A stretch of 64,000 nt of DNA from Histomonas meleagridis 2922-C6/04-290x. Lineage: Eukaryota > Protista > Parabasalia. Shown here in pieces: positions 1-64,000 of this stretch. The stretch's first letter is position 1; each line of letters opens with the position of its first letter. The position numbers were made by a program, and so were the translations under genes. The stretch lies in the NCBI GenBank assembly GCA_020184695.1, contig JAANOX010000238.1:434001-498000 (forward strand). The letters are read 5' to 3'. The notes beneath the pieces are model-generated. The model did not search any database, had not been told where the DNA came from, and saw only the letters and a list, made by a program, of their open reading frames with translations.

Positions 1-330
1 ATATTTCGATTTAATATTTTTAGTGATATTTTTATCAATTAAATTTTGTTCAATCATTTGTTCGATTAAATAATATGATTCTTGTGTGTTCATTGTAGAT
101 ATACGTTTGATAAAAATTGAAATTAGTTTAGCAATATTTTTAATTTCTTCTTCTTTCGTTTGAAGTGTTTTTAAAAAATTTAAGTAAATATCGAATACAC
201 ACTTTGGTGATGAAAATGCATTATAAATGATGTTAGTTGTAATAATATTAAATGTGTAGGGATAATTTGAATCGAATAATTCCAATATTTTTTTAACAGA
301 CGGCTGAAAGTTTTCTCAAGCTCAATTTGG
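1..330 (-). pseudogene. N-terminal fragment of the AT-rich ankyrin-repeat gene family (runs off the window start)
   Basis: The minus strand reads FLKTLQTKEEEIKNIAKLI...TQESYYLIEQMIEQNLI, which matches YLKALQTKETEIKSKII...QESFYLLEKMIEEKLI of the 50145 gene. Bases 1-130 are near-identical to about 36265-36395. Confidence 0.7.
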
Positions 331-1390
331 AATTTCAAGCAGGATGATAAATTATTCAAATTTTTATCTCCTGTGTTTATGGCAGTATCATCATTAAGCA
401 TGTGCTTTAGCGAAATCATAGCTTTAAATAAAATGAGACAAACCACATATTGTCTTACTTTAAAAGATTAATTTTTGATATTTTTAGTGATTTCAATTTT
501 TTTTGAAAATATTAGGAGTTTGATAAGAAATGCATTAAGCCCAGCTACTGCTATTAAAATTCTATGTCATATTCTAAAAAAAGATGTTACTTGAAAAATG
601 AACAATTGCAAAAAGTTATTCAAAAAATACCTATTTGTAACAAGATATGTCTTCAAATTAAATGTAACCAAGCACACATTGACTAAATTTGTATCTTTAA
701 AATTTAAAAAATATTGATATTTTTATTGATTATAATTTTTTTGGGAAATTTTAAAAAACTTGAAAATAAATGCATTTCTATCCAACTGCTATTATTAAAG
801 TTCTTATTTCATGTACTAAAAAAAGATGTGTAGCCGTATGAAAAAGCTCTATCCACCCCATTTTTCCAAATGTTTAACAAAAATTATCCACAAAACCATG
901 TTGTTTAGTCAGTCACGTACAATTGTCTGGTGTAATACTCAACTATCCAATGAATCTCATTACTCATATTAGATAATCATTCTTTGAATTTGTTCAAAAA
1001 CCTGTTAAACCTGTCTCACTGTGAATTAGTTAACATACCTGTTTGTTGGTTTCTGTTCCATGTGCTACTTTGATGAGAATATTACCTTGATTATAATCTT
1101 ACATCATTCAAGTTATTTAATATTAAATAATCATTATTAAAGGAAGCCCAACTTTGTGATGATGACTTGGTTAAATTCTTTCTAAATCAAAAAATTATTT
1201 TATACAGCACTTATTTGTGCATGGTTATCCAAAAAATTTCAAATTTAAGAAACTCACATTTTATTAATTGTTGGAATTTACCTTTAACAGATAGAAGCCC
1301 GTTTAACCGGGTAATTTCGGCGCCATTTTTTCTGAGTCAAAATTGAATAATTTACATAGAGAAACGTTATAAGATTTCGGAAGTGGCGGG

Positions 1391-1780
1391 ATGAGGAGCA
1401 ATTCATTTTCCTTGATGTTCGACGATGAATCGATAGGTTTTGCACAGCTTCAAAGAAATGAAGAAGGTGTTGATTATGGTATGAATTTGTCACCAGAGAG
1501 TATTCCCGAAATTAATCCAATGTCACTGGAAGATATGTCTATATCTATGTTTGAAGACGACGCAATGCTATCTGGATGGAATACTTTGAGACAAGAGCAA
1601 AATTTAGAAATCAGAAGAAAGAAGCCACAGAAAGTTGCTGTTTCAAAAGAAACCATGATTCTAAGACCTTTCGAATCTTGTCAAGCAACAGAAGCAAGTG
1701 TACTTTATCTTCGAATGTGGGCAAATAGAATGGTTGAAAAATCAGAAAATCAAAAATCAGAGGAAACTTCTTCAAAATAA
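1391..1780 (+). CDS. Hypothetical protein, 129 aa
   Basis: ATG-initiated ORF with higher GC than its flanks and a plausible acidic composition. No motif recognised. Confidence 0.55.
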   Translation: MRSNSFSLMFDDESIGFAQLQRNEEGVDYGMNLSPESIPEINPMSLEDMSISMFEDDAMLSGWNTLRQEQNLEIRRKKPQKVAVSKETMILRPFESCQATEASVLYLRMWANRMVEKSENQKSEETSSK

Positions 1781-2127
1781 TTTTCAAGTAACCTGTTGAG
1801 TAAAGAATTGGATATTAAATTAATTTAACTAAATTCTGTAACGATTTTTAACATATGTATTTACTGAAACCTATATTTAGAGTTGACCTTTCATTGGCTG
1901 TAACCAGAGTTGCTTTAAAAAACTTTGTTTATTTGAGTGCTTTGTGAAGTTGCTACTGAAATACATGAAGAAAACAATATGAGCGAAATGTTAAATGAAA
2001 TTTAATTTTGGAAAACATTTTCATTCAGTGCAAACGAATTGTTCTAACTTAAAAATTTGGTTAACCAATTAAAGCAGGTTAAATTTTATTAACATGTTAA
2101 TAAAAGATTACATAATTTATTCACAGT

Positions 2128-3093
2128 TTAATTATATTCAGATATATCATCTGGAAGTATTTCATTAATTACCTTCTTTTGTTCATTTGAAATCTTTTTT
2201 GGAAACTCAATAAAAATTGTTACCATTAAATCGCCTCTTTTTCCATTAGCGTCAAGAATTGGTAATCCTTTTCCTTTTACCACCTTTACATCACCACTTT
2301 TAATTCCATCAATAGGAATTTTTAATATTTCTTCATCAATATTTTTTACTTCGACTTCGCTTCCATTAAGCACATCATAGAGAGAGACCGTTAAGTTTGT
2401 ATACAAATTTGACTTGTATCGTTCGAACGATGGATGTTTTGAGCATTGGGCAATGAAAACAACGTCACAGGCACCGCGATCAGCTTTATTATCACCGAGA
2501 TCACGTACAAAGATTCTATGGAACTCAGGAGCTCCTGGGGGAAGATGAACTGTGTGTTCAACAATTTGTGTCATAAATGGATTTTTTCTACATTTGGCAC
2601 ACTTAACACCACCACGAGGACAATAACATGGAACTGTTTGTATGGATTTAATAACTTTTTCAGCACCATTCATAAAATCAATGAGTTGAAATTGGAGTGG
2701 ATACGTGATTATCCCACCAAATTCATCATCCCCTTCAATTTGGTATTGTTGAGAATAATATTTTTTAATAAGAGAAATTTTAAGATCGTCTTGATAGCCA
2801 TAAACAGAAAATCCTGTTTCGTTGATAATTCCAATACCATATGAATCATAAAGTTTTCGACTTGAAGCATCCAGTAAAACATCATAAGCAATTTCCATTT
2901 GATTCCACAACCGTAAAGTTTTTTCGTTTGGATTTTTTTGACGATTCTTTTGAACTTGAAATCTTTTATAACTCTTTAATATATTCCGATCTGAAGTATC
3001 TTGATCTAATCCAATTGTTTTGTAGAGGTCTATCTTAATATCAGTGAAATTGATGTGTTTAACAAAGAATAAAATTAAAGCAACAAAAATCAT
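2128..3093 (-). CDS. DnaJ/Hsp40-like protein with predicted signal peptide (ERdj3/DNAJB11-like architecture), 321 aa
   Basis: The likely start is MIFVALILFF at 3093. It has a J-domain-like segment (DLYKTIGL...AYDVLLDASSRKLYDSYG), a short Cys segment (CYCPRGGVKCAKC) and the DnaJ C-terminal signature (GKGLP...GKRGDLMVTIFIEFP). Confidence 0.85.
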   Translation of the reverse strand: MIFVALILFFVKHINFTDIKIDLYKTIGLDQDTSDRNILKSYKRFQVQKNRQKNPNEKTLRLWNQMEIAYDVLLDASSRKLYDSYGIGIINETGFSVYGYQDDLKISLIKKYYSQQYQIEGDDEFGGIITYPLQFQLIDFMNGAEKVIKSIQTVPCYCPRGGVKCAKCRKNPFMTQIVEHTVHLPPGAPEFHRIFVRDLGDNKADRGACDVVFIAQCSKHPSFERYKSNLYTNLTVSLYDVLNGSEVEVKNIDEEILKIPIDGIKSGDVKVVKGKGLPILDANGKRGDLMVTIFIEFPKKISNEQKKVINEILPDDISEYN

Positions 3094-3178
3094 TTGGTAA
3101 ACGGTCTCGGGGCACACCGAATGTATCAAAAGATTTGATGTGGAAACAAAAATAAAAATGAGTGATGAATTTATTATA

Positions 3179-4714
3179 TTATCTGCGATCACGTCCTCTC
3201 CTGTCATCTCGTGATCCTCTTGGAGGTGATCTATCTCTCCTCGAGTACCTGTCGCCTCTCCTATCATCATCATCTCTATATCTTCTATCATCATCTTTCC
3301 TTCTATCATCATCCCTATATCTTCTGTCATCATCTCTCCTCCGGTCGTCATCTCTCCTTCTGTCATCATCCCTTCTACGATCATCATCTCTCCTCCGGTC
3401 GTCATCTCTCCGTCTGTCATCATCTCTATACCTTCTATCATCGTCTCTCCTTCGATCATCATCCCTTCTCCTGTCATCGTCTCTTCTCCGATCATCATCT
3501 CTGTGTCTCCGATCATCATCCCGTCTTCTGTCATCATCTCTTCTCCGATCATCTTCCCTATATCTCCTATCATCATCTCTCCTTCTGTCATCATCCCGTC
3601 TTCGATCATCATCTCTTCTCCGATCATCATCCCTATACCTTCTGTCATCATCCCTATACCTTCTTTCATCATCTCTCCGTCTGTCATCATCTCTATATCT
3701 TCTTCTTTCATCACCTCTTTTTCTTTCTTCTTCTCTTCTCCTTCTCTCCTCTTCTCTTCTCCTTGGCCCTTCGCGATCATTTTCGTCCTCATCGTCTCTT
3801 CTAAATTCTCTTTTATTGTTCTGATGTTTCGGCTTATTATATCCGCGGGGGTTTTCGTCCATTTCTTCAACAATCCCTTGGCCGCCGAAGTCCTTCGCTC
3901 TCGAGCTATTGTTTTCGACCATTCGTTTGTATTCTTCGCTTCCTTTTAATTTATCCGGATCATATCTTTGCCACTCTTTAATTTCTTCGCGGAGCTGCGT
4001 TTCCTCTATGAGTAATAGCGGCGAAATTCCCGTGCGAAGACACTTCGGGTTCGGACATCTTTGTTGATCATCTGCCAATAATGCATTCGTAATACACGAA
4101 TCGCAATATGCTGTGTTGCAACATGGAGTACTCGTGGCAGTACGTAATAAGCGATGACATATTGGACATAGCCATCGCTTTAAGTCGTCGAGATTCCATC
4201 GATCTTCACTAAGCGGTGGTTCATCTGTACGTTGGAAACATGAAACCTCACCGTACGGTAATATGACACGGCCACGAGTGGGACGGAATACAAAGCTTCG
4301 AGGCATTTGTGATTTTCCATAAAAAAATTTTTGTTGTTCCTTCTCTGTTTCATCAGTCTGACGTGGAATCGCTGCCTGCGGTACAGGTGCAGTTGGTGCT
4401 TCGGCATTTGGTCCGTTTTCAGTTGCAAGATTTGATGCTTGTGCCACTTCTTGTTTTTGTGCAGCTTCTAATATCGCTTTGGGAAGACGTGAAACTACAA
4501 CTGATGCATTACGGTGTATATATTCGTTTGGATCATTATACGTTTTTTGATTTTGGGCATTTTGGATTACTAATGTGATGTCTTGTCGTTGGTCTAAATG
4601 CTCTTGTTTCATGATGAGATCGCGAAGACGATAAAGAGGGATACTTTGGCCAGTGATAGTGACATATGATGACTTCTTTTTACACCTAAAACGATACTCA
4701 ATTCTTGAAGACAT
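3179..4714 (-). CDS. RBBP6: RBBP6/Mpe1-like protein: DWNN ubiquitin-like domain, RING finger and Arg/Asp-rich tail, 511 aa
   Basis: The N-terminus MSSRIEYRFRCKK...YNDPNEYIHRNASVVVSRLP is a DWNN signature. The RING is CPICHRLL...TPCCNTAYCDSCI...CPNPKC. Confidence 0.85.
   Translation of the reverse strand: MSSRIEYRFRCKKKSSYVTITGQSIPLYRLRDLIMKQEHLDQRQDITLVIQNAQNQKTYNDPNEYIHRNASVVVSRLPKAILEAAQKQEVAQASNLATENGPNAEAPTAPVPQAAIPRQTDETEKEQQKFFYGKSQMPRSFVFRPTRGRVILPYGEVSCFQRTDEPPLSEDRWNLDDLKRWLCPICHRLLRTATSTPCCNTAYCDSCITNALLADDQQRCPNPKCLRTGISPLLLIEETQLREEIKEWQRYDPDKLKGSEEYKRMVENNSSRAKDFGGQGIVEEMDENPRGYNKPKHQNNKREFRRDDEDENDREGPRRREEERRRREEERKRGDERRRYRDDDRRRDDERRYRDDDRRYRDDDRRRDDDRRRDDDRRRDDDRRYREDDRRRDDDRRRDDDRRHRDDDRRRDDDRRRDDDRRRDDDRRYRDDDRRRDDDRRRDDDRRRDDDRRRDDDRRRDDDRRYRDDDRRKDDDRRYRDDDDRRGDRYSRRDRSPPRGSRDDRRGRDRR
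3255..3710 (-). repeat. Coding minisatellite, about 18-21-nt units encoding RRDDDR / RYRDDDR
   Basis: Tandem degenerate units such as GATGATCGAAGGAGAGAC are visible directly and translate to repeated DDDRRR. Confidence 0.95.
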
Positions 4715-4784
4715 CTTGTACCAATTCACTATCTCTGTTTGAATCGAATAGATTGGTACTTAACGGTCTCCACGTAACGTACAA

Positions 4785-5441
4785 ATGAATCATGCAATTG
4801 ATAATGGATCATACATCCTTGAAGAAGCTGAATTAGAAATCAGTGATGATAGTGACGGGGAATATGTTGAAGTAGAGGTAGAAGATTTAAAAGATAATGA
4901 AAAGGAAGAAGAAGAAATTTTTGAATTACCTGAATCAGCTTTAACAAGTGACCAACCTGTTGTTATAAAGCACAATGAAGTCGTTGATGATTTCATTCGT
5001 AATTTCTTTAAAAAAATGAATATGGAAGAATCACTTGCAACATTTCAACGTGAATGGTATTCAACAGAACGAAAAACTAATTTTCGTGACCTGTCTGAAG
5101 AGGTTGCTGATATTAAACAAAAAATTACACAGATGGAAGCCGAAAAAAAGAAATGGCAAAATATTTGTGATGAAGTTCAACAAACATGGGATCGCTTAAA
5201 GCAAGAGAGAAACTATCACAGAGATGGATTAAATGCTCTTAAAAAAGAAAAAGAACAACTCACAGCTGACTTGCGAAAAATGAAAAAAGATCAAATGAAA
5301 CTAGAACCTGCACTTGAAGAACTCAAAAAGAAGTTCGAACAAGTGAATAAAGAGAGGTCGTTATTAAGAATAGAAAGAGATAAACTAATGAGCGAAATCC
5401 AAAAGCTTCAAAATCAATCATCTGATAACACAAGTGATTAA
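4785..5441 (+). CDS. SPAG16/PF20 N-terminal-like protein (LisH-like motif plus coiled coil, no WD40 repeats), 218 aa
   Basis: EVVDDFIRNFFKKMNMEESLATFQREWY and KQERNYHR resemble the conserved N-terminal motifs of PF20/SPAG16. Confidence 0.7.
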   Translation: MNHAIDNGSYILEEAELEISDDSDGEYVEVEVEDLKDNEKEEEEIFELPESALTSDQPVVIKHNEVVDDFIRNFFKKMNMEESLATFQREWYSTERKTNFRDLSEEVADIKQKITQMEAEKKKWQNICDEVQQTWDRLKQERNYHRDGLNALKKEKEQLTADLRKMKKDQMKLEPALEELKKKFEQVNKERSLLRIERDKLMSEIQKLQNQSSDNTSD

Positions 5442-5682
5442 TTTGTTTTCTAAATACTTTGTTTAAACAATGTCTTTATATTATTTTTGATAAATTGTTA
5501 ATTTTCAATTTTATTACATTAAATTTATTTTAAAGAATATTAATATTTATTTAAAAAACTTACACTGTTTTACTTTAAGATTTTAAAAAGATCTTTCTCA
5601 TAAAATAAAGCGATTTTCTTTCTTTCTAGAAAGAAAAAAAATAACAGCCGATCATATAAACTATTAAAAAATTGAATGGCAA

Positions 5683-6396
5683 ATGGAAGCGTTCGAAGAA
5701 GAAGAAGAGGAAGAAGAAGTTGAAGACTTTGGAAACCCAGAATATTGGGAAAATAGATACGCATCATCACCTGAAGATTATGAGTGGTATTTCGGATGGG
5801 ATTTTTTGAAAGAAAAACTTGAAAATATATGCAATGGAAGGGAAGTTGTATTAAATTTAGGCTGTGGAAACTCACGGATGCCTTACGAAATGCGGAATTC
5901 ATTCAAAAAAATTTATAATATGGATATCTCAAATAACGTTATTAATCAAATGAAGGAAAAATATTCAAATGAAAAAAATCTTATATGGGAACAAATGGAT
6001 TGTGCTGAACTTAAATATGAAGATGAATTTTTTGATGTTATTTTTGACAAGGCAACAATTGATGCAATTTTATGTTCAGATAATTTTAAAGAAATGACTT
6101 ATTCAGCGATCTTAGAATGCTCTAGAACGCTGAAAACGAACGGCCTTCTTGTCATTATGACATGCGGCCTTTTTCATCCAAACCTTACGAACTCTGTATT
6201 TAAAGGAAATAAGCTCAACTGGGAACTTCTGAAGACAAGCAACTTTAAAAATCCAACAAATAAGGAACAGACGATTTTTCTATACGTATTAAAGAAGCTC
6301 CCAAGATCTGAATGTGAAGATGAAAATATCGATAAATCATTTATAATTTTCCCAAATGATGACATCATGTTGAAAATACTGGAGAGTGACGAATAA
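5683..6396 (+). CDS. Class I SAM-dependent methyltransferase, EEF1AKMT4/METTL13-N-like, 237 aa
   Basis: FGNPEYWENRY...YEWY, motif I VLNLGCGNSR and FDVIFDKATIDAIL. Confidence 0.85.
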   Translation: MEAFEEEEEEEEVEDFGNPEYWENRYASSPEDYEWYFGWDFLKEKLENICNGREVVLNLGCGNSRMPYEMRNSFKKIYNMDISNNVINQMKEKYSNEKNLIWEQMDCAELKYEDEFFDVIFDKATIDAILCSDNFKEMTYSAILECSRTLKTNGLLVIMTCGLFHPNLTNSVFKGNKLNWELLKTSNFKNPTNKEQTIFLYVLKKLPRSECEDENIDKSFIIFPNDDIMLKILESDE

Positions 6397-6829
6397 TGTG
6401 GTGTAGCTATTAATAAAATCTTTTTGATGATAATTTCCATTAAATTTTAAATAAATGTTTTGACCGCTTACAATGTTTTTACTTTATAAGAAGATCAACA
6501 ACATAAGGTAGAAACTACAATCGTTTGAATTTTACTTATAAAAGGGGAAGATTAAATCTTAAAATAAAATAAAAATAAAAAATAAAGATAATCGATTTTT
6601 GAAGAATCGACGTTTCAAGTTACAGTAATACTAGCATGCTGTTGTTATGCGAATAATAGTCTATGGCTTTTACGAGTCTTATGCTTCACCTTGGTGTAGT
6701 TTCTTTGAAGGTGGATATGAAGGGTTTTTCATCATATTTTATCCATGTTAACATGTTAAATACTTCAAAAGAAAAAACACATGACATTACAAATATATAC
6801 AAAAAATTACTAATTCCACTTGAACATAT

Positions 6830-7133
6830 CGTGTTTGATTTAACTGAAGAAAATCTTGATTTTTCAATTGAAAAAACAACAATTATCAATTTTTATTATT
6901 ATTATTATTATTTATATAAAAAAAGTATTGTAAAAATAATAATATTTATAAAAATAATAATAGTACATATGTACTTAAATTATTTAGAAATAATTCAAAT
7001 TAAAGAAGAAGAAATAAACAAAATAATTCAAATTTTCTTCTATTCCATATCTGAAATTTATGAGCCTGAATGTTTTTTTCTAATTGAGAAATTGAAAAAT
7101 CGAAATTTAATTTATGTGTTCATGGTAATTTGA
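6830..7133 (+). pseudogene. Truncated N-terminal remnant of the ankyrin family
   Basis: LTEENLDFSIEKT...YLEIIQIKEEEINKIIQIF...EPECFFLIEKL aligns by eye with the N-terminus of the 50145 gene. It contains a (TAT)n tract at about 6893-6913. Confidence 0.5.
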
Positions 7134-7187
7134 TTAAAACATTATTTTATAAAACAAATCTGCTTTTTATAATTAACGGTCGTTGCA

Positions 7188-8675
7188 ATGGATGCTTTTG
7201 TTGACGATCCTCCAAAACAAGAGAAATCAAAGAACCATTCATATAAACCATACATCCGTCAGCAAATGCGCGATATGTATAAAAATTCGTCACAAAAAGG
7301 TCTTTTAAAAAATGTTAGTGTTCATGTTCCATATTCAGTTAAAGAAGAAAACAAAATCTTAACATACTGCGCTATCCAAAGATTTCGTAATCAATCAATA
7401 CCTGTCAACATGATCCCATATCAATTAATGAGAGAAAATTATAATCCAAGTAGTGAAGACTTCAAAGTTCGTTCAATCAATAGAAATTACCAAAGTATTA
7501 TGAATTATCTTAGTGATGTTGTTACATTTAAATCACCCAATTTTATTGATGATATTGAAACTCCTCAATCCATTCAATTAAAATGTTTTGAAACAGATAT
7601 TAGTGGTATCCCACCCAATTATCAACAAGATCTTGACCAACTTACTATCTCTCCGATTAATCATTTATATTTTGCCATGTTCTTTCAACCGAAAAGTCCT
7701 CTTTTAGTCAAAACTAATGGCACATTTCCACATCGACGTCTCTTTAACAATCAATCCAGCTTTACTACAGTCACACATCGAATTTTTTGTACCAATTATC
7801 GAAATTCATGTTGCATCTACGAATGCAATTTATTAACATTTTTTGACTTGCGCAAGTGCATTAAATATGTTTCCAACTTTTCTGACGAAGAAGTCCAAAC
7901 ATTTTCGAATTGGAGCATTCCATGCGAAATCATTCCTACGCAATTAATTGGATATCCATATAAAGACATTGACGAAAATGTTTTTATTTTTGCCGGAAAC
8001 TCCCAAGATATCGAAGGCAATGACTGTATTTTTGTTTGGAAATGTAATTTAATTTTTCATGAGTATGAGCGTTTTAAGATAATTGTTAATTCGAATTATT
8101 TCCGTTGGCTTAAAGGTCAACGTCTTTTAATAATATGTGAGAATAATAACGACATAAAAATATTTGATTATAATGAGAAAAAAATTTTGACATTTTATTT
8201 AGCCGAGTCACACGATATATTAAATTGTGATGGCGAAGCTTTAGTTTTAAGAGTGAGAAATAAGAAAGCGGATCATCTTAAAGTGATACCGTTTTCGAGT
8301 TTGACTCCTTTGAGTTTAGATGTTGGATATGATGTTGAGTTTATGGCATTTTGTGCGGGTAATTTGCTGTTTATAACAAGTGATAGAAAAATTCACGTGT
8401 GGAATACTGTAATACAACATCGCGATTGCGGTGTGTTGGCAGCTCCGTGCGTTGAATTAAGAGCTATTCCTGAGTTGGATATATTTCTGGCGATAACGAA
8501 TAGGCATTATGTGTTTTTGGATAAGTTCGGTCAAATTATTAAGGAATTCCAAATGGACGGAGTTAAGCATATTATGTTCGATAAAGAAAATATGTACGCG
8601 CTCACTTTGGGAGCAAAAGGTTTTAGAATAAGAAGATTTGTACAAATGAATGATAATTTGTATGATTTTGAATAA
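7188..8675 (+). CDS. Hypothetical protein, 495 aa, C-terminal half possibly a beta-propeller
   Basis: Long ATG ORF. Short hydrophobic beta-strand patterns (IFVWK, IKIFD, IHVWN) occur in the C-terminal half. Confidence 0.75.
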   Translation: MDAFVDDPPKQEKSKNHSYKPYIRQQMRDMYKNSSQKGLLKNVSVHVPYSVKEENKILTYCAIQRFRNQSIPVNMIPYQLMRENYNPSSEDFKVRSINRNYQSIMNYLSDVVTFKSPNFIDDIETPQSIQLKCFETDISGIPPNYQQDLDQLTISPINHLYFAMFFQPKSPLLVKTNGTFPHRRLFNNQSSFTTVTHRIFCTNYRNSCCIYECNLLTFFDLRKCIKYVSNFSDEEVQTFSNWSIPCEIIPTQLIGYPYKDIDENVFIFAGNSQDIEGNDCIFVWKCNLIFHEYERFKIIVNSNYFRWLKGQRLLIICENNNDIKIFDYNEKKILTFYLAESHDILNCDGEALVLRVRNKKADHLKVIPFSSLTPLSLDVGYDVEFMAFCAGNLLFITSDRKIHVWNTVIQHRDCGVLAAPCVELRAIPELDIFLAITNRHYVFLDKFGQIIKEFQMDGVKHIMFDKENMYALTLGAKGFRIRRFVQMNDNLYDFE

Positions 8676-9171
8676 ATATTAATTTTTGTTTAATAAAAGC
8701 TTATAATTGATTTAAAAAATGTTTAAATAATAAAGATAAGCATTAATAAAATTATATATATATATATACTGATAATATTACAATTTTTTGATGATTTTAT
8801 ATGATATAACAAAATTTTTAAATTTCCTTGTTCTTAAATATAAATATTGTGGCTTATATCTTGTTAAACATTTTCTTGAAAATAAATCTCTAAATTATAT
8901 AATATTTTCTATTCGATCAAATAATGCTGAGCTTGTGAGCATATTTTAAAACAAGGAATTGATGTCATCTCAAGAGATATTCATTTGTTTTGATTGATAT
9001 TTATTTTAATTGTTTAATATTTTAAAATACTATTTATAAATTATTTGGATACACAAGTATTTGACACATCGAAAATTCAAATATTGTTGGGTTTGATGAA
9101 TAGTTTTTGAATGGTTAATCAAAAAGTGCACGCTTTCTTCACTACAAAACCGTTCGCTATCAAAAAGTTTT

Positions 9172-10119
9172 ATGATTCCAATTCTAGATGAGAATAAACT
9201 CATAATAGATATCAATTTTTTTCCATCCATATTAAATGCTATCCAATCAAAAAATAAGCGTTTATCAAAAGATGCTTTAGAAGATATCAGAGATGAAATC
9301 TTAATATGCAAAACTCGTTTCCGTGATAGCTACAAATTATTTAGACAGAGCCGCTTAAAACTCAACAATAGGCTTCGACGCTTTTCGAATCAAAACGATG
9401 TAAAAAGCAGGAATAAGCGACCAATCATTAGCGCTAGTCCAAATGGTGAAAGTACTATAATTCCCCCAGAGAAAAACCCGTGGTTGCTTACTAATCGATT
9501 TTTTGTTCCTATTCCCAGTCAAGATCAATATGAAAAAATGTTCAAGATAAATTTTCCAGATTTACCATCAACTAATGACAACGTTGGAGCTCACCTGGCT
9601 CAAATTGCCATGAATTCATCACCTATGGCACTTGTTCCACGTCATAATTTCGAACTCCATTTTGAAACAGAAGATATCCAAGAAAACAAATCCAACGTTT
9701 TGAACTTGCTTTTGAGTTCTCTTGTTCCAGCTGTTTTGCCTCCTAATGACCCTTTGCAGCAACCATCCAAATCAGATAGGAAGATTCCATATCACTACTT
9801 ACCACCTCTAATTGAGGAATGTGATTGTTATATGCAATATGGCTTCACTGAAAGACTTTTGTTCGAGTTGGAGGGAGCTGGATTTGATGAATTCAATTTT
9901 GAAAAATCATCTAATCCGACTCAATATGAAATAGATGAAATTAGTAACGAACTTGAAAACAGAGTAAAACCACAGATGGAAGAACTTAGGGATGAATTAA
10001 TGAAAAAACTCGACAAATATAGAGCAATTGCAAGAAAAAGAAACATAGAGAACGAAAACTTTATCTATCTTAAAAGCACAATTAAGAAGAGAAAGAGGCG
10101 TTCAGGGCGCAAAAGTTAA
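9172..10119 (+). CDS. Possible Ada3/Ngg1-like SAGA subunit, 315 aa
   Basis: FTERLLFELEGAGF...EIDEISNEL followed by a coiled coil and a basic NLS-like tail resembles the Ada3 C-terminal motif. The function call is tentative. Confidence 0.6.
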   Translation: MIPILDENKLIIDINFFPSILNAIQSKNKRLSKDALEDIRDEILICKTRFRDSYKLFRQSRLKLNNRLRRFSNQNDVKSRNKRPIISASPNGESTIIPPEKNPWLLTNRFFVPIPSQDQYEKMFKINFPDLPSTNDNVGAHLAQIAMNSSPMALVPRHNFELHFETEDIQENKSNVLNLLLSSLVPAVLPPNDPLQQPSKSDRKIPYHYLPPLIEECDCYMQYGFTERLLFELEGAGFDEFNFEKSSNPTQYEIDEISNELENRVKPQMEELRDELMKKLDKYRAIARKRNIENENFIYLKSTIKKRKRRSGRKS

Positions 10120-10274
10120 ATATTTCTTTTTGATGGATATTTGTCACTTTTATGTAATAAACTATTGTAAATTACAGTTAAAGCGGTTTTCATTCTAAAA
10201 GTTGTTAATTCTATAGTATCGTTCTTTTACATAACCGCCATAAACAAACTCATGCAAATTTTACTTACAATTAT

Positions 10275-11599
10275 TTAAATCGGAGATTCCAAGTAAATAA
10301 CAAGTGCTTCCAATGTTGCTTTGGCATATTCGAATGCCGGACATAAATGGAATTTCTTCAAGAATGAATTAATTAATCTCGATGCAGCAAATACATCACA
10401 AAAGTCTGAAGACAAGAAAGCTCCATAGAACAACACGAACAAATCATCGAATGCCAATGCTTTACCTTTGTTTTCTTCGTTCAATTGTTTTCTTACAAAA
10501 CATTCAATACTTGTCAAAGCCTTATGAACTCTAAAAACAACATCGAAAGGATTAGATGAAAAGTTTGCAAACAAAAACTCATTACGAGCTTCATCGAAAT
10601 CGGAGATCTGCATAAAGAAATCTCGAATCGAAAGATTTTTGTTTTCATTCAACCCAAAGCAAATAGGAAGATTTAAACTACTGAAAGGAAGATTCGCGCG
10701 TGCGTAGAAGCAACTAAGTCGTTCTGGTGAACTGGTGAAATTCACATCACTTCTGTTAACGTACGCAATGTCGAAAATGACAACGAAAAAAATGAGTTGC
10801 GAAATTGCAAGCTGTGTATTTGTCATCCAGCTCCATTTTGGATGGACACGTAGAACAGTATCATAGATACAATCGGGTAACTCAATTAAGTTACAATTGA
10901 TGACATGAATGATCTCTTTGTGATGATTTTGGGTGATCCAAAGTGAAACTTCGTCTTTAAATGAGATGCGTTGTGAATAAATGAGGTTGGGCTCCATTTC
11001 CTTCTCGTATTTCTTGATTATTTCGGAGAAAAATAATTCAAAATTTGTCACCCAAAGAGGTTCTTGGAAATGACTAACTTGTGATTTGAGGTAAACTTGG
11101 AAAGTACGAAGTCTGGTGGTTTCTATTGTATTGGTGTTTTCTGAAAAATTCATATGAAAAAATGATGATGAAACAAGACACGTTTTATCTTCTCCAATAA
11201 GGCTACTTTGGAGAAGACCTATGATTGATTTCACTTGTGATTCTTTTTCCATTATTTGAAATAGTTTTTTAGATATCATTTCTTGTTGCGAATCGATTAA
11301 AAATTGGTCAACATATGAAAGAACGCGAACTTTGAAGTTTTCTGATTTGTGTGAATAAATGATATGTGGAACGGAAATTAATTTTGTATTTAAAATTTCA
11401 ACTTGTTTTTGTAATTTTTGCCCAAATGCATCAATAGAATCAAAAAATAATGTTAAGTCTCTGATTGAACTTTGATGTAATTGCGTTCTTTTTTGATCTT
11501 CTGAAGATGAACTGATTATTGTTAAATATTGTGTTAATTGTGGGTGATTTTGGAGCCACTGGTCTAGGCTTTCATAAACCTTTGGCCCAAGTATGTCAT
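10275..11599 (-). CDS. Divergent VPS9-like domain protein; 5' end needs a 1-nt correction
   Basis: The C-terminus PFDVVFRVHKALTSI...LAFDDLFVLFYGAFL is VPS9-like. The frame stays open about 375 nt upstream of the track's ATG (11279). An ATG at 11599 joins this frame if one base is added. Confidence 0.6.
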
Positions 11600-11696
11600 A
11601 ACTTAAAACACGCTTTAGATTATGTTTATTTCTCGTTAGTAATTTGTAGAGCTTTTAAATGGTTTACAACACCGAAAGACGTTTAAAAATTTTTCG

Positions 11697-12713
11697 ATGG
11701 TTTTTGTGATTCCAAAGCTCACAAAGAAACCTGCAGGAGAAAATAACAGAGATGCTATCGAAATAACTCGACGAGATAATGAAAAAATTAAAGAAAGAAT
11801 AAAATCGATGCAAGAAAAATATGATGATCTATTAAATTCAAAAAAAAGAAAATCTGAAGAATTAGATGTTTCTTTGGAAGCAACCAAATCGATGTTTATA
11901 CAAAAGAAAACTAAATTAAATGAAATAATTTCACAGCAATTAAATGTTATCAATTCTCTTGAAGAAACAAGTCAAAAAATAACATCAAGCGAATCAAGCA
12001 ACGATCTAAATATACAAAATTTAATAATTGAATGTCAACAAGAAATTCAACGACTTCAAAAATCGAAAACTAATATCAACCTGGCAATCACTGAAGTCAA
12101 TAATCAAATTAATGAACTCGAAAAATTAATAGATTTGATTCCATTTGAGAATGATGAAATTCTTGATTTAGCTAAAAAACAAATTCAGCATCATATCAAT
12201 TCAGAAGTTTTACAACTTCAAATAAAAATGACAAACGCTCAAAATCACAAAAAAGAATTTGAAGATGAAATACAACTTGCTGTAACCATAAACGATGGGT
12301 ATAAACAAGAGAATATTTATTTTCAATCGAGAATCGAAAAATTTGAAACAGAAATCAAAGAACTTAACAATGAAATTAATGTTCTTCAGACTGAATATGA
12401 AAAGCTTTTACCAATGATCTCTTTTAATGACTTAGAAAGTTCACTTAAAAGAGCCGAAAAAGAAACAAAAGACGAAATCGCAAAGTTGAACACAGAAATT
12501 GGAACACAAATTAATGAAATACAGAATAAGAACAACGATCTCTCGAAGGAACTCGAAGAAAGATGTAACGCAATCGAAATATTAAACGGGAAAATTAATG
12601 AATTAGTTTCCGATTTGAACGAAATAACTGAAAAGAAAGAAAAAGAAATCAAAAAACTTAAAGAAAAACATCAAAAAGAAATAGAAATGCTCAAAAATCG
12701 CATTAAAATGTAA
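11697..12713 (+). CDS. Coiled-coil protein, 338 aa
   Basis: Long ORF with an E/K/Q/L heptad pattern. Confidence 0.8.
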   Translation: MVFVIPKLTKKPAGENNRDAIEITRRDNEKIKERIKSMQEKYDDLLNSKKRKSEELDVSLEATKSMFIQKKTKLNEIISQQLNVINSLEETSQKITSSESSNDLNIQNLIIECQQEIQRLQKSKTNINLAITEVNNQINELEKLIDLIPFENDEILDLAKKQIQHHINSEVLQLQIKMTNAQNHKKEFEDEIQLAVTINDGYKQENIYFQSRIEKFETEIKELNNEINVLQTEYEKLLPMISFNDLESSLKRAEKETKDEIAKLNTEIGTQINEIQNKNNDLSKELEERCNAIEILNGKINELVSDLNEITEKKEKEIKKLKEKHQKEIEMLKNRIKM

Positions 12714-12970
12714 TTATTAATAAAATGTATTTTTATTTGATTTTTGTTATGTATATCTTCTGCACATTAAACACTCGTTATGAATTTTATCAATAAAATT
12801 TTTAATACATATCCAATTAAATTAGAGCACAATATTCTAATGTTAGTTTACGAAACATAAATCTAATTAACAACTATTTTGCATTCGCCTATTAAATTTA
12901 TTAAAATATTTCTCTGATTAACAAAGAAGTTATTTGATAGTTTATTGTTATAGAAATTTATTTTTGCATT

Positions 12971-14380
12971 TTACATGTCATTTTCTGCCAAATGATCAAT
13001 CAGCAGCTGCGCCTTTTCAGCTATGTCTGCTTCTTGTTGGTCTAAAAGAATTTGAAATGCAGAATAGAAATCGTCCGTTTTCGAGAACTCGATCAATGCA
13101 TTCAGCACGGGATTCGTCGCGTTGTTAATTTCGTCCTCCAAAGCAATCGAAAACGTATGCAATAGCATTCTTAAGACTTCACTTTCATCCGAATAAATCA
13201 TTTCCGAAATTATTGCGATGATATCAAAAGACATCACTAAATTTATTGCAGGGCTTTCAGATATGAAATCTATGTAAGAGAAAACGTATCTCAATGCTTC
13301 CACTTTATGTGAAAATGAATATGTGTTATAATCATTTCGTAATCTTTGAGTGAAATCAGATGTAGAAATAGATTCTCTAATTTCTGGTGAAAAGCGAACT
13401 AACGAAACAGCAATAGAAATGGCTGATGATAAAAATAACAAAGATTCATTTGACTTTTTCTTGTTGATGTAAACATCTGAAATAACTCCAACTACAACAA
13501 ACAAGAAATAGAGAACGTTTAATTTGGATAGTTCCCCAATAAACGGTTCCTGAACTGTGTTCCCTATTAAAATTAAGATGCTGTTCTTTGATGACGACGA
13601 TGGAAATATTGTGAAATTTTTCATTAGAAAGCCGATCGTTTCATTCTCAAAAAGGATGGATAAATGGAATGGATTGGTTAAGTGTGAAAAAAGATTTAAA
13701 ATGCATTCATGAACTGAACCATCAATTCTCAGGTTTTGAACCCTATGTGCAAGATAAGAAAGAAATTTTTTTGCATCTTCATTATCTATTATATCTGAAC
13801 GGAAAAAAATATCTAAACATGAAATAAGAGTTGATAATTGTGGATACATAGTAGAGAAATGATCTATTTTTTCGAAAAGAAAATCAAAATCTTGATTTAA
13901 TTGAGTTTTTAATAATTCTGGATTAATAATTGCATATTTCTCAATAGCTTCAACTGCAGACTTAAGTGGTATTTTACTATATATTAATGGAAGAAAAAAA
14001 TCTAATCTTTGTATTGAATATGGAAAATTTTCAAGAGAATAAATAACAAAACGTAATACATTTTCACACATATCTCGATTCACTGTAAGTAATTCGTGGA
14101 TTGCTTGATATTCTTCATTTGTTAAATTTTTGATCAAACATTCAAAAACATTTTTTGGAAGAAGAAATATGTTTTTAAACGAGTCGCTTTCATTAAAGTC
14201 TGGTTTTTTTAGAAAATTTTGGAATTGTTGAATTATATCATTAAAAGAATCATCATCAAATTTATCAAATGAAAAATATAAAGCCGAATCCTTATCTTGT
14301 GGCTTCTGTGCGATTAAATACATTCTCTCTAATTGTCCTTTTTTCTGTGTTTCATTGGATTTAAATCCAGCTAATCTCAT
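12971..14380 (-). CDS. Hypothetical alpha-solenoid (ARM/HEAT-like) protein, about 469 aa
   Basis: Long ORF whose first ATG is MRLAGFKS at 14380. Amphipathic helical pattern throughout. Confidence 0.7.
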   Translation of the reverse strand: MRLAGFKSNETQKKGQLERMYLIAQKPQDKDSALYFSFDKFDDDSFNDIIQQFQNFLKKPDFNESDSFKNIFLLPKNVFECLIKNLTNEEYQAIHELLTVNRDMCENVLRFVIYSLENFPYSIQRLDFFLPLIYSKIPLKSAVEAIEKYAIINPELLKTQLNQDFDFLFEKIDHFSTMYPQLSTLISCLDIFFRSDIIDNEDAKKFLSYLAHRVQNLRIDGSVHECILNLFSHLTNPFHLSILFENETIGFLMKNFTIFPSSSSKNSILILIGNTVQEPFIGELSKLNVLYFLFVVVGVISDVYINKKKSNESLLFLSSAISIAVSLVRFSPEIRESISTSDFTQRLRNDYNTYSFSHKVEALRYVFSYIDFISESPAINLVMSFDIIAIISEMIYSDESEVLRMLLHTFSIALEDEINNATNPVLNALIEFSKTDDFYSAFQILLDQQEADIAEKAQLLIDHLAENDM

Positions 14381-14706
14381 GTTACAACCGTTTTGGGTGA
14401 TCAAAATACATTCATTTTTTGTGCCACAATTCTTGCAAGAATAAGATAATGCAAAATCTCAACTAAACAAGACAACAATATTTTTTTAACATCCGTGATC
14501 AGTAAGTTATACTTCATGAAATTTGACCAACACCATATTCTTTGAATTTTTCATATTATTCTTCCATCAAAACTAATCTCAAAATGACAACTTTAACAAT
14601 TTTTTACTACATCTTCATTTGTTTTATTCATATCCGAAAAAGATACGAAACATTTCAACATATTTCATAAATCAAAATTTTATCAATTATTTTTACTTAA
14701 ATGATT

Positions 14707-16044
14707 TTATGCATTTTCTATTGGATAATCATTATCATATAATTTGATCGGCGGACAACTTCCATAAGCTTCTCCCTTGAATACTCTTATACCTGCAAAA
14801 GTATTTCCTTCATAAGTTTTCCTCGTTATTACTGTTAGGAAACAGCATTTTGAAAACGCATCACTTGCTAAACCCTTTAATTCTTTATCTCCGAAGAAGT
14901 AAATGCATCTAAGGGCGATACATTGTGCAAAAGCATGAGATCTTATAAGAATAATATCCTTTCCCAAAAATATTGATGTTAATTTGGTACATCTTAAGAA
15001 AGCATATTCATCAATAAATCGTAATGAATTTGGAAACATTACTTCTAATAATTTTTGGCATTCTTGAAATGAACGAGAACCAATAACCTTCATAAATCTA
15101 TTAATTTCCAGAAACTTAAATGTATTGCATGCATAAAATGCATATTCTTGAACTGATTCGATGAATTCTGGAAAGACATATGTATAATTTTTGAGTTTTT
15201 TCGACGTCGGAAAACATATAATCGTTGAGATGGCTCTATCATAAAGGACTCCATCATTTTGATGATTTGCATAAGCAGTATTTAATGGATTTACATAAAT
15301 GTTTTCTAAAGAAGCGCAAAATTGAAATGGATTGGAGTTAATGAATGTAAGAGCTTCACCAATTATAACTATTCTTAAGCTTAAACAATATTCAAATGCG
15401 CGTAATTCAATTACTTCGACAAAGTTAAGATCAATTTCTTCTAAGCTTATGCAATTAGAAAATGTCTCGACATTAATTATATGAACATTATCTCCAATTA
15501 CAACTGATTCTAAACTTAAACAATGTTTAAAGGCGTCGAATTCAAGTTCATTCACTGAGTTTGGAATAATAATATTTTTTACTGTTTCACATTTGGCAAA
15601 CCCTCCTGAACCAATGTATACTAATCTATCACCAAAAGTAATTGTTGTTGCCTTTTTGCAACTATAAAATCCTTTCATCCCAATTTCAACTAATGAGTCA
15701 GGTAAAATGATATTTTCAAGATCGACACAATTTGAAAACGCTTGAGAACCAATACGAATAATACCATTACCAAATGTTATTTCTTTTAATCTAAGACATA
15801 ATTTAAATGCACTGTTACCAATAAATACTAATGAATCCGAAATAACAACTTTCGTTAATCGACTCCATCGAAGAAATGCCCCATTTCCAATTGTATGAAC
15901 ACCTTCTCCTATGATTACTGTATGAACAGTATGATTTGGTTGAGTGCGATATATGGTTGGCATATCAATATAGTTTAATATTATTAAGTCGGCATGTTTG
16001 AATAATATTAAAAAAATGTTAAAAAAAAGAAACAATATTTGCAT
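14707..16044 (-). CDS. BspA-like leucine-rich-repeat (TpLRR) protein
   Basis: About 14 repeats of IGxxAFxxCxxLxxIxIP. Hydrophobic N-terminus (alternative start M at 15963) and no C-terminal TM segment. Confidence 0.9.
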   Translation of the reverse strand: MQILFLFFNIFLILFKHADLIILNYIDMPTIYRTQPNHTVHTVIIGEGVHTIGNGAFLRWSRLTKVVISDSLVFIGNSAFKLCLRLKEITFGNGIIRIGSQAFSNCVDLENIILPDSLVEIGMKGFYSCKKATTITFGDRLVYIGSGGFAKCETVKNIIIPNSVNELEFDAFKHCLSLESVVIGDNVHIINVETFSNCISLEEIDLNFVEVIELRAFEYCLSLRIVIIGEALTFINSNPFQFCASLENIYVNPLNTAYANHQNDGVLYDRAISTIICFPTSKKLKNYTYVFPEFIESVQEYAFYACNTFKFLEINRFMKVIGSRSFQECQKLLEVMFPNSLRFIDEYAFLRCTKLTSIFLGKDIILIRSHAFAQCIALRCIYFFGDKELKGLASDAFSKCCFLTVITRKTYEGNTFAGIRVFKGEAYGSCPPIKLYDNDYPIENA

Positions 16045-16836
16045 GTATATTAAGAAATAACAAAAATCATTCCTCTAAAATAAGATTTCATAATTCAATC
16101 AATTATTTTATTTGGATAAAATATTAACTAATTTTTTTTACAATTTTTTGGCATCATGCAAATATTTCAAAATACTCAAATTAATTTATGCGAAAAATTG
16201 AATTAAAAATTAATAACTTTACATTTTATTGCAATTCTTGGAAATAGTCAAAATTTTCAGTGTATGAGAAATTTTATCATTTACTATCACAATAAATTAT
16301 TTAATATCCATTAGAAAGCGTTTGCTGACATTCCATGCGCTAACTATAACAAAAAATAGAATTAAAATTTTGCAAAATTACCTGAATTTCTTTGCTTAGT
16401 AAAAACCTCATTTTAATTTATTAAGTATTTTTTTATCATTAAAATGTCATTTTTAATTGTCAGAAACTGTAACAACATAAATAAATGGATTTAGTTAAAT
16501 AACAATATTATAATTTAAAAAGATCATTCCATACAAGCATTTGTTTTTAACACCAAGAAGTAACTTAGGAATTTCTGTATTATAACCATATTCAGATGCA
16601 AACATATAAGTGTTGTTTTAAGGAAATTTAATTTCCAAATATTGTTTGGTATCGAATAAGCTAACGAGAAAAAATTGACCTATTAAGGAATTTGCATTCT
16701 CCTCTCTTTTCATAGCAGCAATGGAAGCTACACTCAAATAAAACTCGAATATTTTTTATTAGAAGAAAAAAATCAAATTAACGTGCGACAAACGGTTTTT
16801 TGATGGAGTTTTGATGTGATAACACATTTTGTTTTT

Positions 16837-17829
16837 ATGATCGAAAGCGAAATGATTCGGGCAAACGAAGAAAGAGAACAACTTCAAAAAGAACTGATCC
16901 AAACAATTCAAGATTTTGCAAATGTTTCTAATCAATCAATGTATTATGAAAACATCATGACTTCAAATACAACTGAAATATGGAATTACCTAAATGAAAT
17001 ACCTCATTTACTTTCTGATTCTTTAGCGCAAATCAAGGGAATTAGATCAAGATTCTTTATTCAATCTTGTGTTAATGAGAAAAATTCAACATTGGCTTTA
17101 GATAAACACACTGAACTTAAAATAGAACTTGAAAGCGCAAAAAATTTATCAAAGTCAATTCTTAATCATGCCGAAATCATTCGGAAAAGGCGTGTTGTAC
17201 CACTTCTTGATGTAATATGGAACTTAACGAACAAGTCTGCAAACACGGAAAGTTTATTAAGTTATAATCCATTACTCGATTCAATCTATTTAATCCTTAA
17301 AGAAGTTGAATCAAAAGAAATCGCATTAAAATCGTTGGGCATTTTAGTCAACATTTCGGCAAATGAAATTGGAAAGAAAAACATACGATTTTGGTTTGTA
17401 TCAGAAAATGCCGATCTCTTCAAAGTCATTTTTGATACCAATGATTTGTTCTGTGATCCACAAATTCGACAACTGTCAATGTTTTTCTTTCGGAACTTTG
17501 TTGATGATGATGAGATATGTTTAATTTTCATACGAAATGGCTGTTTCCAATATTTTTATAATTACATCGCTGACATCATGAACGACGTTACGTTGCTTCC
17601 GATGTTAAATTCCATTTTGAAAATAGTTTTGCAAAAAAGTTTTTGTAAAACAATTGAAAAATTTGCAAAAAACGAAGTGTATCAACTTGAGAAATTATAT
17701 CTGAAAACAAACGCCGACTTTGTGAAACTTGGGTTTAAGTCGGTAATTGAAATGTTCGAAGAGAATTCCCACGAACAAACAAAGCAAATCAAAAGGTTTG
17801 GAATCAGTCGAATTTATTCAAAATTGTAA
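16837..17829 (+). CDS. Hypothetical protein, N-terminal coiled coil and ARM-like C-terminus
   Basis: Long ORF with the first ATG at 16837. SLGILVNISAN is an ARM-like motif. Confidence 0.7.
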   Translation: MIESEMIRANEEREQLQKELIQTIQDFANVSNQSMYYENIMTSNTTEIWNYLNEIPHLLSDSLAQIKGIRSRFFIQSCVNEKNSTLALDKHTELKIELESAKNLSKSILNHAEIIRKRRVVPLLDVIWNLTNKSANTESLLSYNPLLDSIYLILKEVESKEIALKSLGILVNISANEIGKKNIRFWFVSENADLFKVIFDTNDLFCDPQIRQLSMFFFRNFVDDDEICLIFIRNGCFQYFYNYIADIMNDVTLLPMLNSILKIVLQKSFCKTIEKFAKNEVYQLEKLYLKTNADFVKLGFKSVIEMFEENSHEQTKQIKRFGISRIYSKL

Positions 17830-19290
17830 TTTGGGGCACCCCAAATCATAAGTAAACCGTTTATCTTTTGTTTCTTTCTTTTATGCATTTGGTATATGCC
17901 AACAACAAAAATTTATCAATTTTTATGTCGTTTGTTGCCAATGTCTTCAGTCACTAAAAAATTAATTTAAACACTAAAAGAAATCCAAAATTGTTTATGT
18001 TAACGTTCTCTTAAGTGAAGTGAGTGAAAAATTGGAATATTGCGAAAATTACAAATTGAAATTGAAACAAATTATCAAATATGGCTAATGTTACGGTACG
18101 AGCGTAAATTAAGGCGTAGGTCTACAGGTTCTTCTGTACAGTCATGCGAAAGTGTCTGGCCGATATGGAAATTGAGTGATAATTGAATAACAAACGATTG
18201 TTTTCTGTTCAATTTTTGAATTGACGCTTCACTTTGTAACTTTTTTTAAGCAAATTAAAATTAGATAAATTTTTTGTACTTCTGTTAAGATTTTGTTTAT
18301 TACTCAAGTTAACATTGCATGAAATAAATTGGGGTTAGGTTCCCTTTTGGTAGTTGTCCCCTTTAAAGGGAACTGCTTGTTTGTCTTTGGCTTTTGATAT
18401 TAACTTTGCAGCCATTGCGACATGTTGTAATTTTAAAGAACATCTCAACATGTTTTCTTTTATTTTCGTCGTATCTTTTACGTATTAATATGGTGTGCAT
18501 TATAACTAATATTACTAAAACAACAAATAAAACAGAAATACATCAGTTTTTTTTTTACAAGGTATAAACAACAAAAGGAACAGACATCGTCATTTTAGAG
18601 AAAAGAATATCTTCAAATCATTTTTAGTTTACAATGAAGAGATAAATCATATGAAAAATTCGTGACATTAAATTTAAAAGCGAAGCTCATTTCAGTGCGA
18701 TCTAAGAATGTATATAAAATTTATATACGCACATTTCATTAATAAAAAATATAATCACTCAGTTATTGAAGAAAACTGAATTTGATGCTTACGTACATAA
18801 CATAACATGTTATTTATAAAAAGTGGTAACGCCGATCAAAAAACGTTAATTTATTAATGAAAAAAAAGACAAAATAGTTTCATTTTTTCATGCCAAATAA
18901 AGCTCCTCCTTTATCAAAATAAGGATTCTACATATTTGCTCGTAATAATTTCTAAATTGTTTAATAATGTAAATAAAATTTATATTAATAATTTGAAAAC
19001 TCAAAATAATATTTAGATATTATACAAATCATTTGAAAAACATTATTATGTGTGCGTCTGCAAGATGTTTCAGAGAAATTGTTAATTAACTTCTTGGATA
19101 TAGATAATAATTTCAGAAATTTAGCCTCAAGTAAAATTTGAAATAATGCTGACCAAATAGATTTGTGAAAAGAATTGCAATAAAGAAATTTGTTAAAATA
19201 TAATTATCATTAATATTTCATCGAAATAAAAGAAACTCGATAATTTGAAAGAATCGAGTTTTCGCTATATAGTGACTATTGTTAAATTGG

Positions 19291-19424
19291 TTTTCTTAAA
19301 CGCACTATGAAATTAAAGCTTCTCGATCAAAATCTTTTTTAAAACATTTTGTAACCTCAAAACAATGATTTTCTGGGTATGGGTATTGAAATTCGTTATA
19401 AAAAACGCATTTATTTCAGAGATT
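19291..19424 (+). repeat. About 130-bp dispersed repeat (also at 21572-21705 and 38616-38750; partial at about 35936-35975)
   Basis: The string TTTTCTTAAACGCACTATG(G/A)AATTAAAGCTTCT...GGGTATGGGTATTGAAATTCGTTATAAAAAACGCATT occurs three times. Confidence 0.9.
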
Positions 19425-19972
19425 ATGAAGAACTATCAAAGAATGATTGGGAACTTCATAAGAAATATAATGGTTTAAATAATTTCGGCTTAAATAATAA
19501 CTTTCCAATTAATCTTTGATTAATTTCTTCATCAATATTACTTGTGATATAAATTCGATCGAATATTAACGTCGATAAAAATGAATGAAATCGAAATATA
19601 TCAAATTATTTGTTTCGTTAACTTTTTCATCATGACAATGTGGTCGAAATGTCTAATAAAGAATTTGAAAGTGGTAAACACTGTTGCTGACATGGAACAA
19701 ATTCAAGTACCTACTTTGAATGCATCATAAAATTAGTGTGAAGCTCCATATATATAAAAATTTAAATAAAAAGATGGAGCATTATTTTTTGTGTATCAAG
19801 TTATCTTCATCTGCTTAATTTAGTGAAATTAATTCTTTTTGAAGAAATCTGTAATATCTTTTAAAGAATTCAAACAACAAGTGTTATCTCTTTAGCTTTG
19901 GATAAACAACAGAATTTCGATACGAGTTTTTGTTTACTTTATTCTAATTTAAAAAGTTGTTTCCTCCCCAAA

Positions 19973-20601
19973 ATGGGGGGGCAAACCAAAGCACAATTTA
20001 CTCTGTTCGATCTCGTAATGATGATGGACACGTTATAAGAGATAGGTGGGGGCGATTCAAGGGTTATATCACAGGATTAGCACCAATTGGTGAAACAAAT
20101 AACGATCCTAATACAATAAAGAAGGTCACTATCATAGGTTACGGCACAACAGGAAAAACAACCCTTTGTAAGTTTTTGAAAGGCGTTGATCATCATGGTG
20201 ATTATAATCCAACGAAAATAGCTGAAGCCTTTTTTTTAAATGACAAGAAAATATGCCTTTGGGATACGTCAGGAGATGAGCAATATTCAGCTCTTATCCC
20301 AATCTATACCCTTGGTTCGGATAAGCTTATTATGGTTTTTAGTCCTGATCAACCAAATTCTTTGAAAACTATTGATCCAGAAAGAGACTATCGGATTTAT
20401 AGTTGGCAATGCGAAATCATTATAGTGTATAATGAAAAAAGAGATAAATCTTATGAAAAATACTTTACATTAGATGATTTAAAAGCGAAATGCGAAACAT
20501 ATATGGGAGGAAAGTATCATTATAAAATATTTGAAGTTTCGTTGCTCGAAAATATAAACACTGAGTCACTAATTGAAGAAATTCTATATTTAGAATTCTA
20601 A
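19973..20601 (+). CDS. Divergent Ras-superfamily small GTPase, copy 1 (frameshifted in a G-run just after the probable ATG)
   Basis: P-loop GYGTTGKT, G3 WDTSG, G4-like YNEKRD and G5-like EVSLL. ATG followed by a 7-G run is out of frame here, whereas copy 2 has 5 G and gives MGAIQS. Confidence 0.75.
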
Positions 20602-20974
20602 ATATCAATTGATATTTATTTTATAATTTCCGGAAAGATCTTTTGTGGGTGTGTCGCGACAAGATCTATACATTATTGTACTCATGTTGAAATTAAATGA
20701 ATATGCTATAGTAAATAAATGCGATCTGATTTAAATGATAACCAAAAGTCTGATAAAACTTTTTGTAAAATAATTCACTCGAAACTGATCGTTTTTGATT
20801 ATGGGAAATGATATCATCATGATCCGTTTATTTTTTTGTAACCAAACGGTTGCCAAGCGAAATATTAATTTGAACTCAAAAAAATACCTTCACTATGAAA
20901 GGCCGAAATCCCGAATACCAGTGAAATTAAAATCACGAAGAATTTAGATGGCAATAAAAAACTCAAATATTTTT

Positions 20975-21320
20975 GTATCAAAAGAGGAATCGATATGAAT
21001 GAAAACTATATTTGTTTTAACATTATTGGGTTTAATATAAAAATATAAAATATATTCGATACATTTGAATCAGCACTTATATGGGCATCTTATGGTTGTG
21101 TTACAGATATAATTCAATTACTTCTTGAACAAGAAGGGATTGATATTAATGCTCAAGATATTTATTTGTTTTATTTTGTATTTTTTATAATAATTTGATA
21201 TTTCAAAATAATATTTGGAAATTATTTAAATTATTTTACACAGCACTTATTTTAGCATCTTGGAATGGTTATACAGAAATAGTTAAATTACTTCTTGAAC
21301 AAAAAGATATTTTATAAAAA
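20975..21320 (+). pseudogene. Ankyrin-repeat segment with 17-nt-quantised inserts (duplicated at about 38018-38360)
   Basis: SALIWASYGCVTDIIQLLLEQEGIDINAQDI | FGN | TALILASWNGYTEIVKLLLEQKD. Inserts lie at 21053-21069 (17 nt), 21163-21213 (51 nt) and 21223-21239 (17 nt). Confidence 0.8.
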
Positions 21321-22172
21321 ATAAAGAAATAAGAAAAAATTGGGGTATTATGCCATAAGTATAAATATGTTTGCATATGTTTTAATTTGAATAATGATTG
21401 AAAAGTTTCCTATCAAGTACAAATATTTTGTTAATCATATAGTTTTGTGTTAACAATTGCAATAATTGAATTATACATATCACAATTTTCATGAAAATAT
21501 AAAAATAATAATTGGAACTTTCGAATTTTGGATAATTGATTTTTTGATTTAAAGGGATCATAATTTGTTTGTTTTTCTTAAACGCACTATGGAATTAAAG
21601 CTTCTTGATCAAAATCTTTTTTAAAACATTTTGTAACCTCAAAACAATGATTTTCTGGGTATGGGTATTGAAATTCGTTATAAAAAACGCATTCATTTCA
21701 TAGATTATCTATGAAAAATTTCATTTTAATACAATTTAATGAAAATTTGGAATATCATTTTATGCGGATTATTTTCAAAAATAATTCATTATATCATTGA
21801 TATAATATATTAATCGAATTATTATATAATATTATTGAATAAAATATTTCATAATATGAACATAAACAAGAAAAAAAAAATTTAAAAAATTCAAATATGT
21901 ATTCAAATTGACCTGTTCACTTCACTTTCATTAGAAACGAACATTTTCCGGATATTTACTCTCAATACTGTTCCGTTTTAACTGAAATATTTCTATGATT
22001 ATTGGCGGTTCGCGTACTCAAATCCAGTTTTGAATGAATTCAACCACATCGACTCAAAATTTTCCATCAAAGTTGTTTGAGTTGGTTCAAAATTTGTTTT
22101 GCGAAACGTTTTGTTTAACAAATGAAAAAAACTATAAGAAATTAAAACAAATATGAATACATTTTATGCATG

Positions 22173-22759
22173 TTATTCTTCTGGTAAAGCTTTCTTCATT
22201 TCATCAAATGAATCAGAGTTATCTTCATTTTGATGACTTTCTACGTTTGTTCCATATTTATAGATAGCATCACCATAATCTTCATTTTGCCAGAGAATCG
22301 GAAGAGGTTCTGTCGAAATATTATTGGATGGTGTAAGGTCATTACTTTGTAAAAACAAAAACTGGTATGAATCTGAATCTGAATCTGAATACGATGAGTT
22401 TGTATCAAGTTTTTTGATTTCATTTCTTGGTCTCAATTTATCTGTTTGCATATCTAAAACTCGTGCAATTTCTCGTGAAATGGTTTGATCTTCTTTCTTA
22501 AATAAATCCTCAATATTCTGAATTTTACTGACAATTTTTACATTCAATGATATCACCATTTTTTTAATTCCTTGTTTAATTAAAGTTTCATCAGGATTTA
22601 AAACTATTCCATTAAAAAAATAAATAAACCTTTTCATTTTCAAAACAAGAAAAATTGTAATAAATCTGATAATCTTTCTGCTGTACATGATTTATGTATA
22701 AGGACAGGAATGATTGCACCAGGAAGCCATTGGATATTTATCTTTAATTCTCCTTCCAT
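22173..22759 (-). pseudogene. Ubiquitin-like-domain protein, copy 1 (homopolymer frameshifts in the 5' half)
   Basis: Same gene as 39217-39800. MEGELKINI start at 22759, UBL-like LFFNGIVLNPDETLIKQGIK, intact C-terminus ...MKKALPEE. Confidence 0.7.
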
Positions 22760-23119
22760 CTGGCTTTTGTGGGTAACGGTCTATTCTGGACAGATTCTAT
22801 CAAAAATAATCGTATCAATTGAACTTTGAGATGTACGGTTCTTTTCAAATATTCAATTCAAACAAAATCAATCTGACTCTGTCAAATTTGAACAAGTCAG
22901 ATAATCGTTTTGTTCGTATTTCCAACATCTTTATCTCCATAAATAAAAATTAAATGATAAAAAGTAATGCATAAAATGCATACATTTCTGGTATGTTTAT
23001 TAAATAACAAAAAATAATTATAATACAATTTGAATATGAATTTTTAAAAACAAATAATAATCAAAATAATTACTCTTATGATTGAATTTTATATTTTCCA
23101 CATACTCTTCTTTCTTTGT

Positions 23120-23700
23120 TTGAACTTTTAGTTTTAATTTAATGAGTATTTTTATCGGCCGACGCGTAATTTAACTATATTTATATAACCTTTTGAATCC
23201 ATATGCGCTGTACGAAATACTTTAATTAATTTTCTGTTATTATTTTGAAATAGAAAATTAGTAAAATAAATCACAAATAAAATAAATCTCTTTAGCATTA
23301 ATATCAATTCCTTTTTGTTCAAGAAATAATTTAACTATCTTTATCGTTTCTTATTATATTTATTGCTTCATTTGTAATGTAATGTACGAAATATGGATTC
23401 GTGCTTTACAAAAGTATTTATATAATTCATTTGATTCTATTTTTTTTGTCATTTGAAATAAGATGTGCAAAGTCTGGTGTTGATTTGTTTTTACAAATTA
23501 AAGAATCAGAAATATTGTTTTCAATTGAAATCATTTTTTCCAAAAGATAATTTGATTCTTGAGTACCTTCAGATATTAAGCATTTTATAAATATATTAAT
23601 GATTTTGTTATTAATGTAACCAATTTCATTTTCTTTTAATTCCAATTTTTTTAAAAATTCTAAGAATAACTGATCAATTCCTTTTGATATATAAAATGAG
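23120..23700 (-). pseudogene. Degenerate ankyrin-family copy on the minus strand
   Basis: QESNYLLEKMI (family N-terminal motif), then IVKLFLEQKGIDINAKEI, an insert, a 9-nt segment, a 17-nt insert (23212-23228) and TAH...GYINIVKL. Confidence 0.7.
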
Positions 23701-24249
23701 TATATTAAATTACTTATAATTAAATTGTATGAATATGAAAACTTGTGGAAAGTTAGCTAAGAGAGATTCTATGGTATCATCAATGTTTTTATCATTTGAA
23801 TCGAAAATTACTTGCTGTAGGTTCTGCAACATTTGAAGGTTTCCAGTGCATTGCTTTTGGTCGCCCTCAAATATTTGAATTATAATGCATCCCGTTCGAA
23901 GAAAAATGAGCTTTTACAACTGTAGCAACTTCGAAATAAGAAAAATGAAAAATATTTTATTACATTAGCTGCTTTTCTTTCACAAAATAGAATAACTTTA
24001 TTATGAATACAATGGTTTTACCTTATGTATCATGAGCAAAAATCAAGATATGAAATATATTTCATACAAAATTTAATATAAACAAATATGGGTGATGCTT
24101 ATGTAAAAAATGCACAACTTGTGGAGTTCCTAATATTCTGATTTAAACAATATACAGTTGCTCTTTATAGAGAATTTCAGAAATTTATTGGACGTATAAA
24201 GTATTAAAAAAGTTTATTGAAATATTTCTGACGACAAAATTCAGTCAAA

Positions 24250-24453
24250 ATGGATGAGCTGAACTCAGTTGCAAACCTTGTATTCCAGGAGGCAATTAAA
24301 GATAATCAACGCTCCGAATATGCAGTGATTGTCCTTGAAGGTATACTTCATATGTTTCAACCAAACAATAATCAAATCGACAACTCTCAAATTCAAAATA
24401 ATGTTAATACAGATTTCACAAAACCAACAGAAATAATAGGCACTATTCAGTAG
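24250..24453 (+). CDS. Possible small protein, 67 aa
   Basis: ATG ORF preceded by an Inr-like TCAGT, with an amphipathic helical N-terminus. Short, so uncertain. Confidence 0.35.
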   Translation: MDELNSVANLVFQEAIKDNQRSEYAVIVLEGILHMFQPNNNQIDNSQIQNNVNTDFTKPTEIIGTIQ

Positions 24454-24464
24454 GGTAAACACTT

Positions 24465-27176
24465 TTATTCATCATTAAAGAAATTCATAAACAAAATTTT
24501 GATGTTTTGGTAATATGAGAACATTATTGGGTGCTTTGAATCATCCATTTCCAAGAACTCTCTAAAGGCCTCCAAGAAATCTCTTATATTCGCCACCATG
24601 AACAAATATAGTTCTCTTGCCTGAATCTTTGTGATTTCCTTATACCCATTCATATGCGGTATATGGTTTATCACTTTCCTTGCAAAGGGAACAAGCTCTA
24701 GTATCACTCTTGAGTATGGCGGAATCATTGGAGCCTTAATCAATACCTCCAAATTATCAAATGCAGGTTCATGGGAGAACTTAGACGCATCAAATGACAT
24801 TCGAAGGAATGGACAAAGCGCTACTTTCAGGAAACGGAAGAACGGAATCAACGGGTGACGGTTTTTGGGACATAATGCAATTAGGTGAAGAAGAAGGCAA
24901 CGAAGTATATAAATACTTTTGTCATCAATGAGAGAGAATAACGAGTATATAATTGTTAGAAGGTCCAAACCATTTACAATTTCATTATATACAATGTTGC
25001 TAATGAGAATACTAAGCCACTTTGAAGCTGCTGAAACAAAGAGGCTGAGAAGAGAAATCGTATATCGTGTCTTACAAGTGAAAAGTTGTGAAAATGGAAC
25101 AAGTGAAATTTCGGCATTGATTATTGAACGCACAAAGAAGTCAAGTCTACCATTCGACAAGAGTATGTTGAATATCATATTCCCTTTTTCAAAACCGATT
25201 TTTTGATGGTTAAGAAGGGTTACAGTGAAAAGAATATATGGTGAAATAATACATTCAATCATCTGATTTTCGATACTTATCGAAGGTGTTATTGATGACA
25301 ATGTGAACAAGAACAAATCTAAGATCGATGTATTTTCAGATGTTGACGTGTCATTAATTTGACGAACCCAAACGGCCGCGCAGCTATCGTTTTCGGCCAC
25401 AAAAGTGCCAACCGTCCTATCGTCTTCATAAAGTTTGAATGAAGTTGAGTCGACCATTGATGCGTGAGTCCGAAGGGATAAGTTGATTTCTTTGGTGTCA
25501 AAGACAAATTTTCCAGATGCTAGTATGTAAGCATATGTAAAACTTTTCTTTCCTTTCTTTCTTAAGTTACATGCAAATATTGGTACATCATTAAATATCT
25601 TAAAAGGATAAAAAATCCGTCGCTTTTGTCTTTTGACAGCTGTAGCATATAAGAACCTTAGTTTCTCTCTTATGGTTGGCTTTGATTCAAGTTCATTAAA
25701 CTCATTCGGAAAAAGTATAGTATTAAGATTAGTATCTTCGAAATTAACAGGGAAGAAGTCAGGAGAGACAAATGGGAAATCTTTCAGCTCAGTTTGACTC
25801 TCGCCAAACGCATTCTTGTTAGGAAGGGAATAAACGGTCTTCGTATCGGATAACGGTATCCGCCAGAAACGGTCGCCAAAGACCACTTCCATTTCGGGCG
25901 ACTTGTCGCGCTCCTTCTCTGTGTCTACGAGGTCGAGAAGGGGATTTTGGGGAAGGGCACTTATCAGGCTTTCCATAGTCTCGAGTGAAGTAAGGTCAAG
26001 TTTTATTGTTTGATTTAATAAATTTTGATATGTTAAATAAGGGACATAAGAAACAGGCAGAGATTCTTGTGGCTTTAGGTTGTTAGGAGAAAATAGTTTA
26101 AGATAATCAACGCGAGTATTTGGAATCGTTATTGAAGAGGAAATAGAATCTCCTGTCTCAGATCCATCCCAAAGAACAGAAAATGGCTCTTTGAGCATAT
26201 CTTGTGAGATAAAATTGGAATTTTGGAAGAATAAATTGGGATTAAATTGTTTGGTGATAACTGGTGAGATAGTACTAGAACGATGCTTGTTGGGTTGAAC
26301 AGTTACAGTGTTGCTCTTACGCCTTTCTTTTTGTGGGTTTTCATCTACATGAATATGATGAGATCGATGTCGATGTGATGCCTTTGATGCAGCAAATTCG
26401 AGGAGCTTTGTGTTAAGATGGCAAGGGCATAATGGTTTTTCTTGGTTTTGTTCAGTTATTATTGGAAATGACAAATCTGAATAATCAATATCATTATTAT
26501 CAAGATCATCATCGAATTTTTCTTCAAGGCAAGAGCCAGGGGTGATCTGTAGTGGCGATGGTTTACAATGGAAATCGATTGATATTCTGTTTTGCATTGT
26601 GATATCAAATATTTCATATAATTCTTGATAGCGATCTTGCTTGTTAATAGATGGCATTGCACGTGGCTTTTGTCTGACGACCCTAGTTTCGCTTACTGCT
26701 GGTGGCTCTCCTGTTATACTTTGAAGTGCATGATGTGATAAAGTTCGCTTTTTTGGTTTTAAGGGAGCTTGATTTGTAGGAACTTGAGTTGCATTTTGGA
26801 TTACAATAGTTTTTGTCTTCTGATCTTGAAATGAATTATTTGATGATGAAATTTTAAATGATCGAATCGTTGAAGCCCTTTCTCTACCAGGGTTTATTCT
26901 GTTAAATTGTTTAGGAACTTTAGGGATTTCAGGTTTATTTCTAAAATTTCCAGGTGTTCTTGTAATTTGAACCAAATCATCCTGATCTGAGTTTGGCTCA
27001 TATCCCGTTATCATAAAGCCTCTTGAAGGAGGTCTGGTGAAATGACAAGTGCTTATTGTTCCTGATCTTCCTTTTCTTTGTACGGGCTTTTTTTGAATCT
27101 CCGGTGATGGAGGTGCCTGGAGTTTCCTACCAACAGGAATTGGTGCCTTTGCTCTTTTTGGCGAGTTTTCCTCCAT
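24465..27176 (-). CDS. 903-aa protein: disordered basic N-terminus, PH-like domain, possible degenerate RasGAP-like helical domain
   Basis: FACNLRKKGKK...FVAENDSCAAVWVRQIN is PH-like. DFFVRSIINAEI...QLFTCKT loosely resembles RasGAP LFRxNS. Confidence 0.7.
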   Translation of the reverse strand: MEENSPKRAKAPIPVGRKLQAPPSPEIQKKPVQRKGRSGTISTCHFTRPPSRGFMITGYEPNSDQDDLVQITRTPGNFRNKPEIPKVPKQFNRINPGRERASTIRSFKISSSNNSFQDQKTKTIVIQNATQVPTNQAPLKPKKRTLSHHALQSITGEPPAVSETRVVRQKPRAMPSINKQDRYQELYEIFDITMQNRISIDFHCKPSPLQITPGSCLEEKFDDDLDNNDIDYSDLSFPIITEQNQEKPLCPCHLNTKLLEFAASKASHRHRSHHIHVDENPQKERRKSNTVTVQPNKHRSSTISPVITKQFNPNLFFQNSNFISQDMLKEPFSVLWDGSETGDSISSSITIPNTRVDYLKLFSPNNLKPQESLPVSYVPYLTYQNLLNQTIKLDLTSLETMESLISALPQNPLLDLVDTEKERDKSPEMEVVFGDRFWRIPLSDTKTVYSLPNKNAFGESQTELKDFPFVSPDFFPVNFEDTNLNTILFPNEFNELESKPTIREKLRFLYATAVKRQKRRIFYPFKIFNDVPIFACNLRKKGKKSFTYAYILASGKFVFDTKEINLSLRTHASMVDSTSFKLYEDDRTVGTFVAENDSCAAVWVRQINDTSTSENTSILDLFLFTLSSITPSISIENQMIECIISPYILFTVTLLNHQKIGFEKGNMIFNILLSNGRLDFFVRSIINAEISLVPFSQLFTCKTRYTISLLSLFVSAASKWLSILISNIVYNEIVNGLDLLTIIYSLFSLIDDKSIYILRCLLLHLIALCPKNRHPLIPFFRFLKVALCPFLRMSFDASKFSHEPAFDNLEVLIKAPMIPPYSRVILELVPFARKVINHIPHMNGYKEITKIQARELYLFMVANIRDFLEAFREFLEMDDSKHPIMFSYYQNIKILFMNFFNDE

Positions 27177-27649
27177 CTACTTTCCTGAACTCAATAATAG
27201 CACTTTTTTAACTTTTTGTGCGCGATAATTGAATGAATAAGAAATTGAAATTCCAGTTTTTCATTCAAAATATTTTCTTCTTGTCATCCCTATAAAAACA
27301 ATTTATAAAAATGGTTCTTTTTATTTTGAAGAACAAAATTTGTAAAAAAGAAATTGGTCATTTTATAACAGATATTTTTTAAATAAAATACTTCTTTATA
27401 TAGAAAAACTTGATCGATTGATAATTAGTAAACTTCAAATTAAAAATAAAAAAATAATACAAACATCATGAAAATCATTTTTAAAGTGTAGAAACAATAA
27501 CTAGTTTAATATGTTAATCAATATTTAAAAATTAGATAATTTTTACCTTATATATAAATATTTATATGATTTCCAAAATGCTTAGTGAATGGTCTTAAGA
27601 ATAATTATTTAATTTATTTAAATTTCTTTGATAAAATCATAAAACAAAA

Positions 27650-28636
27650 ATGTCTTTTTGGTGGGAACAATTCCTTAAAAATCAAGAAGCAATTTTTTCG
27701 TTGCCTGATAATGAACTCGAAAGCATGTGCTACTCATCTTCAAAAGAACTCGAAAAAATGGAAGAACAAAAGAAAAATCTTCAACAATTAATCAAAACTC
27801 TTTCATTAAAATACTGCGATTCAATAGAAGAAACTCAGAGTTCAGATACTATACCATTAGGAAAGCGTTACAAAGAGCTTACAATAACCATTGAAAATCT
27901 GAAATATGACATTTGTTATCTTGAAAATGAAATTAATGCCAAAGAAATCCTTGTTTCACAGCTTACAAATACCAAAGATAGCAACAAACGCAAACCTAAT
28001 CTTTCCAAATTATTTTCAAAAATTTCATCAATTGCTTTATCAACAACAAATGAAGAAGAAAGAAACAATTGTATTTTATCCATTGATTTTCTTTCTGGGA
28101 ACACTAAATTTCTTGCTTCTATGGTTCAAAAAAATAATTCATATTTCCAAAAAGCAAGTAAAGAATTAAGTTATTCCACAGCCTTACTGAATTCGCAGTT
28201 CGCGAATATCATGACAGAAATCAGTAGTTTGAATAAAATCCTTGAAAATACAAAACAAAAAAATGAAGATCTTCATCAAAAAATTCCAAAAATGAAAGCG
28301 CAATTACAAGCTGAAATAAAACAATTTGGTGACACACAAACCAAACAATTTGAATCTGAAAAAATTGTGGCGAAATTAACAACGAAAAGAGATAAGTTAT
28401 TAAATCAAATTACTGATTTAAGTTCGAAATTAATTTCTAAATTAAATACAAAAAATGAAATAAATGAAAAAGAAATCGATGAAATTTCTCAACTTAAACA
28501 AAAGAAACTTGAATTAAAAATGATGAAAAATGAAATTATTCAGCAAAATAAAGTTTTGGAATCACAAATCGAAAGTATTGAAGATGAAATAAAAGAGATA
28601 AAAGAAAGTAACAAAACAAAGAAAAGAAAATCATAG
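27650..28636 (+). CDS. Coiled-coil protein, 328 aa
   Basis: Long ATG ORF with heptad composition and a basic C-terminal tail. Confidence 0.8.
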   Translation: MSFWWEQFLKNQEAIFSLPDNELESMCYSSSKELEKMEEQKKNLQQLIKTLSLKYCDSIEETQSSDTIPLGKRYKELTITIENLKYDICYLENEINAKEILVSQLTNTKDSNKRKPNLSKLFSKISSIALSTTNEEERNNCILSIDFLSGNTKFLASMVQKNNSYFQKASKELSYSTALLNSQFANIMTEISSLNKILENTKQKNEDLHQKIPKMKAQLQAEIKQFGDTQTKQFESEKIVAKLTTKRDKLLNQITDLSSKLISKLNTKNEINEKEIDEISQLKQKKLELKMMKNEIIQQNKVLESQIESIEDEIKEIKESNKTKKRKS

Positions 28637-28899
28637 AACAGATAAATTCCATTTAAATAATAAAAATGTTTCTTCGTTTTACTGTTTATTGTACAAACGA
28701 TAGACAAATTAAATGATCAGAAACTGTTTTCCACAGAAAAAATTATCGTAGTTCTGAAATTCCTATCGTAAAATGTTTTGATTCCTGTTGTGCAAAACGA
28801 TCAAATTCGATTGAATATTCGTTCAAAAAGTTCTATCGTACTCCTTGTTGAAAAAAGAAATAATAAAAAACCAGCAACACATATAGTTAATGTGATATT

Positions 28900-29427
28900 T
28901 TAGAAACCGCAAACTGTGGGGCGTTTGCTGGAGAAGATCTTCTTTTGTGATGGATGTGTTGGACGAATTGGTTTCTTAAGGATTGGGAACTTGACGCTAG
29001 GGTTAAGGAACATGCGGAGGTTGTGATGGACAACATCTTCATCTTTGATTTCGCTAACACGAATGATGGAGATATTCTTGGCTTGAACATTATGAGTACC
29101 GGCCATTTCTTGGTAGAGACGAAGGACAGCTCCCTCTGTAGTTGTATCACGGAATTCCTTATAAATGTTATTGATAGAATTTGTTGCACGATATGTTAAC
29201 CAAATACCGTAATTCTTAACGCGTTCTGGTTCTGGTTCAATAACATGCTTGACTGCAAGGATTTCACCATGAGACTTCTTAAGACGAGCAATACGACGGG
29301 CAACTCCCCAGAACTTTGATTTTGCTATAACTTCATCAGGAGCGAAGACTTGGACGCGGATAGCAGCTGGGTTTGGAACAGCTTCAGTTGGGAGAGGGCG
29401 TGCAATGACTTCGAAGTTCTTTAGCAT
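28900..29427 (-). CDS. RPL18A: 60S ribosomal protein L18a (eL20), 175 aa
   Basis: FAPDEVIAKSKFW, GEILAV, VKNYGIWLTY...NIYKEFRDTTTEGAV..LYQEMAGTH. High-expression codon bias. Confidence 0.95.
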   Translation of the reverse strand: MLKNFEVIARPLPTEAVPNPAAIRVQVFAPDEVIAKSKFWGVARRIARLKKSHGEILAVKHVIEPEPERVKNYGIWLTYRATNSINNIYKEFRDTTTEGAVLRLYQEMAGTHNVQAKNISIIRVSEIKDEDVVHHNLRMFLNPSVKFPILKKPIRPTHPSQKKIFSSKRPTVCGF

Positions 29428-29433
29428 ATTGGA

Positions 29434-29452
29434 AAAGGAAGGCCAAACCGCT
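29434..29452 (-). promoter_or_regulatory. M3 (AGCGGTTT) plus M5 (CCTTT) core promoter of RPL18A
   Basis: The minus strand reads AAAAGCGGTTTGGCCTTCCTTTTCCAAT-ATG, matching trichomonad M3/M5 motifs known from ribosomal protein genes. Confidence 0.7.
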
Positions 29453-29509
29453 TTTTGCATTGAAAACAACAACATTTCATATCACATGTCGTATCATTGT
29501 ACAAAAAAT

Positions 29510-29887
29510 TTACATTTCATCTTCTGAATCATCAATAGGTTCTTTAGGTGGTTGATATTCTGTATGTTCAGAATTAAGGATTTTTTGAACGAATGAAATA
29601 TGATCACATGTATTTCCATAACCATCACATCTTAAATCTTGAATTTTTTTCTTTTTTTGATTTTTTAGTTCATCAAAATATTCTGTTTTTATAATTTCTG
29701 ATATTGATTTTATTTTTATGTCATTTAATATATTAATTATATCAATTGGTGTTAATGCTTTTTGATTTGTTTTCACTATCATTTGGAAAAGATAATTCAT
29801 TATGTCGATAAGTATTTCACGTGTTTCTTCTTTAAATTCTCCTTTCTTATTGATCATTATCGACCATTGTTTACTTAATTCTTCCAT
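29510..29887 (-). CDS. Hypothetical protein, 125 aa
   Basis: ATG ORF. A frameshifted duplicate of its 5' part lies immediately upstream. Confidence 0.55.
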   Translation of the reverse strand: MEELSKQWSIMINKKGEFKEETREILIDIMNYLFQMIVKTNQKALTPIDIINILNDIKIKSISEIIKTEYFDELKNQKKKKIQDLRCDGYGNTCDHISFVQKILNSEHTEYQPPKEPIDDSEDEM

Positions 29888-30241
29888 CCAAACAAATATT
29901 TTATAATTTTTTATCTTTTGAAAATATAAAAAAAATTCGTTTATTCAAAATCAAAATTTGTTTTTATAACTTCTGATACTGATTTAATTTTTATATCATT
30001 TAATATATTAATTATATCGATTGGTGTTAATGCTTTTTGATTTGTTTTCACTATCATTTGGAAAAGATAATTCATTATGTCGTAAGTATTTCACGTGTTT
30101 CTTCTTTAAATTCTCCTTTCTTATTGATCTTTTCAGCCATTGTTTACTTAATTCTTCCATCCAAACAAATATTTTATAATTTTTTATCTTTTGAAAATAT
30201 AAAAAAAAAAGTTTGTTTATTCAAAATCAAAATCTGTTTTT
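29684..30241. repeat. Tandem duplication, two units of about 275 bp
   Basis: Units 29684-29958 and 29959-30234 share sequence. TGTTTTT marks all three boundaries (29684, 29959, 30235). Confidence 0.85.
29941..30160 (-). pseudogene. Truncated, frameshifted copy of the 125-aa gene
   Basis: MEELSKQW start at 30160, two 1-nt deletions, ending ...SVSEVIKTNFDFE-stop. Confidence 0.7.
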
Positions 30242-32437
30242 GACTCCGAATTATTATTAAAACAATTAATTTCCGCAAATTTTTTGGGTGACAAACTACT
30301 TCTTGGTACCATTCTATGTTTTCTTCTTTGGAACTGATTTTCTTCCAAATCCTTTAACAAGTTTTCTGGCACGTCGATTGACAAATGTTTTCTTTTTCTT
30401 ATATCCAATGCGTCTTTATTTGTTTTATCTTCCAATTGTTTAATTCCTACGCTTTCGAACAGTTTTAAGTCATCTACGTCATTATAATTATCATCATAAT
30501 CCAATTGTATATCTTCCAAAATATCTTCGTCGATTTCGTCGACGATATTTTGGTTCGGCGGAATAAAATATGAAGTATCGAATCTGTCCTTTAACTCTGG
30601 TATAAAAGGTAATTCGAGTTCTTCCATTTTATCCCAACGAATACTTTCGAACCATTTATGGCTCTTAATTTCGTCGATTGACTTTGATCCGATTCTTTTA
30701 TTCGGATCCAAACATAATAATTTATGTATTAGATCTTGAACTTCATCCGAAAACTCCGAAAGGTTTTCTTCGTTATAATGACCTTTTAAAGTCTTTTGGA
30801 ATATTTCCGTCGATGAATCGCCTGGAAATGGTGGCTCACCTACTAAGAACTCATATAAAATTGATCCTAATGACCAATAATCGGCAGTGAATGTATGCGA
30901 TTGCCCTAATATCATTTCAGGCGCTGCATAACCTGGAGTACCGACAAATGTATTATTAGTTGTAATCGATCGATCGACCATACCATAATATGATAACCCG
31001 AAGTCGATTAACTTTAAATGTCCTGTCGAGTCGATTAATATATTATTTGGTTTTAAGTCTCGATGAATTATTTTGTTCTCGCGGAGAAATTGTAACGCCA
31101 TTACAATTTGCGCAGTATAAATACGTGAAGTTTCTTCATCAAATGCAGAGACTAAATTTAATAATGAAAATAAATCGCCGCCTGGTAAATATTCCATTAC
31201 TAAATAAAAGTTATGCTCAGATATTATCGAATAGACTATGTGTTAGAATAAAAAACATACAGAATTTGGTCATGTATGGAGAATCAGTCTTCAAAAGAAT
31301 ATCTCGTTCAACTAATGTTCGTTGGACTTCATTCTTTTGTCTTAACAATGTTTTAGGGATAACTTTAATTGCATAGATGTCTTCAGTCGGGATTTTCTTG
31401 GATAAGAAAACGCGAGCAAATGCGCCGTATGATATCATCTTAAGAAATTGGAACTGTGATATCTTAGGCTGATTAATTTTTGGTAAATCTTTGGATAAAC
31501 TTGTCCGTCGTACAATGGATATCGCTCGTGAATAATTAAAAGCAGTGTTAAACTTTTCGCTTACAAGAGTGTTCGCTTTCTTAATGATGTCCGTGGCTTC
31601 TTGATTATTACGAACAGTGATAGGGATTAACGCTTCGGAGATTAAATCGATTTCTTCTGTAGCAAATTCGGACGATGTGTTGATTGAAATGGTTCGATCA
31701 ATTAATTCAAGGGTATGAAGAATGGGAAATATAACATTGACAGAATACATTTCATTGCCAGGCCACGGGCGGCGTTTGAGTATCGTTTGACGTGCATGAT
31801 CGGAAAGTTTTGATAATCGTTCATCTATTGATATCATTGTTTGTGACGATTCAAAGGCAAGTACACAATTCTTGGAATGAGTCTCAATTAATGAAAGTGG
31901 TACTTGCTTCTCACATATACGACAAACAATGTAATCTGAAGTTGATGAGGTATCTTGATCAATATTAATTTCTTTATCAAAGGAACTAGAGGTAGAAAAG
32001 TCAGGCCTGTCTTGTGAAATATCGTTGTTTTGATTTGGTAAGGTTAATTCATGATAATATGATAAATATGAAAAAATTTTGACAATGGCTAGAAGTGAAA
32101 AAAGCAAAAAATAACCTATCTTATCAAGTTGTGTAGTTTTGGTTTCAGCTAAACATAGTTTAAGAGATTGAATTGAATCATTGGAAACTTGTTTAAGACA
32201 TTCAAAGTCTGAATTTAATATATTTTTTATAACATCGTTAATAGTATTATATGCATCTTTGTCAGGCATGTCATCAGGTAAAGAATTAACTTGCTTTTGG
32301 ATTTCTTTGATAACTGTACGTTGTGCTCGAAGACCTAGATATTCACGAGGATAAAGATTCTCACTGTACCTAAAATTTTGCAGTGCAGGAGGAGTGATAG
32401 TGCCACTATTATGCGAGCTAATGCATTTCGGAATCAT
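30217..32437 (-). CDS. AGC-family Ser/Thr kinase (Greatwall/IRE/MAST-like) with an N-terminal zinc-finger-like motif; two exons, join 32437-31261 and 31235-30217
   Basis: CRICEKQ...ETHSKNC, then ISYGAFARV, YAIK, HRDLKPNN, DFG and GTPGYAAPE. Splicing gives TKF|FYSIISEHNFYLVMEYLPGGD. Confidence 0.9.
31236..31260 (-). other. 25-nt spliceosomal intron
   Basis: GTATGTTTTTTATTCTAACACATAG has a GT 5' end, a TCTAAC branch motif and an AG 3' end. Removal fuses the two kinase ORFs in frame. Confidence 0.92.
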
Positions 32438-32806
32438 TTGGCACCGATTTTTATCGTTTTAAACTCGACACATAACGTTCAAATTCACCTTTGAAAAAGT
32501 TCAAAAAAATTGTGGAAAAATTGGTTTCTAAACGCGTTAAAAGATAAAATTTTAGCTAAAATAGAAATGATCAAATAACATTATCAATATCATAATAAGT
32601 TATGTATTAGAGAATAATTTATGAATTTATTTTGTTGATTAATTTCACAAATTAAAAATATTAAAATGAATTTAGATTAAAAACCTAGCAATATTATAAT
32701 TATTTATCACATAAAAATCAAAGGTTTTGGTTAATGATGAAATGTTTTCTTTGTTTATTTTTTCATCGAGAAATGTGATATGAAAACAACCGTTTAATAA
32801 TTCCAA

Positions 32807-33886
32807 ATGTACGAAAATGATTCTTCAGTAAAGCTTGAAGCTACAGAAAAACTTTTAAAACAACGCGAAATTGATTGCAAGGAATACCAACAACGTATAC
32901 AAGAATTGGAACATATTGTTCAAAATTATGAAAAAAATGAACCAGAAGTTGGTGAATTTAAAGATGATCAAATTACATATCTTCAAAATAAATTAAATTC
33001 TGCAATGGAACATATAGAGTACTTACAGCAACGATATTTAAAAGTAAATGCAAAAAGACATTCAATTCAACAAAAATTTTTGCTCTTTAAAAATTCAACA
33101 CAGCCTCAACGCCAAAACTCACAAATCGAAGAAGAAAACATTAAACTCGAAACAGATATCCACAAATTAAAACAATCAAATGATGAAAATACAAAAATCA
33201 TAAATGAACTTAAATCAAATCTTGATCAACAAATATCCGAAAACCAACGTTTACGTCAAGTTGCTCTTGAAAAATTTGATATTCTTCAACAAAAACTTCG
33301 AAATGCTCGAGATGATAATCCTACAGATCTCCAAAAACTCAAAAACGAGATATTTTCCAAGGACAAAGAAATCGAATCTTTAGTTACAACAATTCAATCT
33401 CTCGAAGAATCGATGCATATGGTTAAAGAAACTAATGATGAATTTATCCAATCAATTGGTTTAATTCTTGGTCGTGATTCACTTGAAGGGATTGTTGAAA
33501 GGATTAAAGAGCTTTCGCCGTTGCAGGTTGAAAACAGCAAGCTCAAAGCACAAATTCAAGAAATGCAAATGCAAGGTAATATAAATCAAGATGAAGCATA
33601 TATGGCAATTGTTGACTCGCTAAAGAAGGTTCGTGATAATATTGATCCGAATGTTCTTCACTTAAAACCAGATTCTTCTTTAAGACAATTTTTTGCATCA
33701 TTCTATAATTTGATAAATGCGGCTCTTAAGTCAAACGCGTCACAAACAATACTGTTACCCCATGTAAGGGCTGTCGTATGGGAGGCAAGGGCGTTCTCCA
33801 CTGATTCAAAGCCTTCGTCGTTTGCTGACAACGTGCAAAGAAAACCGCCGCCGATAGACGAACCTCCTGCGAAAAGTATGATTTAA
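32807..33886 (+). CDS. Coiled-coil protein, 359 aa
   Basis: Long ATG ORF with a heptad pattern and a short helical C-terminal domain. Confidence 0.8.
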   Translation: MYENDSSVKLEATEKLLKQREIDCKEYQQRIQELEHIVQNYEKNEPEVGEFKDDQITYLQNKLNSAMEHIEYLQQRYLKVNAKRHSIQQKFLLFKNSTQPQRQNSQIEEENIKLETDIHKLKQSNDENTKIINELKSNLDQQISENQRLRQVALEKFDILQQKLRNARDDNPTDLQKLKNEIFSKDKEIESLVTTIQSLEESMHMVKETNDEFIQSIGLILGRDSLEGIVERIKELSPLQVENSKLKAQIQEMQMQGNINQDEAYMAIVDSLKKVRDNIDPNVLHLKPDSSLRQFFASFYNLINAALKSNASQTILLPHVRAVVWEARAFSTDSKPSSFADNVQRKPPPIDEPPAKSMI

Positions 33887-34548
33887 TAAAGATATGTGTA
33901 CTAACAAAAGTTTTACTTAGATGCAAATGAGTTTTTAAGCATAGTTATCATTTGGGGACAAAATCATGTTTTCATCACAATGGTGTTGATGATTGTTTTA
34001 TGAAATCACTTGCAATGGATTTAAAATGCATTTTAACAATGGTGATTTTCTATTCGGATCATTTCCGTAATCTTCGCTAAAGTCAGGAGGAAGAAGTGCT
34101 CCATGCATACTGTGACCCATGTTCTTGCAATGAAAGGTCAATCACCTATAGAACGAATTGCGTAACCAATAACTTTTTATGTCATGACATTAGTGATAAA
34201 GTTGTAATTAATTATCTTATTTTTTTTTTATAAACTGTTTTTGTCTTTTGGCATTGTTACATCTTCTTTAACTCTTTTTTTGTATATGTGTTTGTCTGAA
34301 TAATATTATTGATGATTTTCAATTCAAATATCAACAGACTTTAAACGTAGGTATGTAAGAAAACATAAAAAGAAACTCTAAGGTCATTTGGATTGGATGC
34401 AGAGAATTCTATGTGTTTTAGATTCATGTTCTTTTAATGCTACAAAAACTTCTGGTAAGAAAATATAAAACATTTCATCATGTTTTTCTGTGTTTAGAAT
34501 TTGTAATAATGTTAACATAACATATCAGATCCTTATTTTGCTCATTAT

Positions 34549-35590
34549 ATGTCAAAAGAAAACATCGAAAAATTAAAATTCTTTCAACATCATAAAGAAC
34601 TTTTAAAGAATGATTTTGAACTTCATAAGCAATTAATTAAAGTAAGAGTAAATCAAAATGAAATTGCAAAAATAATTCGAAATGATGAAATCGAAAAACT
34701 TCAAGAAATATCATCACAATCACATTTTGATTTTGATCAAAGTATTAAACCATTTTTATGGAAGATGTTCATTTGTTAATGATTATGCTTCGTTGATTGA
34801 TTATGCAGCATTTTTTGGATCAGTTAAATGTTTTAAATATTTACTTGTGAATGGTGCATATGTTACATTCCCCAGAGATTATGCAATTGCAGGTGGAAAT
34901 GAAGAAATTATTCATTTATGTGAACAAAATCATTCGAAATTTGAAAAAATATATGAAATAGCAATTGAATTTCATCGGAATGATATCTTTAAATATTTTT
35001 ATGAAAATAAAATTAAAGAAATTAATAATTTAGAAGAGTTAGGAAAGCTTTGTATTGTTCATCATAACTATGAAATTTTTTCATTTTTACAAGAAGAAGG
35101 AATGAAAGTTACTGATGAAATTATAAATGAATCAATTGGAATTTTTATTATAAAGCTTGAATTTTATTAAGTATATTTCAAACTAAGCTTATGCTTGTAT
35201 TTACAAATTGTGATACAGAAACAGTTAAATTACTTCTTGAAGAAAAAGGATTTGATACCTAAAGATATTTATTTGTTTTATTTAAAATTTATTATAATAA
35301 TTTTTTGTTTCAAAATTATATTTGGAAATTATTTATATTATTTAGAACAGAACTTATAGAAGCATCTAGAAATGGTCATATAGAAATATTTAAATTACTT
35401 CTTGAACAAAAAGGAATTGACATTAATACTAAAGATATATATTTGTTTTATTCAAAATTTGTTATAATAATTTAATATATCAATATAATATTTGGATATT
35501 ATTTAAATTATTTAGAACTGCATATATGTATGCATCCTCAAGTGGCAAAACAGAAATAGTTAAATTACTTCTTGAACAAGAATAATAGAT
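34549..35590 (+). pseudogene. Ankyrin-family gene (5'-truncated or frameshifted) with 17-nt-quantised inserts
   Basis: FELHKQLIK...IIRNDEIEKLQEIS...LIDYAAFFGSVKCFKYLL matches the 50145 gene. Inserts lie at 35165-35181 (17 nt), 35270-35346 and 35440-35516 (each 51+9+17). There is a frameshift near 34760 and a 5-nt deletion near 35260. Confidence 0.8.
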
Positions 35591-36229
35591 AATAATCCGA
35601 AAGGTATTTCCTAGCTAAATAATTTGATATTTCAAAATTAGCTAAACTATGAACTCAAATTCTATTTAAAAAAAAATAAGAAAGAATTTGGTTATTAGTC
35701 CATAAGCATAACTGTGCTTGCATATATTATAATTTTAAAAATGGAATAAAAAAAAAAAACAATTTCGAAATTTCTCATCAAGTAAAATTTAAATTTATGT
35801 TAATCAAATTAATTTGTGTCAAAAATAGAAAAAATCAGATTTTACAAGATACAATTTTCATAAAAAATATCAATAAAAAAATTGAAACTATTTTGAAATA
35901 ATTGAGTTTTTAATTTAAAATGATCATTGTTAAATTGTGTTTCTTGAAAGCAATATGGAATTATTTGATCAAAAATACAAAAAAGCTCTTGCTAAATTTC
36001 GACAATTAAAAGCAGAAAGACGTAAATGATGCAATATGCGCTTAATGAACAAGAAGGTTATATTATTGCCTGAGCTTAGGCCCCACATATACCAGAAAAG
36101 AGAGAACTAAGATCTGAACTGTTGGAATTTGAACCTGAAATTGAAAAGAAAGATCGACTTAAGGTATCAAATCTATTCATAATCAAATGCACTTGCATAT
36201 AAGATTGAAATTCAACGAGGGAATAAGAC

Positions 36230-36545
36230 AACAAAGAAGAAGAAAATAAAATAAGTGTCGTTAAACTAATTTCAATTTTTATCAAACGTATAACTAAAAT
36301 CAACACACAAGAATCATATTATTTAATCGAACAAATGATTGAACAAAATTTAATTAATAAAAATATCACTAAAAATATTAATTCAAAATATTTTTCTCAT
36401 TATAAAGCAAAAGAAGAAAACCAAAGCCAAAACCAAAACCACATGGCAACTATGGTCTAATGGAAATGATCCAATAGAAAGATACTTTAGGGATCATTAT
36501 GAAGAACTATCAAAGAATGATTGGGAACTTCATAAGAAATATAAT
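36230..36545 (+). pseudogene. Ankyrin-family N-terminal remnant leading into duplication copy 2
   Basis: TQESYYLIEQMIEQNLINKNITKNINSKYFSHY...RDHYEELSKNDWELHKKY. Confidence 0.7.
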
Positions 36546-37051
36546 GGTTTAAATAATTTCGGCTTAAATAATAACTTTCCAATTAATCTTTGATTAATTT
36601 CTTCATCAATATTACTTGTGATATAAATTCGATCGAATATTAACGTCGATAAAAATGAATGAAATCGAAATATATCAAATTATTTGTTTCGTTAACTTTT
36701 TTTCATCATGACAAATGTGGTCGAAATGTCTAATAAAGAATTTGAAAGTGGTAAACACTGTTTGCTGACATGGAACAAATTCAAGTACCTACTTTGAATG
36801 CATCATAAAATTAGTGTGAAGCTCCCATATATAAAAATTTAAAATAAAAAGATGGAGCATTATTTTTTTGTGTATCAAGTTATCTTCATCTGCTTAATTT
36901 AGTGAAATTAATTCTTTTTGAAGAAATCTGTAATATCTTTTAAAGAATTCAAACAACAAGTGTTATCTCTTTAGCTTTGGATAAACAACAGAATTTCGAT
37001 ACGAGTTTTTGTTTACTTTATTCTAATTTAAAAAGTTGTTTCCTCCCCAAA

Positions 37052-37735
37052 ATGGGGGCAATCCAAAGCACAATTTACTCTGTTCGATCTCGTAATGATG
37101 ATGGACACGTTATAAGAGATAGGTGGGGGCGATTCAAGGGTTATATCACAGGATTAGCACCAATTGGTGAAACAAATAACGATCCTAATACAATAAAGAA
37201 GGTCACTATCATAGGTTACGGCACAACAGGAAAAACAACAACCCTCTGTAAGTTTTTGAAAGGCGTTTATCATCATGGTGATTATCATCCAACGAAAATA
37301 GCTGAAGCCTAAAATGACAAGAAAATATGCCTTTGGGATACGTCAGGAGATGAGCAATATTCAGCTCTTATCCCAATCTATACCCTTGGTTCGGATAAGC
37401 TTATTATGGTTTTTAGTCCTGATCAACCAAATTCTTTGAAAACTATTGATCCAGAAAGAGACTATCGGATTTATAGTTGGCAATGCGAAATCATTATAGT
37501 GTATAATGAAAAAAGAGATAAATCTTATGAAAAATACTTTACATTAGATGATTTAAAAGCGAAATGCGAAACATATATGGGAGGAAAGTATCATTATAAA
37601 ATATTTGAAGTTTCGTTGCTCGAAAATATAAACACTGAGTCACTAATTGAAGAAATTCTATATTTAGATAATTTCCGGAAAGATCTTTTGTGGGTGTGTC
37701 GCGACAAGATCTATACATTATTGTACTCATGTTGA
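37052..37735 (+). pseudogene. Divergent small GTPase, copy 2 (intact MGAIQS start, internal in-frame TAA, altered C-terminus)
   Basis: GCC TAA AAT GAC replaces GCC TTT TTT TTA AAT GAC. There is an extra ACA codon after the P-loop, and a deletion of about 29 nt removes the copy-1 stop. Confidence 0.75.
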
Positions 37736-39216
37736 AATTAAATGAATATGCTATAGTAAATAAATGCGATCTGATTTAAATGATAACCAAAAGTCTGATA
37801 AAACTTTTTGTAAAATAATTCACTCGAAACTGATCGTTTTTGATTATGGGAAATGATATCATCATGATCCGTTTATTTTTGTAACCAAACGGTTGCCAAG
37901 CGAAATATTAATTTGAACTCAAAAAAATGCCTTCACTTTGTATGGCCGAAATCCCGAATACCAGTGAAATTAAAATCACGAAGAATTTAGATGGCAATAA
38001 AAAACTCAAAGATTTTTGTATCAAAAGAGGAATCGATATGAATGAAAACTATATTTGTTTTAACATTATTGGGTTTAATATAAAAATATAAAATATATTC
38101 GATACATTTGAATCAGCACTTATATGGGCATCTTATGGTTGTGTTACAGATATAATTCAATTACTTCTTGAACAAGAAGGGATTGATATTAATGCTCAAG
38201 ATATTTATTTGTTTTATTTTGTATTTTTTATAATAATTTGATATTTCAAAATAATATTTGGAAATTATTTAAATTATTTTACACAGCACTTATTTTAGCA
38301 TCTTGGAATGGTTATACAGAAATAGTTAAATTACTTCTTGAACAAAAAGATATTTTATAAAAAATAAAGAAATAAGAAAAAATTGGGGTATTATGCCATA
38401 AGTATAAATATGTTTGCATATGTTTTAATTTGAATAATGATTGAAAAGTTTCCTATCAAGTACAAATATTTTTGTTAATCATATAGTTTTCTGTTAACAA
38501 TTGCAATAATTGAATTATACATATCACAATTTTCATGAAAATATAAAAATAATAATTGGAACTTTCGAATTTTGGATAATTGATTTTTTGATTTAAAGGG
38601 ATCATAATTTGTTTGTTTTTCTTAAACGCACTATGGAATTAAAGCTTCTTGATCAAAATCTTTTTTAAAACATTTTGTAACCTCAAAACAATGATTTTCT
38701 GGGTATGGGTATTGAAATTCGTTATAAAAAACGCATTTATTTCATAGATTATCTATGAAAAATTTCATTTTAATACAATTTAATGAAAATTTGGAATATC
38801 ATTTTATGCGGATTATTTTCAAAAATAATTCATTATATCATTGATATAATATATTAATCGAATTATTATATAATATTATTGAATAAAATATTTCATAATA
38901 TGAACATAAACAAGAATAAAGTTATTTAAAAAATTCAAATATGTATTCAAATTGACCTGTTCACTTCACTTTCATTAGAAACGAACATTTTCCGGATATT
39001 TACTCTCAATACTGTTCCGTTTTAACTGAAATATTTCTATGATTATTGGCGGTTCGCGTACTCAAATCCAGTTTTGAATGAATTCAACCACATCGACTCA
39101 AAATTTTCCATCAAAGTTGTTTGAGTTGGTTCAAAATTTGTTTTTGCGAAACGTTTTGTTTAACAAATGAAAAACTATAAGAAATTAAAACAAATATGAA
39201 TACATTTTTATGCATG

Positions 39217-39800
39217 TTATTCTTCTGGTAAAGCTTTCTTCATTTCATCAAATGAATCAGAGTTATCTTCATTTTGATGACTTTCTACGTTTGTTCCATA
39301 TTTATAGATAGCATCACCATAATCTTCATTTTGCCAGAGAATCGGAAGAGGTTCTGTCGAAATATTATTGGATGGTGTAAGGTCATTACTTTGTAAAAAA
39401 ACAAAAACTGGTATGAATCTGAATCTGAATCTGAATACGATGAGTTTGTATCAAGTTTTTTGATTTCATTTCTTGGTCTCAATTTATCTGTTTGCATATC
39501 TAAAACTCGTGCAATTTCTCGTGAAATGGTTTGATCTTCTTTCTTAAATAAATCCTCAATATTCTGAATTTTACTGACAATTTTACATTCAATGATATCA
39601 CCATTTTTAATTCCTTGTTTAATTAAAGTTTCATCAGGATTTAAAACTATTCCATTAAAAAATAAATAAACCTTTTCATTTTCAAAACAAGAAAATTGTA
39701 ATAAATCTGATAATCTTTCTGCTGTACATGATTTATGTATAAGGACAGGAATGATTGCACCAGGAAGCCATTGGATATTTATCTTTAATTCTCCTTCCAT
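39217..39800 (-). pseudogene. Ubiquitin-like-domain protein, copy 2 (intact N-terminus, frameshift in an A/T run near 39395)
   Basis: MEGELKINIQWLPGAIIPVLI...VYLFFNGIVLNPDETLIKQGIKNGDIIEC is a UBL-fold pattern. Confidence 0.7.
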
Positions 39801-40687
39801 CTGGCTTTTGTGGGTAACGGTCTATTCTGGACAGATTCTATCAAAAATAATCGTATCAATTGAACTTTGAGATGTACGGTTCTTTTCAAATATTCAATTC
39901 AAACAAAATCAATCTGACTCTGTCAAATTTGAAAGGACCCGTTTGCAAACAAGACTTAAAACTTTTTTCCAATATTATTGTAAATATTATTCAAAAACAT
40001 GATTTAGATATCTAAATTCACATAATTTATAAGGGAATTAAATTAATTTTTTTTCGAAAACAAAAAATTGTTACAGGAACTAAGATCAAAGTTTTGCAAA
40101 ACTCATGATGAAATGACTGATCCCATATAAAATGAGTTGAGTAATATCTATTATTTCACCCATTTTATAAAAATTCTTTAATTCTCTAGGAGAATGTTTT
40201 AAAATCAGTGATCAATTGATCAAACCTATCAAATTTATATTTTATTAAAAAAAAAAAGTATAAAAATTTCTATTTTGCAATCCGATCAATGCTAAATTTA
40301 TCAATTAATTAGTTAATTAAAATTTTTAAAAAACAATTAAATTAAAAAATAATTTGCAAAGACGTCATCATCATGTTTCAATTTAAAAAATTCTAAGTAT
40401 TCTTTCTAACCTTATAATATGAAAATAATACTATAATATTTACTATATTTTCCATTAATTAATTTCTAATGCATAATATAATAAATTGTTGAAAACATAT
40501 AATAACTTTTAAAAATTTAAAGATTTTCAAATAATTTCCTCTAATACTGCTTGATTTAATGTTGAAGATAGTTTTTTATTCTTTTTCCATTTTCTATATT
40601 AATTGAGCACTTTGCATTTTTTATAAACTAATCAATTTTGATTGAAATTTACGGTTTTATTAAGCAAAAAAGTTTTATTTTGGCGCC

Positions 40688-41392
40688 ATGTCGAATCCTG
40701 CAAATCTGCTCTTGGAAAAATCTTTTATGGCTATTGCTGGTAATAACCCTGACCCAGAGAAGATAAAAGCTGAAGCATGCGAAGTTATAACAAATTATAT
40801 GGCTCAAATTATTACACCAGATGATGCTAATGCGCGTCTTGAAGCAATTACTGGAACCTCAGATGCAGTACAAAGAATTAATGAAGTACTTCAACAGTAT
40901 CAATTCCCAGACCCAATTCCTCAAAATGTATACCAAACAATTCCTCAAATTCCTGGTTTCAGGAAAAGGTCAAATCCGTGGACCGAAGAAGAGGATGAGA
41001 GATTGAAAACAGCAATACATGTACACGGTTCTGATAATTGGTCTATTATTGCAACATTTGTAGGAGGAGGAAGAACGAAATCTCAATGCAGCCAGAGGTG
41101 GCGCCGTGTCCTTGATCCTAAAATTAACAAAAGTAATTGGACAAAGGAAGAAGAGGAAAAATTAATAGAAGCCGTAAAATCATTTGGAACCAAAGCTTGG
41201 ACACGGATAGCTTCAGAGATGGGTAACAGAAGTGATGTTCAATGCCGTTTCAGATATAACTTTTTACAGAAAAAAGCTGCTCTTAATCGAACTGATATAA
41301 TTCCAATTGCAACGCTTCAAGCAGATAACATAGAATCAAGTTTACAACCAGAAAATGTTCAAGGTGAAGAACAATTGGAAAGTAAGGAATAA
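40688..41392 (+). CDS. R2R3 Myb DNA-binding protein, 234 aa
   Basis: PWTEEEDERL...RTKSQCSQRWRRVLDPKINKSNWTKEEEEKL...NRSDVQCRFRY. Confidence 0.95.
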   Translation: MSNPANLLLEKSFMAIAGNNPDPEKIKAEACEVITNYMAQIITPDDANARLEAITGTSDAVQRINEVLQQYQFPDPIPQNVYQTIPQIPGFRKRSNPWTEEEDERLKTAIHVHGSDNWSIIATFVGGGRTKSQCSQRWRRVLDPKINKSNWTKEEEEKLIEAVKSFGTKAWTRIASEMGNRSDVQCRFRYNFLQKKAALNRTDIIPIATLQADNIESSLQPENVQGEEQLESKE

Positions 41393-41531
41393 ACATTTTA
41401 ATATCGTATATTTTAAGATCATAAAAAAATGTCATTTTGTTCCAATAAATTTTCAATTAACATAGTAATTCGATTTTTATGAAAACTTTTTATAATAATT
41501 CTTTAATATAATATTTTGTTGAAAATCGTGA

Positions 41532-41604
41532 GCTTCTGTAGCCCAGTGGTTAGAGCGTTCGCCTAGTAAGCGGAAGATCGCGAGTTCGACTCTCGCCAGA
41601 AGCA
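41532..41604 (+). tRNA. tRNA-Thr(AGT): tRNA-Thr, anticodon AGT
   Basis: Acceptor stem GCTTCTG/CAGAAGC, D-loop AGTGGTTA, anticodon stem TTCGC/GCGGA with loop CT-AGT-AA, T-arm GCGAG-TTCGACT-CTCGC, 73 nt, followed by a T-run (Pol III terminator). Confidence 0.97.
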
Positions 41605-41647
41605 ATTTTTTGTTTTTATATCTTTAGTCACTTTTTTTGAATTCAAA

Positions 41648-42250
41648 ATGAGCAAAAAAACTGATGTTTCCCTTCCAACATTAGCAAAAATGAAAATTAT
41701 GCTCGTAGGAGACAGTTCGGTAGGCAAATCGTCTCTTCTTGATAGATACATTAACAATCAATTTTCTGAACAAAAACCAACACTTGGAATTGATTATGCA
41801 TCAAAACGATTAGATGTAAAAAATATTCCAACATATGTTCATTTTTGGGATCCTTCTGGAGATGATATGTATTTTGAAATTAGAAATGAATTTTATCAAG
41901 AATCTGATGGAATAATTCTATGTTATGATTGCTCCAATAAAGAAACTTTTAACAAGCTTAGTAATTGGATTGATGAGGGAAATAAGAATAAGGCAAATTG
42001 GTCATCAATGATTATTGTTGGCAACAAATCAGATTTAGGAAAATCTGTTTCTATTGAAGAAGCAAATGCATTTGCGAAAAGACTTGGAGCTCAAAGTTTC
42101 CAAGTTTCCTCTAAAACTGGTGAAGGTGTTGAATCTGCAGTCAATACACTCCTTGAAATTATTCAAAAGAAACGCGACAACGCTTATATACCAGATACGA
42201 AAGTAACTAATGAAAGTAATTCTGTTGGTAAAAAACATAGAAAAATGTAA
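41648..42250 (+). CDS. RJL-family (Rab-like, DNAJC27-related) small GTPase, 200 aa
   Basis: GDSSVGKS, PTLGIDY, WDPSGD, YFEIRNEFY (RJL-type motif), NKSD and SSK. No C-terminal CAAX. Confidence 0.8.
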   Translation: MSKKTDVSLPTLAKMKIMLVGDSSVGKSSLLDRYINNQFSEQKPTLGIDYASKRLDVKNIPTYVHFWDPSGDDMYFEIRNEFYQESDGIILCYDCSNKETFNKLSNWIDEGNKNKANWSSMIIVGNKSDLGKSVSIEEANAFAKRLGAQSFQVSSKTGEGVESAVNTLLEIIQKKRDNAYIPDTKVTNESNSVGKKHRKM

Positions 42251-42417
42251 ATTTGATATTATTAATAAAATTTTTCATAGATATAAATTTAATGGGGAAA
42301 ATCCTCAAATGCATTAAACATATATTAAAATTTTCTAATTTTTCTCAAATCAAATTTTTAAATCCGATTTCAAATTTCCAGTTATCAAAAAAATTTATTT
42401 ATAAAGACATTTGGGCT

Positions 42418-45400
42418 TCACCACCACGGGCACCATCCCGGGTACATCAAGGCCAAATTTTCGTAATCCGTTGCCTCTTTAATTAGTTTATCCACTTGTA
42501 CCTTCACAGGAATTTTCTCACTTCCTTTATCCTTCCCTTCCAATTTCGCTTTCATACTCTCAATGACCTCAACTGACAAATTCTGTTTCGAGCTATTATT
42601 CTCAATCCATTGTAACAATGGATCATAAATGAAAGTCTCAAGCAAACCCATAATTTGTTCTCTGTTATGCCTCAACAATTTCATTATATTCTCACAGCAA
42701 CATCGAAATGTTCCTTCGATTTTAGTTGCTTCTAATGCATTAATTAACATCTTCGTTAATCGAAATGGAACTCTCTCAGGATATTTATCACGATGTCGTG
42801 CTACTTCAAAGCATGCACTAAAGTCAGTGTGTACTAATTTTGCCATTTTCCCTTTGATCATTATATTCTCTAAATGGCGATCTCCTAAACCAATTACATA
42901 TCCGACCATAGATGACATTGACAACGATGTCGTGTACATAGTTCGGCGTTGAAGCCATCGCGCGGAATCATTAGAGTTAAGAAAGATAATTTGAGACAAG
43001 TCATCTATCGGTGAGTTTTCGATTGAGTATTTAAACGCTTCAATTTTTTCGGCCTGTGTCAGCACATCAAATTTTTGATAATTAAATTTCTTTCTTGAAA
43101 TATTAATTTCGTAATTTAAATCGATTTTCTTCTTAATACGATAATCATGAATAGAGTCATATAATGTAGTACAGTTAGGTACCCATCCTAATAATCCTAT
43201 TTCACGTGTAATTGGTATAGCTTTATATGTAACTAATTGTAAATGTGATTTTAATATTAATGAACTCTGTTTAACTAGACCATTAACAAATGAAAATAAT
43301 TGCATTACACGTTCATCCAAACGCGTATCCTCATGAGATTTTAATAAATAAAAATATTTTTTACCATCCGATCCGACCATTGAAATTTGTCTCGACTTTT
43401 GTTTGCTCTTCACAATTTTGAATATGTTGTCAATTGATTGAATGGAGACTATCGGCTTATCGTATGAAAAAGTTCCCGGTATATTCAATTCGGCGTCAGA
43501 AAAATTGTGAAGAACCGGCGAGGCGTCCGTTAAAGAAATGAATTTAATTGAACTTATAATTGTTTTAATTTTATTCTGGATATTTAATAAAATATTCCAA
43601 GCTTCGATCATATAAGTTTCCTCATGTTTATTTTGATATTTTAACAAATTTTCTTTTACATTATTTATTTTTGATCCGAAATAATTAATAAACGCAATTT
43701 CATTAAAAGTTTCCGGCGATTTATTTGTAATCAAATTAATTAAAGGCAAAATTAACGAAAGAATTTCATTATAATTCTTATTTAAGTAATATTTTGAAGC
43801 TTCATTAATTTTATTCATCCAAATTTCCCACCAAGAAGCGCCGATTCGAATTATTTCATCTGTAAATTTATTAAATTTATTTATTAATGAATTAAATTTT
43901 GGTTTTAACTTTTCGACAATTTCCAATGCGTAAAACGAAGAACTCTTTAATAATATTGCCAATGAGTATAATATACATTGAGGATATTCCGAACCGATTT
44001 GTATCAACAAATTTTGTACAATTTTCTTTATCTTCGAATTATCAGCGCTCAAACGAGCGACGATTTGAGGTAACACAGGAATCCATAAATGATTTGGGAT
44101 TTTCAACAATTTCTTTTCGAATATTTCATAAATTTTTTGGTTATCACTTCGAAACAATATCGACAAAGTTTGTAATATGAAATTAAGTGGATTTTCAGTC
44201 GATTGGATTAATCCATTTATTGAAGCCTTAAAAGATTTATATAAATAAATATCATTTTTATAATCGTTCGATAGAATTAAGTTAATTTTCGCCCATGAAC
44301 GTAATACGCTTAAATCATTTGGCGTTTCTTTAATAACATCTTCAAGATATTTATACGATTCATTTAATTTGCCTTTAATTAATAACCATTTCCCAACTAA
44401 TAATTTCATTTCATGATATATTTTATTATCTTCATTCGAATTATTTTCGATTAAATTAATAATCGAATCAATCGCTTTAAAATGATTATCTTTATACCAT
44501 TCGATTTGTGCCTTATAATAATCTAATTCAACTTTATTAAATGAATTACATACATATAATACTAATTCTACAATTTCGATTTTCTTCTCTGTTAATGCAA
44601 TGTTTATTAATTTGACCCAATAATTATGTAATTTATTCGATGGAAAACATATCGATCGAATACATAAAAGTTGATATATATATAATGAATCTTCATGTAA
44701 TTGATTAAACCTTAAATTCCATAATTCTTCATTATTTAATAACTTTTGTTCTAATTCTTTACTTTCGAAATAATCCGCATTTTTTAATGAGTTTTGGATT
44801 TGTTTTATTTCAATAATGGATTCAATATCATATAATAAAGAGCCTTTTAAATAATCAGGAAATAAACGCTCTAAGTCATCACTAACTATCGGAAACAAAT
44901 GTTCATAACAATGACTTTTAAATTTATTTAAAATAGGTTCAATAGAATATATTTCATTATTAATAATTTTCTTAATTATTATTAAGAATAATGAATTAGG
45001 ATCTTCTTCATTTAATAAATCATTCGAATGTTTATTAAAGTTATTAATATCTAAAAGATTCCAATATATCGAAATATCGAAATATTTCTTTTCATTATCA
45101 TTAACAAATTTACAATTTTTATATAAATTATATAATTCATGAATACATTTCGTAATAATTTCTTTGTGTTCATTAAACTTTTCTCCATATTTCTCAAATG
45201 ATTCATCCCATATTCCTAATGATTCATTCATAAACGGAGTAATTTGTACATTAAACTTTTCGATATAATTTAAGACACCAGAAGAAGCTAAAGTTAATCC
45301 AAGTTGTTGATTAATTAAAAATAAGTTTTCGATACTTAAAGGATCACCTTTAATAAACATTTTTTCGGCTGCACGTAAAGCTAAAGGTACTAAATCGACC

Positions 45401-48400
45401 ATTAAAGCCTTTTGCATTAATGTTTTATTATCTATCGGTGGAGTTAATTGTAAGAAATCAATTATTTCGAAAAATGTTAAAAATGTTCGAGTAACAAAAC
45501 GTGGAACATTTTGTACACGGAAAACTTTATCGATAATTTTTTCTAATGTTTCTTTACCTTCAAATACAGAAGATAATAAAAAATGAAATGCAATTGATAT
45601 CGGAACTATTGCATCTTTAATTGCGGAATATCTTTCTGCTAAAGCAGAACATAAAGAAATAGCTCTTGAAGGACATTGTCTTAACATTGTCGATGAAAAT
45701 TCATCATACCATGAAATCCATTGATTTTCATCATAATTTTCATTAGGTACTGTTGGCTGTAAATAAGTTACACTTTGTTTCGCTGGTTTAATATTCATCT
45801 TAGCAGGCATTTTACCTGATGGTATTGGATTACATAATAATTGTACTGATTCAGTAATCGGCAAATCATTTTCTAATGAATTAATCACTGAATATAATGC
45901 AGTGTTTTCTAATAAGTTAAAAACATTTTTAATTTGTGGAATATATAATAAAAATTGTTTTCCTAAATTATATGCTACAATTGTTAATATATTTTCTGTT
46001 AAATCATTTAAATTAGGATTTATGCTTCGAATTTGTAACATTGCACGAATGATTTGTGAATAATATTTATTAGTACCACCAAATGCGAAAATTGTTTGAA
46101 TTTGTGTTAACGCTTCAATACAATTATTTGTTTGATCAGCATTTAATATTAACCAAGAGATTAATGATGGATATACAATATAATCAACTTGTTGAATATA
46201 TTTTTCAAATGATTGTAATGTAGTAAACACTGCTAACGCTACATTCGCAGGATAATATTCTAAACCTGATACAAACAATGTAACAAGTTTTAATAAATAA
46301 GGTTCAAAAGATGAAGGTAAAAAACTCATTATTAAACGTGAAGCTCGAAGTAATAATATTTGATCCATATTATTCCATTGTTCACATATTACATGCACAG
46401 TAGTTTCGATTAAAGGTTTAAATGAATCTCTAAGACAAACTAATAAAGTAGAAATATGTGTTAATATTAATGTTGTAGAAGAAGATTTTGATTTTAATAA
46501 TAAATCAATTCGTGAGATTAATGTATCTTCAAATGAACTAATTTGAGGAAAAGATTTTAATATATTAAATAATGTATCAATAGCCATTGATTGTAATGTA
46601 TTAAATGAATCATCTGATAATATATATAATAAATGTGATATACATACACCAAATGATGCAAATATTAATGATTCATATGGATCATTATTTTCACATTGTG
46701 AAATAAAGACTCCGACTTTAGGTAATATTAAATTATTTTCTGATTTATGTGAATTTTTTATTATATTTTGCATTTTTATTTGTTTTATTGGGCCTATTAT
46801 TGATAATGCTCTAATTAAATAATCATAAGATACTTCAATTGGATGTAATTTAGTTAATAATAATAATTTATATAATATAAATGAATGTTCTTCATAAATT
46901 GTTTTAGATAATTTTGTCATTTTTAACGCAGTTATTAATAAAATAATTCCATAATTTAATTGTGATTTAGATGAATGTGATGAAAATATATTATTTAAAT
47001 GATTAACTAATAATTGTAAATCAACTTCTTTAGATGAAATTCGTATTAAATATGATAATAATTCTAACATCGATGGTATTAATGAACTATTTTCTTTTAA
47101 TATTCGTTGTGTTAAAAAAGTCGAATATTTAGATAATAATGAATAAGCTATAGATGAATTAGAATTAGATGAAAATGCTGCTCTTCCAACTATTAGAAAA
47201 CATAATAAATTTTCTTTCGTAATTTTCGTTGTTTGTCGAATCGATTGTACTTTTTCATACATGAAATTATTTAATAAATCTTTAACAATTGGAAAATGTA
47301 TCATCGAAATTAAATATTTAAATGATTTTGATCGAATTTTAGAATCGAAATCATGTAACAAAGATTGTAATGAAGGAATTACTGATATATTTGGTCCTAA
47401 AGATTGTAAAAATGTTAATATATCAATTCGTAATTGTTGATCTTTTTCTAAATCAATATTCGAGAATAATATTTGGATTATTTCTTGTGATGGATATTTT
47501 TCATGATAATTCTTTAAAAACATTATTAAACTTCGACGTACTTCTAATGAATTATGATATATTAATTTAGAATATTGTAATACTAATGATAATGATAAAT
47601 AATTATTTGTGATTTGTAACTTATTTAATGTTTGAAATGATAATTCTATTTGCGTTGGTTGTGATTCTGGATTCATTAATATTCGATGTACCATTTGCAT
47701 TACATTTGATTGTATAAAATCATATAAATCTTTTTGATTCTCTTGAATATAATAAAAAGCTTCTGGTAATAATGCTGATAATTGTCTAGTAAAAACAATT
47801 TTAGATTCTTCTTTAAATGATTTAATGTCTGTGGATAATAACGCTAAATATGCATAAATAGATTGATCACTTTCTAATGATTCTGAAACACTTTCTTTAC
47901 ATTTCGCAATAACGTTCTCCTCTTGTGTATATGCATAAGGCCGATTAAATATATATTTACCGAATGCTACTAATGCTTCATTACGAATCGGTGATTTCTT
48001 CCGTAATAAAGGTATCATTTTGGTGAAAAAAGACATGTTGACATGAGTGGTAAAAAGTGACGGAGTGGTTTTCAATTGAAATGGAATTAACGATAGAGCA
48101 GAAATTCGTTTTTGATTGTCACTTGAATCTAAAACATTTAAATCAACACTACTAAAACAAAAGCGATCTATAAGTTCGGGATATTTGTTAAGAATGATCT
48201 CACAGCCCATAACAACTCCTTCAAATGTTTCAGTGGTTTGATTTGAAAATTGTAACATGAATCGTTTAATTAATGTGTTGGGTGAAAATAATATGGTGTC
48301 GATTTTGGTGTCAAGTAAATCTACAAGTGATAATAAAGCTAATTGTCGTATCTCTGAATTACTAGAATGAAGATAAAAACTAATGATTTGTTGAACTTTG

Positions 48401-48957
48401 GGCATAATAGCTTCAAAACAAAAAGGAAATTTCTTAAGAAGTAAATTCAATAAGTAAAAAGCTGTTTTAATGGAATAAATATTTGAATGTGAACTTAATT
48501 GCCATATTTTATCTCTGATAGGTTGAAGAATTATGTGTATAGAGGAACTAAATGTACGATAAAGATAACTTAATAAAGAACCTAATAATTGAAATAAATC
48601 GATATCTGGTTCTGGTTCAAATAAACCTACACGTGTTAAAATCCTTTGTTGAAGTACAATCGAATTTCCAAAATCAACATCAATTAAAGCATTTAAAACA
48701 ATAAATTCTTCTTTTTGACTTAACATTGAAGCTGTTTTAAAAACAGTGTTCAGTACTTTCTTGTCTTCATTAGACTTGATTTCTGTTGCATATATTGAAG
48801 CAATATAATTTTGAAAATTATTTACAGCAATCTGAAATAAATCATTTTTTTTATCGTAATATGCATTAATAATGCTATCAATATATGTGGAGAGTGTATT
48901 TTTATCTGCTTCATTTGGCAAATCATTTGTAAAATAGATTTGCTTATTTCTCTCCAT
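42418..48957 (-). CDS. TOR: TOR-family PIKK kinase, 2179 aa
   Basis: HEAT repeats, FAT (WIPVLPQIVARL), FRB (WWEIWMNKINEASKYY), kinase motifs (KSHEDTRLDERVMQLF, GLGDRHLEN, PERVPFRLT) and FATC (ENLALMYPGWCPWW). Confidence 0.97.
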   Translation of the reverse strand: MERNKQIYFTNDLPNEADKNTLSTYIDSIINAYYDKKNDLFQIAVNNFQNYIASIYATEIKSNEDKKVLNTVFKTASMLSQKEEFIVLNALIDVDFGNSIVLQQRILTRVGLFEPEPDIDLFQLLGSLLSYLYRTFSSSIHIILQPIRDKIWQLSSHSNIYSIKTAFYLLNLLLKKFPFCFEAIMPKVQQIISFYLHSSNSEIRQLALLSLVDLLDTKIDTILFSPNTLIKRFMLQFSNQTTETFEGVVMGCEIILNKYPELIDRFCFSSVDLNVLDSSDNQKRISALSLIPFQLKTTPSLFTTHVNMSFFTKMIPLLRKKSPIRNEALVAFGKYIFNRPYAYTQEENVIAKCKESVSESLESDQSIYAYLALLSTDIKSFKEESKIVFTRQLSALLPEAFYYIQENQKDLYDFIQSNVMQMVHRILMNPESQPTQIELSFQTLNKLQITNNYLSLSLVLQYSKLIYHNSLEVRRSLIMFLKNYHEKYPSQEIIQILFSNIDLEKDQQLRIDILTFLQSLGPNISVIPSLQSLLHDFDSKIRSKSFKYLISMIHFPIVKDLLNNFMYEKVQSIRQTTKITKENLLCFLIVGRAAFSSNSNSSIAYSLLSKYSTFLTQRILKENSSLIPSMLELLSYLIRISSKEVDLQLLVNHLNNIFSSHSSKSQLNYGIILLITALKMTKLSKTIYEEHSFILYKLLLLTKLHPIEVSYDYLIRALSIIGPIKQIKMQNIIKNSHKSENNLILPKVGVFISQCENNDPYESLIFASFGVCISHLLYILSDDSFNTLQSMAIDTLFNILKSFPQISSFEDTLISRIDLLLKSKSSSTTLILTHISTLLVCLRDSFKPLIETTVHVICEQWNNMDQILLLRASRLIMSFLPSSFEPYLLKLVTLFVSGLEYYPANVALAVFTTLQSFEKYIQQVDYIVYPSLISWLILNADQTNNCIEALTQIQTIFAFGGTNKYYSQIIRAMLQIRSINPNLNDLTENILTIVAYNLGKQFLLYIPQIKNVFNLLENTALYSVINSLENDLPITESVQLLCNPIPSGKMPAKMNIKPAKQSVTYLQPTVPNENYDENQWISWYDEFSSTMLRQCPSRAISLCSALAERYSAIKDAIVPISIAFHFLLSSVFEGKETLEKIIDKVFRVQNVPRFVTRTFLTFFEIIDFLQLTPPIDNKTLMQKALMVDLVPLALRAAEKMFIKGDPLSIENLFLINQQLGLTLASSGVLNYIEKFNVQITPFMNESLGIWDESFEKYGEKFNEHKEIITKCIHELYNLYKNCKFVNDNEKKYFDISIYWNLLDINNFNKHSNDLLNEEDPNSLFLIIIKKIINNEIYSIEPILNKFKSHCYEHLFPIVSDDLERLFPDYLKGSLLYDIESIIEIKQIQNSLKNADYFESKELEQKLLNNEELWNLRFNQLHEDSLYIYQLLCIRSICFPSNKLHNYWVKLINIALTEKKIEIVELVLYVCNSFNKVELDYYKAQIEWYKDNHFKAIDSIINLIENNSNEDNKIYHEMKLLVGKWLLIKGKLNESYKYLEDVIKETPNDLSVLRSWAKINLILSNDYKNDIYLYKSFKASINGLIQSTENPLNFILQTLSILFRSDNQKIYEIFEKKLLKIPNHLWIPVLPQIVARLSADNSKIKKIVQNLLIQIGSEYPQCILYSLAILLKSSSFYALEIVEKLKPKFNSLINKFNKFTDEIIRIGASWWEIWMNKINEASKYYLNKNYNEILSLILPLINLITNKSPETFNEIAFINYFGSKINNVKENLLKYQNKHEETYMIEAWNILLNIQNKIKTIISSIKFISLTDASPVLHNFSDAELNIPGTFSYDKPIVSIQSIDNIFKIVKSKQKSRQISMVGSDGKKYFYLLKSHEDTRLDERVMQLFSFVNGLVKQSSLILKSHLQLVTYKAIPITREIGLLGWVPNCTTLYDSIHDYRIKKKIDLNYEINISRKKFNYQKFDVLTQAEKIEAFKYSIENSPIDDLSQIIFLNSNDSARWLQRRTMYTTSLSMSSMVGYVIGLGDRHLENIMIKGKMAKLVHTDFSACFEVARHRDKYPERVPFRLTKMLINALEATKIEGTFRCCCENIMKLLRHNREQIMGLLETFIYDPLLQWIENNSSKQNLSVEVIESMKAKLEGKDKGSEKIPVKVQVDKLIKEATDYENLALMYPGWCPWW

Positions 48958-49220
48958 TTAATTTGTAAACGATTCAATTTTCTGACGATAAAAAGGATAA
49001 AAAAAATCAAATCAAACAAATTCCTTCATAGCATAAAAATAATTAAAAATAAATAATAGATTTTATCTATACGTTCTTTGGCGTTGCTTTAAGTTTTGTA
49101 ATTCTTAAAGTAAATTTTATGAATTCATATAAATATAAATTTACAAAATTTTTAATTTTCTCGTTTTTATTAAAATTTTAGCCTTTCATTTACTAAGTAT
49201 TAAAAAGGTTTTAACATTAT

Positions 49221-49943
49221 TTAACACCATTCAGTTCCAGTGAAATAGCATGGCATGTGACAACCAGGGATCAATGTAGATCCAATAATAATGCATATGA
49301 ATGACGGAATAGTGAAGATAAGACCAACAAATAATGCTAAAGCTTGATACTCATTAGAAACATCAGCAGAAAATGTATAGAATAAAGCAGATAACCCAAT
49401 AACTAACGGAATTATAGCCCATGTAATAAACTTAAGACCTTCATTGTGATAGGCAGCTGCATTTTTCCCTGGCGCAAAAAGATCAACCGATTTTCCTTGG
49501 GTTATTCCACATTCTTGAAGAGTACCCGATCGAAATAGAAGTTGGTTATACCCAAGATAGTATTCTTTGTCTTGTGGAATATCAGGATAAGTATCAAGAA
49601 AATCTTTTGCAACTTTTTCAACTTTATCCGATGCACTACATGTCTTTGTACCTATCCTTTGTAACATTTCACCTGGGTTTTGAGGATCAGGGTAAACACA
49701 CTTGATTTTGATTGTGATAATCTGATTTGTATGTTTTTTAGTGGGTTGTGTCAATCCTACAAGATCTTCTGTAAAGAGAAACTCTTGGAGTGGGTTAGGT
49801 TCATCATCAAAGTCAATGACTTCCTGATTTATTTTTTGGGAGTTCTGCATGGATTTGACAAAAGTGGTTTTAATAAACTTCACAAAAAGTTGTTTGGAAA
49901 CGGTTTCCTGTTTTGTTATCTGGTTCAAGGAAATGGTTTTCAT
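49221..49943 (-). CDS. Ubiquitin-like domain protein with two C-terminal TM helices (alternative start M at 49850)
   Basis: YYLGYNQLLFRSGTLQECGITQGKSVDL is UBL-like. Two hydrophobic stretches follow (FITWAIIPLVIGLSALFY; ALALFVGLIFTIPSFICIIIG). Confidence 0.7.
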   Translation of the reverse strand: MKTISLNQITKQETVSKQLFVKFIKTTFVKSMQNSQKINQEVIDFDDEPNPLQEFLFTEDLVGLTQPTKKHTNQIITIKIKCVYPDPQNPGEMLQRIGTKTCSASDKVEKVAKDFLDTYPDIPQDKEYYLGYNQLLFRSGTLQECGITQGKSVDLFAPGKNAAAYHNEGLKFITWAIIPLVIGLSALFYTFSADVSNEYQALALFVGLIFTIPSFICIIIGSTLIPGCHMPCYFTGTEWC

Positions 49944-50144
49944 AATTGATTATTACGTGTATTTTTGATTATATAATCAAATAGCAATCAAAAATCATCT
50001 TTTCTAAGAGTGTCATGATGATATTGTATATAACATTTCTTTATAATTCTACTGAATCAGCAACATAAGTGATCGCTTTTGAGTTTTGAACTTGACATCC
50101 TATCGTCACTCAGAAAAAAAGATTCTCCATTAACGAACAATACT

Positions 50145-52805
50145 ATGGATTTACTCCGTACATTAGAAAATCTAATACGAAATCTCAATAAAGAAAATAT
50201 TGAATTATCAGTTGTAAATACTATGAATTTATATGATGCAAATTATCCATATTCATTTCAATATATAATTTGTTCGATGATTTTTTCAACATTTTTTTCA
50301 CAAAATAATGAATTTGATAAATTTTTAAGTTACTTGAAAGCACTACAAACGAAGGAAACAGAAATAAAATCTAAAATCATTGATATTTTCACTCAATATT
50401 TAACAAATAAATATAAACAAGAATCATTTTACTTATTAGAAAAGATGATTGAGGAAAAATTAATTGATTCAAGTGTTACTCAAAATGTGAAATCAAGTTA
50501 TTTTGAACATTATAGAACAACCAGAAGGAAAAGAAATGAATATAATCCTTGTCCATTTTCAGACAAGTTTAAAGCCAATTTAAAGGATCTTAAGAAGGGC
50601 AATTGGAAACTTCATAAGCAGTTAATTAAACAAGGGATTAATCCTAATGAAATATCAAAAATAATTCGAAATGATGAAATCGAAAAACTTCAAGAAATAT
50701 CATCACAAAATGATTTTAATTTTAATCAAATCATTGAGCCATCACTTTATGAAAGATGCTCATTTATAAATAAGGAAAATGTTACATTAATTGATTATGC
50801 AGCATTTTTTGGATCAATAAAATGTTTTAAATATTTACTCATAAATAAAGCAAATGTAAATAACGCAGGTAAATATGCTATTGCAGGTGGAAATAGAGAG
50901 ATAGTTCATTTATGTGAACAAAATCATTCATCTTTCAATGGTGCATCTCAAACAGCAATTAAATTCCATCAAAATGATCTATTTCATTATCTTTATGATA
51001 ACAAATTAGAAAAATTTAGCGATCAATTAATTTTGAAATATCAAAATAAGCTTAAAATTTTAGTTCGTGATGATATTATACATATATTTTTAGAAGTGGC
51101 TTGTATAAGATATAATAATTATGAAATTCTTTCATTCTTACAAAATGAATATTCTAATGTACATGAAAGTGTTATTCGTGTTGCTATTAAATATGGAAAC
51201 TTTTTCCTTGTTAAATATTTTTATGATAATAATCATTTCCCTAAAACTTTTACTTCTGATTTTTTGAAATCGAAAAATAATGAACTTATAAATTATATTA
51301 TCAATTATAAAGGAATTGATTATGATTTTGATCCAGTTATTTTGTTTTATTATATGTTTGTTTTGATAATTTGATATTTCATAAAATAATTTGTGGTTTT
51401 TTCTTGTAGTTTAAGAATGTTTTTTTGCATGCTAATGACAATAAACAATTTGATGTTATTAAATACCTTTTTGAAAACAAAAAGATAAATATTAATGCAA
51501 ATATTTAATCTAATTATTTTTTATTTTAATATAATATTTGGATATTATTTGTTTTATTTATAACACCAGCAATTGTATATGCAACAAAGTGTAATAATAT
51601 AGAAATAGTTCAATTACTTGTTAAATATGATTATCTTGATATCAATGCTCGAGGTATTTATTTAATATATTTCCTATTTTTATATATGTTTTGATGTTTT
51701 AAATGTAATATTTAGAGATTATTCATAATGCATAAAACTTCATTTATAATAGCATCTGAAGAAGGTTATACGGAAATAGTTAAAATACTTCTTGAATACA
51801 GAACAATAAATGTTAATCTACATGATGTTTGTTTGTTATATTATCGGATTATTTCAACAAATTCGTGTTTCTAAATTTAATGTATGAATTGTTATAAATA
51901 TTTCATACAGCACTTATGTATGCTTGTGAATTTGGTCATACTAAAATAGTTGAATTACTTTTACAACAAAAAGGAATTGATATTAATGAAGTTGAAAATT
52001 ATTTGTTATATTTAATGTTTCTTTTTATAATTTCGAATTCACATAAAATTATTCAAAATTATTGTAATTATTTCGAACAGCACTTATGTATGCAGCTGAA
52101 AACGGTCATGCTGAAATAGTTAAATTGCTTCTACAACAAAAAGGAATTAATGTTAATGCTGAAGCTATTTATTGAATATATTATGGGTTTATTTCAGGAA
52201 TTTTATGTTTTAAAATTATGTTTGGAAATTATTAATATTATTTCAAACAGCACTTACTTTTTCACTTAATAATTTCAATAATGAAACAACCAAAATACTT
52301 CTGGAATATGAAGGAACTGATATTAATAATGTGTTTACTATATAAACACTTTTTTTAAAGTTACTTCGATAAATTTGGAAATTATATAAAATATTTCAAA
52401 CATTATTGATGTATGCATCAAATATAGGTTCGATTCGACTAGTTCAACTCCTTGTCGATCAAAAACGAATTGATATTAATGCTAAAGATATTTATTTGTT
52501 TTATTTAATATTTGTTTTAATAATTTAATATTATAAAATAATATTTGGAAATTATTGAAAATATTTAATACAGCACTTATGATTGCATGCGACAAAAATC
52601 ATTTAGAAATAGTTAAAATACTTCTTGAACAAGAAGGAATTGATATTAATGCTAAAGATATTTATTTGTTTTATTTAATATTTGTTTTAATAATTTAATA
52701 TTATAAAATAATATTTGGAAATGATTAAAAATATTTAATACAGCACTTATGTTGGCATCGCAAAATGGTCGCACAGAAATAGTTAAATTATTTGGACAAA
52801 AATAA
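50145..52805 (+). CDS. Ankyrin-repeat family protein, about 693 aa if 18 non-canonical inserts are removed
   Basis: Open exon 50145-51338 (LIDYAAFFGSIKCFKYLL...), then nine ankyrin-repeat segments, mostly 93 nt and stop-free, separated by blocks of (34-52 nt insert)+(9 nt)+(17 nt insert). Confidence 0.75.
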
Positions 52806-53285
52806 ATTAAGGGAGATACACTCATTACTGTAAGAGTTTTTCTAAAAAATTTTATATAAGAAAACATCGACATTGATTAAAAAAATTTTATTGTTTTAAT
52901 GTCATTTTTTTAACTTACTGCTCATTGGTCTTTTTTATATATTTGTAAAATAAATTAAATCATAGAAATGTAACTTAAAAAGTACCCAAGACATTTTTTG
53001 AGATCAACATCATTCATTGGATTAAATTATAATTGATATACATGAAATATAACAAAAATTAAAATATTATAAATATCAAAGTACAAATTAGTGGCTGAGT
53101 GATGTATGTTTTATTTGGAACCCTCATGAGTAGAAACAATATATTCTTGTTATCTAAAAATAAAAGCGCTTTTCGATTTAAAGTTCGATCTATCCCGTCG
53201 TTTCTTTTTTGATATGTAAAGTTCTAAATTGGTGAATAGGAATAATTATGCTATAGTTTTATTTAAAAACATATTTGTAAAATTT

Positions 53286-54400
53286 AAACAGCATTATGTT
53301 TTGTGTTTTAAATATATATATATATATATATATATTTTAATTATATATGTATTTTTACCAACTCCTAAAGTTGATTGATGATGAATTTTTCTTATTTAAA
53401 ATCATCTGCAAATGGATCCTCTTCAATATTATTCGTTGTTGTTGCATTTTGATGTGTTTTGAATTTCATTGTTATTTTGTTCGACGTTTTCTGTCTCTTG
53501 TTCTTCATTGAAATGTTTCTTGTGTTTGCTTTTTATTTAATATAATAATAAGTAATGTTATAATAATAATTGAAACATCTGCAGAACAAATTGAAATGTT
53601 AATTACTTTTTGATTTTTATTTGTTTGAAATTCATTTGAATATAAAATTGTGAAGAAATAAGGTTAAAAACTATAATATGTCGAATAATAAATGATTGTG
53701 TAATTGTAATATATGAATTCTGTTTCAATATATCTATGTGATGAATTAATATATGAAAATGTGATTGAATTTATTTGTGTGTTATATAACATAATGATAT
53801 TGTTTGTGTGTTAGAATATAAATATGCTAAAGTGCTCATAAATGTGAATGAAGAATTTATCAAATATGATTTCGGAAATGTATTTGAATTAGAAAGTGTA
53901 TTCAAATGAGAAAAATGTATTCGAAATGAAAAAAATGTATTTGATTTAGAATATGTGTTCCATTGTGTTTATGTAAATGTAATTAACTTTTTGACATTCA
54001 TTACTTAATCCTTTAACAATATTTAATGTGCAAAATGTTTCGTTTAAATATGTTAATGAAACAATAACATCTTTCGTTAATACATTAACAAATGATTTAC
54101 TTTCAATCGTTGGTGATATTTCTCCTAAATAATATATACATTTTAATCGTGGACAATTAATAAATGAATATTACGAAATATTCGTAATATTTTCATTTAT
54201 TATAATATTTTCTAAATAAAAAATACTTGAAAATGATTATTCAGAAATATTTATGATCGATCTCGGAAATAAAAATGTGTCATTTTCTTTACCTGGTGCA
54301 TAAATAATAATAATCGATATGTTTTTATCATAAACAATACAATCTTCTTGATAATTAGAATATTGTGAATTATTTTCTTTGATTCGGAAATTTTGAAGTT
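53286..54400 (-). repeat. Inverted copy of the 3' part of the BspA-like pseudogene at 60412-61508
   Basis: The reverse complement matches from ...CGAATCAAAGAAAATAATTCAC to CATAATGCTGTTT and shares the same in-frame stops. Confidence 0.92.
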
Positions 54401-54860
54401 TATAACAATTTTTCACTGAATTTGAAATTGTAACTCTCAAAGAAAAGTCATACAAACTTTAATATTCAATATTAAAGATTTCTAATCCAACGCATACATC
54501 TATAAATTTATTATTTATTAATTTATTAATTATTAATTAATAAATTATTAATATAGTATTATTAAGTAATTTTTGATAGGCTTAGTTCCCAATAGTATAT
54601 TCTTAACACTTTTTCTTTGTAATACCTAAGAATTAAAAATAAACATTAATGGAGAAGAATTAGATTCTTAGTTTATTTACTGAAATCCGTTATTTTTTGT
54701 TATTTTTGTTTTCGACAATAAAACTTTTTAATTTGTTACAATAGAATAATCATATTTTAAACATTTATATATGAAAAATGTTTCTCTAATTTGACTAAGT
54801 TTGCTTGATTCGAATTTTGACTGATTTACATAAACGGTTGAAAAATTTTGGTTTATTTAA

Positions 54861-55622
54861 TTACCAACCAGCGCCTTCGCCAGCATTGTTCCATTCTTGT
54901 TCAGTTGAAGGAGCAGTGCCATCAGCAGCGGGTGCAGCATCAACAGTTGTAACATCGGTTGCAACTGTTTCTTCACCTTCGTGATCGATTTGTTCTTGGA
55001 TGTTTTGTTCATCGCGTGTATCACGGTAGAAGTAAAGATCTGGAAGAACCTTCCATTCTTGTGTGCGGAGGAGTTCACCACGGAGGCGGAGAACTTCGCG
55101 TGTAAGTAACCACATGACGAGACCGATTGATGTCTTATTCTTGGTGTTGCATGGGATAACACAGTCAACGAAGCGAAGGCTAGCATCAGTATCGCAGAGA
55201 GCAATGCATGGGATGTTAGCATATGCGGCTTCAGTGATAGCTTGTGTATCAGTGTTTGGATCACAAACAATGATAAGACGTGGTTCCATGAACTTGCCCT
55301 TGATTGAGTGGTTAGTGAAGAAACCTGGTGTGAAGCGCTGGTTGATGCAGAGGCAGCCAAGGAATTGTGAGAATTTGTGAACTGCACGTTGGCCGAATGG
55401 CTTAGCAGAAATGGCAAGAACATCACGTGGTTCTTCGACGGCATAGATCATACGTGCGGCGAGCTTGATTTTTTCGTATGTCATTCCGAGATTGATGATG
55501 TGTGTTCCTGTCTTTGTACGTGTGAAAACATATGGTTGCATTCCAAAGGAGAGATTGGATGAGCCAATGTGAACCTTGGCAGCGAGCATTTTCTTGATGG
55601 AGGCTTCTCTATCAGCTTGCAT
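54861..55622 (-). CDS. RPSA: 40S ribosomal protein SA (uS2), 253 aa
   Basis: KMLAAKVHIG, RFTPGFFTN, EPRLIIVCDPNTDTQAITEAAYANIPCIALCDTD, WLLTREVLRLRG. Start at MQADREAS. Confidence 0.97.
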   Translation of the reverse strand: MQADREASIKKMLAAKVHIGSSNLSFGMQPYVFTRTKTGTHIINLGMTYEKIKLAARMIYAVEEPRDVLAISAKPFGQRAVHKFSQFLGCLCINQRFTPGFFTNHSIKGKFMEPRLIIVCDPNTDTQAITEAAYANIPCIALCDTDASLRFVDCVIPCNTKNKTSIGLVMWLLTREVLRLRGELLRTQEWKVLPDLYFYRDTRDEQNIQEQIDHEGEETVATDVTTVDAAPAADGTAPSTEQEWNNAGEGAGW

Positions 55623-55629
55623 GGAGATC

Positions 55630-55649
55630 AAAGGTCGACCAAAACCGTA
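55630..55649 (-). promoter_or_regulatory. M3-like (TACGGTTT) plus M5 (CCTTT) core promoter of RPSA
   Basis: The minus strand reads TTACGGTTTTGGTCGACCTTTGATCTCC-ATG, the same arrangement as at RPL18A. Confidence 0.65.
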
Positions 55650-56821
55650 AAAAACCACTTTTTCATACCTAAAACGGTTTCTGGCAATATTCAGGGCACT
55701 CCAATTCGAAATAAAATTAAACAATCTAAATGTAGCTATATATCTGTTCACAATATCAAAAAATAATCACCACAATGGAAATTTAGTAATGTGCTCTCGG
55801 TTTTATTCATGTAATCACATTTAATGAATTAATTTCATTGGAGCATATATTATGATATTATGATATTATGACAACAAGAATGCATTTGATGAAATATTCC
55901 TAAGATTAATTTTTGGTAATTTTATTATAATATATCTATTACATCAAAATTTAAATTTTTTCATATTTGACAGTCGTTTTTGCCAAAATTTTGCAAAAAA
56001 CTTTTTGATAGCGAATATGGTGGAATTGAGAGGATTTCACGATAATATTACGGTTAGTTTCTGGAAATCATCGAAGAACGAATTCTTTACCATATTATTC
56101 ATGTTTTTATACAGAATAATTGCACCGCATCATGTGGTCTGGTACTTGAGATTACAGTTATATCTATTATAAGAATATATGAAGTAGTATTAGTCATTTA
56201 AGAATCAAATAGATTTTAATCTGGTGGCATATCTGTAAAAGTGACGGAATTGAGAAGAATCTGACATTATAAAAAAATCGAAATATTACTACGATAAAAA
56301 ATTATGATACTAGAATGTGAACATCAAAATATAAATTCAACAATAATTGTCATAATTAAACTACGAAAAAATTATTTTCTTTATGGGGATTCTCATTTTT
56401 TCGAGGATTTTCTTCGAGAAGAATTTGTATTGCTAAGTCGTTGAATAATCTTGGTCAGCATTTTGAAAAAGTTATCATTTCAATGAGAGACAAAAAAGTG
56501 GACGGTTAAGATTGAATGACAAATCAAAATTAAATCGATATTGAAAAATTATCCGTAGAAAAACATATTTTTCTCATAACACGAAGAAACCAAACTTTAC
56601 TTACGAAATAATAAAATTATCATTTATTTCGTTTTATTTTCTTTCTCCTTTATGATAAATAATATTAAAATAAAATTAAAATCATTTATTTTTTAATTTG
56701 AATGGTATTCAAAAAGGAATGTTTTCGCTTCAATATTTCAATAGTGACAATTGAAATTTTTGTGTATTTTCCAGAATCTGGAACGTATCTTCTCAATTGC
56801 GATAATAATCCTGAACGCCTG

Positions 56822-57841
56822 ATGTTGATCAGTTCTCAGCCTCAAATATCACTCACAGAGATTCAAGAAGTTTTGCCTGAGCATCATTATCATTTTGTAA
56901 GGACAATTGGCTCTGGCGGCTTCGGTTCTGTATTTCTTGTACATTCAGATAAATATAGTCAATGCTTTTGCATAAAGAGAATTAAGCTTGCAGAGTCTAT
57001 GTCTGGTGAAACAAAGAATGAAGCAGCAACATTACGTCGATTATGTCATCCAAACATTATTTCAATGTATGAATTTTTCTTCAATAACGCCCGCACTAAC
57101 TTATACATAGTACTAGAATACTGTGGTGGTGGTTCATTAAGAGAATTGATTGAAAAAGAAGGACCAATAAGACCGCCAAAATTATATTCATATTGTTATC
57201 AAATAATGAAAGCTCTTTTGTATTGCCACGACCAAAGCGTTGCCCATCGGGATATAAAGCCAGGAAACATTCTTTTAGACAATTATGGCAGACCAAAACT
57301 AGCAGATTTTGGCTTAAGCAAAAAGGTAGAAAAAGGTAAGACAACAAAAGACTGTGCTGGTTCACGACCATATATGGCTCCGGAGATTCTTAATTGTCAA
57401 AATTCAGATCCATTTTTAGCAGATATATGGTCACTTGGAATTACATTCTACACTATGGCATTTGGGAGGCTTCCATGGATATATCGCAACAATGAAGAAT
57501 TGGAAATGTCAATCAAAACTGGTATTATATCATTTCCATCATATGCAGACAAAGAATTTTGTCAATTAATTCGATCTATGACTTCAATAAATCCATCAAA
57601 AAGGGAATCACTCTCCAAACTCATACGTTCCCCAATATTTGAAAATATCCAGAAATATAATTACAGTTCAGTATGTCCATTACGCAAAGCAAGCACAGAA
57701 AATGTTTTACGTAGAGTGTTTTTAACGCCGACCAAATCAAAAACGAAAATTGTTAGGCAAAGAATTAATAATAAGTCTGATTTTTTGAAGAAACCAGAAA
57801 TGAAACAAGGAGCTGTGTTACAAAAGACCTTTGCGTTGTAG
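56822..57841 (+). CDS. CAMK-group Ser/Thr protein kinase (upstream in-frame ATG at 56702 also possible)
   Basis: IGSGGFGSV, HPNII, HRDIKPGN, DFG, GSRPYMAPE and DIWSLG. Confidence 0.92.
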   Translation: MLISSQPQISLTEIQEVLPEHHYHFVRTIGSGGFGSVFLVHSDKYSQCFCIKRIKLAESMSGETKNEAATLRRLCHPNIISMYEFFFNNARTNLYIVLEYCGGGSLRELIEKEGPIRPPKLYSYCYQIMKALLYCHDQSVAHRDIKPGNILLDNYGRPKLADFGLSKKVEKGKTTKDCAGSRPYMAPEILNCQNSDPFLADIWSLGITFYTMAFGRLPWIYRNNEELEMSIKTGIISFPSYADKEFCQLIRSMTSINPSKRESLSKLIRSPIFENIQKYNYSSVCPLRKASTENVLRRVFLTPTKSKTKIVRQRINNKSDFLKKPEMKQGAVLQKTFAL

Positions 57842-58074
57842 TGATTGAATAAATATTTTGCGGATTTTTTAATTTTATACTATAGTATACAAAAAGTGTT
57901 TAGTAAAATTGTTTCAAAATGATTTTTTGTTATTTGCTAACCAAAGCCAACAAGTTAAACATGATGTAACTATTAATTTATAGATCCATATTATTAATTA
58001 CAAAATGTATAACATTACACTTTTTGTAACGTTCATAATATTTTTAAGGTCTTGTTCATACACATTCGCTGAGG

Positions 58075-59448
58075 ATGGAAGAATTTGCTGTATATTCCAT
58101 ATTTTTCCTAGTCCTCTGGCTACTAATATCCGGTATATACTATCTTATCATCCGTAAAAAAGAACAAGAAAACATTGAAGTACAAATCAGAAATAACCCG
58201 CCATTTTCACAAAAACAATATGTTCCAACCACACCTAAATATCGAATTGATGAAATCCAAACGTTTGATGAGATGGTTAAACAAGCTCCAAAAACACCAG
58301 AAAAGCCAAAACTTGATTTTCTTCATGATGAACCAATATTTCGAAACACTAAAAAAACAGAAACAAACACAGGTCCCAAGTTTATTCCATATCGTAAACA
58401 GAATTATCAAACTCCACCACAGCAATCTTATAATTACAGAGTATATGTTTTACTTGTCATTTCTGCCTCATTTCTCATTGCTTTTCTCTGTCGTATCACC
58501 TACAAGTTTTCACTTACAGTATCATTAGTCTCTTATACGCTTGCTCTCATTACCCATTATCTCAACAAAGACGCCAAACATATGGAAGATACCTTTTCAT
58601 TTGAAAGCACCGAGTCCACCAAGCCCAAGCTCCAAACCGAGAGCCCCTCATCATGGTTTGCTCGTGAACCTCCGAAAGATCTTGTCACCGATTTCCACAT
58701 TGAAACCATTGTACATGATCATCCGTATCAACTTTCTGATCGCGCCACGTCATCCCTTCGTAAGTCCCTTTCATCTGCTATTAATTCCGATACGAAAGCC
58801 AATGAAACACTTAAGAAACTTGGCATCACCACAGTTGCGTACAACAAATATTTGTCCAACTTCAAATATTTCATATCGCAAACTGCGTTAACAAAGCTTG
58901 TCCAGAAGGTGCATTCCGACGAATCGATATACGTTTCGATGTTATCAGTTCCTGGTTTTGAACATTGTCGGGGGTATATCATTCATCGAATTAAAGCTTT
59001 AGCATCATCGCAATACTTGAGCGGGCATTTCGGCGATGGCGGCGATCGATATGAAGGCCGCGATTGGACGTCAGACTTGCCGTCTGATAACCAAATCATA
59101 ATGCACATCATCGCCGTCTGGATTTCGTACTTCATGAGCGGGAAAAACACTGAGCGAGTTCAGATGCTGTTTTACCAGAAGTGTTTGTTCATTCGTAGAG
59201 AGCCGATGTTGGAAAACGACGACGACATCGCTCTGTGCACAGACGACTTCGCGAATTTCTACGTCTATACAAGATACGATGGAATAGAGCCTGAAAAGTT
59301 TTTCACGTTTCCTGGAAGGGATTCGATGTACGCAGGAATGATGCTATTCTTTTGGTTCGTGATGAAGAAGAAAAACTTCTTACTCGGAGCCGCAGATTTG
59401 ACAGAGCCACCAATTTGTATGGACAGAATATTTTCACTTACTAAATAA
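58075..59448 (+). CDS. TMEM209-like nuclear envelope membrane protein, 457 aa
   Basis: N-terminal TM segments and C-terminal RGYIIHRIKALA...GG...WTSDLPSDNQIIMH, resembling the TMEM209 conserved block. Confidence 0.7.
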   Translation: MEEFAVYSIFFLVLWLLISGIYYLIIRKKEQENIEVQIRNNPPFSQKQYVPTTPKYRIDEIQTFDEMVKQAPKTPEKPKLDFLHDEPIFRNTKKTETNTGPKFIPYRKQNYQTPPQQSYNYRVYVLLVISASFLIAFLCRITYKFSLTVSLVSYTLALITHYLNKDAKHMEDTFSFESTESTKPKLQTESPSSWFAREPPKDLVTDFHIETIVHDHPYQLSDRATSSLRKSLSSAINSDTKANETLKKLGITTVAYNKYLSNFKYFISQTALTKLVQKVHSDESIYVSMLSVPGFEHCRGYIIHRIKALASSQYLSGHFGDGGDRYEGRDWTSDLPSDNQIIMHIIAVWISYFMSGKNTERVQMLFYQKCLFIRREPMLENDDDIALCTDDFANFYVYTRYDGIEPEKFFTFPGRDSMYAGMMLFFWFVMKKKNFLLGAADLTEPPICMDRIFSLTK

Positions 59449-60149
59449 AAGAAAAATAAATAAATAAATAAATTTTTGGTTATGTTCAAATATTTCGTTT
59501 ATGATTTTCTTTAAAACGTGAACATTTTTTGTTGTATCGAATATCAAATAGATTTTATTGCATTTGGTTATATTATTTTAAGTATTATATTATTTCATTG
59601 CTTATAATATATATATGCAGAGATCATTTGTTTCAATTAAATTATGATAAGCATGAGCACTTTATTGGATATTTAATATGATAAAATTCGATTGGGAAAT
59701 ATTATTTATGAAAAAAATTAATGATATTATCAGAAGAATTGAAAGATTATATGTTGATTTTTTTAAAAAAGCAAAACTTATCATGTTTAACTTATTTAAT
59801 TTATAAGTACATGAAATGCACAACAAAAATTACGCATCATAACATAAGAATACAAATAATGTTTAGAAATATGATCTATGATAATTGTCAATTAGAGATT
59901 ATCATTACTTCTAATCATATTCATCACATAATGCATGATACAAAATTTGATTATCATGATCATTATTTGATTCCTTCCACAAATTCCTCAAAAAAAAAAA
60001 ACAAAATTTGATATCCCAAGTGACATTAATTTTTTGAATGTATTTTCTTCAAAAAATAGATTGAATGGATTTGTTGGAAATATTTCAATAAATGAGATAA
60101 AAAAATAACAAGAAAAATTGTCGTTTCTTATTATTTGTTATGTTTTTCA

Positions 60150-61414
60150 TAAATATGTATCAAACATTTGATAATTTCACTAATACACTTACAATAACAT
60201 ATTAAGGTGAATTTGTTAATCAAACATATTGAAATATTACAAAACATATTATTATTGAAGACGGAATAATTTCTATACTACAAATTGCATTTTATGGATG
60301 GAAAAAAAATAACAACAATCAATCTCAATAATTCAGTTGAAACAATTAAAAGTAGTGCATTTTTTTATCGTTCATCATTAAATAATATTACAATTCCAAA
60401 TTTAGTTGAAACTTCAAAATATTCGAATCAAAGAAAATAATTCACAATATTCTAATTATCAAGAAGATTGTATTGTTTATGATAAAAACATATCGATTAT
60501 TATTATTTATGCACCAGGTAAAGAAAATGACACATTTTTATTTCCGAGATCGATCATAAATATTTCTGAATAATCATTTTCAAGTATTTTTTATTTAGAA
60601 AATATTATAATAAATGAAAATATTACGAATATTTCGTAATATTCATTTATTAATTGTCCACGATTAAAATGTATATATTATTTAGGAGAAATATCACCAA
60701 CGATTGAAAGTAAATCATTTGTTAATGTATTAACGAAAGATGTTATTGTTTCATTAACATATTTAAACGAAACATTTTGCACATTAAATATTGTTAAAGG
60801 ATTAAGTAATGAATGTCAAAAGTTAATTACATTTACATAAACACAATGGAACACATATTCTAAATCAAATACATTTTTCATTTCGAATACATTTTCTCAT
60901 TTGAATACACTTTCTAATTCAAATACATTTCCGAAATCATATTTGATAAATTCTTCATTCACATTTATGAGCACTTTAGCATATTTATATTCTAACACAC
61001 AAACAATATCATTATGTTATATAACACACAAATAAATTCAATCACATTTTTCATATATTAATTCATCACATAGATATATTGAAACAGAATTCATATATTA
61101 CAATTACACAATCATTTATTATTCGACATATTATAGTTTTTAACCTTATTTCTTCACAATTTTATATTCAAATGAATTTCAAACAAATAAAAATCAAAAT
61201 GTAATTATCATTTCAATTTGTTCTGCAGATGTTTCAATTATTATTATAACATTACTTATTATTATATTAAATAAAATCAAACACAAGAAACATTTCAATG
61301 AAGAACAAGAGACAGAAAACGTCGAACAAAATAACAATGAAATTCAAAACACATCAAAATGCAACAACAACGAATAATATTGAAGAGGATCCATTTGCAG
61401 ATGATTTTAAATAA
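60150..61414 (+). pseudogene. BspA/Pmp-like surface protein pseudogene (LRR, S/T-rich xTF repeats, TM helix, tail ending EEDPFADDFK)
   Basis: YSFINCPRLKCIYYLG, SNTF repeats and TM VSIIIITLLIIIL. Contains several in-frame TAA codons and 5' frameshifts. Confidence 0.8.
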
Positions 61415-61599
61415 GAAAAATTCATCATCAATCAACTTTAGGAGTTGGTAAAAATAAATATATAATTAAAATAATTTTTTTTTAAAAACATAAAACATAA
61501 TGCTGTTTGTATCTTTGCTTATATGCATTTAATACATAACAATTTCCATTTTTTTTGCCAAAAATTAAATTTAAACGTATTCTAACAATATACAATTTA

Positions 61600-63006
61600 T
61601 TAAAGTGGTATTTCTTCAGGAACTTCTGATTCCTTTCTTTTCATCTCTCTGTGTGCTCGCCATTTTTCTCTTTCAGAGAAAGATGATTTTCTAATTTGGT
61701 TCTTCTTCTTTGCTATGAAGTATGGATTGTAATCAACATCATATGGAAACTTAAAGTCTGACGCCTTCGGTGGGTCTGTGATTTCACTGGATGGGAAGTC
61801 GAAGTTTTCATCGGTCTCTGATTCGCTGTAATCGATTGAAGATGTCGTTTCTGATTCTTGACTATTTTGTGTATAAAATTCATCCTCTGTAAGCATTTGG
61901 CGTTCTCGTTCTCTGAGTTTCTTTAGTTCCTTTTCAGCAGCTCGATCTTGTAGTACTCGTTTATACATTGAGGATTCTAAATCTTTGTATCTTAAAAAGT
62001 TTTCAGTGAGTTTTTCTTCCGCATATTTAAGATCGTCTGTTACCAATAGGTTGTCGAATATTGACCCTGGCGTTTTTTGATAAACTTCAATCCCAAAATA
62101 TGAAAGATCATCAAAAACACCAAAGCCTTTATCTTCAATGTGACTAGGATTTTTAATCATTCTTGGCGTCCACTCGCCCATATAATTTGGGTTTTTAATT
62201 AACTTTGGAGACCATTTGCCTTTGTAATCAGGGTTAACGGTCTTCGGAGTACCCCGTTGACCGTTAATATTTTCATCAAAATTAGGAATTTCCAAAATTT
62301 TTGGATTTGGGATCTCTTGATCATCCCAATCATTTGGATCAGGTATAAATTCTCTGTTATCCCAATTTTCTGGAATTGATTCTTCAAGATCAGGAATATA
62401 TTCTGGACCACCTAATTCAAAATCTGTAGTTAAATTACCAAAAAGAGATTTTTTACCATCGAGACGAATTTCATAGCTTTGATTTGCAAATATAATAAGC
62501 GTATATGAGTGTGTAAGTTCATCATTATATGGTTCAAGAATTTTATGGTTATCGTAATAAGTACCATTTCTATTAATAATAAACGTTAATTTGTCTTTGT
62601 TTGGTTTGCATAAATCTGGTCCAAACATAACGGAATATTGTGATTTTGAACCGAAACGAAATGGTTGAAGTGACGAACTAAGAAGTTTAACATATCCGCC
62701 TGAACATTCGTAGCCATTTTCAAATTTGATTGTAAATTGTAGAATAAAATCTTTTCCTGAGGTGTTAAAAGATTCTTTAAATTTTGATGAAATTTGATAA
62801 CTTGCAGAAGAATCTATTGTTTGAATTCCCTTTTGAGCGGATTGGTTTCCATAATAAGAACCTGAGGTTAACCTGAAAGTTCCAATTTCGCCGCGAGTTG
62901 AATGTGCTTTACTTTGCACCCATCGTTGTTCCCAATCATCGTCATCAAAATTTTCCTCGAAATATATATTTGATTCAATCACTTGCAGTAAAAAGAGGAA
63001 AAACAT
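61600..63006 (-). CDS. Calreticulin/calnexin-family lectin chaperone (soluble, calreticulin-like), 468 aa
   Basis: Signal peptide, IYFEENF, ECSGGYVKL, YSVMFGPDLC, P-domain motifs (IPDPNDWD, GKWSPKLIKNPNYMGEW), GSIFDNLLVTDD and an acidic tail. Confidence 0.92.
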   Translation of the reverse strand: MFFLFLLQVIESNIYFEENFDDDDWEQRWVQSKAHSTRGEIGTFRLTSGSYYGNQSAQKGIQTIDSSASYQISSKFKESFNTSGKDFILQFTIKFENGYECSGGYVKLLSSSLQPFRFGSKSQYSVMFGPDLCKPNKDKLTFIINRNGTYYDNHKILEPYNDELTHSYTLIIFANQSYEIRLDGKKSLFGNLTTDFELGGPEYIPDLEESIPENWDNREFIPDPNDWDDQEIPNPKILEIPNFDENINGQRGTPKTVNPDYKGKWSPKLIKNPNYMGEWTPRMIKNPSHIEDKGFGVFDDLSYFGIEVYQKTPGSIFDNLLVTDDLKYAEEKLTENFLRYKDLESSMYKRVLQDRAAEKELKKLRERERQMLTEDEFYTQNSQESETTSSIDYSESETDENFDFPSSEITDPPKASDFKFPYDVDYNPYFIAKKKNQIRKSSFSEREKWRAHREMKRKESEVPEEIPL

Positions 63007-63349
63007 TTGTTTAGCCAGAAAAAACGTTTAAATAACCGTTCTTGCACCAGATCGAATCTTCAAAGACATTTGTTCACAACAATATTTGAAATCATTTTTG
63101 ATTTTACTTGATAACTTATTTGTTGTACTATTATGTAATTACTTAGTCATAAGAAAATTCAAAAATAAGAATAATGAAAATTAATTTGAAATACCTATTT
63201 CATGAATTTTCATTAAAACTCATGAATTAGACATAACTGTTGCATGTGTTTTATGTTAGTATTTTAAAAGAAACTAGTTGTTATTCATTGTTTCAAAAGG
63301 AGAAATGCTCTATGAAAATTAACGTATTAAAATGAACGTTTAGGAATTT

Positions 63350-64000
63350 ATGGATCAAAAGAGCGATGAACTTAATAAAGCAGCATCTAATGAAATTGAA
63401 TCATTAAAAAAGAAGATCAGAGGTTTGGAGGAAAAACTTGCAACGCAAAATGATGGAACTCAAGTTAGTCGTTCTGATTATGAAGCACTTGAGCAACGAT
63501 TAAAAGCTGAACAAGATGATCATATTCTAGTTGTTCATGCTTATCGTGATATTGAATCTCGACTTCAAGATGCCAACAAAAAAATTGAACAATATAAGCA
63601 AGACATCAAGTCATTAAAACGCACCTCATCAAAAGATAATTCCATTGATGAAGACAAAAACAACATAATCAAACAACAGACTCAAGAAATTGAAAGACTT
63701 GAATCATTAAATGTCAAACATCGGCAAGATGTTCTTGATTTCATCTCCGAAAAGAAGAAACTTACAGACATGAACAGGCGACTTGAATCCCATATTAGCG
63801 ATGTCGATAGTGCACTTGTTCAAATGATGGAACGTAACAAAGAGCTTGCAAAATCACTTCAAGAATCGGAAAATCGAAATTTAATTCTTGAAAACGAACT
63901 TAAAGCTCAATATAAAAACACTCACCAACTTGAACGAGAGATCTCCAAACTTAAATATAGTGAAAGGAGGAACACGAATGCGTTTTCTATTTCACGGCTT
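63350..64000 (+). CDS. Coiled-coil protein, partial (runs off the window end)
   Basis: ATG at 63350 (MDQKSDELNKAASNEIESLKKKIRGLEEKL...) with the frame open to 64000. Confidence 0.8.
   Translation, partial: MDQKSDELNKAASNEIESLKKKIRGLEEKLATQNDGTQVSRSDYEALEQRLKAEQDDHILVVHAYRDIESRLQDANKKIEQYKQDIKSLKRTSSKDNSIDEDKNNIIKQQTQEIERLESLNVKHRQDVLDFISEKKKLTDMNRRLESHISDVDSALVQMMERNKELAKSLQESENRNLILENELKAQYKNTHQLEREISKLKYSERRNTNAFSISRL

Follow-up and report, generated by a model that had tools for sequence, protein, structure and literature searches.

The ultra-short introns of Mikrocytos, Stentor and Bigelowiella have GT-AG borders and lie between exons of normal size. They are classed as spliceosomal, their sequences are highly conserved, and they measure 16–17 nt in Mikrocytos mackini, 15–16 nt in Stentor coeruleus and 18–21 nt in the nucleomorph of Bigelowiella natans (PMC10245619). 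Within the parabasalids, the type A and type B introns of Trichomonas follow the pattern GTAYGT...ACTAACACAYAG, the shortest being 23 nt long (PMC12316389), and in the published annotation of the Histomonas genome, with its 573–638 predicted introns, no gene has more than one (PMC8529796). As for very small exons, micro-exons of 3 nt have been reported in Drosophila and vertebrates (PMC8042270, PMC6314551) and of 1 nt in Fusarium (PMC12940212).

The window analyzed here, a stretch of 64,000 nt from the poultry parasite Histomonas meleagridis, carries an ankyrin gene (50145–52805, plus strand) that is interrupted by tandem 17-nt units with single codons between them. Like the ultra-short spliceosomal introns, these units are lost from the RNA, are AT/T-rich and form a narrow size class at the lower length limit; unlike them, they have A/G...T ends and a motif of about 8 bits, and they stand in tandem with 3-nt exons. 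With the canonical introns of parabasalids (at least 23 nt) they share the lineage, a T-rich interior and, in a minority of units, a start with GTATGT or GTATAT, which is the canonical parabasalid 5' splice site, but they are 17 nt long, lack both CTAAC and AG, and number 34 in one gene. The single-codon exons are joined into the mRNA as micro-exons are; nevertheless, known micro-exons are isolated between long canonical introns, whereas up to 7–9 of them follow one another at a 20-nt pitch in Histomonas. No description of such an architecture was found in the literature on introns of parabasalids, Histomonas included, on introns of 17 nt and on exons of 3 nt. If it is confirmed, we know of no exon-intron architecture as extreme: dozens of non-GT-AG pieces of 17 nt per gene and single-codon exons every 20 nt, in an organism annotated with no more than one intron per gene.

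The ankyrin gene and its 20-nt modules

The gene extends from an ATG at 50145 to a TAA at 52803–52805 and, according to Pfam, the ORF check and the RNA depth, comprises an N-terminal DUF3447-type domain and nine ankyrin repeats. The matches to DUF3447 and Ank were above the Pfam cut-off, bearing out the initial annotation of an ankyrin gene, and 2855 homologues were found at E≤0.001. The RNA depth was zero beyond approximately 50097–52812, while the DNA depth was nonzero in both flanks. A long first exon of 397 codons (50145–51335) was covered by RNA contigs unbroken over 50165–50675 and 50906–51335, and a unit-like 17-mer at 50255 within this exon stays in the RNA. The possibility of ciliate germline DNA with TAA and TAG read as glutamine was rejected, as the first 397 codons contain neither triplet in frame; it was further ruled out by the DUF3447 domain and by the presence of a canonical intron of parabasalid type. 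This intron of 25 nt (31236–31260, minus strand, GTATGT...CTAACACATAG), whose GT-AG borders had been correctly predicted, splits a protein kinase gene, and the window yielded no second confirmed intron of this type. The only match of an Rfam scan of the window was a tRNA at 41532–41604.

The interruptions of the ankyrin gene are confined to the loop (β-hairpin) between consecutive repeats. Thirty-four units were located in nine clusters, 33 of them of 17 nt and one of 18 nt (51696–51713), and each 20-nt module is made up of one AT-rich 17-nt unit followed by a single codon. Members of the parabasalid family of ankyrin-repeat proteins with a DUF3447 domain have 33–34-residue repeats with a D-x-x-G-x-T-A-L hairpin. 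When the 34 units were taken out, a single ORF of 693 codons was obtained through to the terminal TAA, in which the decoded repeats showed the hairpin and helix motifs and the loop Gly fell at its canonical ankyrin position.

The initial annotation had described nine consecutive repeat junctions with AT-rich inserts whose lengths were built of 17-nt pieces, and no GT...AG in any register; both observations held. Its insert sums (51+17+34, 52+17+51+17, 51+17, 51+17 and 34+17) were also equal to the stretches missing from the RNA contigs, of 102, 137, 68, 68 and 51 nt. Nevertheless, its partition into 18 inserts, with an A insert of 51 or 34 nt, a 9-nt micro-exon and a B insert of 17 nt at each junction, missed nine of the ten informative RNA piece ends: the 9-nt micro-exon and the 51-nt insert do not exist, and tandem 17-nt units with 3-nt exons are found in their place. 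The B inserts had been placed 3 nt too far to the right, since the RNA keeps, directly ahead of the ACA/ACT codon, CAT at 51904, CGA at 52074, CAA at 52244 and CAA at 52397. A hybrid layout, in which A was one long insert, the micro-exon was unbroken and B was moved by 3 nt, was simulated against the RNA piece ends and rejected. The model of 17-nt units and single codons, in turn, reproduced in simulation all ten informative piece ends as well as the letter counts between pieces; only 0.25–0.7% of all placements of 17-nt blocks reproduced the RNA data at each junction.

All clusters lie on the plus strand. Cluster 1 (51336–51412) holds four 17-nt units (51336–51352, 51356–51372, 51376–51392 and 51396–51412) with the codons TAT, GAT and GTG; an RNA piece ended at 51335, fixing the 5' GT, and the 99 letters before 51537 correspond to 9+90. 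Cluster 2 (51503–51539) has two units (51503–51519 and 51523–51539) with the codon TTT between them and GGA after them, and an RNA piece started at 51537, as the model predicts. Cluster 3 (51656–51733) contains the units 51656–51672, 51676–51692, the 18-nt unit and 51717–51733, with the codons CCT, GAT and AGA; here an RNA piece ended at 51655, which fixes a 5' AT, and the 111 letters between pieces equal 9+93+9. Four 17-nt units each are found in cluster 4 (51827–51903; TCG, CGT and ATG), where an RNA piece starting at 51904 with CAT kept fixes the 3' T, and in cluster 5 (51997–52073; AAT, CGA and CAA), where one piece ended at 51999, the next started at 52074 and the six letters between them matched the prediction. 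Cluster 6 (52167–52243), also of four units (TGG, TAT and GGA), lies between a piece ending at 52166 and another starting at 52244 with nine letters between them, so that a contiguous 51-nt insert is impossible there. At the three units of cluster 7 (52340–52396; AAA and GGA), with a piece end at 52340, a start at 52397 and five letters between, only three RNA products are compatible with the data, the 17+3 layout among them. Cluster 8 (52490–52566), of four units with the codons AAT, AAT and GGA and the loop D-N-N-G-N-T-A-L, lies outside the listed RNA contigs and was placed by homology to clusters 4–7 and to paralogues; cluster 9 (52660–52736), outside these contigs as well, is a near copy parsed alike, the two forming a 170-nt tandem repeat with 94% matches.

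The two components of the module also differ in their conservation. In an alignment of eight copies, the codon columns had, of all 20 possible phases, the lowest identity (0.43, versus 0.77 for the units) and the highest GC content (35% versus 7%). The motif TATT-N5-TATTT-N3-ACAGCA was found ten times, with 0.05 matches expected.

Units in DNA and in RNA

The RNA contigs of runs X4, X5 and X6 agreed with the gene without a single mismatch over about 930 nt and had the same piece structure; the label 'RNA?' of runs X4–X7 was assigned by guess. These contigs are known by their coordinates alone, and the retained codons were derived from piece ends, letter counts, reading frame and conservation. 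In the DNA, records 4 and 5 of X1 were contiguous across 50950–51781 and 51753–52491 with the inserts present, and long DNA contigs ran unbranched and at full depth through at least five inserts. About a dozen of the 15 listed joints of the RNA runs (skips from 78 nt up) had a depth of 0 in the DNA run. Furthermore, the share of the 31-mers of the locus was 0.55–0.61 in four RNA runs and 0.92–0.93 in the DNA runs, the value computed for fully processed RNA being 0.652. The units are therefore introns in the broad sense, present in genomic DNA and absent from the transcript: the inserts do exist, and their removal takes place at the RNA level. Contigs lose rare variants, and unspliced, alternative or rare DNA forms could go unseen in them. 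The earlier proposal that the inserts are old, having diverged between repeats and paralogues, and that they are removed during expression was supported by this comparison. A protein collection queried with the N-terminal domain and then with a shorter piece, to obtain the letters of the RNA contigs, gave no match.

One unit-like 17-mer, which starts with T (TATTATTTG..., 51543–51559, plus strand), was kept in the RNA: record 18 of X5 and record 22 of X6 were unbroken across 51537–51655. The B insert that had been predicted at 51546–51562 is thus still present in the RNA contigs. According to the ORF check, the retained unit introduces a stop in frame, at codon 439 of the transcript, downstream of which 255 stop-free codons follow in AT-rich sequence. 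The first base T appears to prevent the removal of this unit. Since the dominant RNA keeps it and hence has a premature stop, this copy of the ankyrin gene (50145–52805) may be decaying.

Candidate routes of excision

The RNA-fixed 5' ends were GT at 51336 and AT at 51656 and 52167, and the fixed 3' ends (51903, 52073, 52243 and 52396) all read ...TTT. In general the units begin with A or G, about half of them with A, with the 5' consensus R-T-T-T, and most end in TTT. The unit motif carries about 7.9 bits of information, and the 64 kb contains roughly 100 17-mers per strand that match it equally well but are not removed, such as that at 50255; excision therefore cannot be specified by sequence alone. 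The units depart from U2-type introns at the 5' GT (AT at 51656 and 52167) and at the 3' AG, and the CTAAC branch motif was absent from every one of the 34 units, candidate branch sites being limited to an A at position 14, found in 75% of them. They resemble U12-type (AT-AC) introns in having A or G as the first base, but they lack the 5' motif RTATCCTT and the TCCTTAAC branch site and have a 3' T in place of AC or AG. The narrow length of the ultra-short class (15–21 nt) does apply to them, and the totals missing from the RNA fit it; the conserved sequence and the GT...AG ends of that class do not.

Taken together, the units, arranged in 20-nt modules, are removed from the RNA and the single codons are joined, so that a four-module cluster supplies three loop residues, as in D|N|N|G|N-T-A-L. 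The units are probably degenerate ultra-short spliceosomal introns. The best guess for the excision route is a relaxed, length-measuring spliceosomal reaction, in which the main recognition cue would be the fixed length of about 17 nt, aided by the weak 5' R-T-T-T and by A14, which may serve as a branch site. Non-canonical mini-intron splicing had been among the four mechanisms initially suggested and fits best of these, even though the anatomy given for the inserts was wrong. Against the spliceosomal reading, 3-nt exons beside 17-nt introns leave no space for known exon or intron definition, and we know of no spliceosomal intron that lacks both an AG and the CTAAC branch motif and ends in a 3' T. 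The question thus posed for splicing is how cut sites are chosen with a signal of about 8 bits and an exon of 3 nt, and the locus offers a natural setting in which to study recognition by a length ruler where splicing reaches its physical lower limit.

These same features favor cutting and rejoining by a non-spliceosomal pathway, in which an endonuclease and an RNA ligase, possibly directed by a protein or a guide RNA and using a 17-nt ruler, would form a new system specialized on this family. The units have A or G at the 5' end, a terminal T at the 3' end and neither GT-AG nor a branch motif, the information of the motif is too low for splice-site recognition, and spliceosome assembly is hard to square with 3-nt exons. 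In addition, the units of the window sit in ankyrin loci, with only three weak ORF-rescue matches outside them. Euglenid non-conventional introns also lack GT-AG borders. However, they vary in length and pair between their ends, while the length of the Histomonas units is fixed and pairing was not supported by folding. Five folded clusters had no structure in common, whether BHB- or IRE1-like (z-scores −0.4, +0.5, +2.0, −1.6 and −2.0), although weak A-U helices could escape such an analysis; folding thus gave no support to the IRE1- or tRNA-type splicing considered at first. Other evidence against this pathway is the canonical GTATGT start of some units and the length of 17 nt, which is exactly that of minimal spliceosomal introns; neither an enzyme nor a guide RNA emerged as a candidate. 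We consider such a dedicated system unlikely. A broader claim, that a previously unknown length-measuring, non-spliceosomal excision-ligation acts codon by codon on the ankyrin loops and may diversify them by including or skipping codons, is possible, if doubtful.

Removal at the DNA level, by programmed excision in a subpopulation of templates of which only the processed copies are transcribed, was also among the initial suggestions and is very improbable. Rare DNA forms could be missed by contigs, and the fixed length and AT-richness of the units are reminiscent of the internal eliminated sequences of ciliates, which are likewise short, AT-rich inserts of quantized length in coding sequence. 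The ciliate sequences, however, are cut out of the DNA and have TA or pointer repeats at their borders, whereas the Histomonas units are kept in the DNA and have no pointers: flanking microhomology was lacking altogether in 11 of 33 units and was ≤1 nt for most others. The unbranched DNA contigs and the RNA-run joints at depth 0 in the DNA run left this suggestion unsupported at the contig level. The presence of one unretrieved unit in otherwise processed molecules is typical of RNA processing, and we know of no nuclear dimorphism in parabasalids.

It is hardly credible, too, that the locus consists of decaying, amplified dead repeats whose apparent processing is an artefact of template switching by reverse transcriptase, of assembly errors or of transcripts from insert-free paralogues. 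The premature stop in the RNA of the gene, the frameshift in a paralogue (34550–35590) and the highly repetitive nature of the family, many paralogue contigs of which align at the locus, would agree with such an origin. Nevertheless, three runs gave an identical, mismatch-free piece structure in a diverged family, the units are removed precisely, with the reading frame restored, and the microhomology needed for template switching is lacking. The 255 codons without a stop after the retained unit and the different behavior of codon columns and units also speak against it, and any insert-free DNA copy would have broken the long DNA contigs. Finally, the absence of the inserts from the RNA itself refutes ribosomal bypassing: the bypass elements of T4 gene 60 and of Magnusiomyces mitochondria (byps) are similar short AT-rich inserts in an otherwise intact frame, but they remain in the mRNA.

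Paralogues and wider occurrence

Modules of the identical type were carried by paralogues in the H. meleagridis assembly GCA_020186115.1 and also by metagenome contigs absent from that assembly, the longest chains among them reaching 7–9 modules. The 20-nt period turned up again at other, independent loci in this genome; in one of these, matches to the unit motif were paired at exactly 20 nt 18 times, versus at most once at any other offset. Adjacent modules are near-identical, which indicates module duplication. The arrays would thus expand as 20-nt modules are duplicated in tandem and contract as modules are lost, and because each module gained or lost would change the mRNA by exactly one codon, the binding loops of the ankyrin proteins could vary in length and sequence. 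The module suggests an evolutionary device by which a protein-binding loop is altered one residue at a time.

Within the window, the paralogous ankyrin locus at 34550–35590 (plus strand) contains two four-unit clusters (35267–35343 and 35437–35513). Near 34755–34780 its reading frame is both shifted and broken by an in-frame stop, so that the locus resembles a pseudogene. Another four-unit cluster was located in an ankyrin gene fragment (21160–21236, plus strand), with a second copy at 38203–38279 within a 3.5-kb segmental duplication. A scan of the window for single units whose removal rescues an ORF gave three weak matches outside the ankyrin loci (7828, 16766 and 61148), which are probably due to chance. 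A scan of JGI metagenomes for relatives returned 509 pattern matches, none of which was confirmed.

Units of this kind are missed by standard splice-aware mappers and gene finders, which is why the annotation shows the large ankyrin family of Histomonas as truncated or split genes; the ankyrin families of its relatives are probably mis-annotated in the same way. At one of the loci (L003), two split gene calls merged into a single ORF after removal of the units.

Removal of the inserts from RNA

The window was AT-rich (GC 22–36%), with tightly packed ORFs, most of them without introns; among these was a TOR-like kinase of 2179 residues with FRB, PI3/PI4-kinase and FATC domains and no introns (42418–48957, minus strand). 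Its sole Rfam match was a tRNA gene (41532–41604, plus strand). In a Pfam search, the ORF from ATG 50145 matched DUF3447 and several ankyrin models, a pairing typical of parabasalids.

DNA runs contained 0.92–0.93 of the 31-mers of this ankyrin gene (50145–52805, plus strand), and four RNA runs, whose identity as RNA is a guess (label “RNA?”), just 0.55–0.61, near the 0.652 computed for fully processed RNA. Depth was zero in the RNA runs and non-zero in the DNA run in both intergenic flanks. DNA contigs were unbroken across 50950–51781 and 51753–52491, through many inserts. An RNA contig of 1159 nt (X5 record 18), with 0 mismatches to the locus, was placed in six pieces (50906–51335, 51537–51655, 51904–51999, 52074–52166, 52244–52340 and 52397–52490), between which lay 99, 111, 6, 9 and 5 of the contig's own letters; RNA contigs were compared by piece coordinates, not by letters. 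The piece pattern was identical in contigs of two further runs (X4 and X6), and hence 102, 137, 68, 68 and 51 nt were missing from RNA at successive junctions, clusters 8 and 9 lying outside every listed RNA contig. These lengths matched the insert totals of the initial annotation exactly, and its proposal that the inserts are removed during expression was borne out, since RNA contigs skipped them and DNA contigs ran through them. Of the 15 listed joints from RNA runs, about a dozen had a depth of 0 in the DNA run, by a count that was incomplete for that run. Minor isoforms are hidden in contig-level data.

Units of 17 nt between single codons

The RNA pieces began 3 nt ahead of the exon starts first proposed, so that CAT, CGA, CAA and CAA, as read from the piece-start coordinates, were retained; at three junctions, the pieces stopped 3 nt short of the proposed exon ends. 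Stepping back 17+3 nt (one 17-nt unit and a single codon, together a 20-nt module) from each RNA-defined exon start hit the upstream exon end exactly at all junctions. Three explicit layout models were compared by setting the pieces predicted for an exact-extension aligner against those observed, and the 17+3 model reproduced all observed piece ends and all between-piece letter counts. The partition of the initial annotation (insert A, 9-nt micro-exon, insert B) missed nine of the ten informative piece ends and had to be abandoned, and a hybrid that combined a single long insert with a contiguous micro-exon and moved the final unit by 3 nt missed five ends and most letter counts. When all placements of k 17-nt blocks were enumerated, 105 of 17,550 fitted at junction 5, 44 of 17,550 at junction 6 and 12 of 1,771 at junction 7, and a contiguous 51- or 34-nt insert was in no fitting solution at junctions 6 and 7. 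The main gene thus holds 34 units in nine clusters of three or four; 33 measure 17 nt, and the unit at 51696–51713 measures 18 nt. Excising all of them produced one ORF of 693 codons (stop TAA at 52803), with decoded loops such as D-N-N-G-N-T-A-L and A-W-Y-G-Q-T-A-L, in which Gly takes the canonical ankyrin position.

Where sliding ambiguity was absent, the RNA-fixed 5′ ends were GT (51336) and AT (51656, 52167) and the 3′ ends were all T (51903, 52073, 52243, 52396), in agreement with the earlier claim of non-GT-AG ends. No sliding was possible for 11 of 33 units, and most others slid by 1 nt only; therefore, pointer repeats are absent and there is no ground for invoking template-switch artefacts. 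The unit consensus (R-T-T-T, nine loose A/T positions, A-T-T-T) amounted to about 7.9 bits, about 100 equally good 17-mers were present per strand in the window, and one of them, at 50255 inside the first exon, was kept in RNA. The unit motif alone cannot specify excision. Folding of five clusters revealed no structure common to them.

Furthermore, eight four-unit clusters, five from the main gene and three from paralogous fragments (21160, 35267, 35437), were aligned without gaps. Among all 20 possible phases, that of the three codon columns was lowest in pairwise identity (0.43) and richest in GC (35%); identity in the units was 77% (GC 7%), and third positions of exon codons reached 68%. 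Judged by these identities, the units are conserved at least as well as coding sequence and the single codons are the most variable part, a pattern that would be expected for the hypervariable tips of ankyrin hairpins.

The 17-mer at 51543–51559 sits where the last unit of cluster 2 belongs and begins with T, the first base being A or G in all 33 removed units. RNA contigs of two runs were unbroken across it, though the two units directly upstream were gone. Keeping it introduces an in-frame stop at codon 439, yet 255 codons downstream of the retained unit run without a stop in the processed frame. Either this unit is removed in a minor isoform or the gene copy was very recently disabled; as a natural pointer, it hints that the first base matters. 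One late unit (35497–35513) of the paralogue at 34550–35590 also begins with T.

Excision mechanism

The units are removed at the RNA level, at fixed length, in phase 0 and with non-GT-AG ends. Within this RNA-level reading, excision by a relaxed spliceosomal reaction relying on length would be the best explanation, at slightly better than even odds, because of the minimal-intron length of the units, the canonical 5′ site of some of them and a conserved A. The shortest known spliceosomal introns measure 15–21 nt, a narrow band that includes 17 nt; some 17-nt units keep the 5′ site of canonical parabasalid introns, and the conserved A lies 4 nt from the unit 3′ end. Against such a reaction stand the lack of AG, the absent branch motif, the very little information carried and the 3-nt exons. 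The main rival is a dedicated endonuclease-ligase pathway by which the units would be cut out and the exons joined. Programmed DNA excision is excluded at contig level only, by the DNA contigs that run through many inserts, and ribosomal bypassing is excluded because the units are missing from RNA.

The normal GT-AG-type intron reported at 31236 was present, in a protein kinase gene on the minus strand (31236–31260, 25 nt, GTATGT...CTAACACATAG), and is of the canonical short parabasalid type (PMC12316389). Additionally, a 74-nt stretch (10195–10268, minus strand, GTAAGT...TTAACAACTTTTAG) fits a loose canonical-intron pattern and is a candidate only. No description of the 17+3 architecture was found in the literature searched, and the H. 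meleagridis genome paper gives at most one intron per gene (PMC8529796).

Paralogues and wider occurrence

A full HMMER search with the N-terminal domain of the main gene retrieved 2855 homologues, and several of the nearest end precisely where the ankyrin array starts. The same modules were found at homologue loci L003, L004, L006, L007 and L008 of one assembly (GCA_020186115.1) and at L009 in a second (GCA_020184695.1, presumably from the attenuated strain). The calreticulin encoded in the window had an exact match on contig WSYJ01000025.1 of the first assembly. Motif-match pairs at L003 numbered 18 at offset 20 and at most 1 at every other offset, some loops held 7–9 modules, and certain units began with GTATGT or GTATAT. 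Two L003 gene calls (5001–6521 and 7097–8614; 506 and 505 residues) merged into one ORF after excision of sixteen 17-nt units; in the merged gene (5001–8614), DUF3447 is accompanied by four ankyrin repeats and a long repetitive Ser/Thr-rich tail. The L003 ankyrin gene at 536–1650 has inter-repeat loops exceeding the canonical length, with up to 7–9 successive single-codon exons. Adjacent modules at L003, for example in this gene, can be near-identical, codon included, which is evidence from sequence that the 20-nt modules duplicate.

Related proteins are encoded on three metagenome contigs, L001, L002 and L010 (ENA assemblies ERZ16268242, ERZ25039387 and ERZ25039391). Exact look-up of these proteins gave matches on those contigs only. 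Modules of 17+3 were present in L001 (1853–1929) and L002 (1925–1981), and L010 terminates in read-through of unit-like sequence; the system may therefore extend to another strain or species. The L002 cluster stays open by chance, so that the gene caller ran straight through it.

Module chains within the window lay in ankyrin loci, together with a few short chains (2–3 motif matches) elsewhere. One of these, a three-module chain between two ORFs (8979–9035, plus strand; codons gat, gat and aat), may be an ankyrin relic, and the remaining ones are likely due to chance. Around 34755–34780, the paralogous DUF3447-ankyrin locus at 34550–35590 is frameshifted and holds an in-frame stop; it looks like a pseudogene. 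A segmental duplication of 3.5 kb (19422–22892 and 36496–39933, 97.8% identity) bears part of an ankyrin gene, and a cluster of four units lies in this fragment (21160–21236 and 38203–38279).
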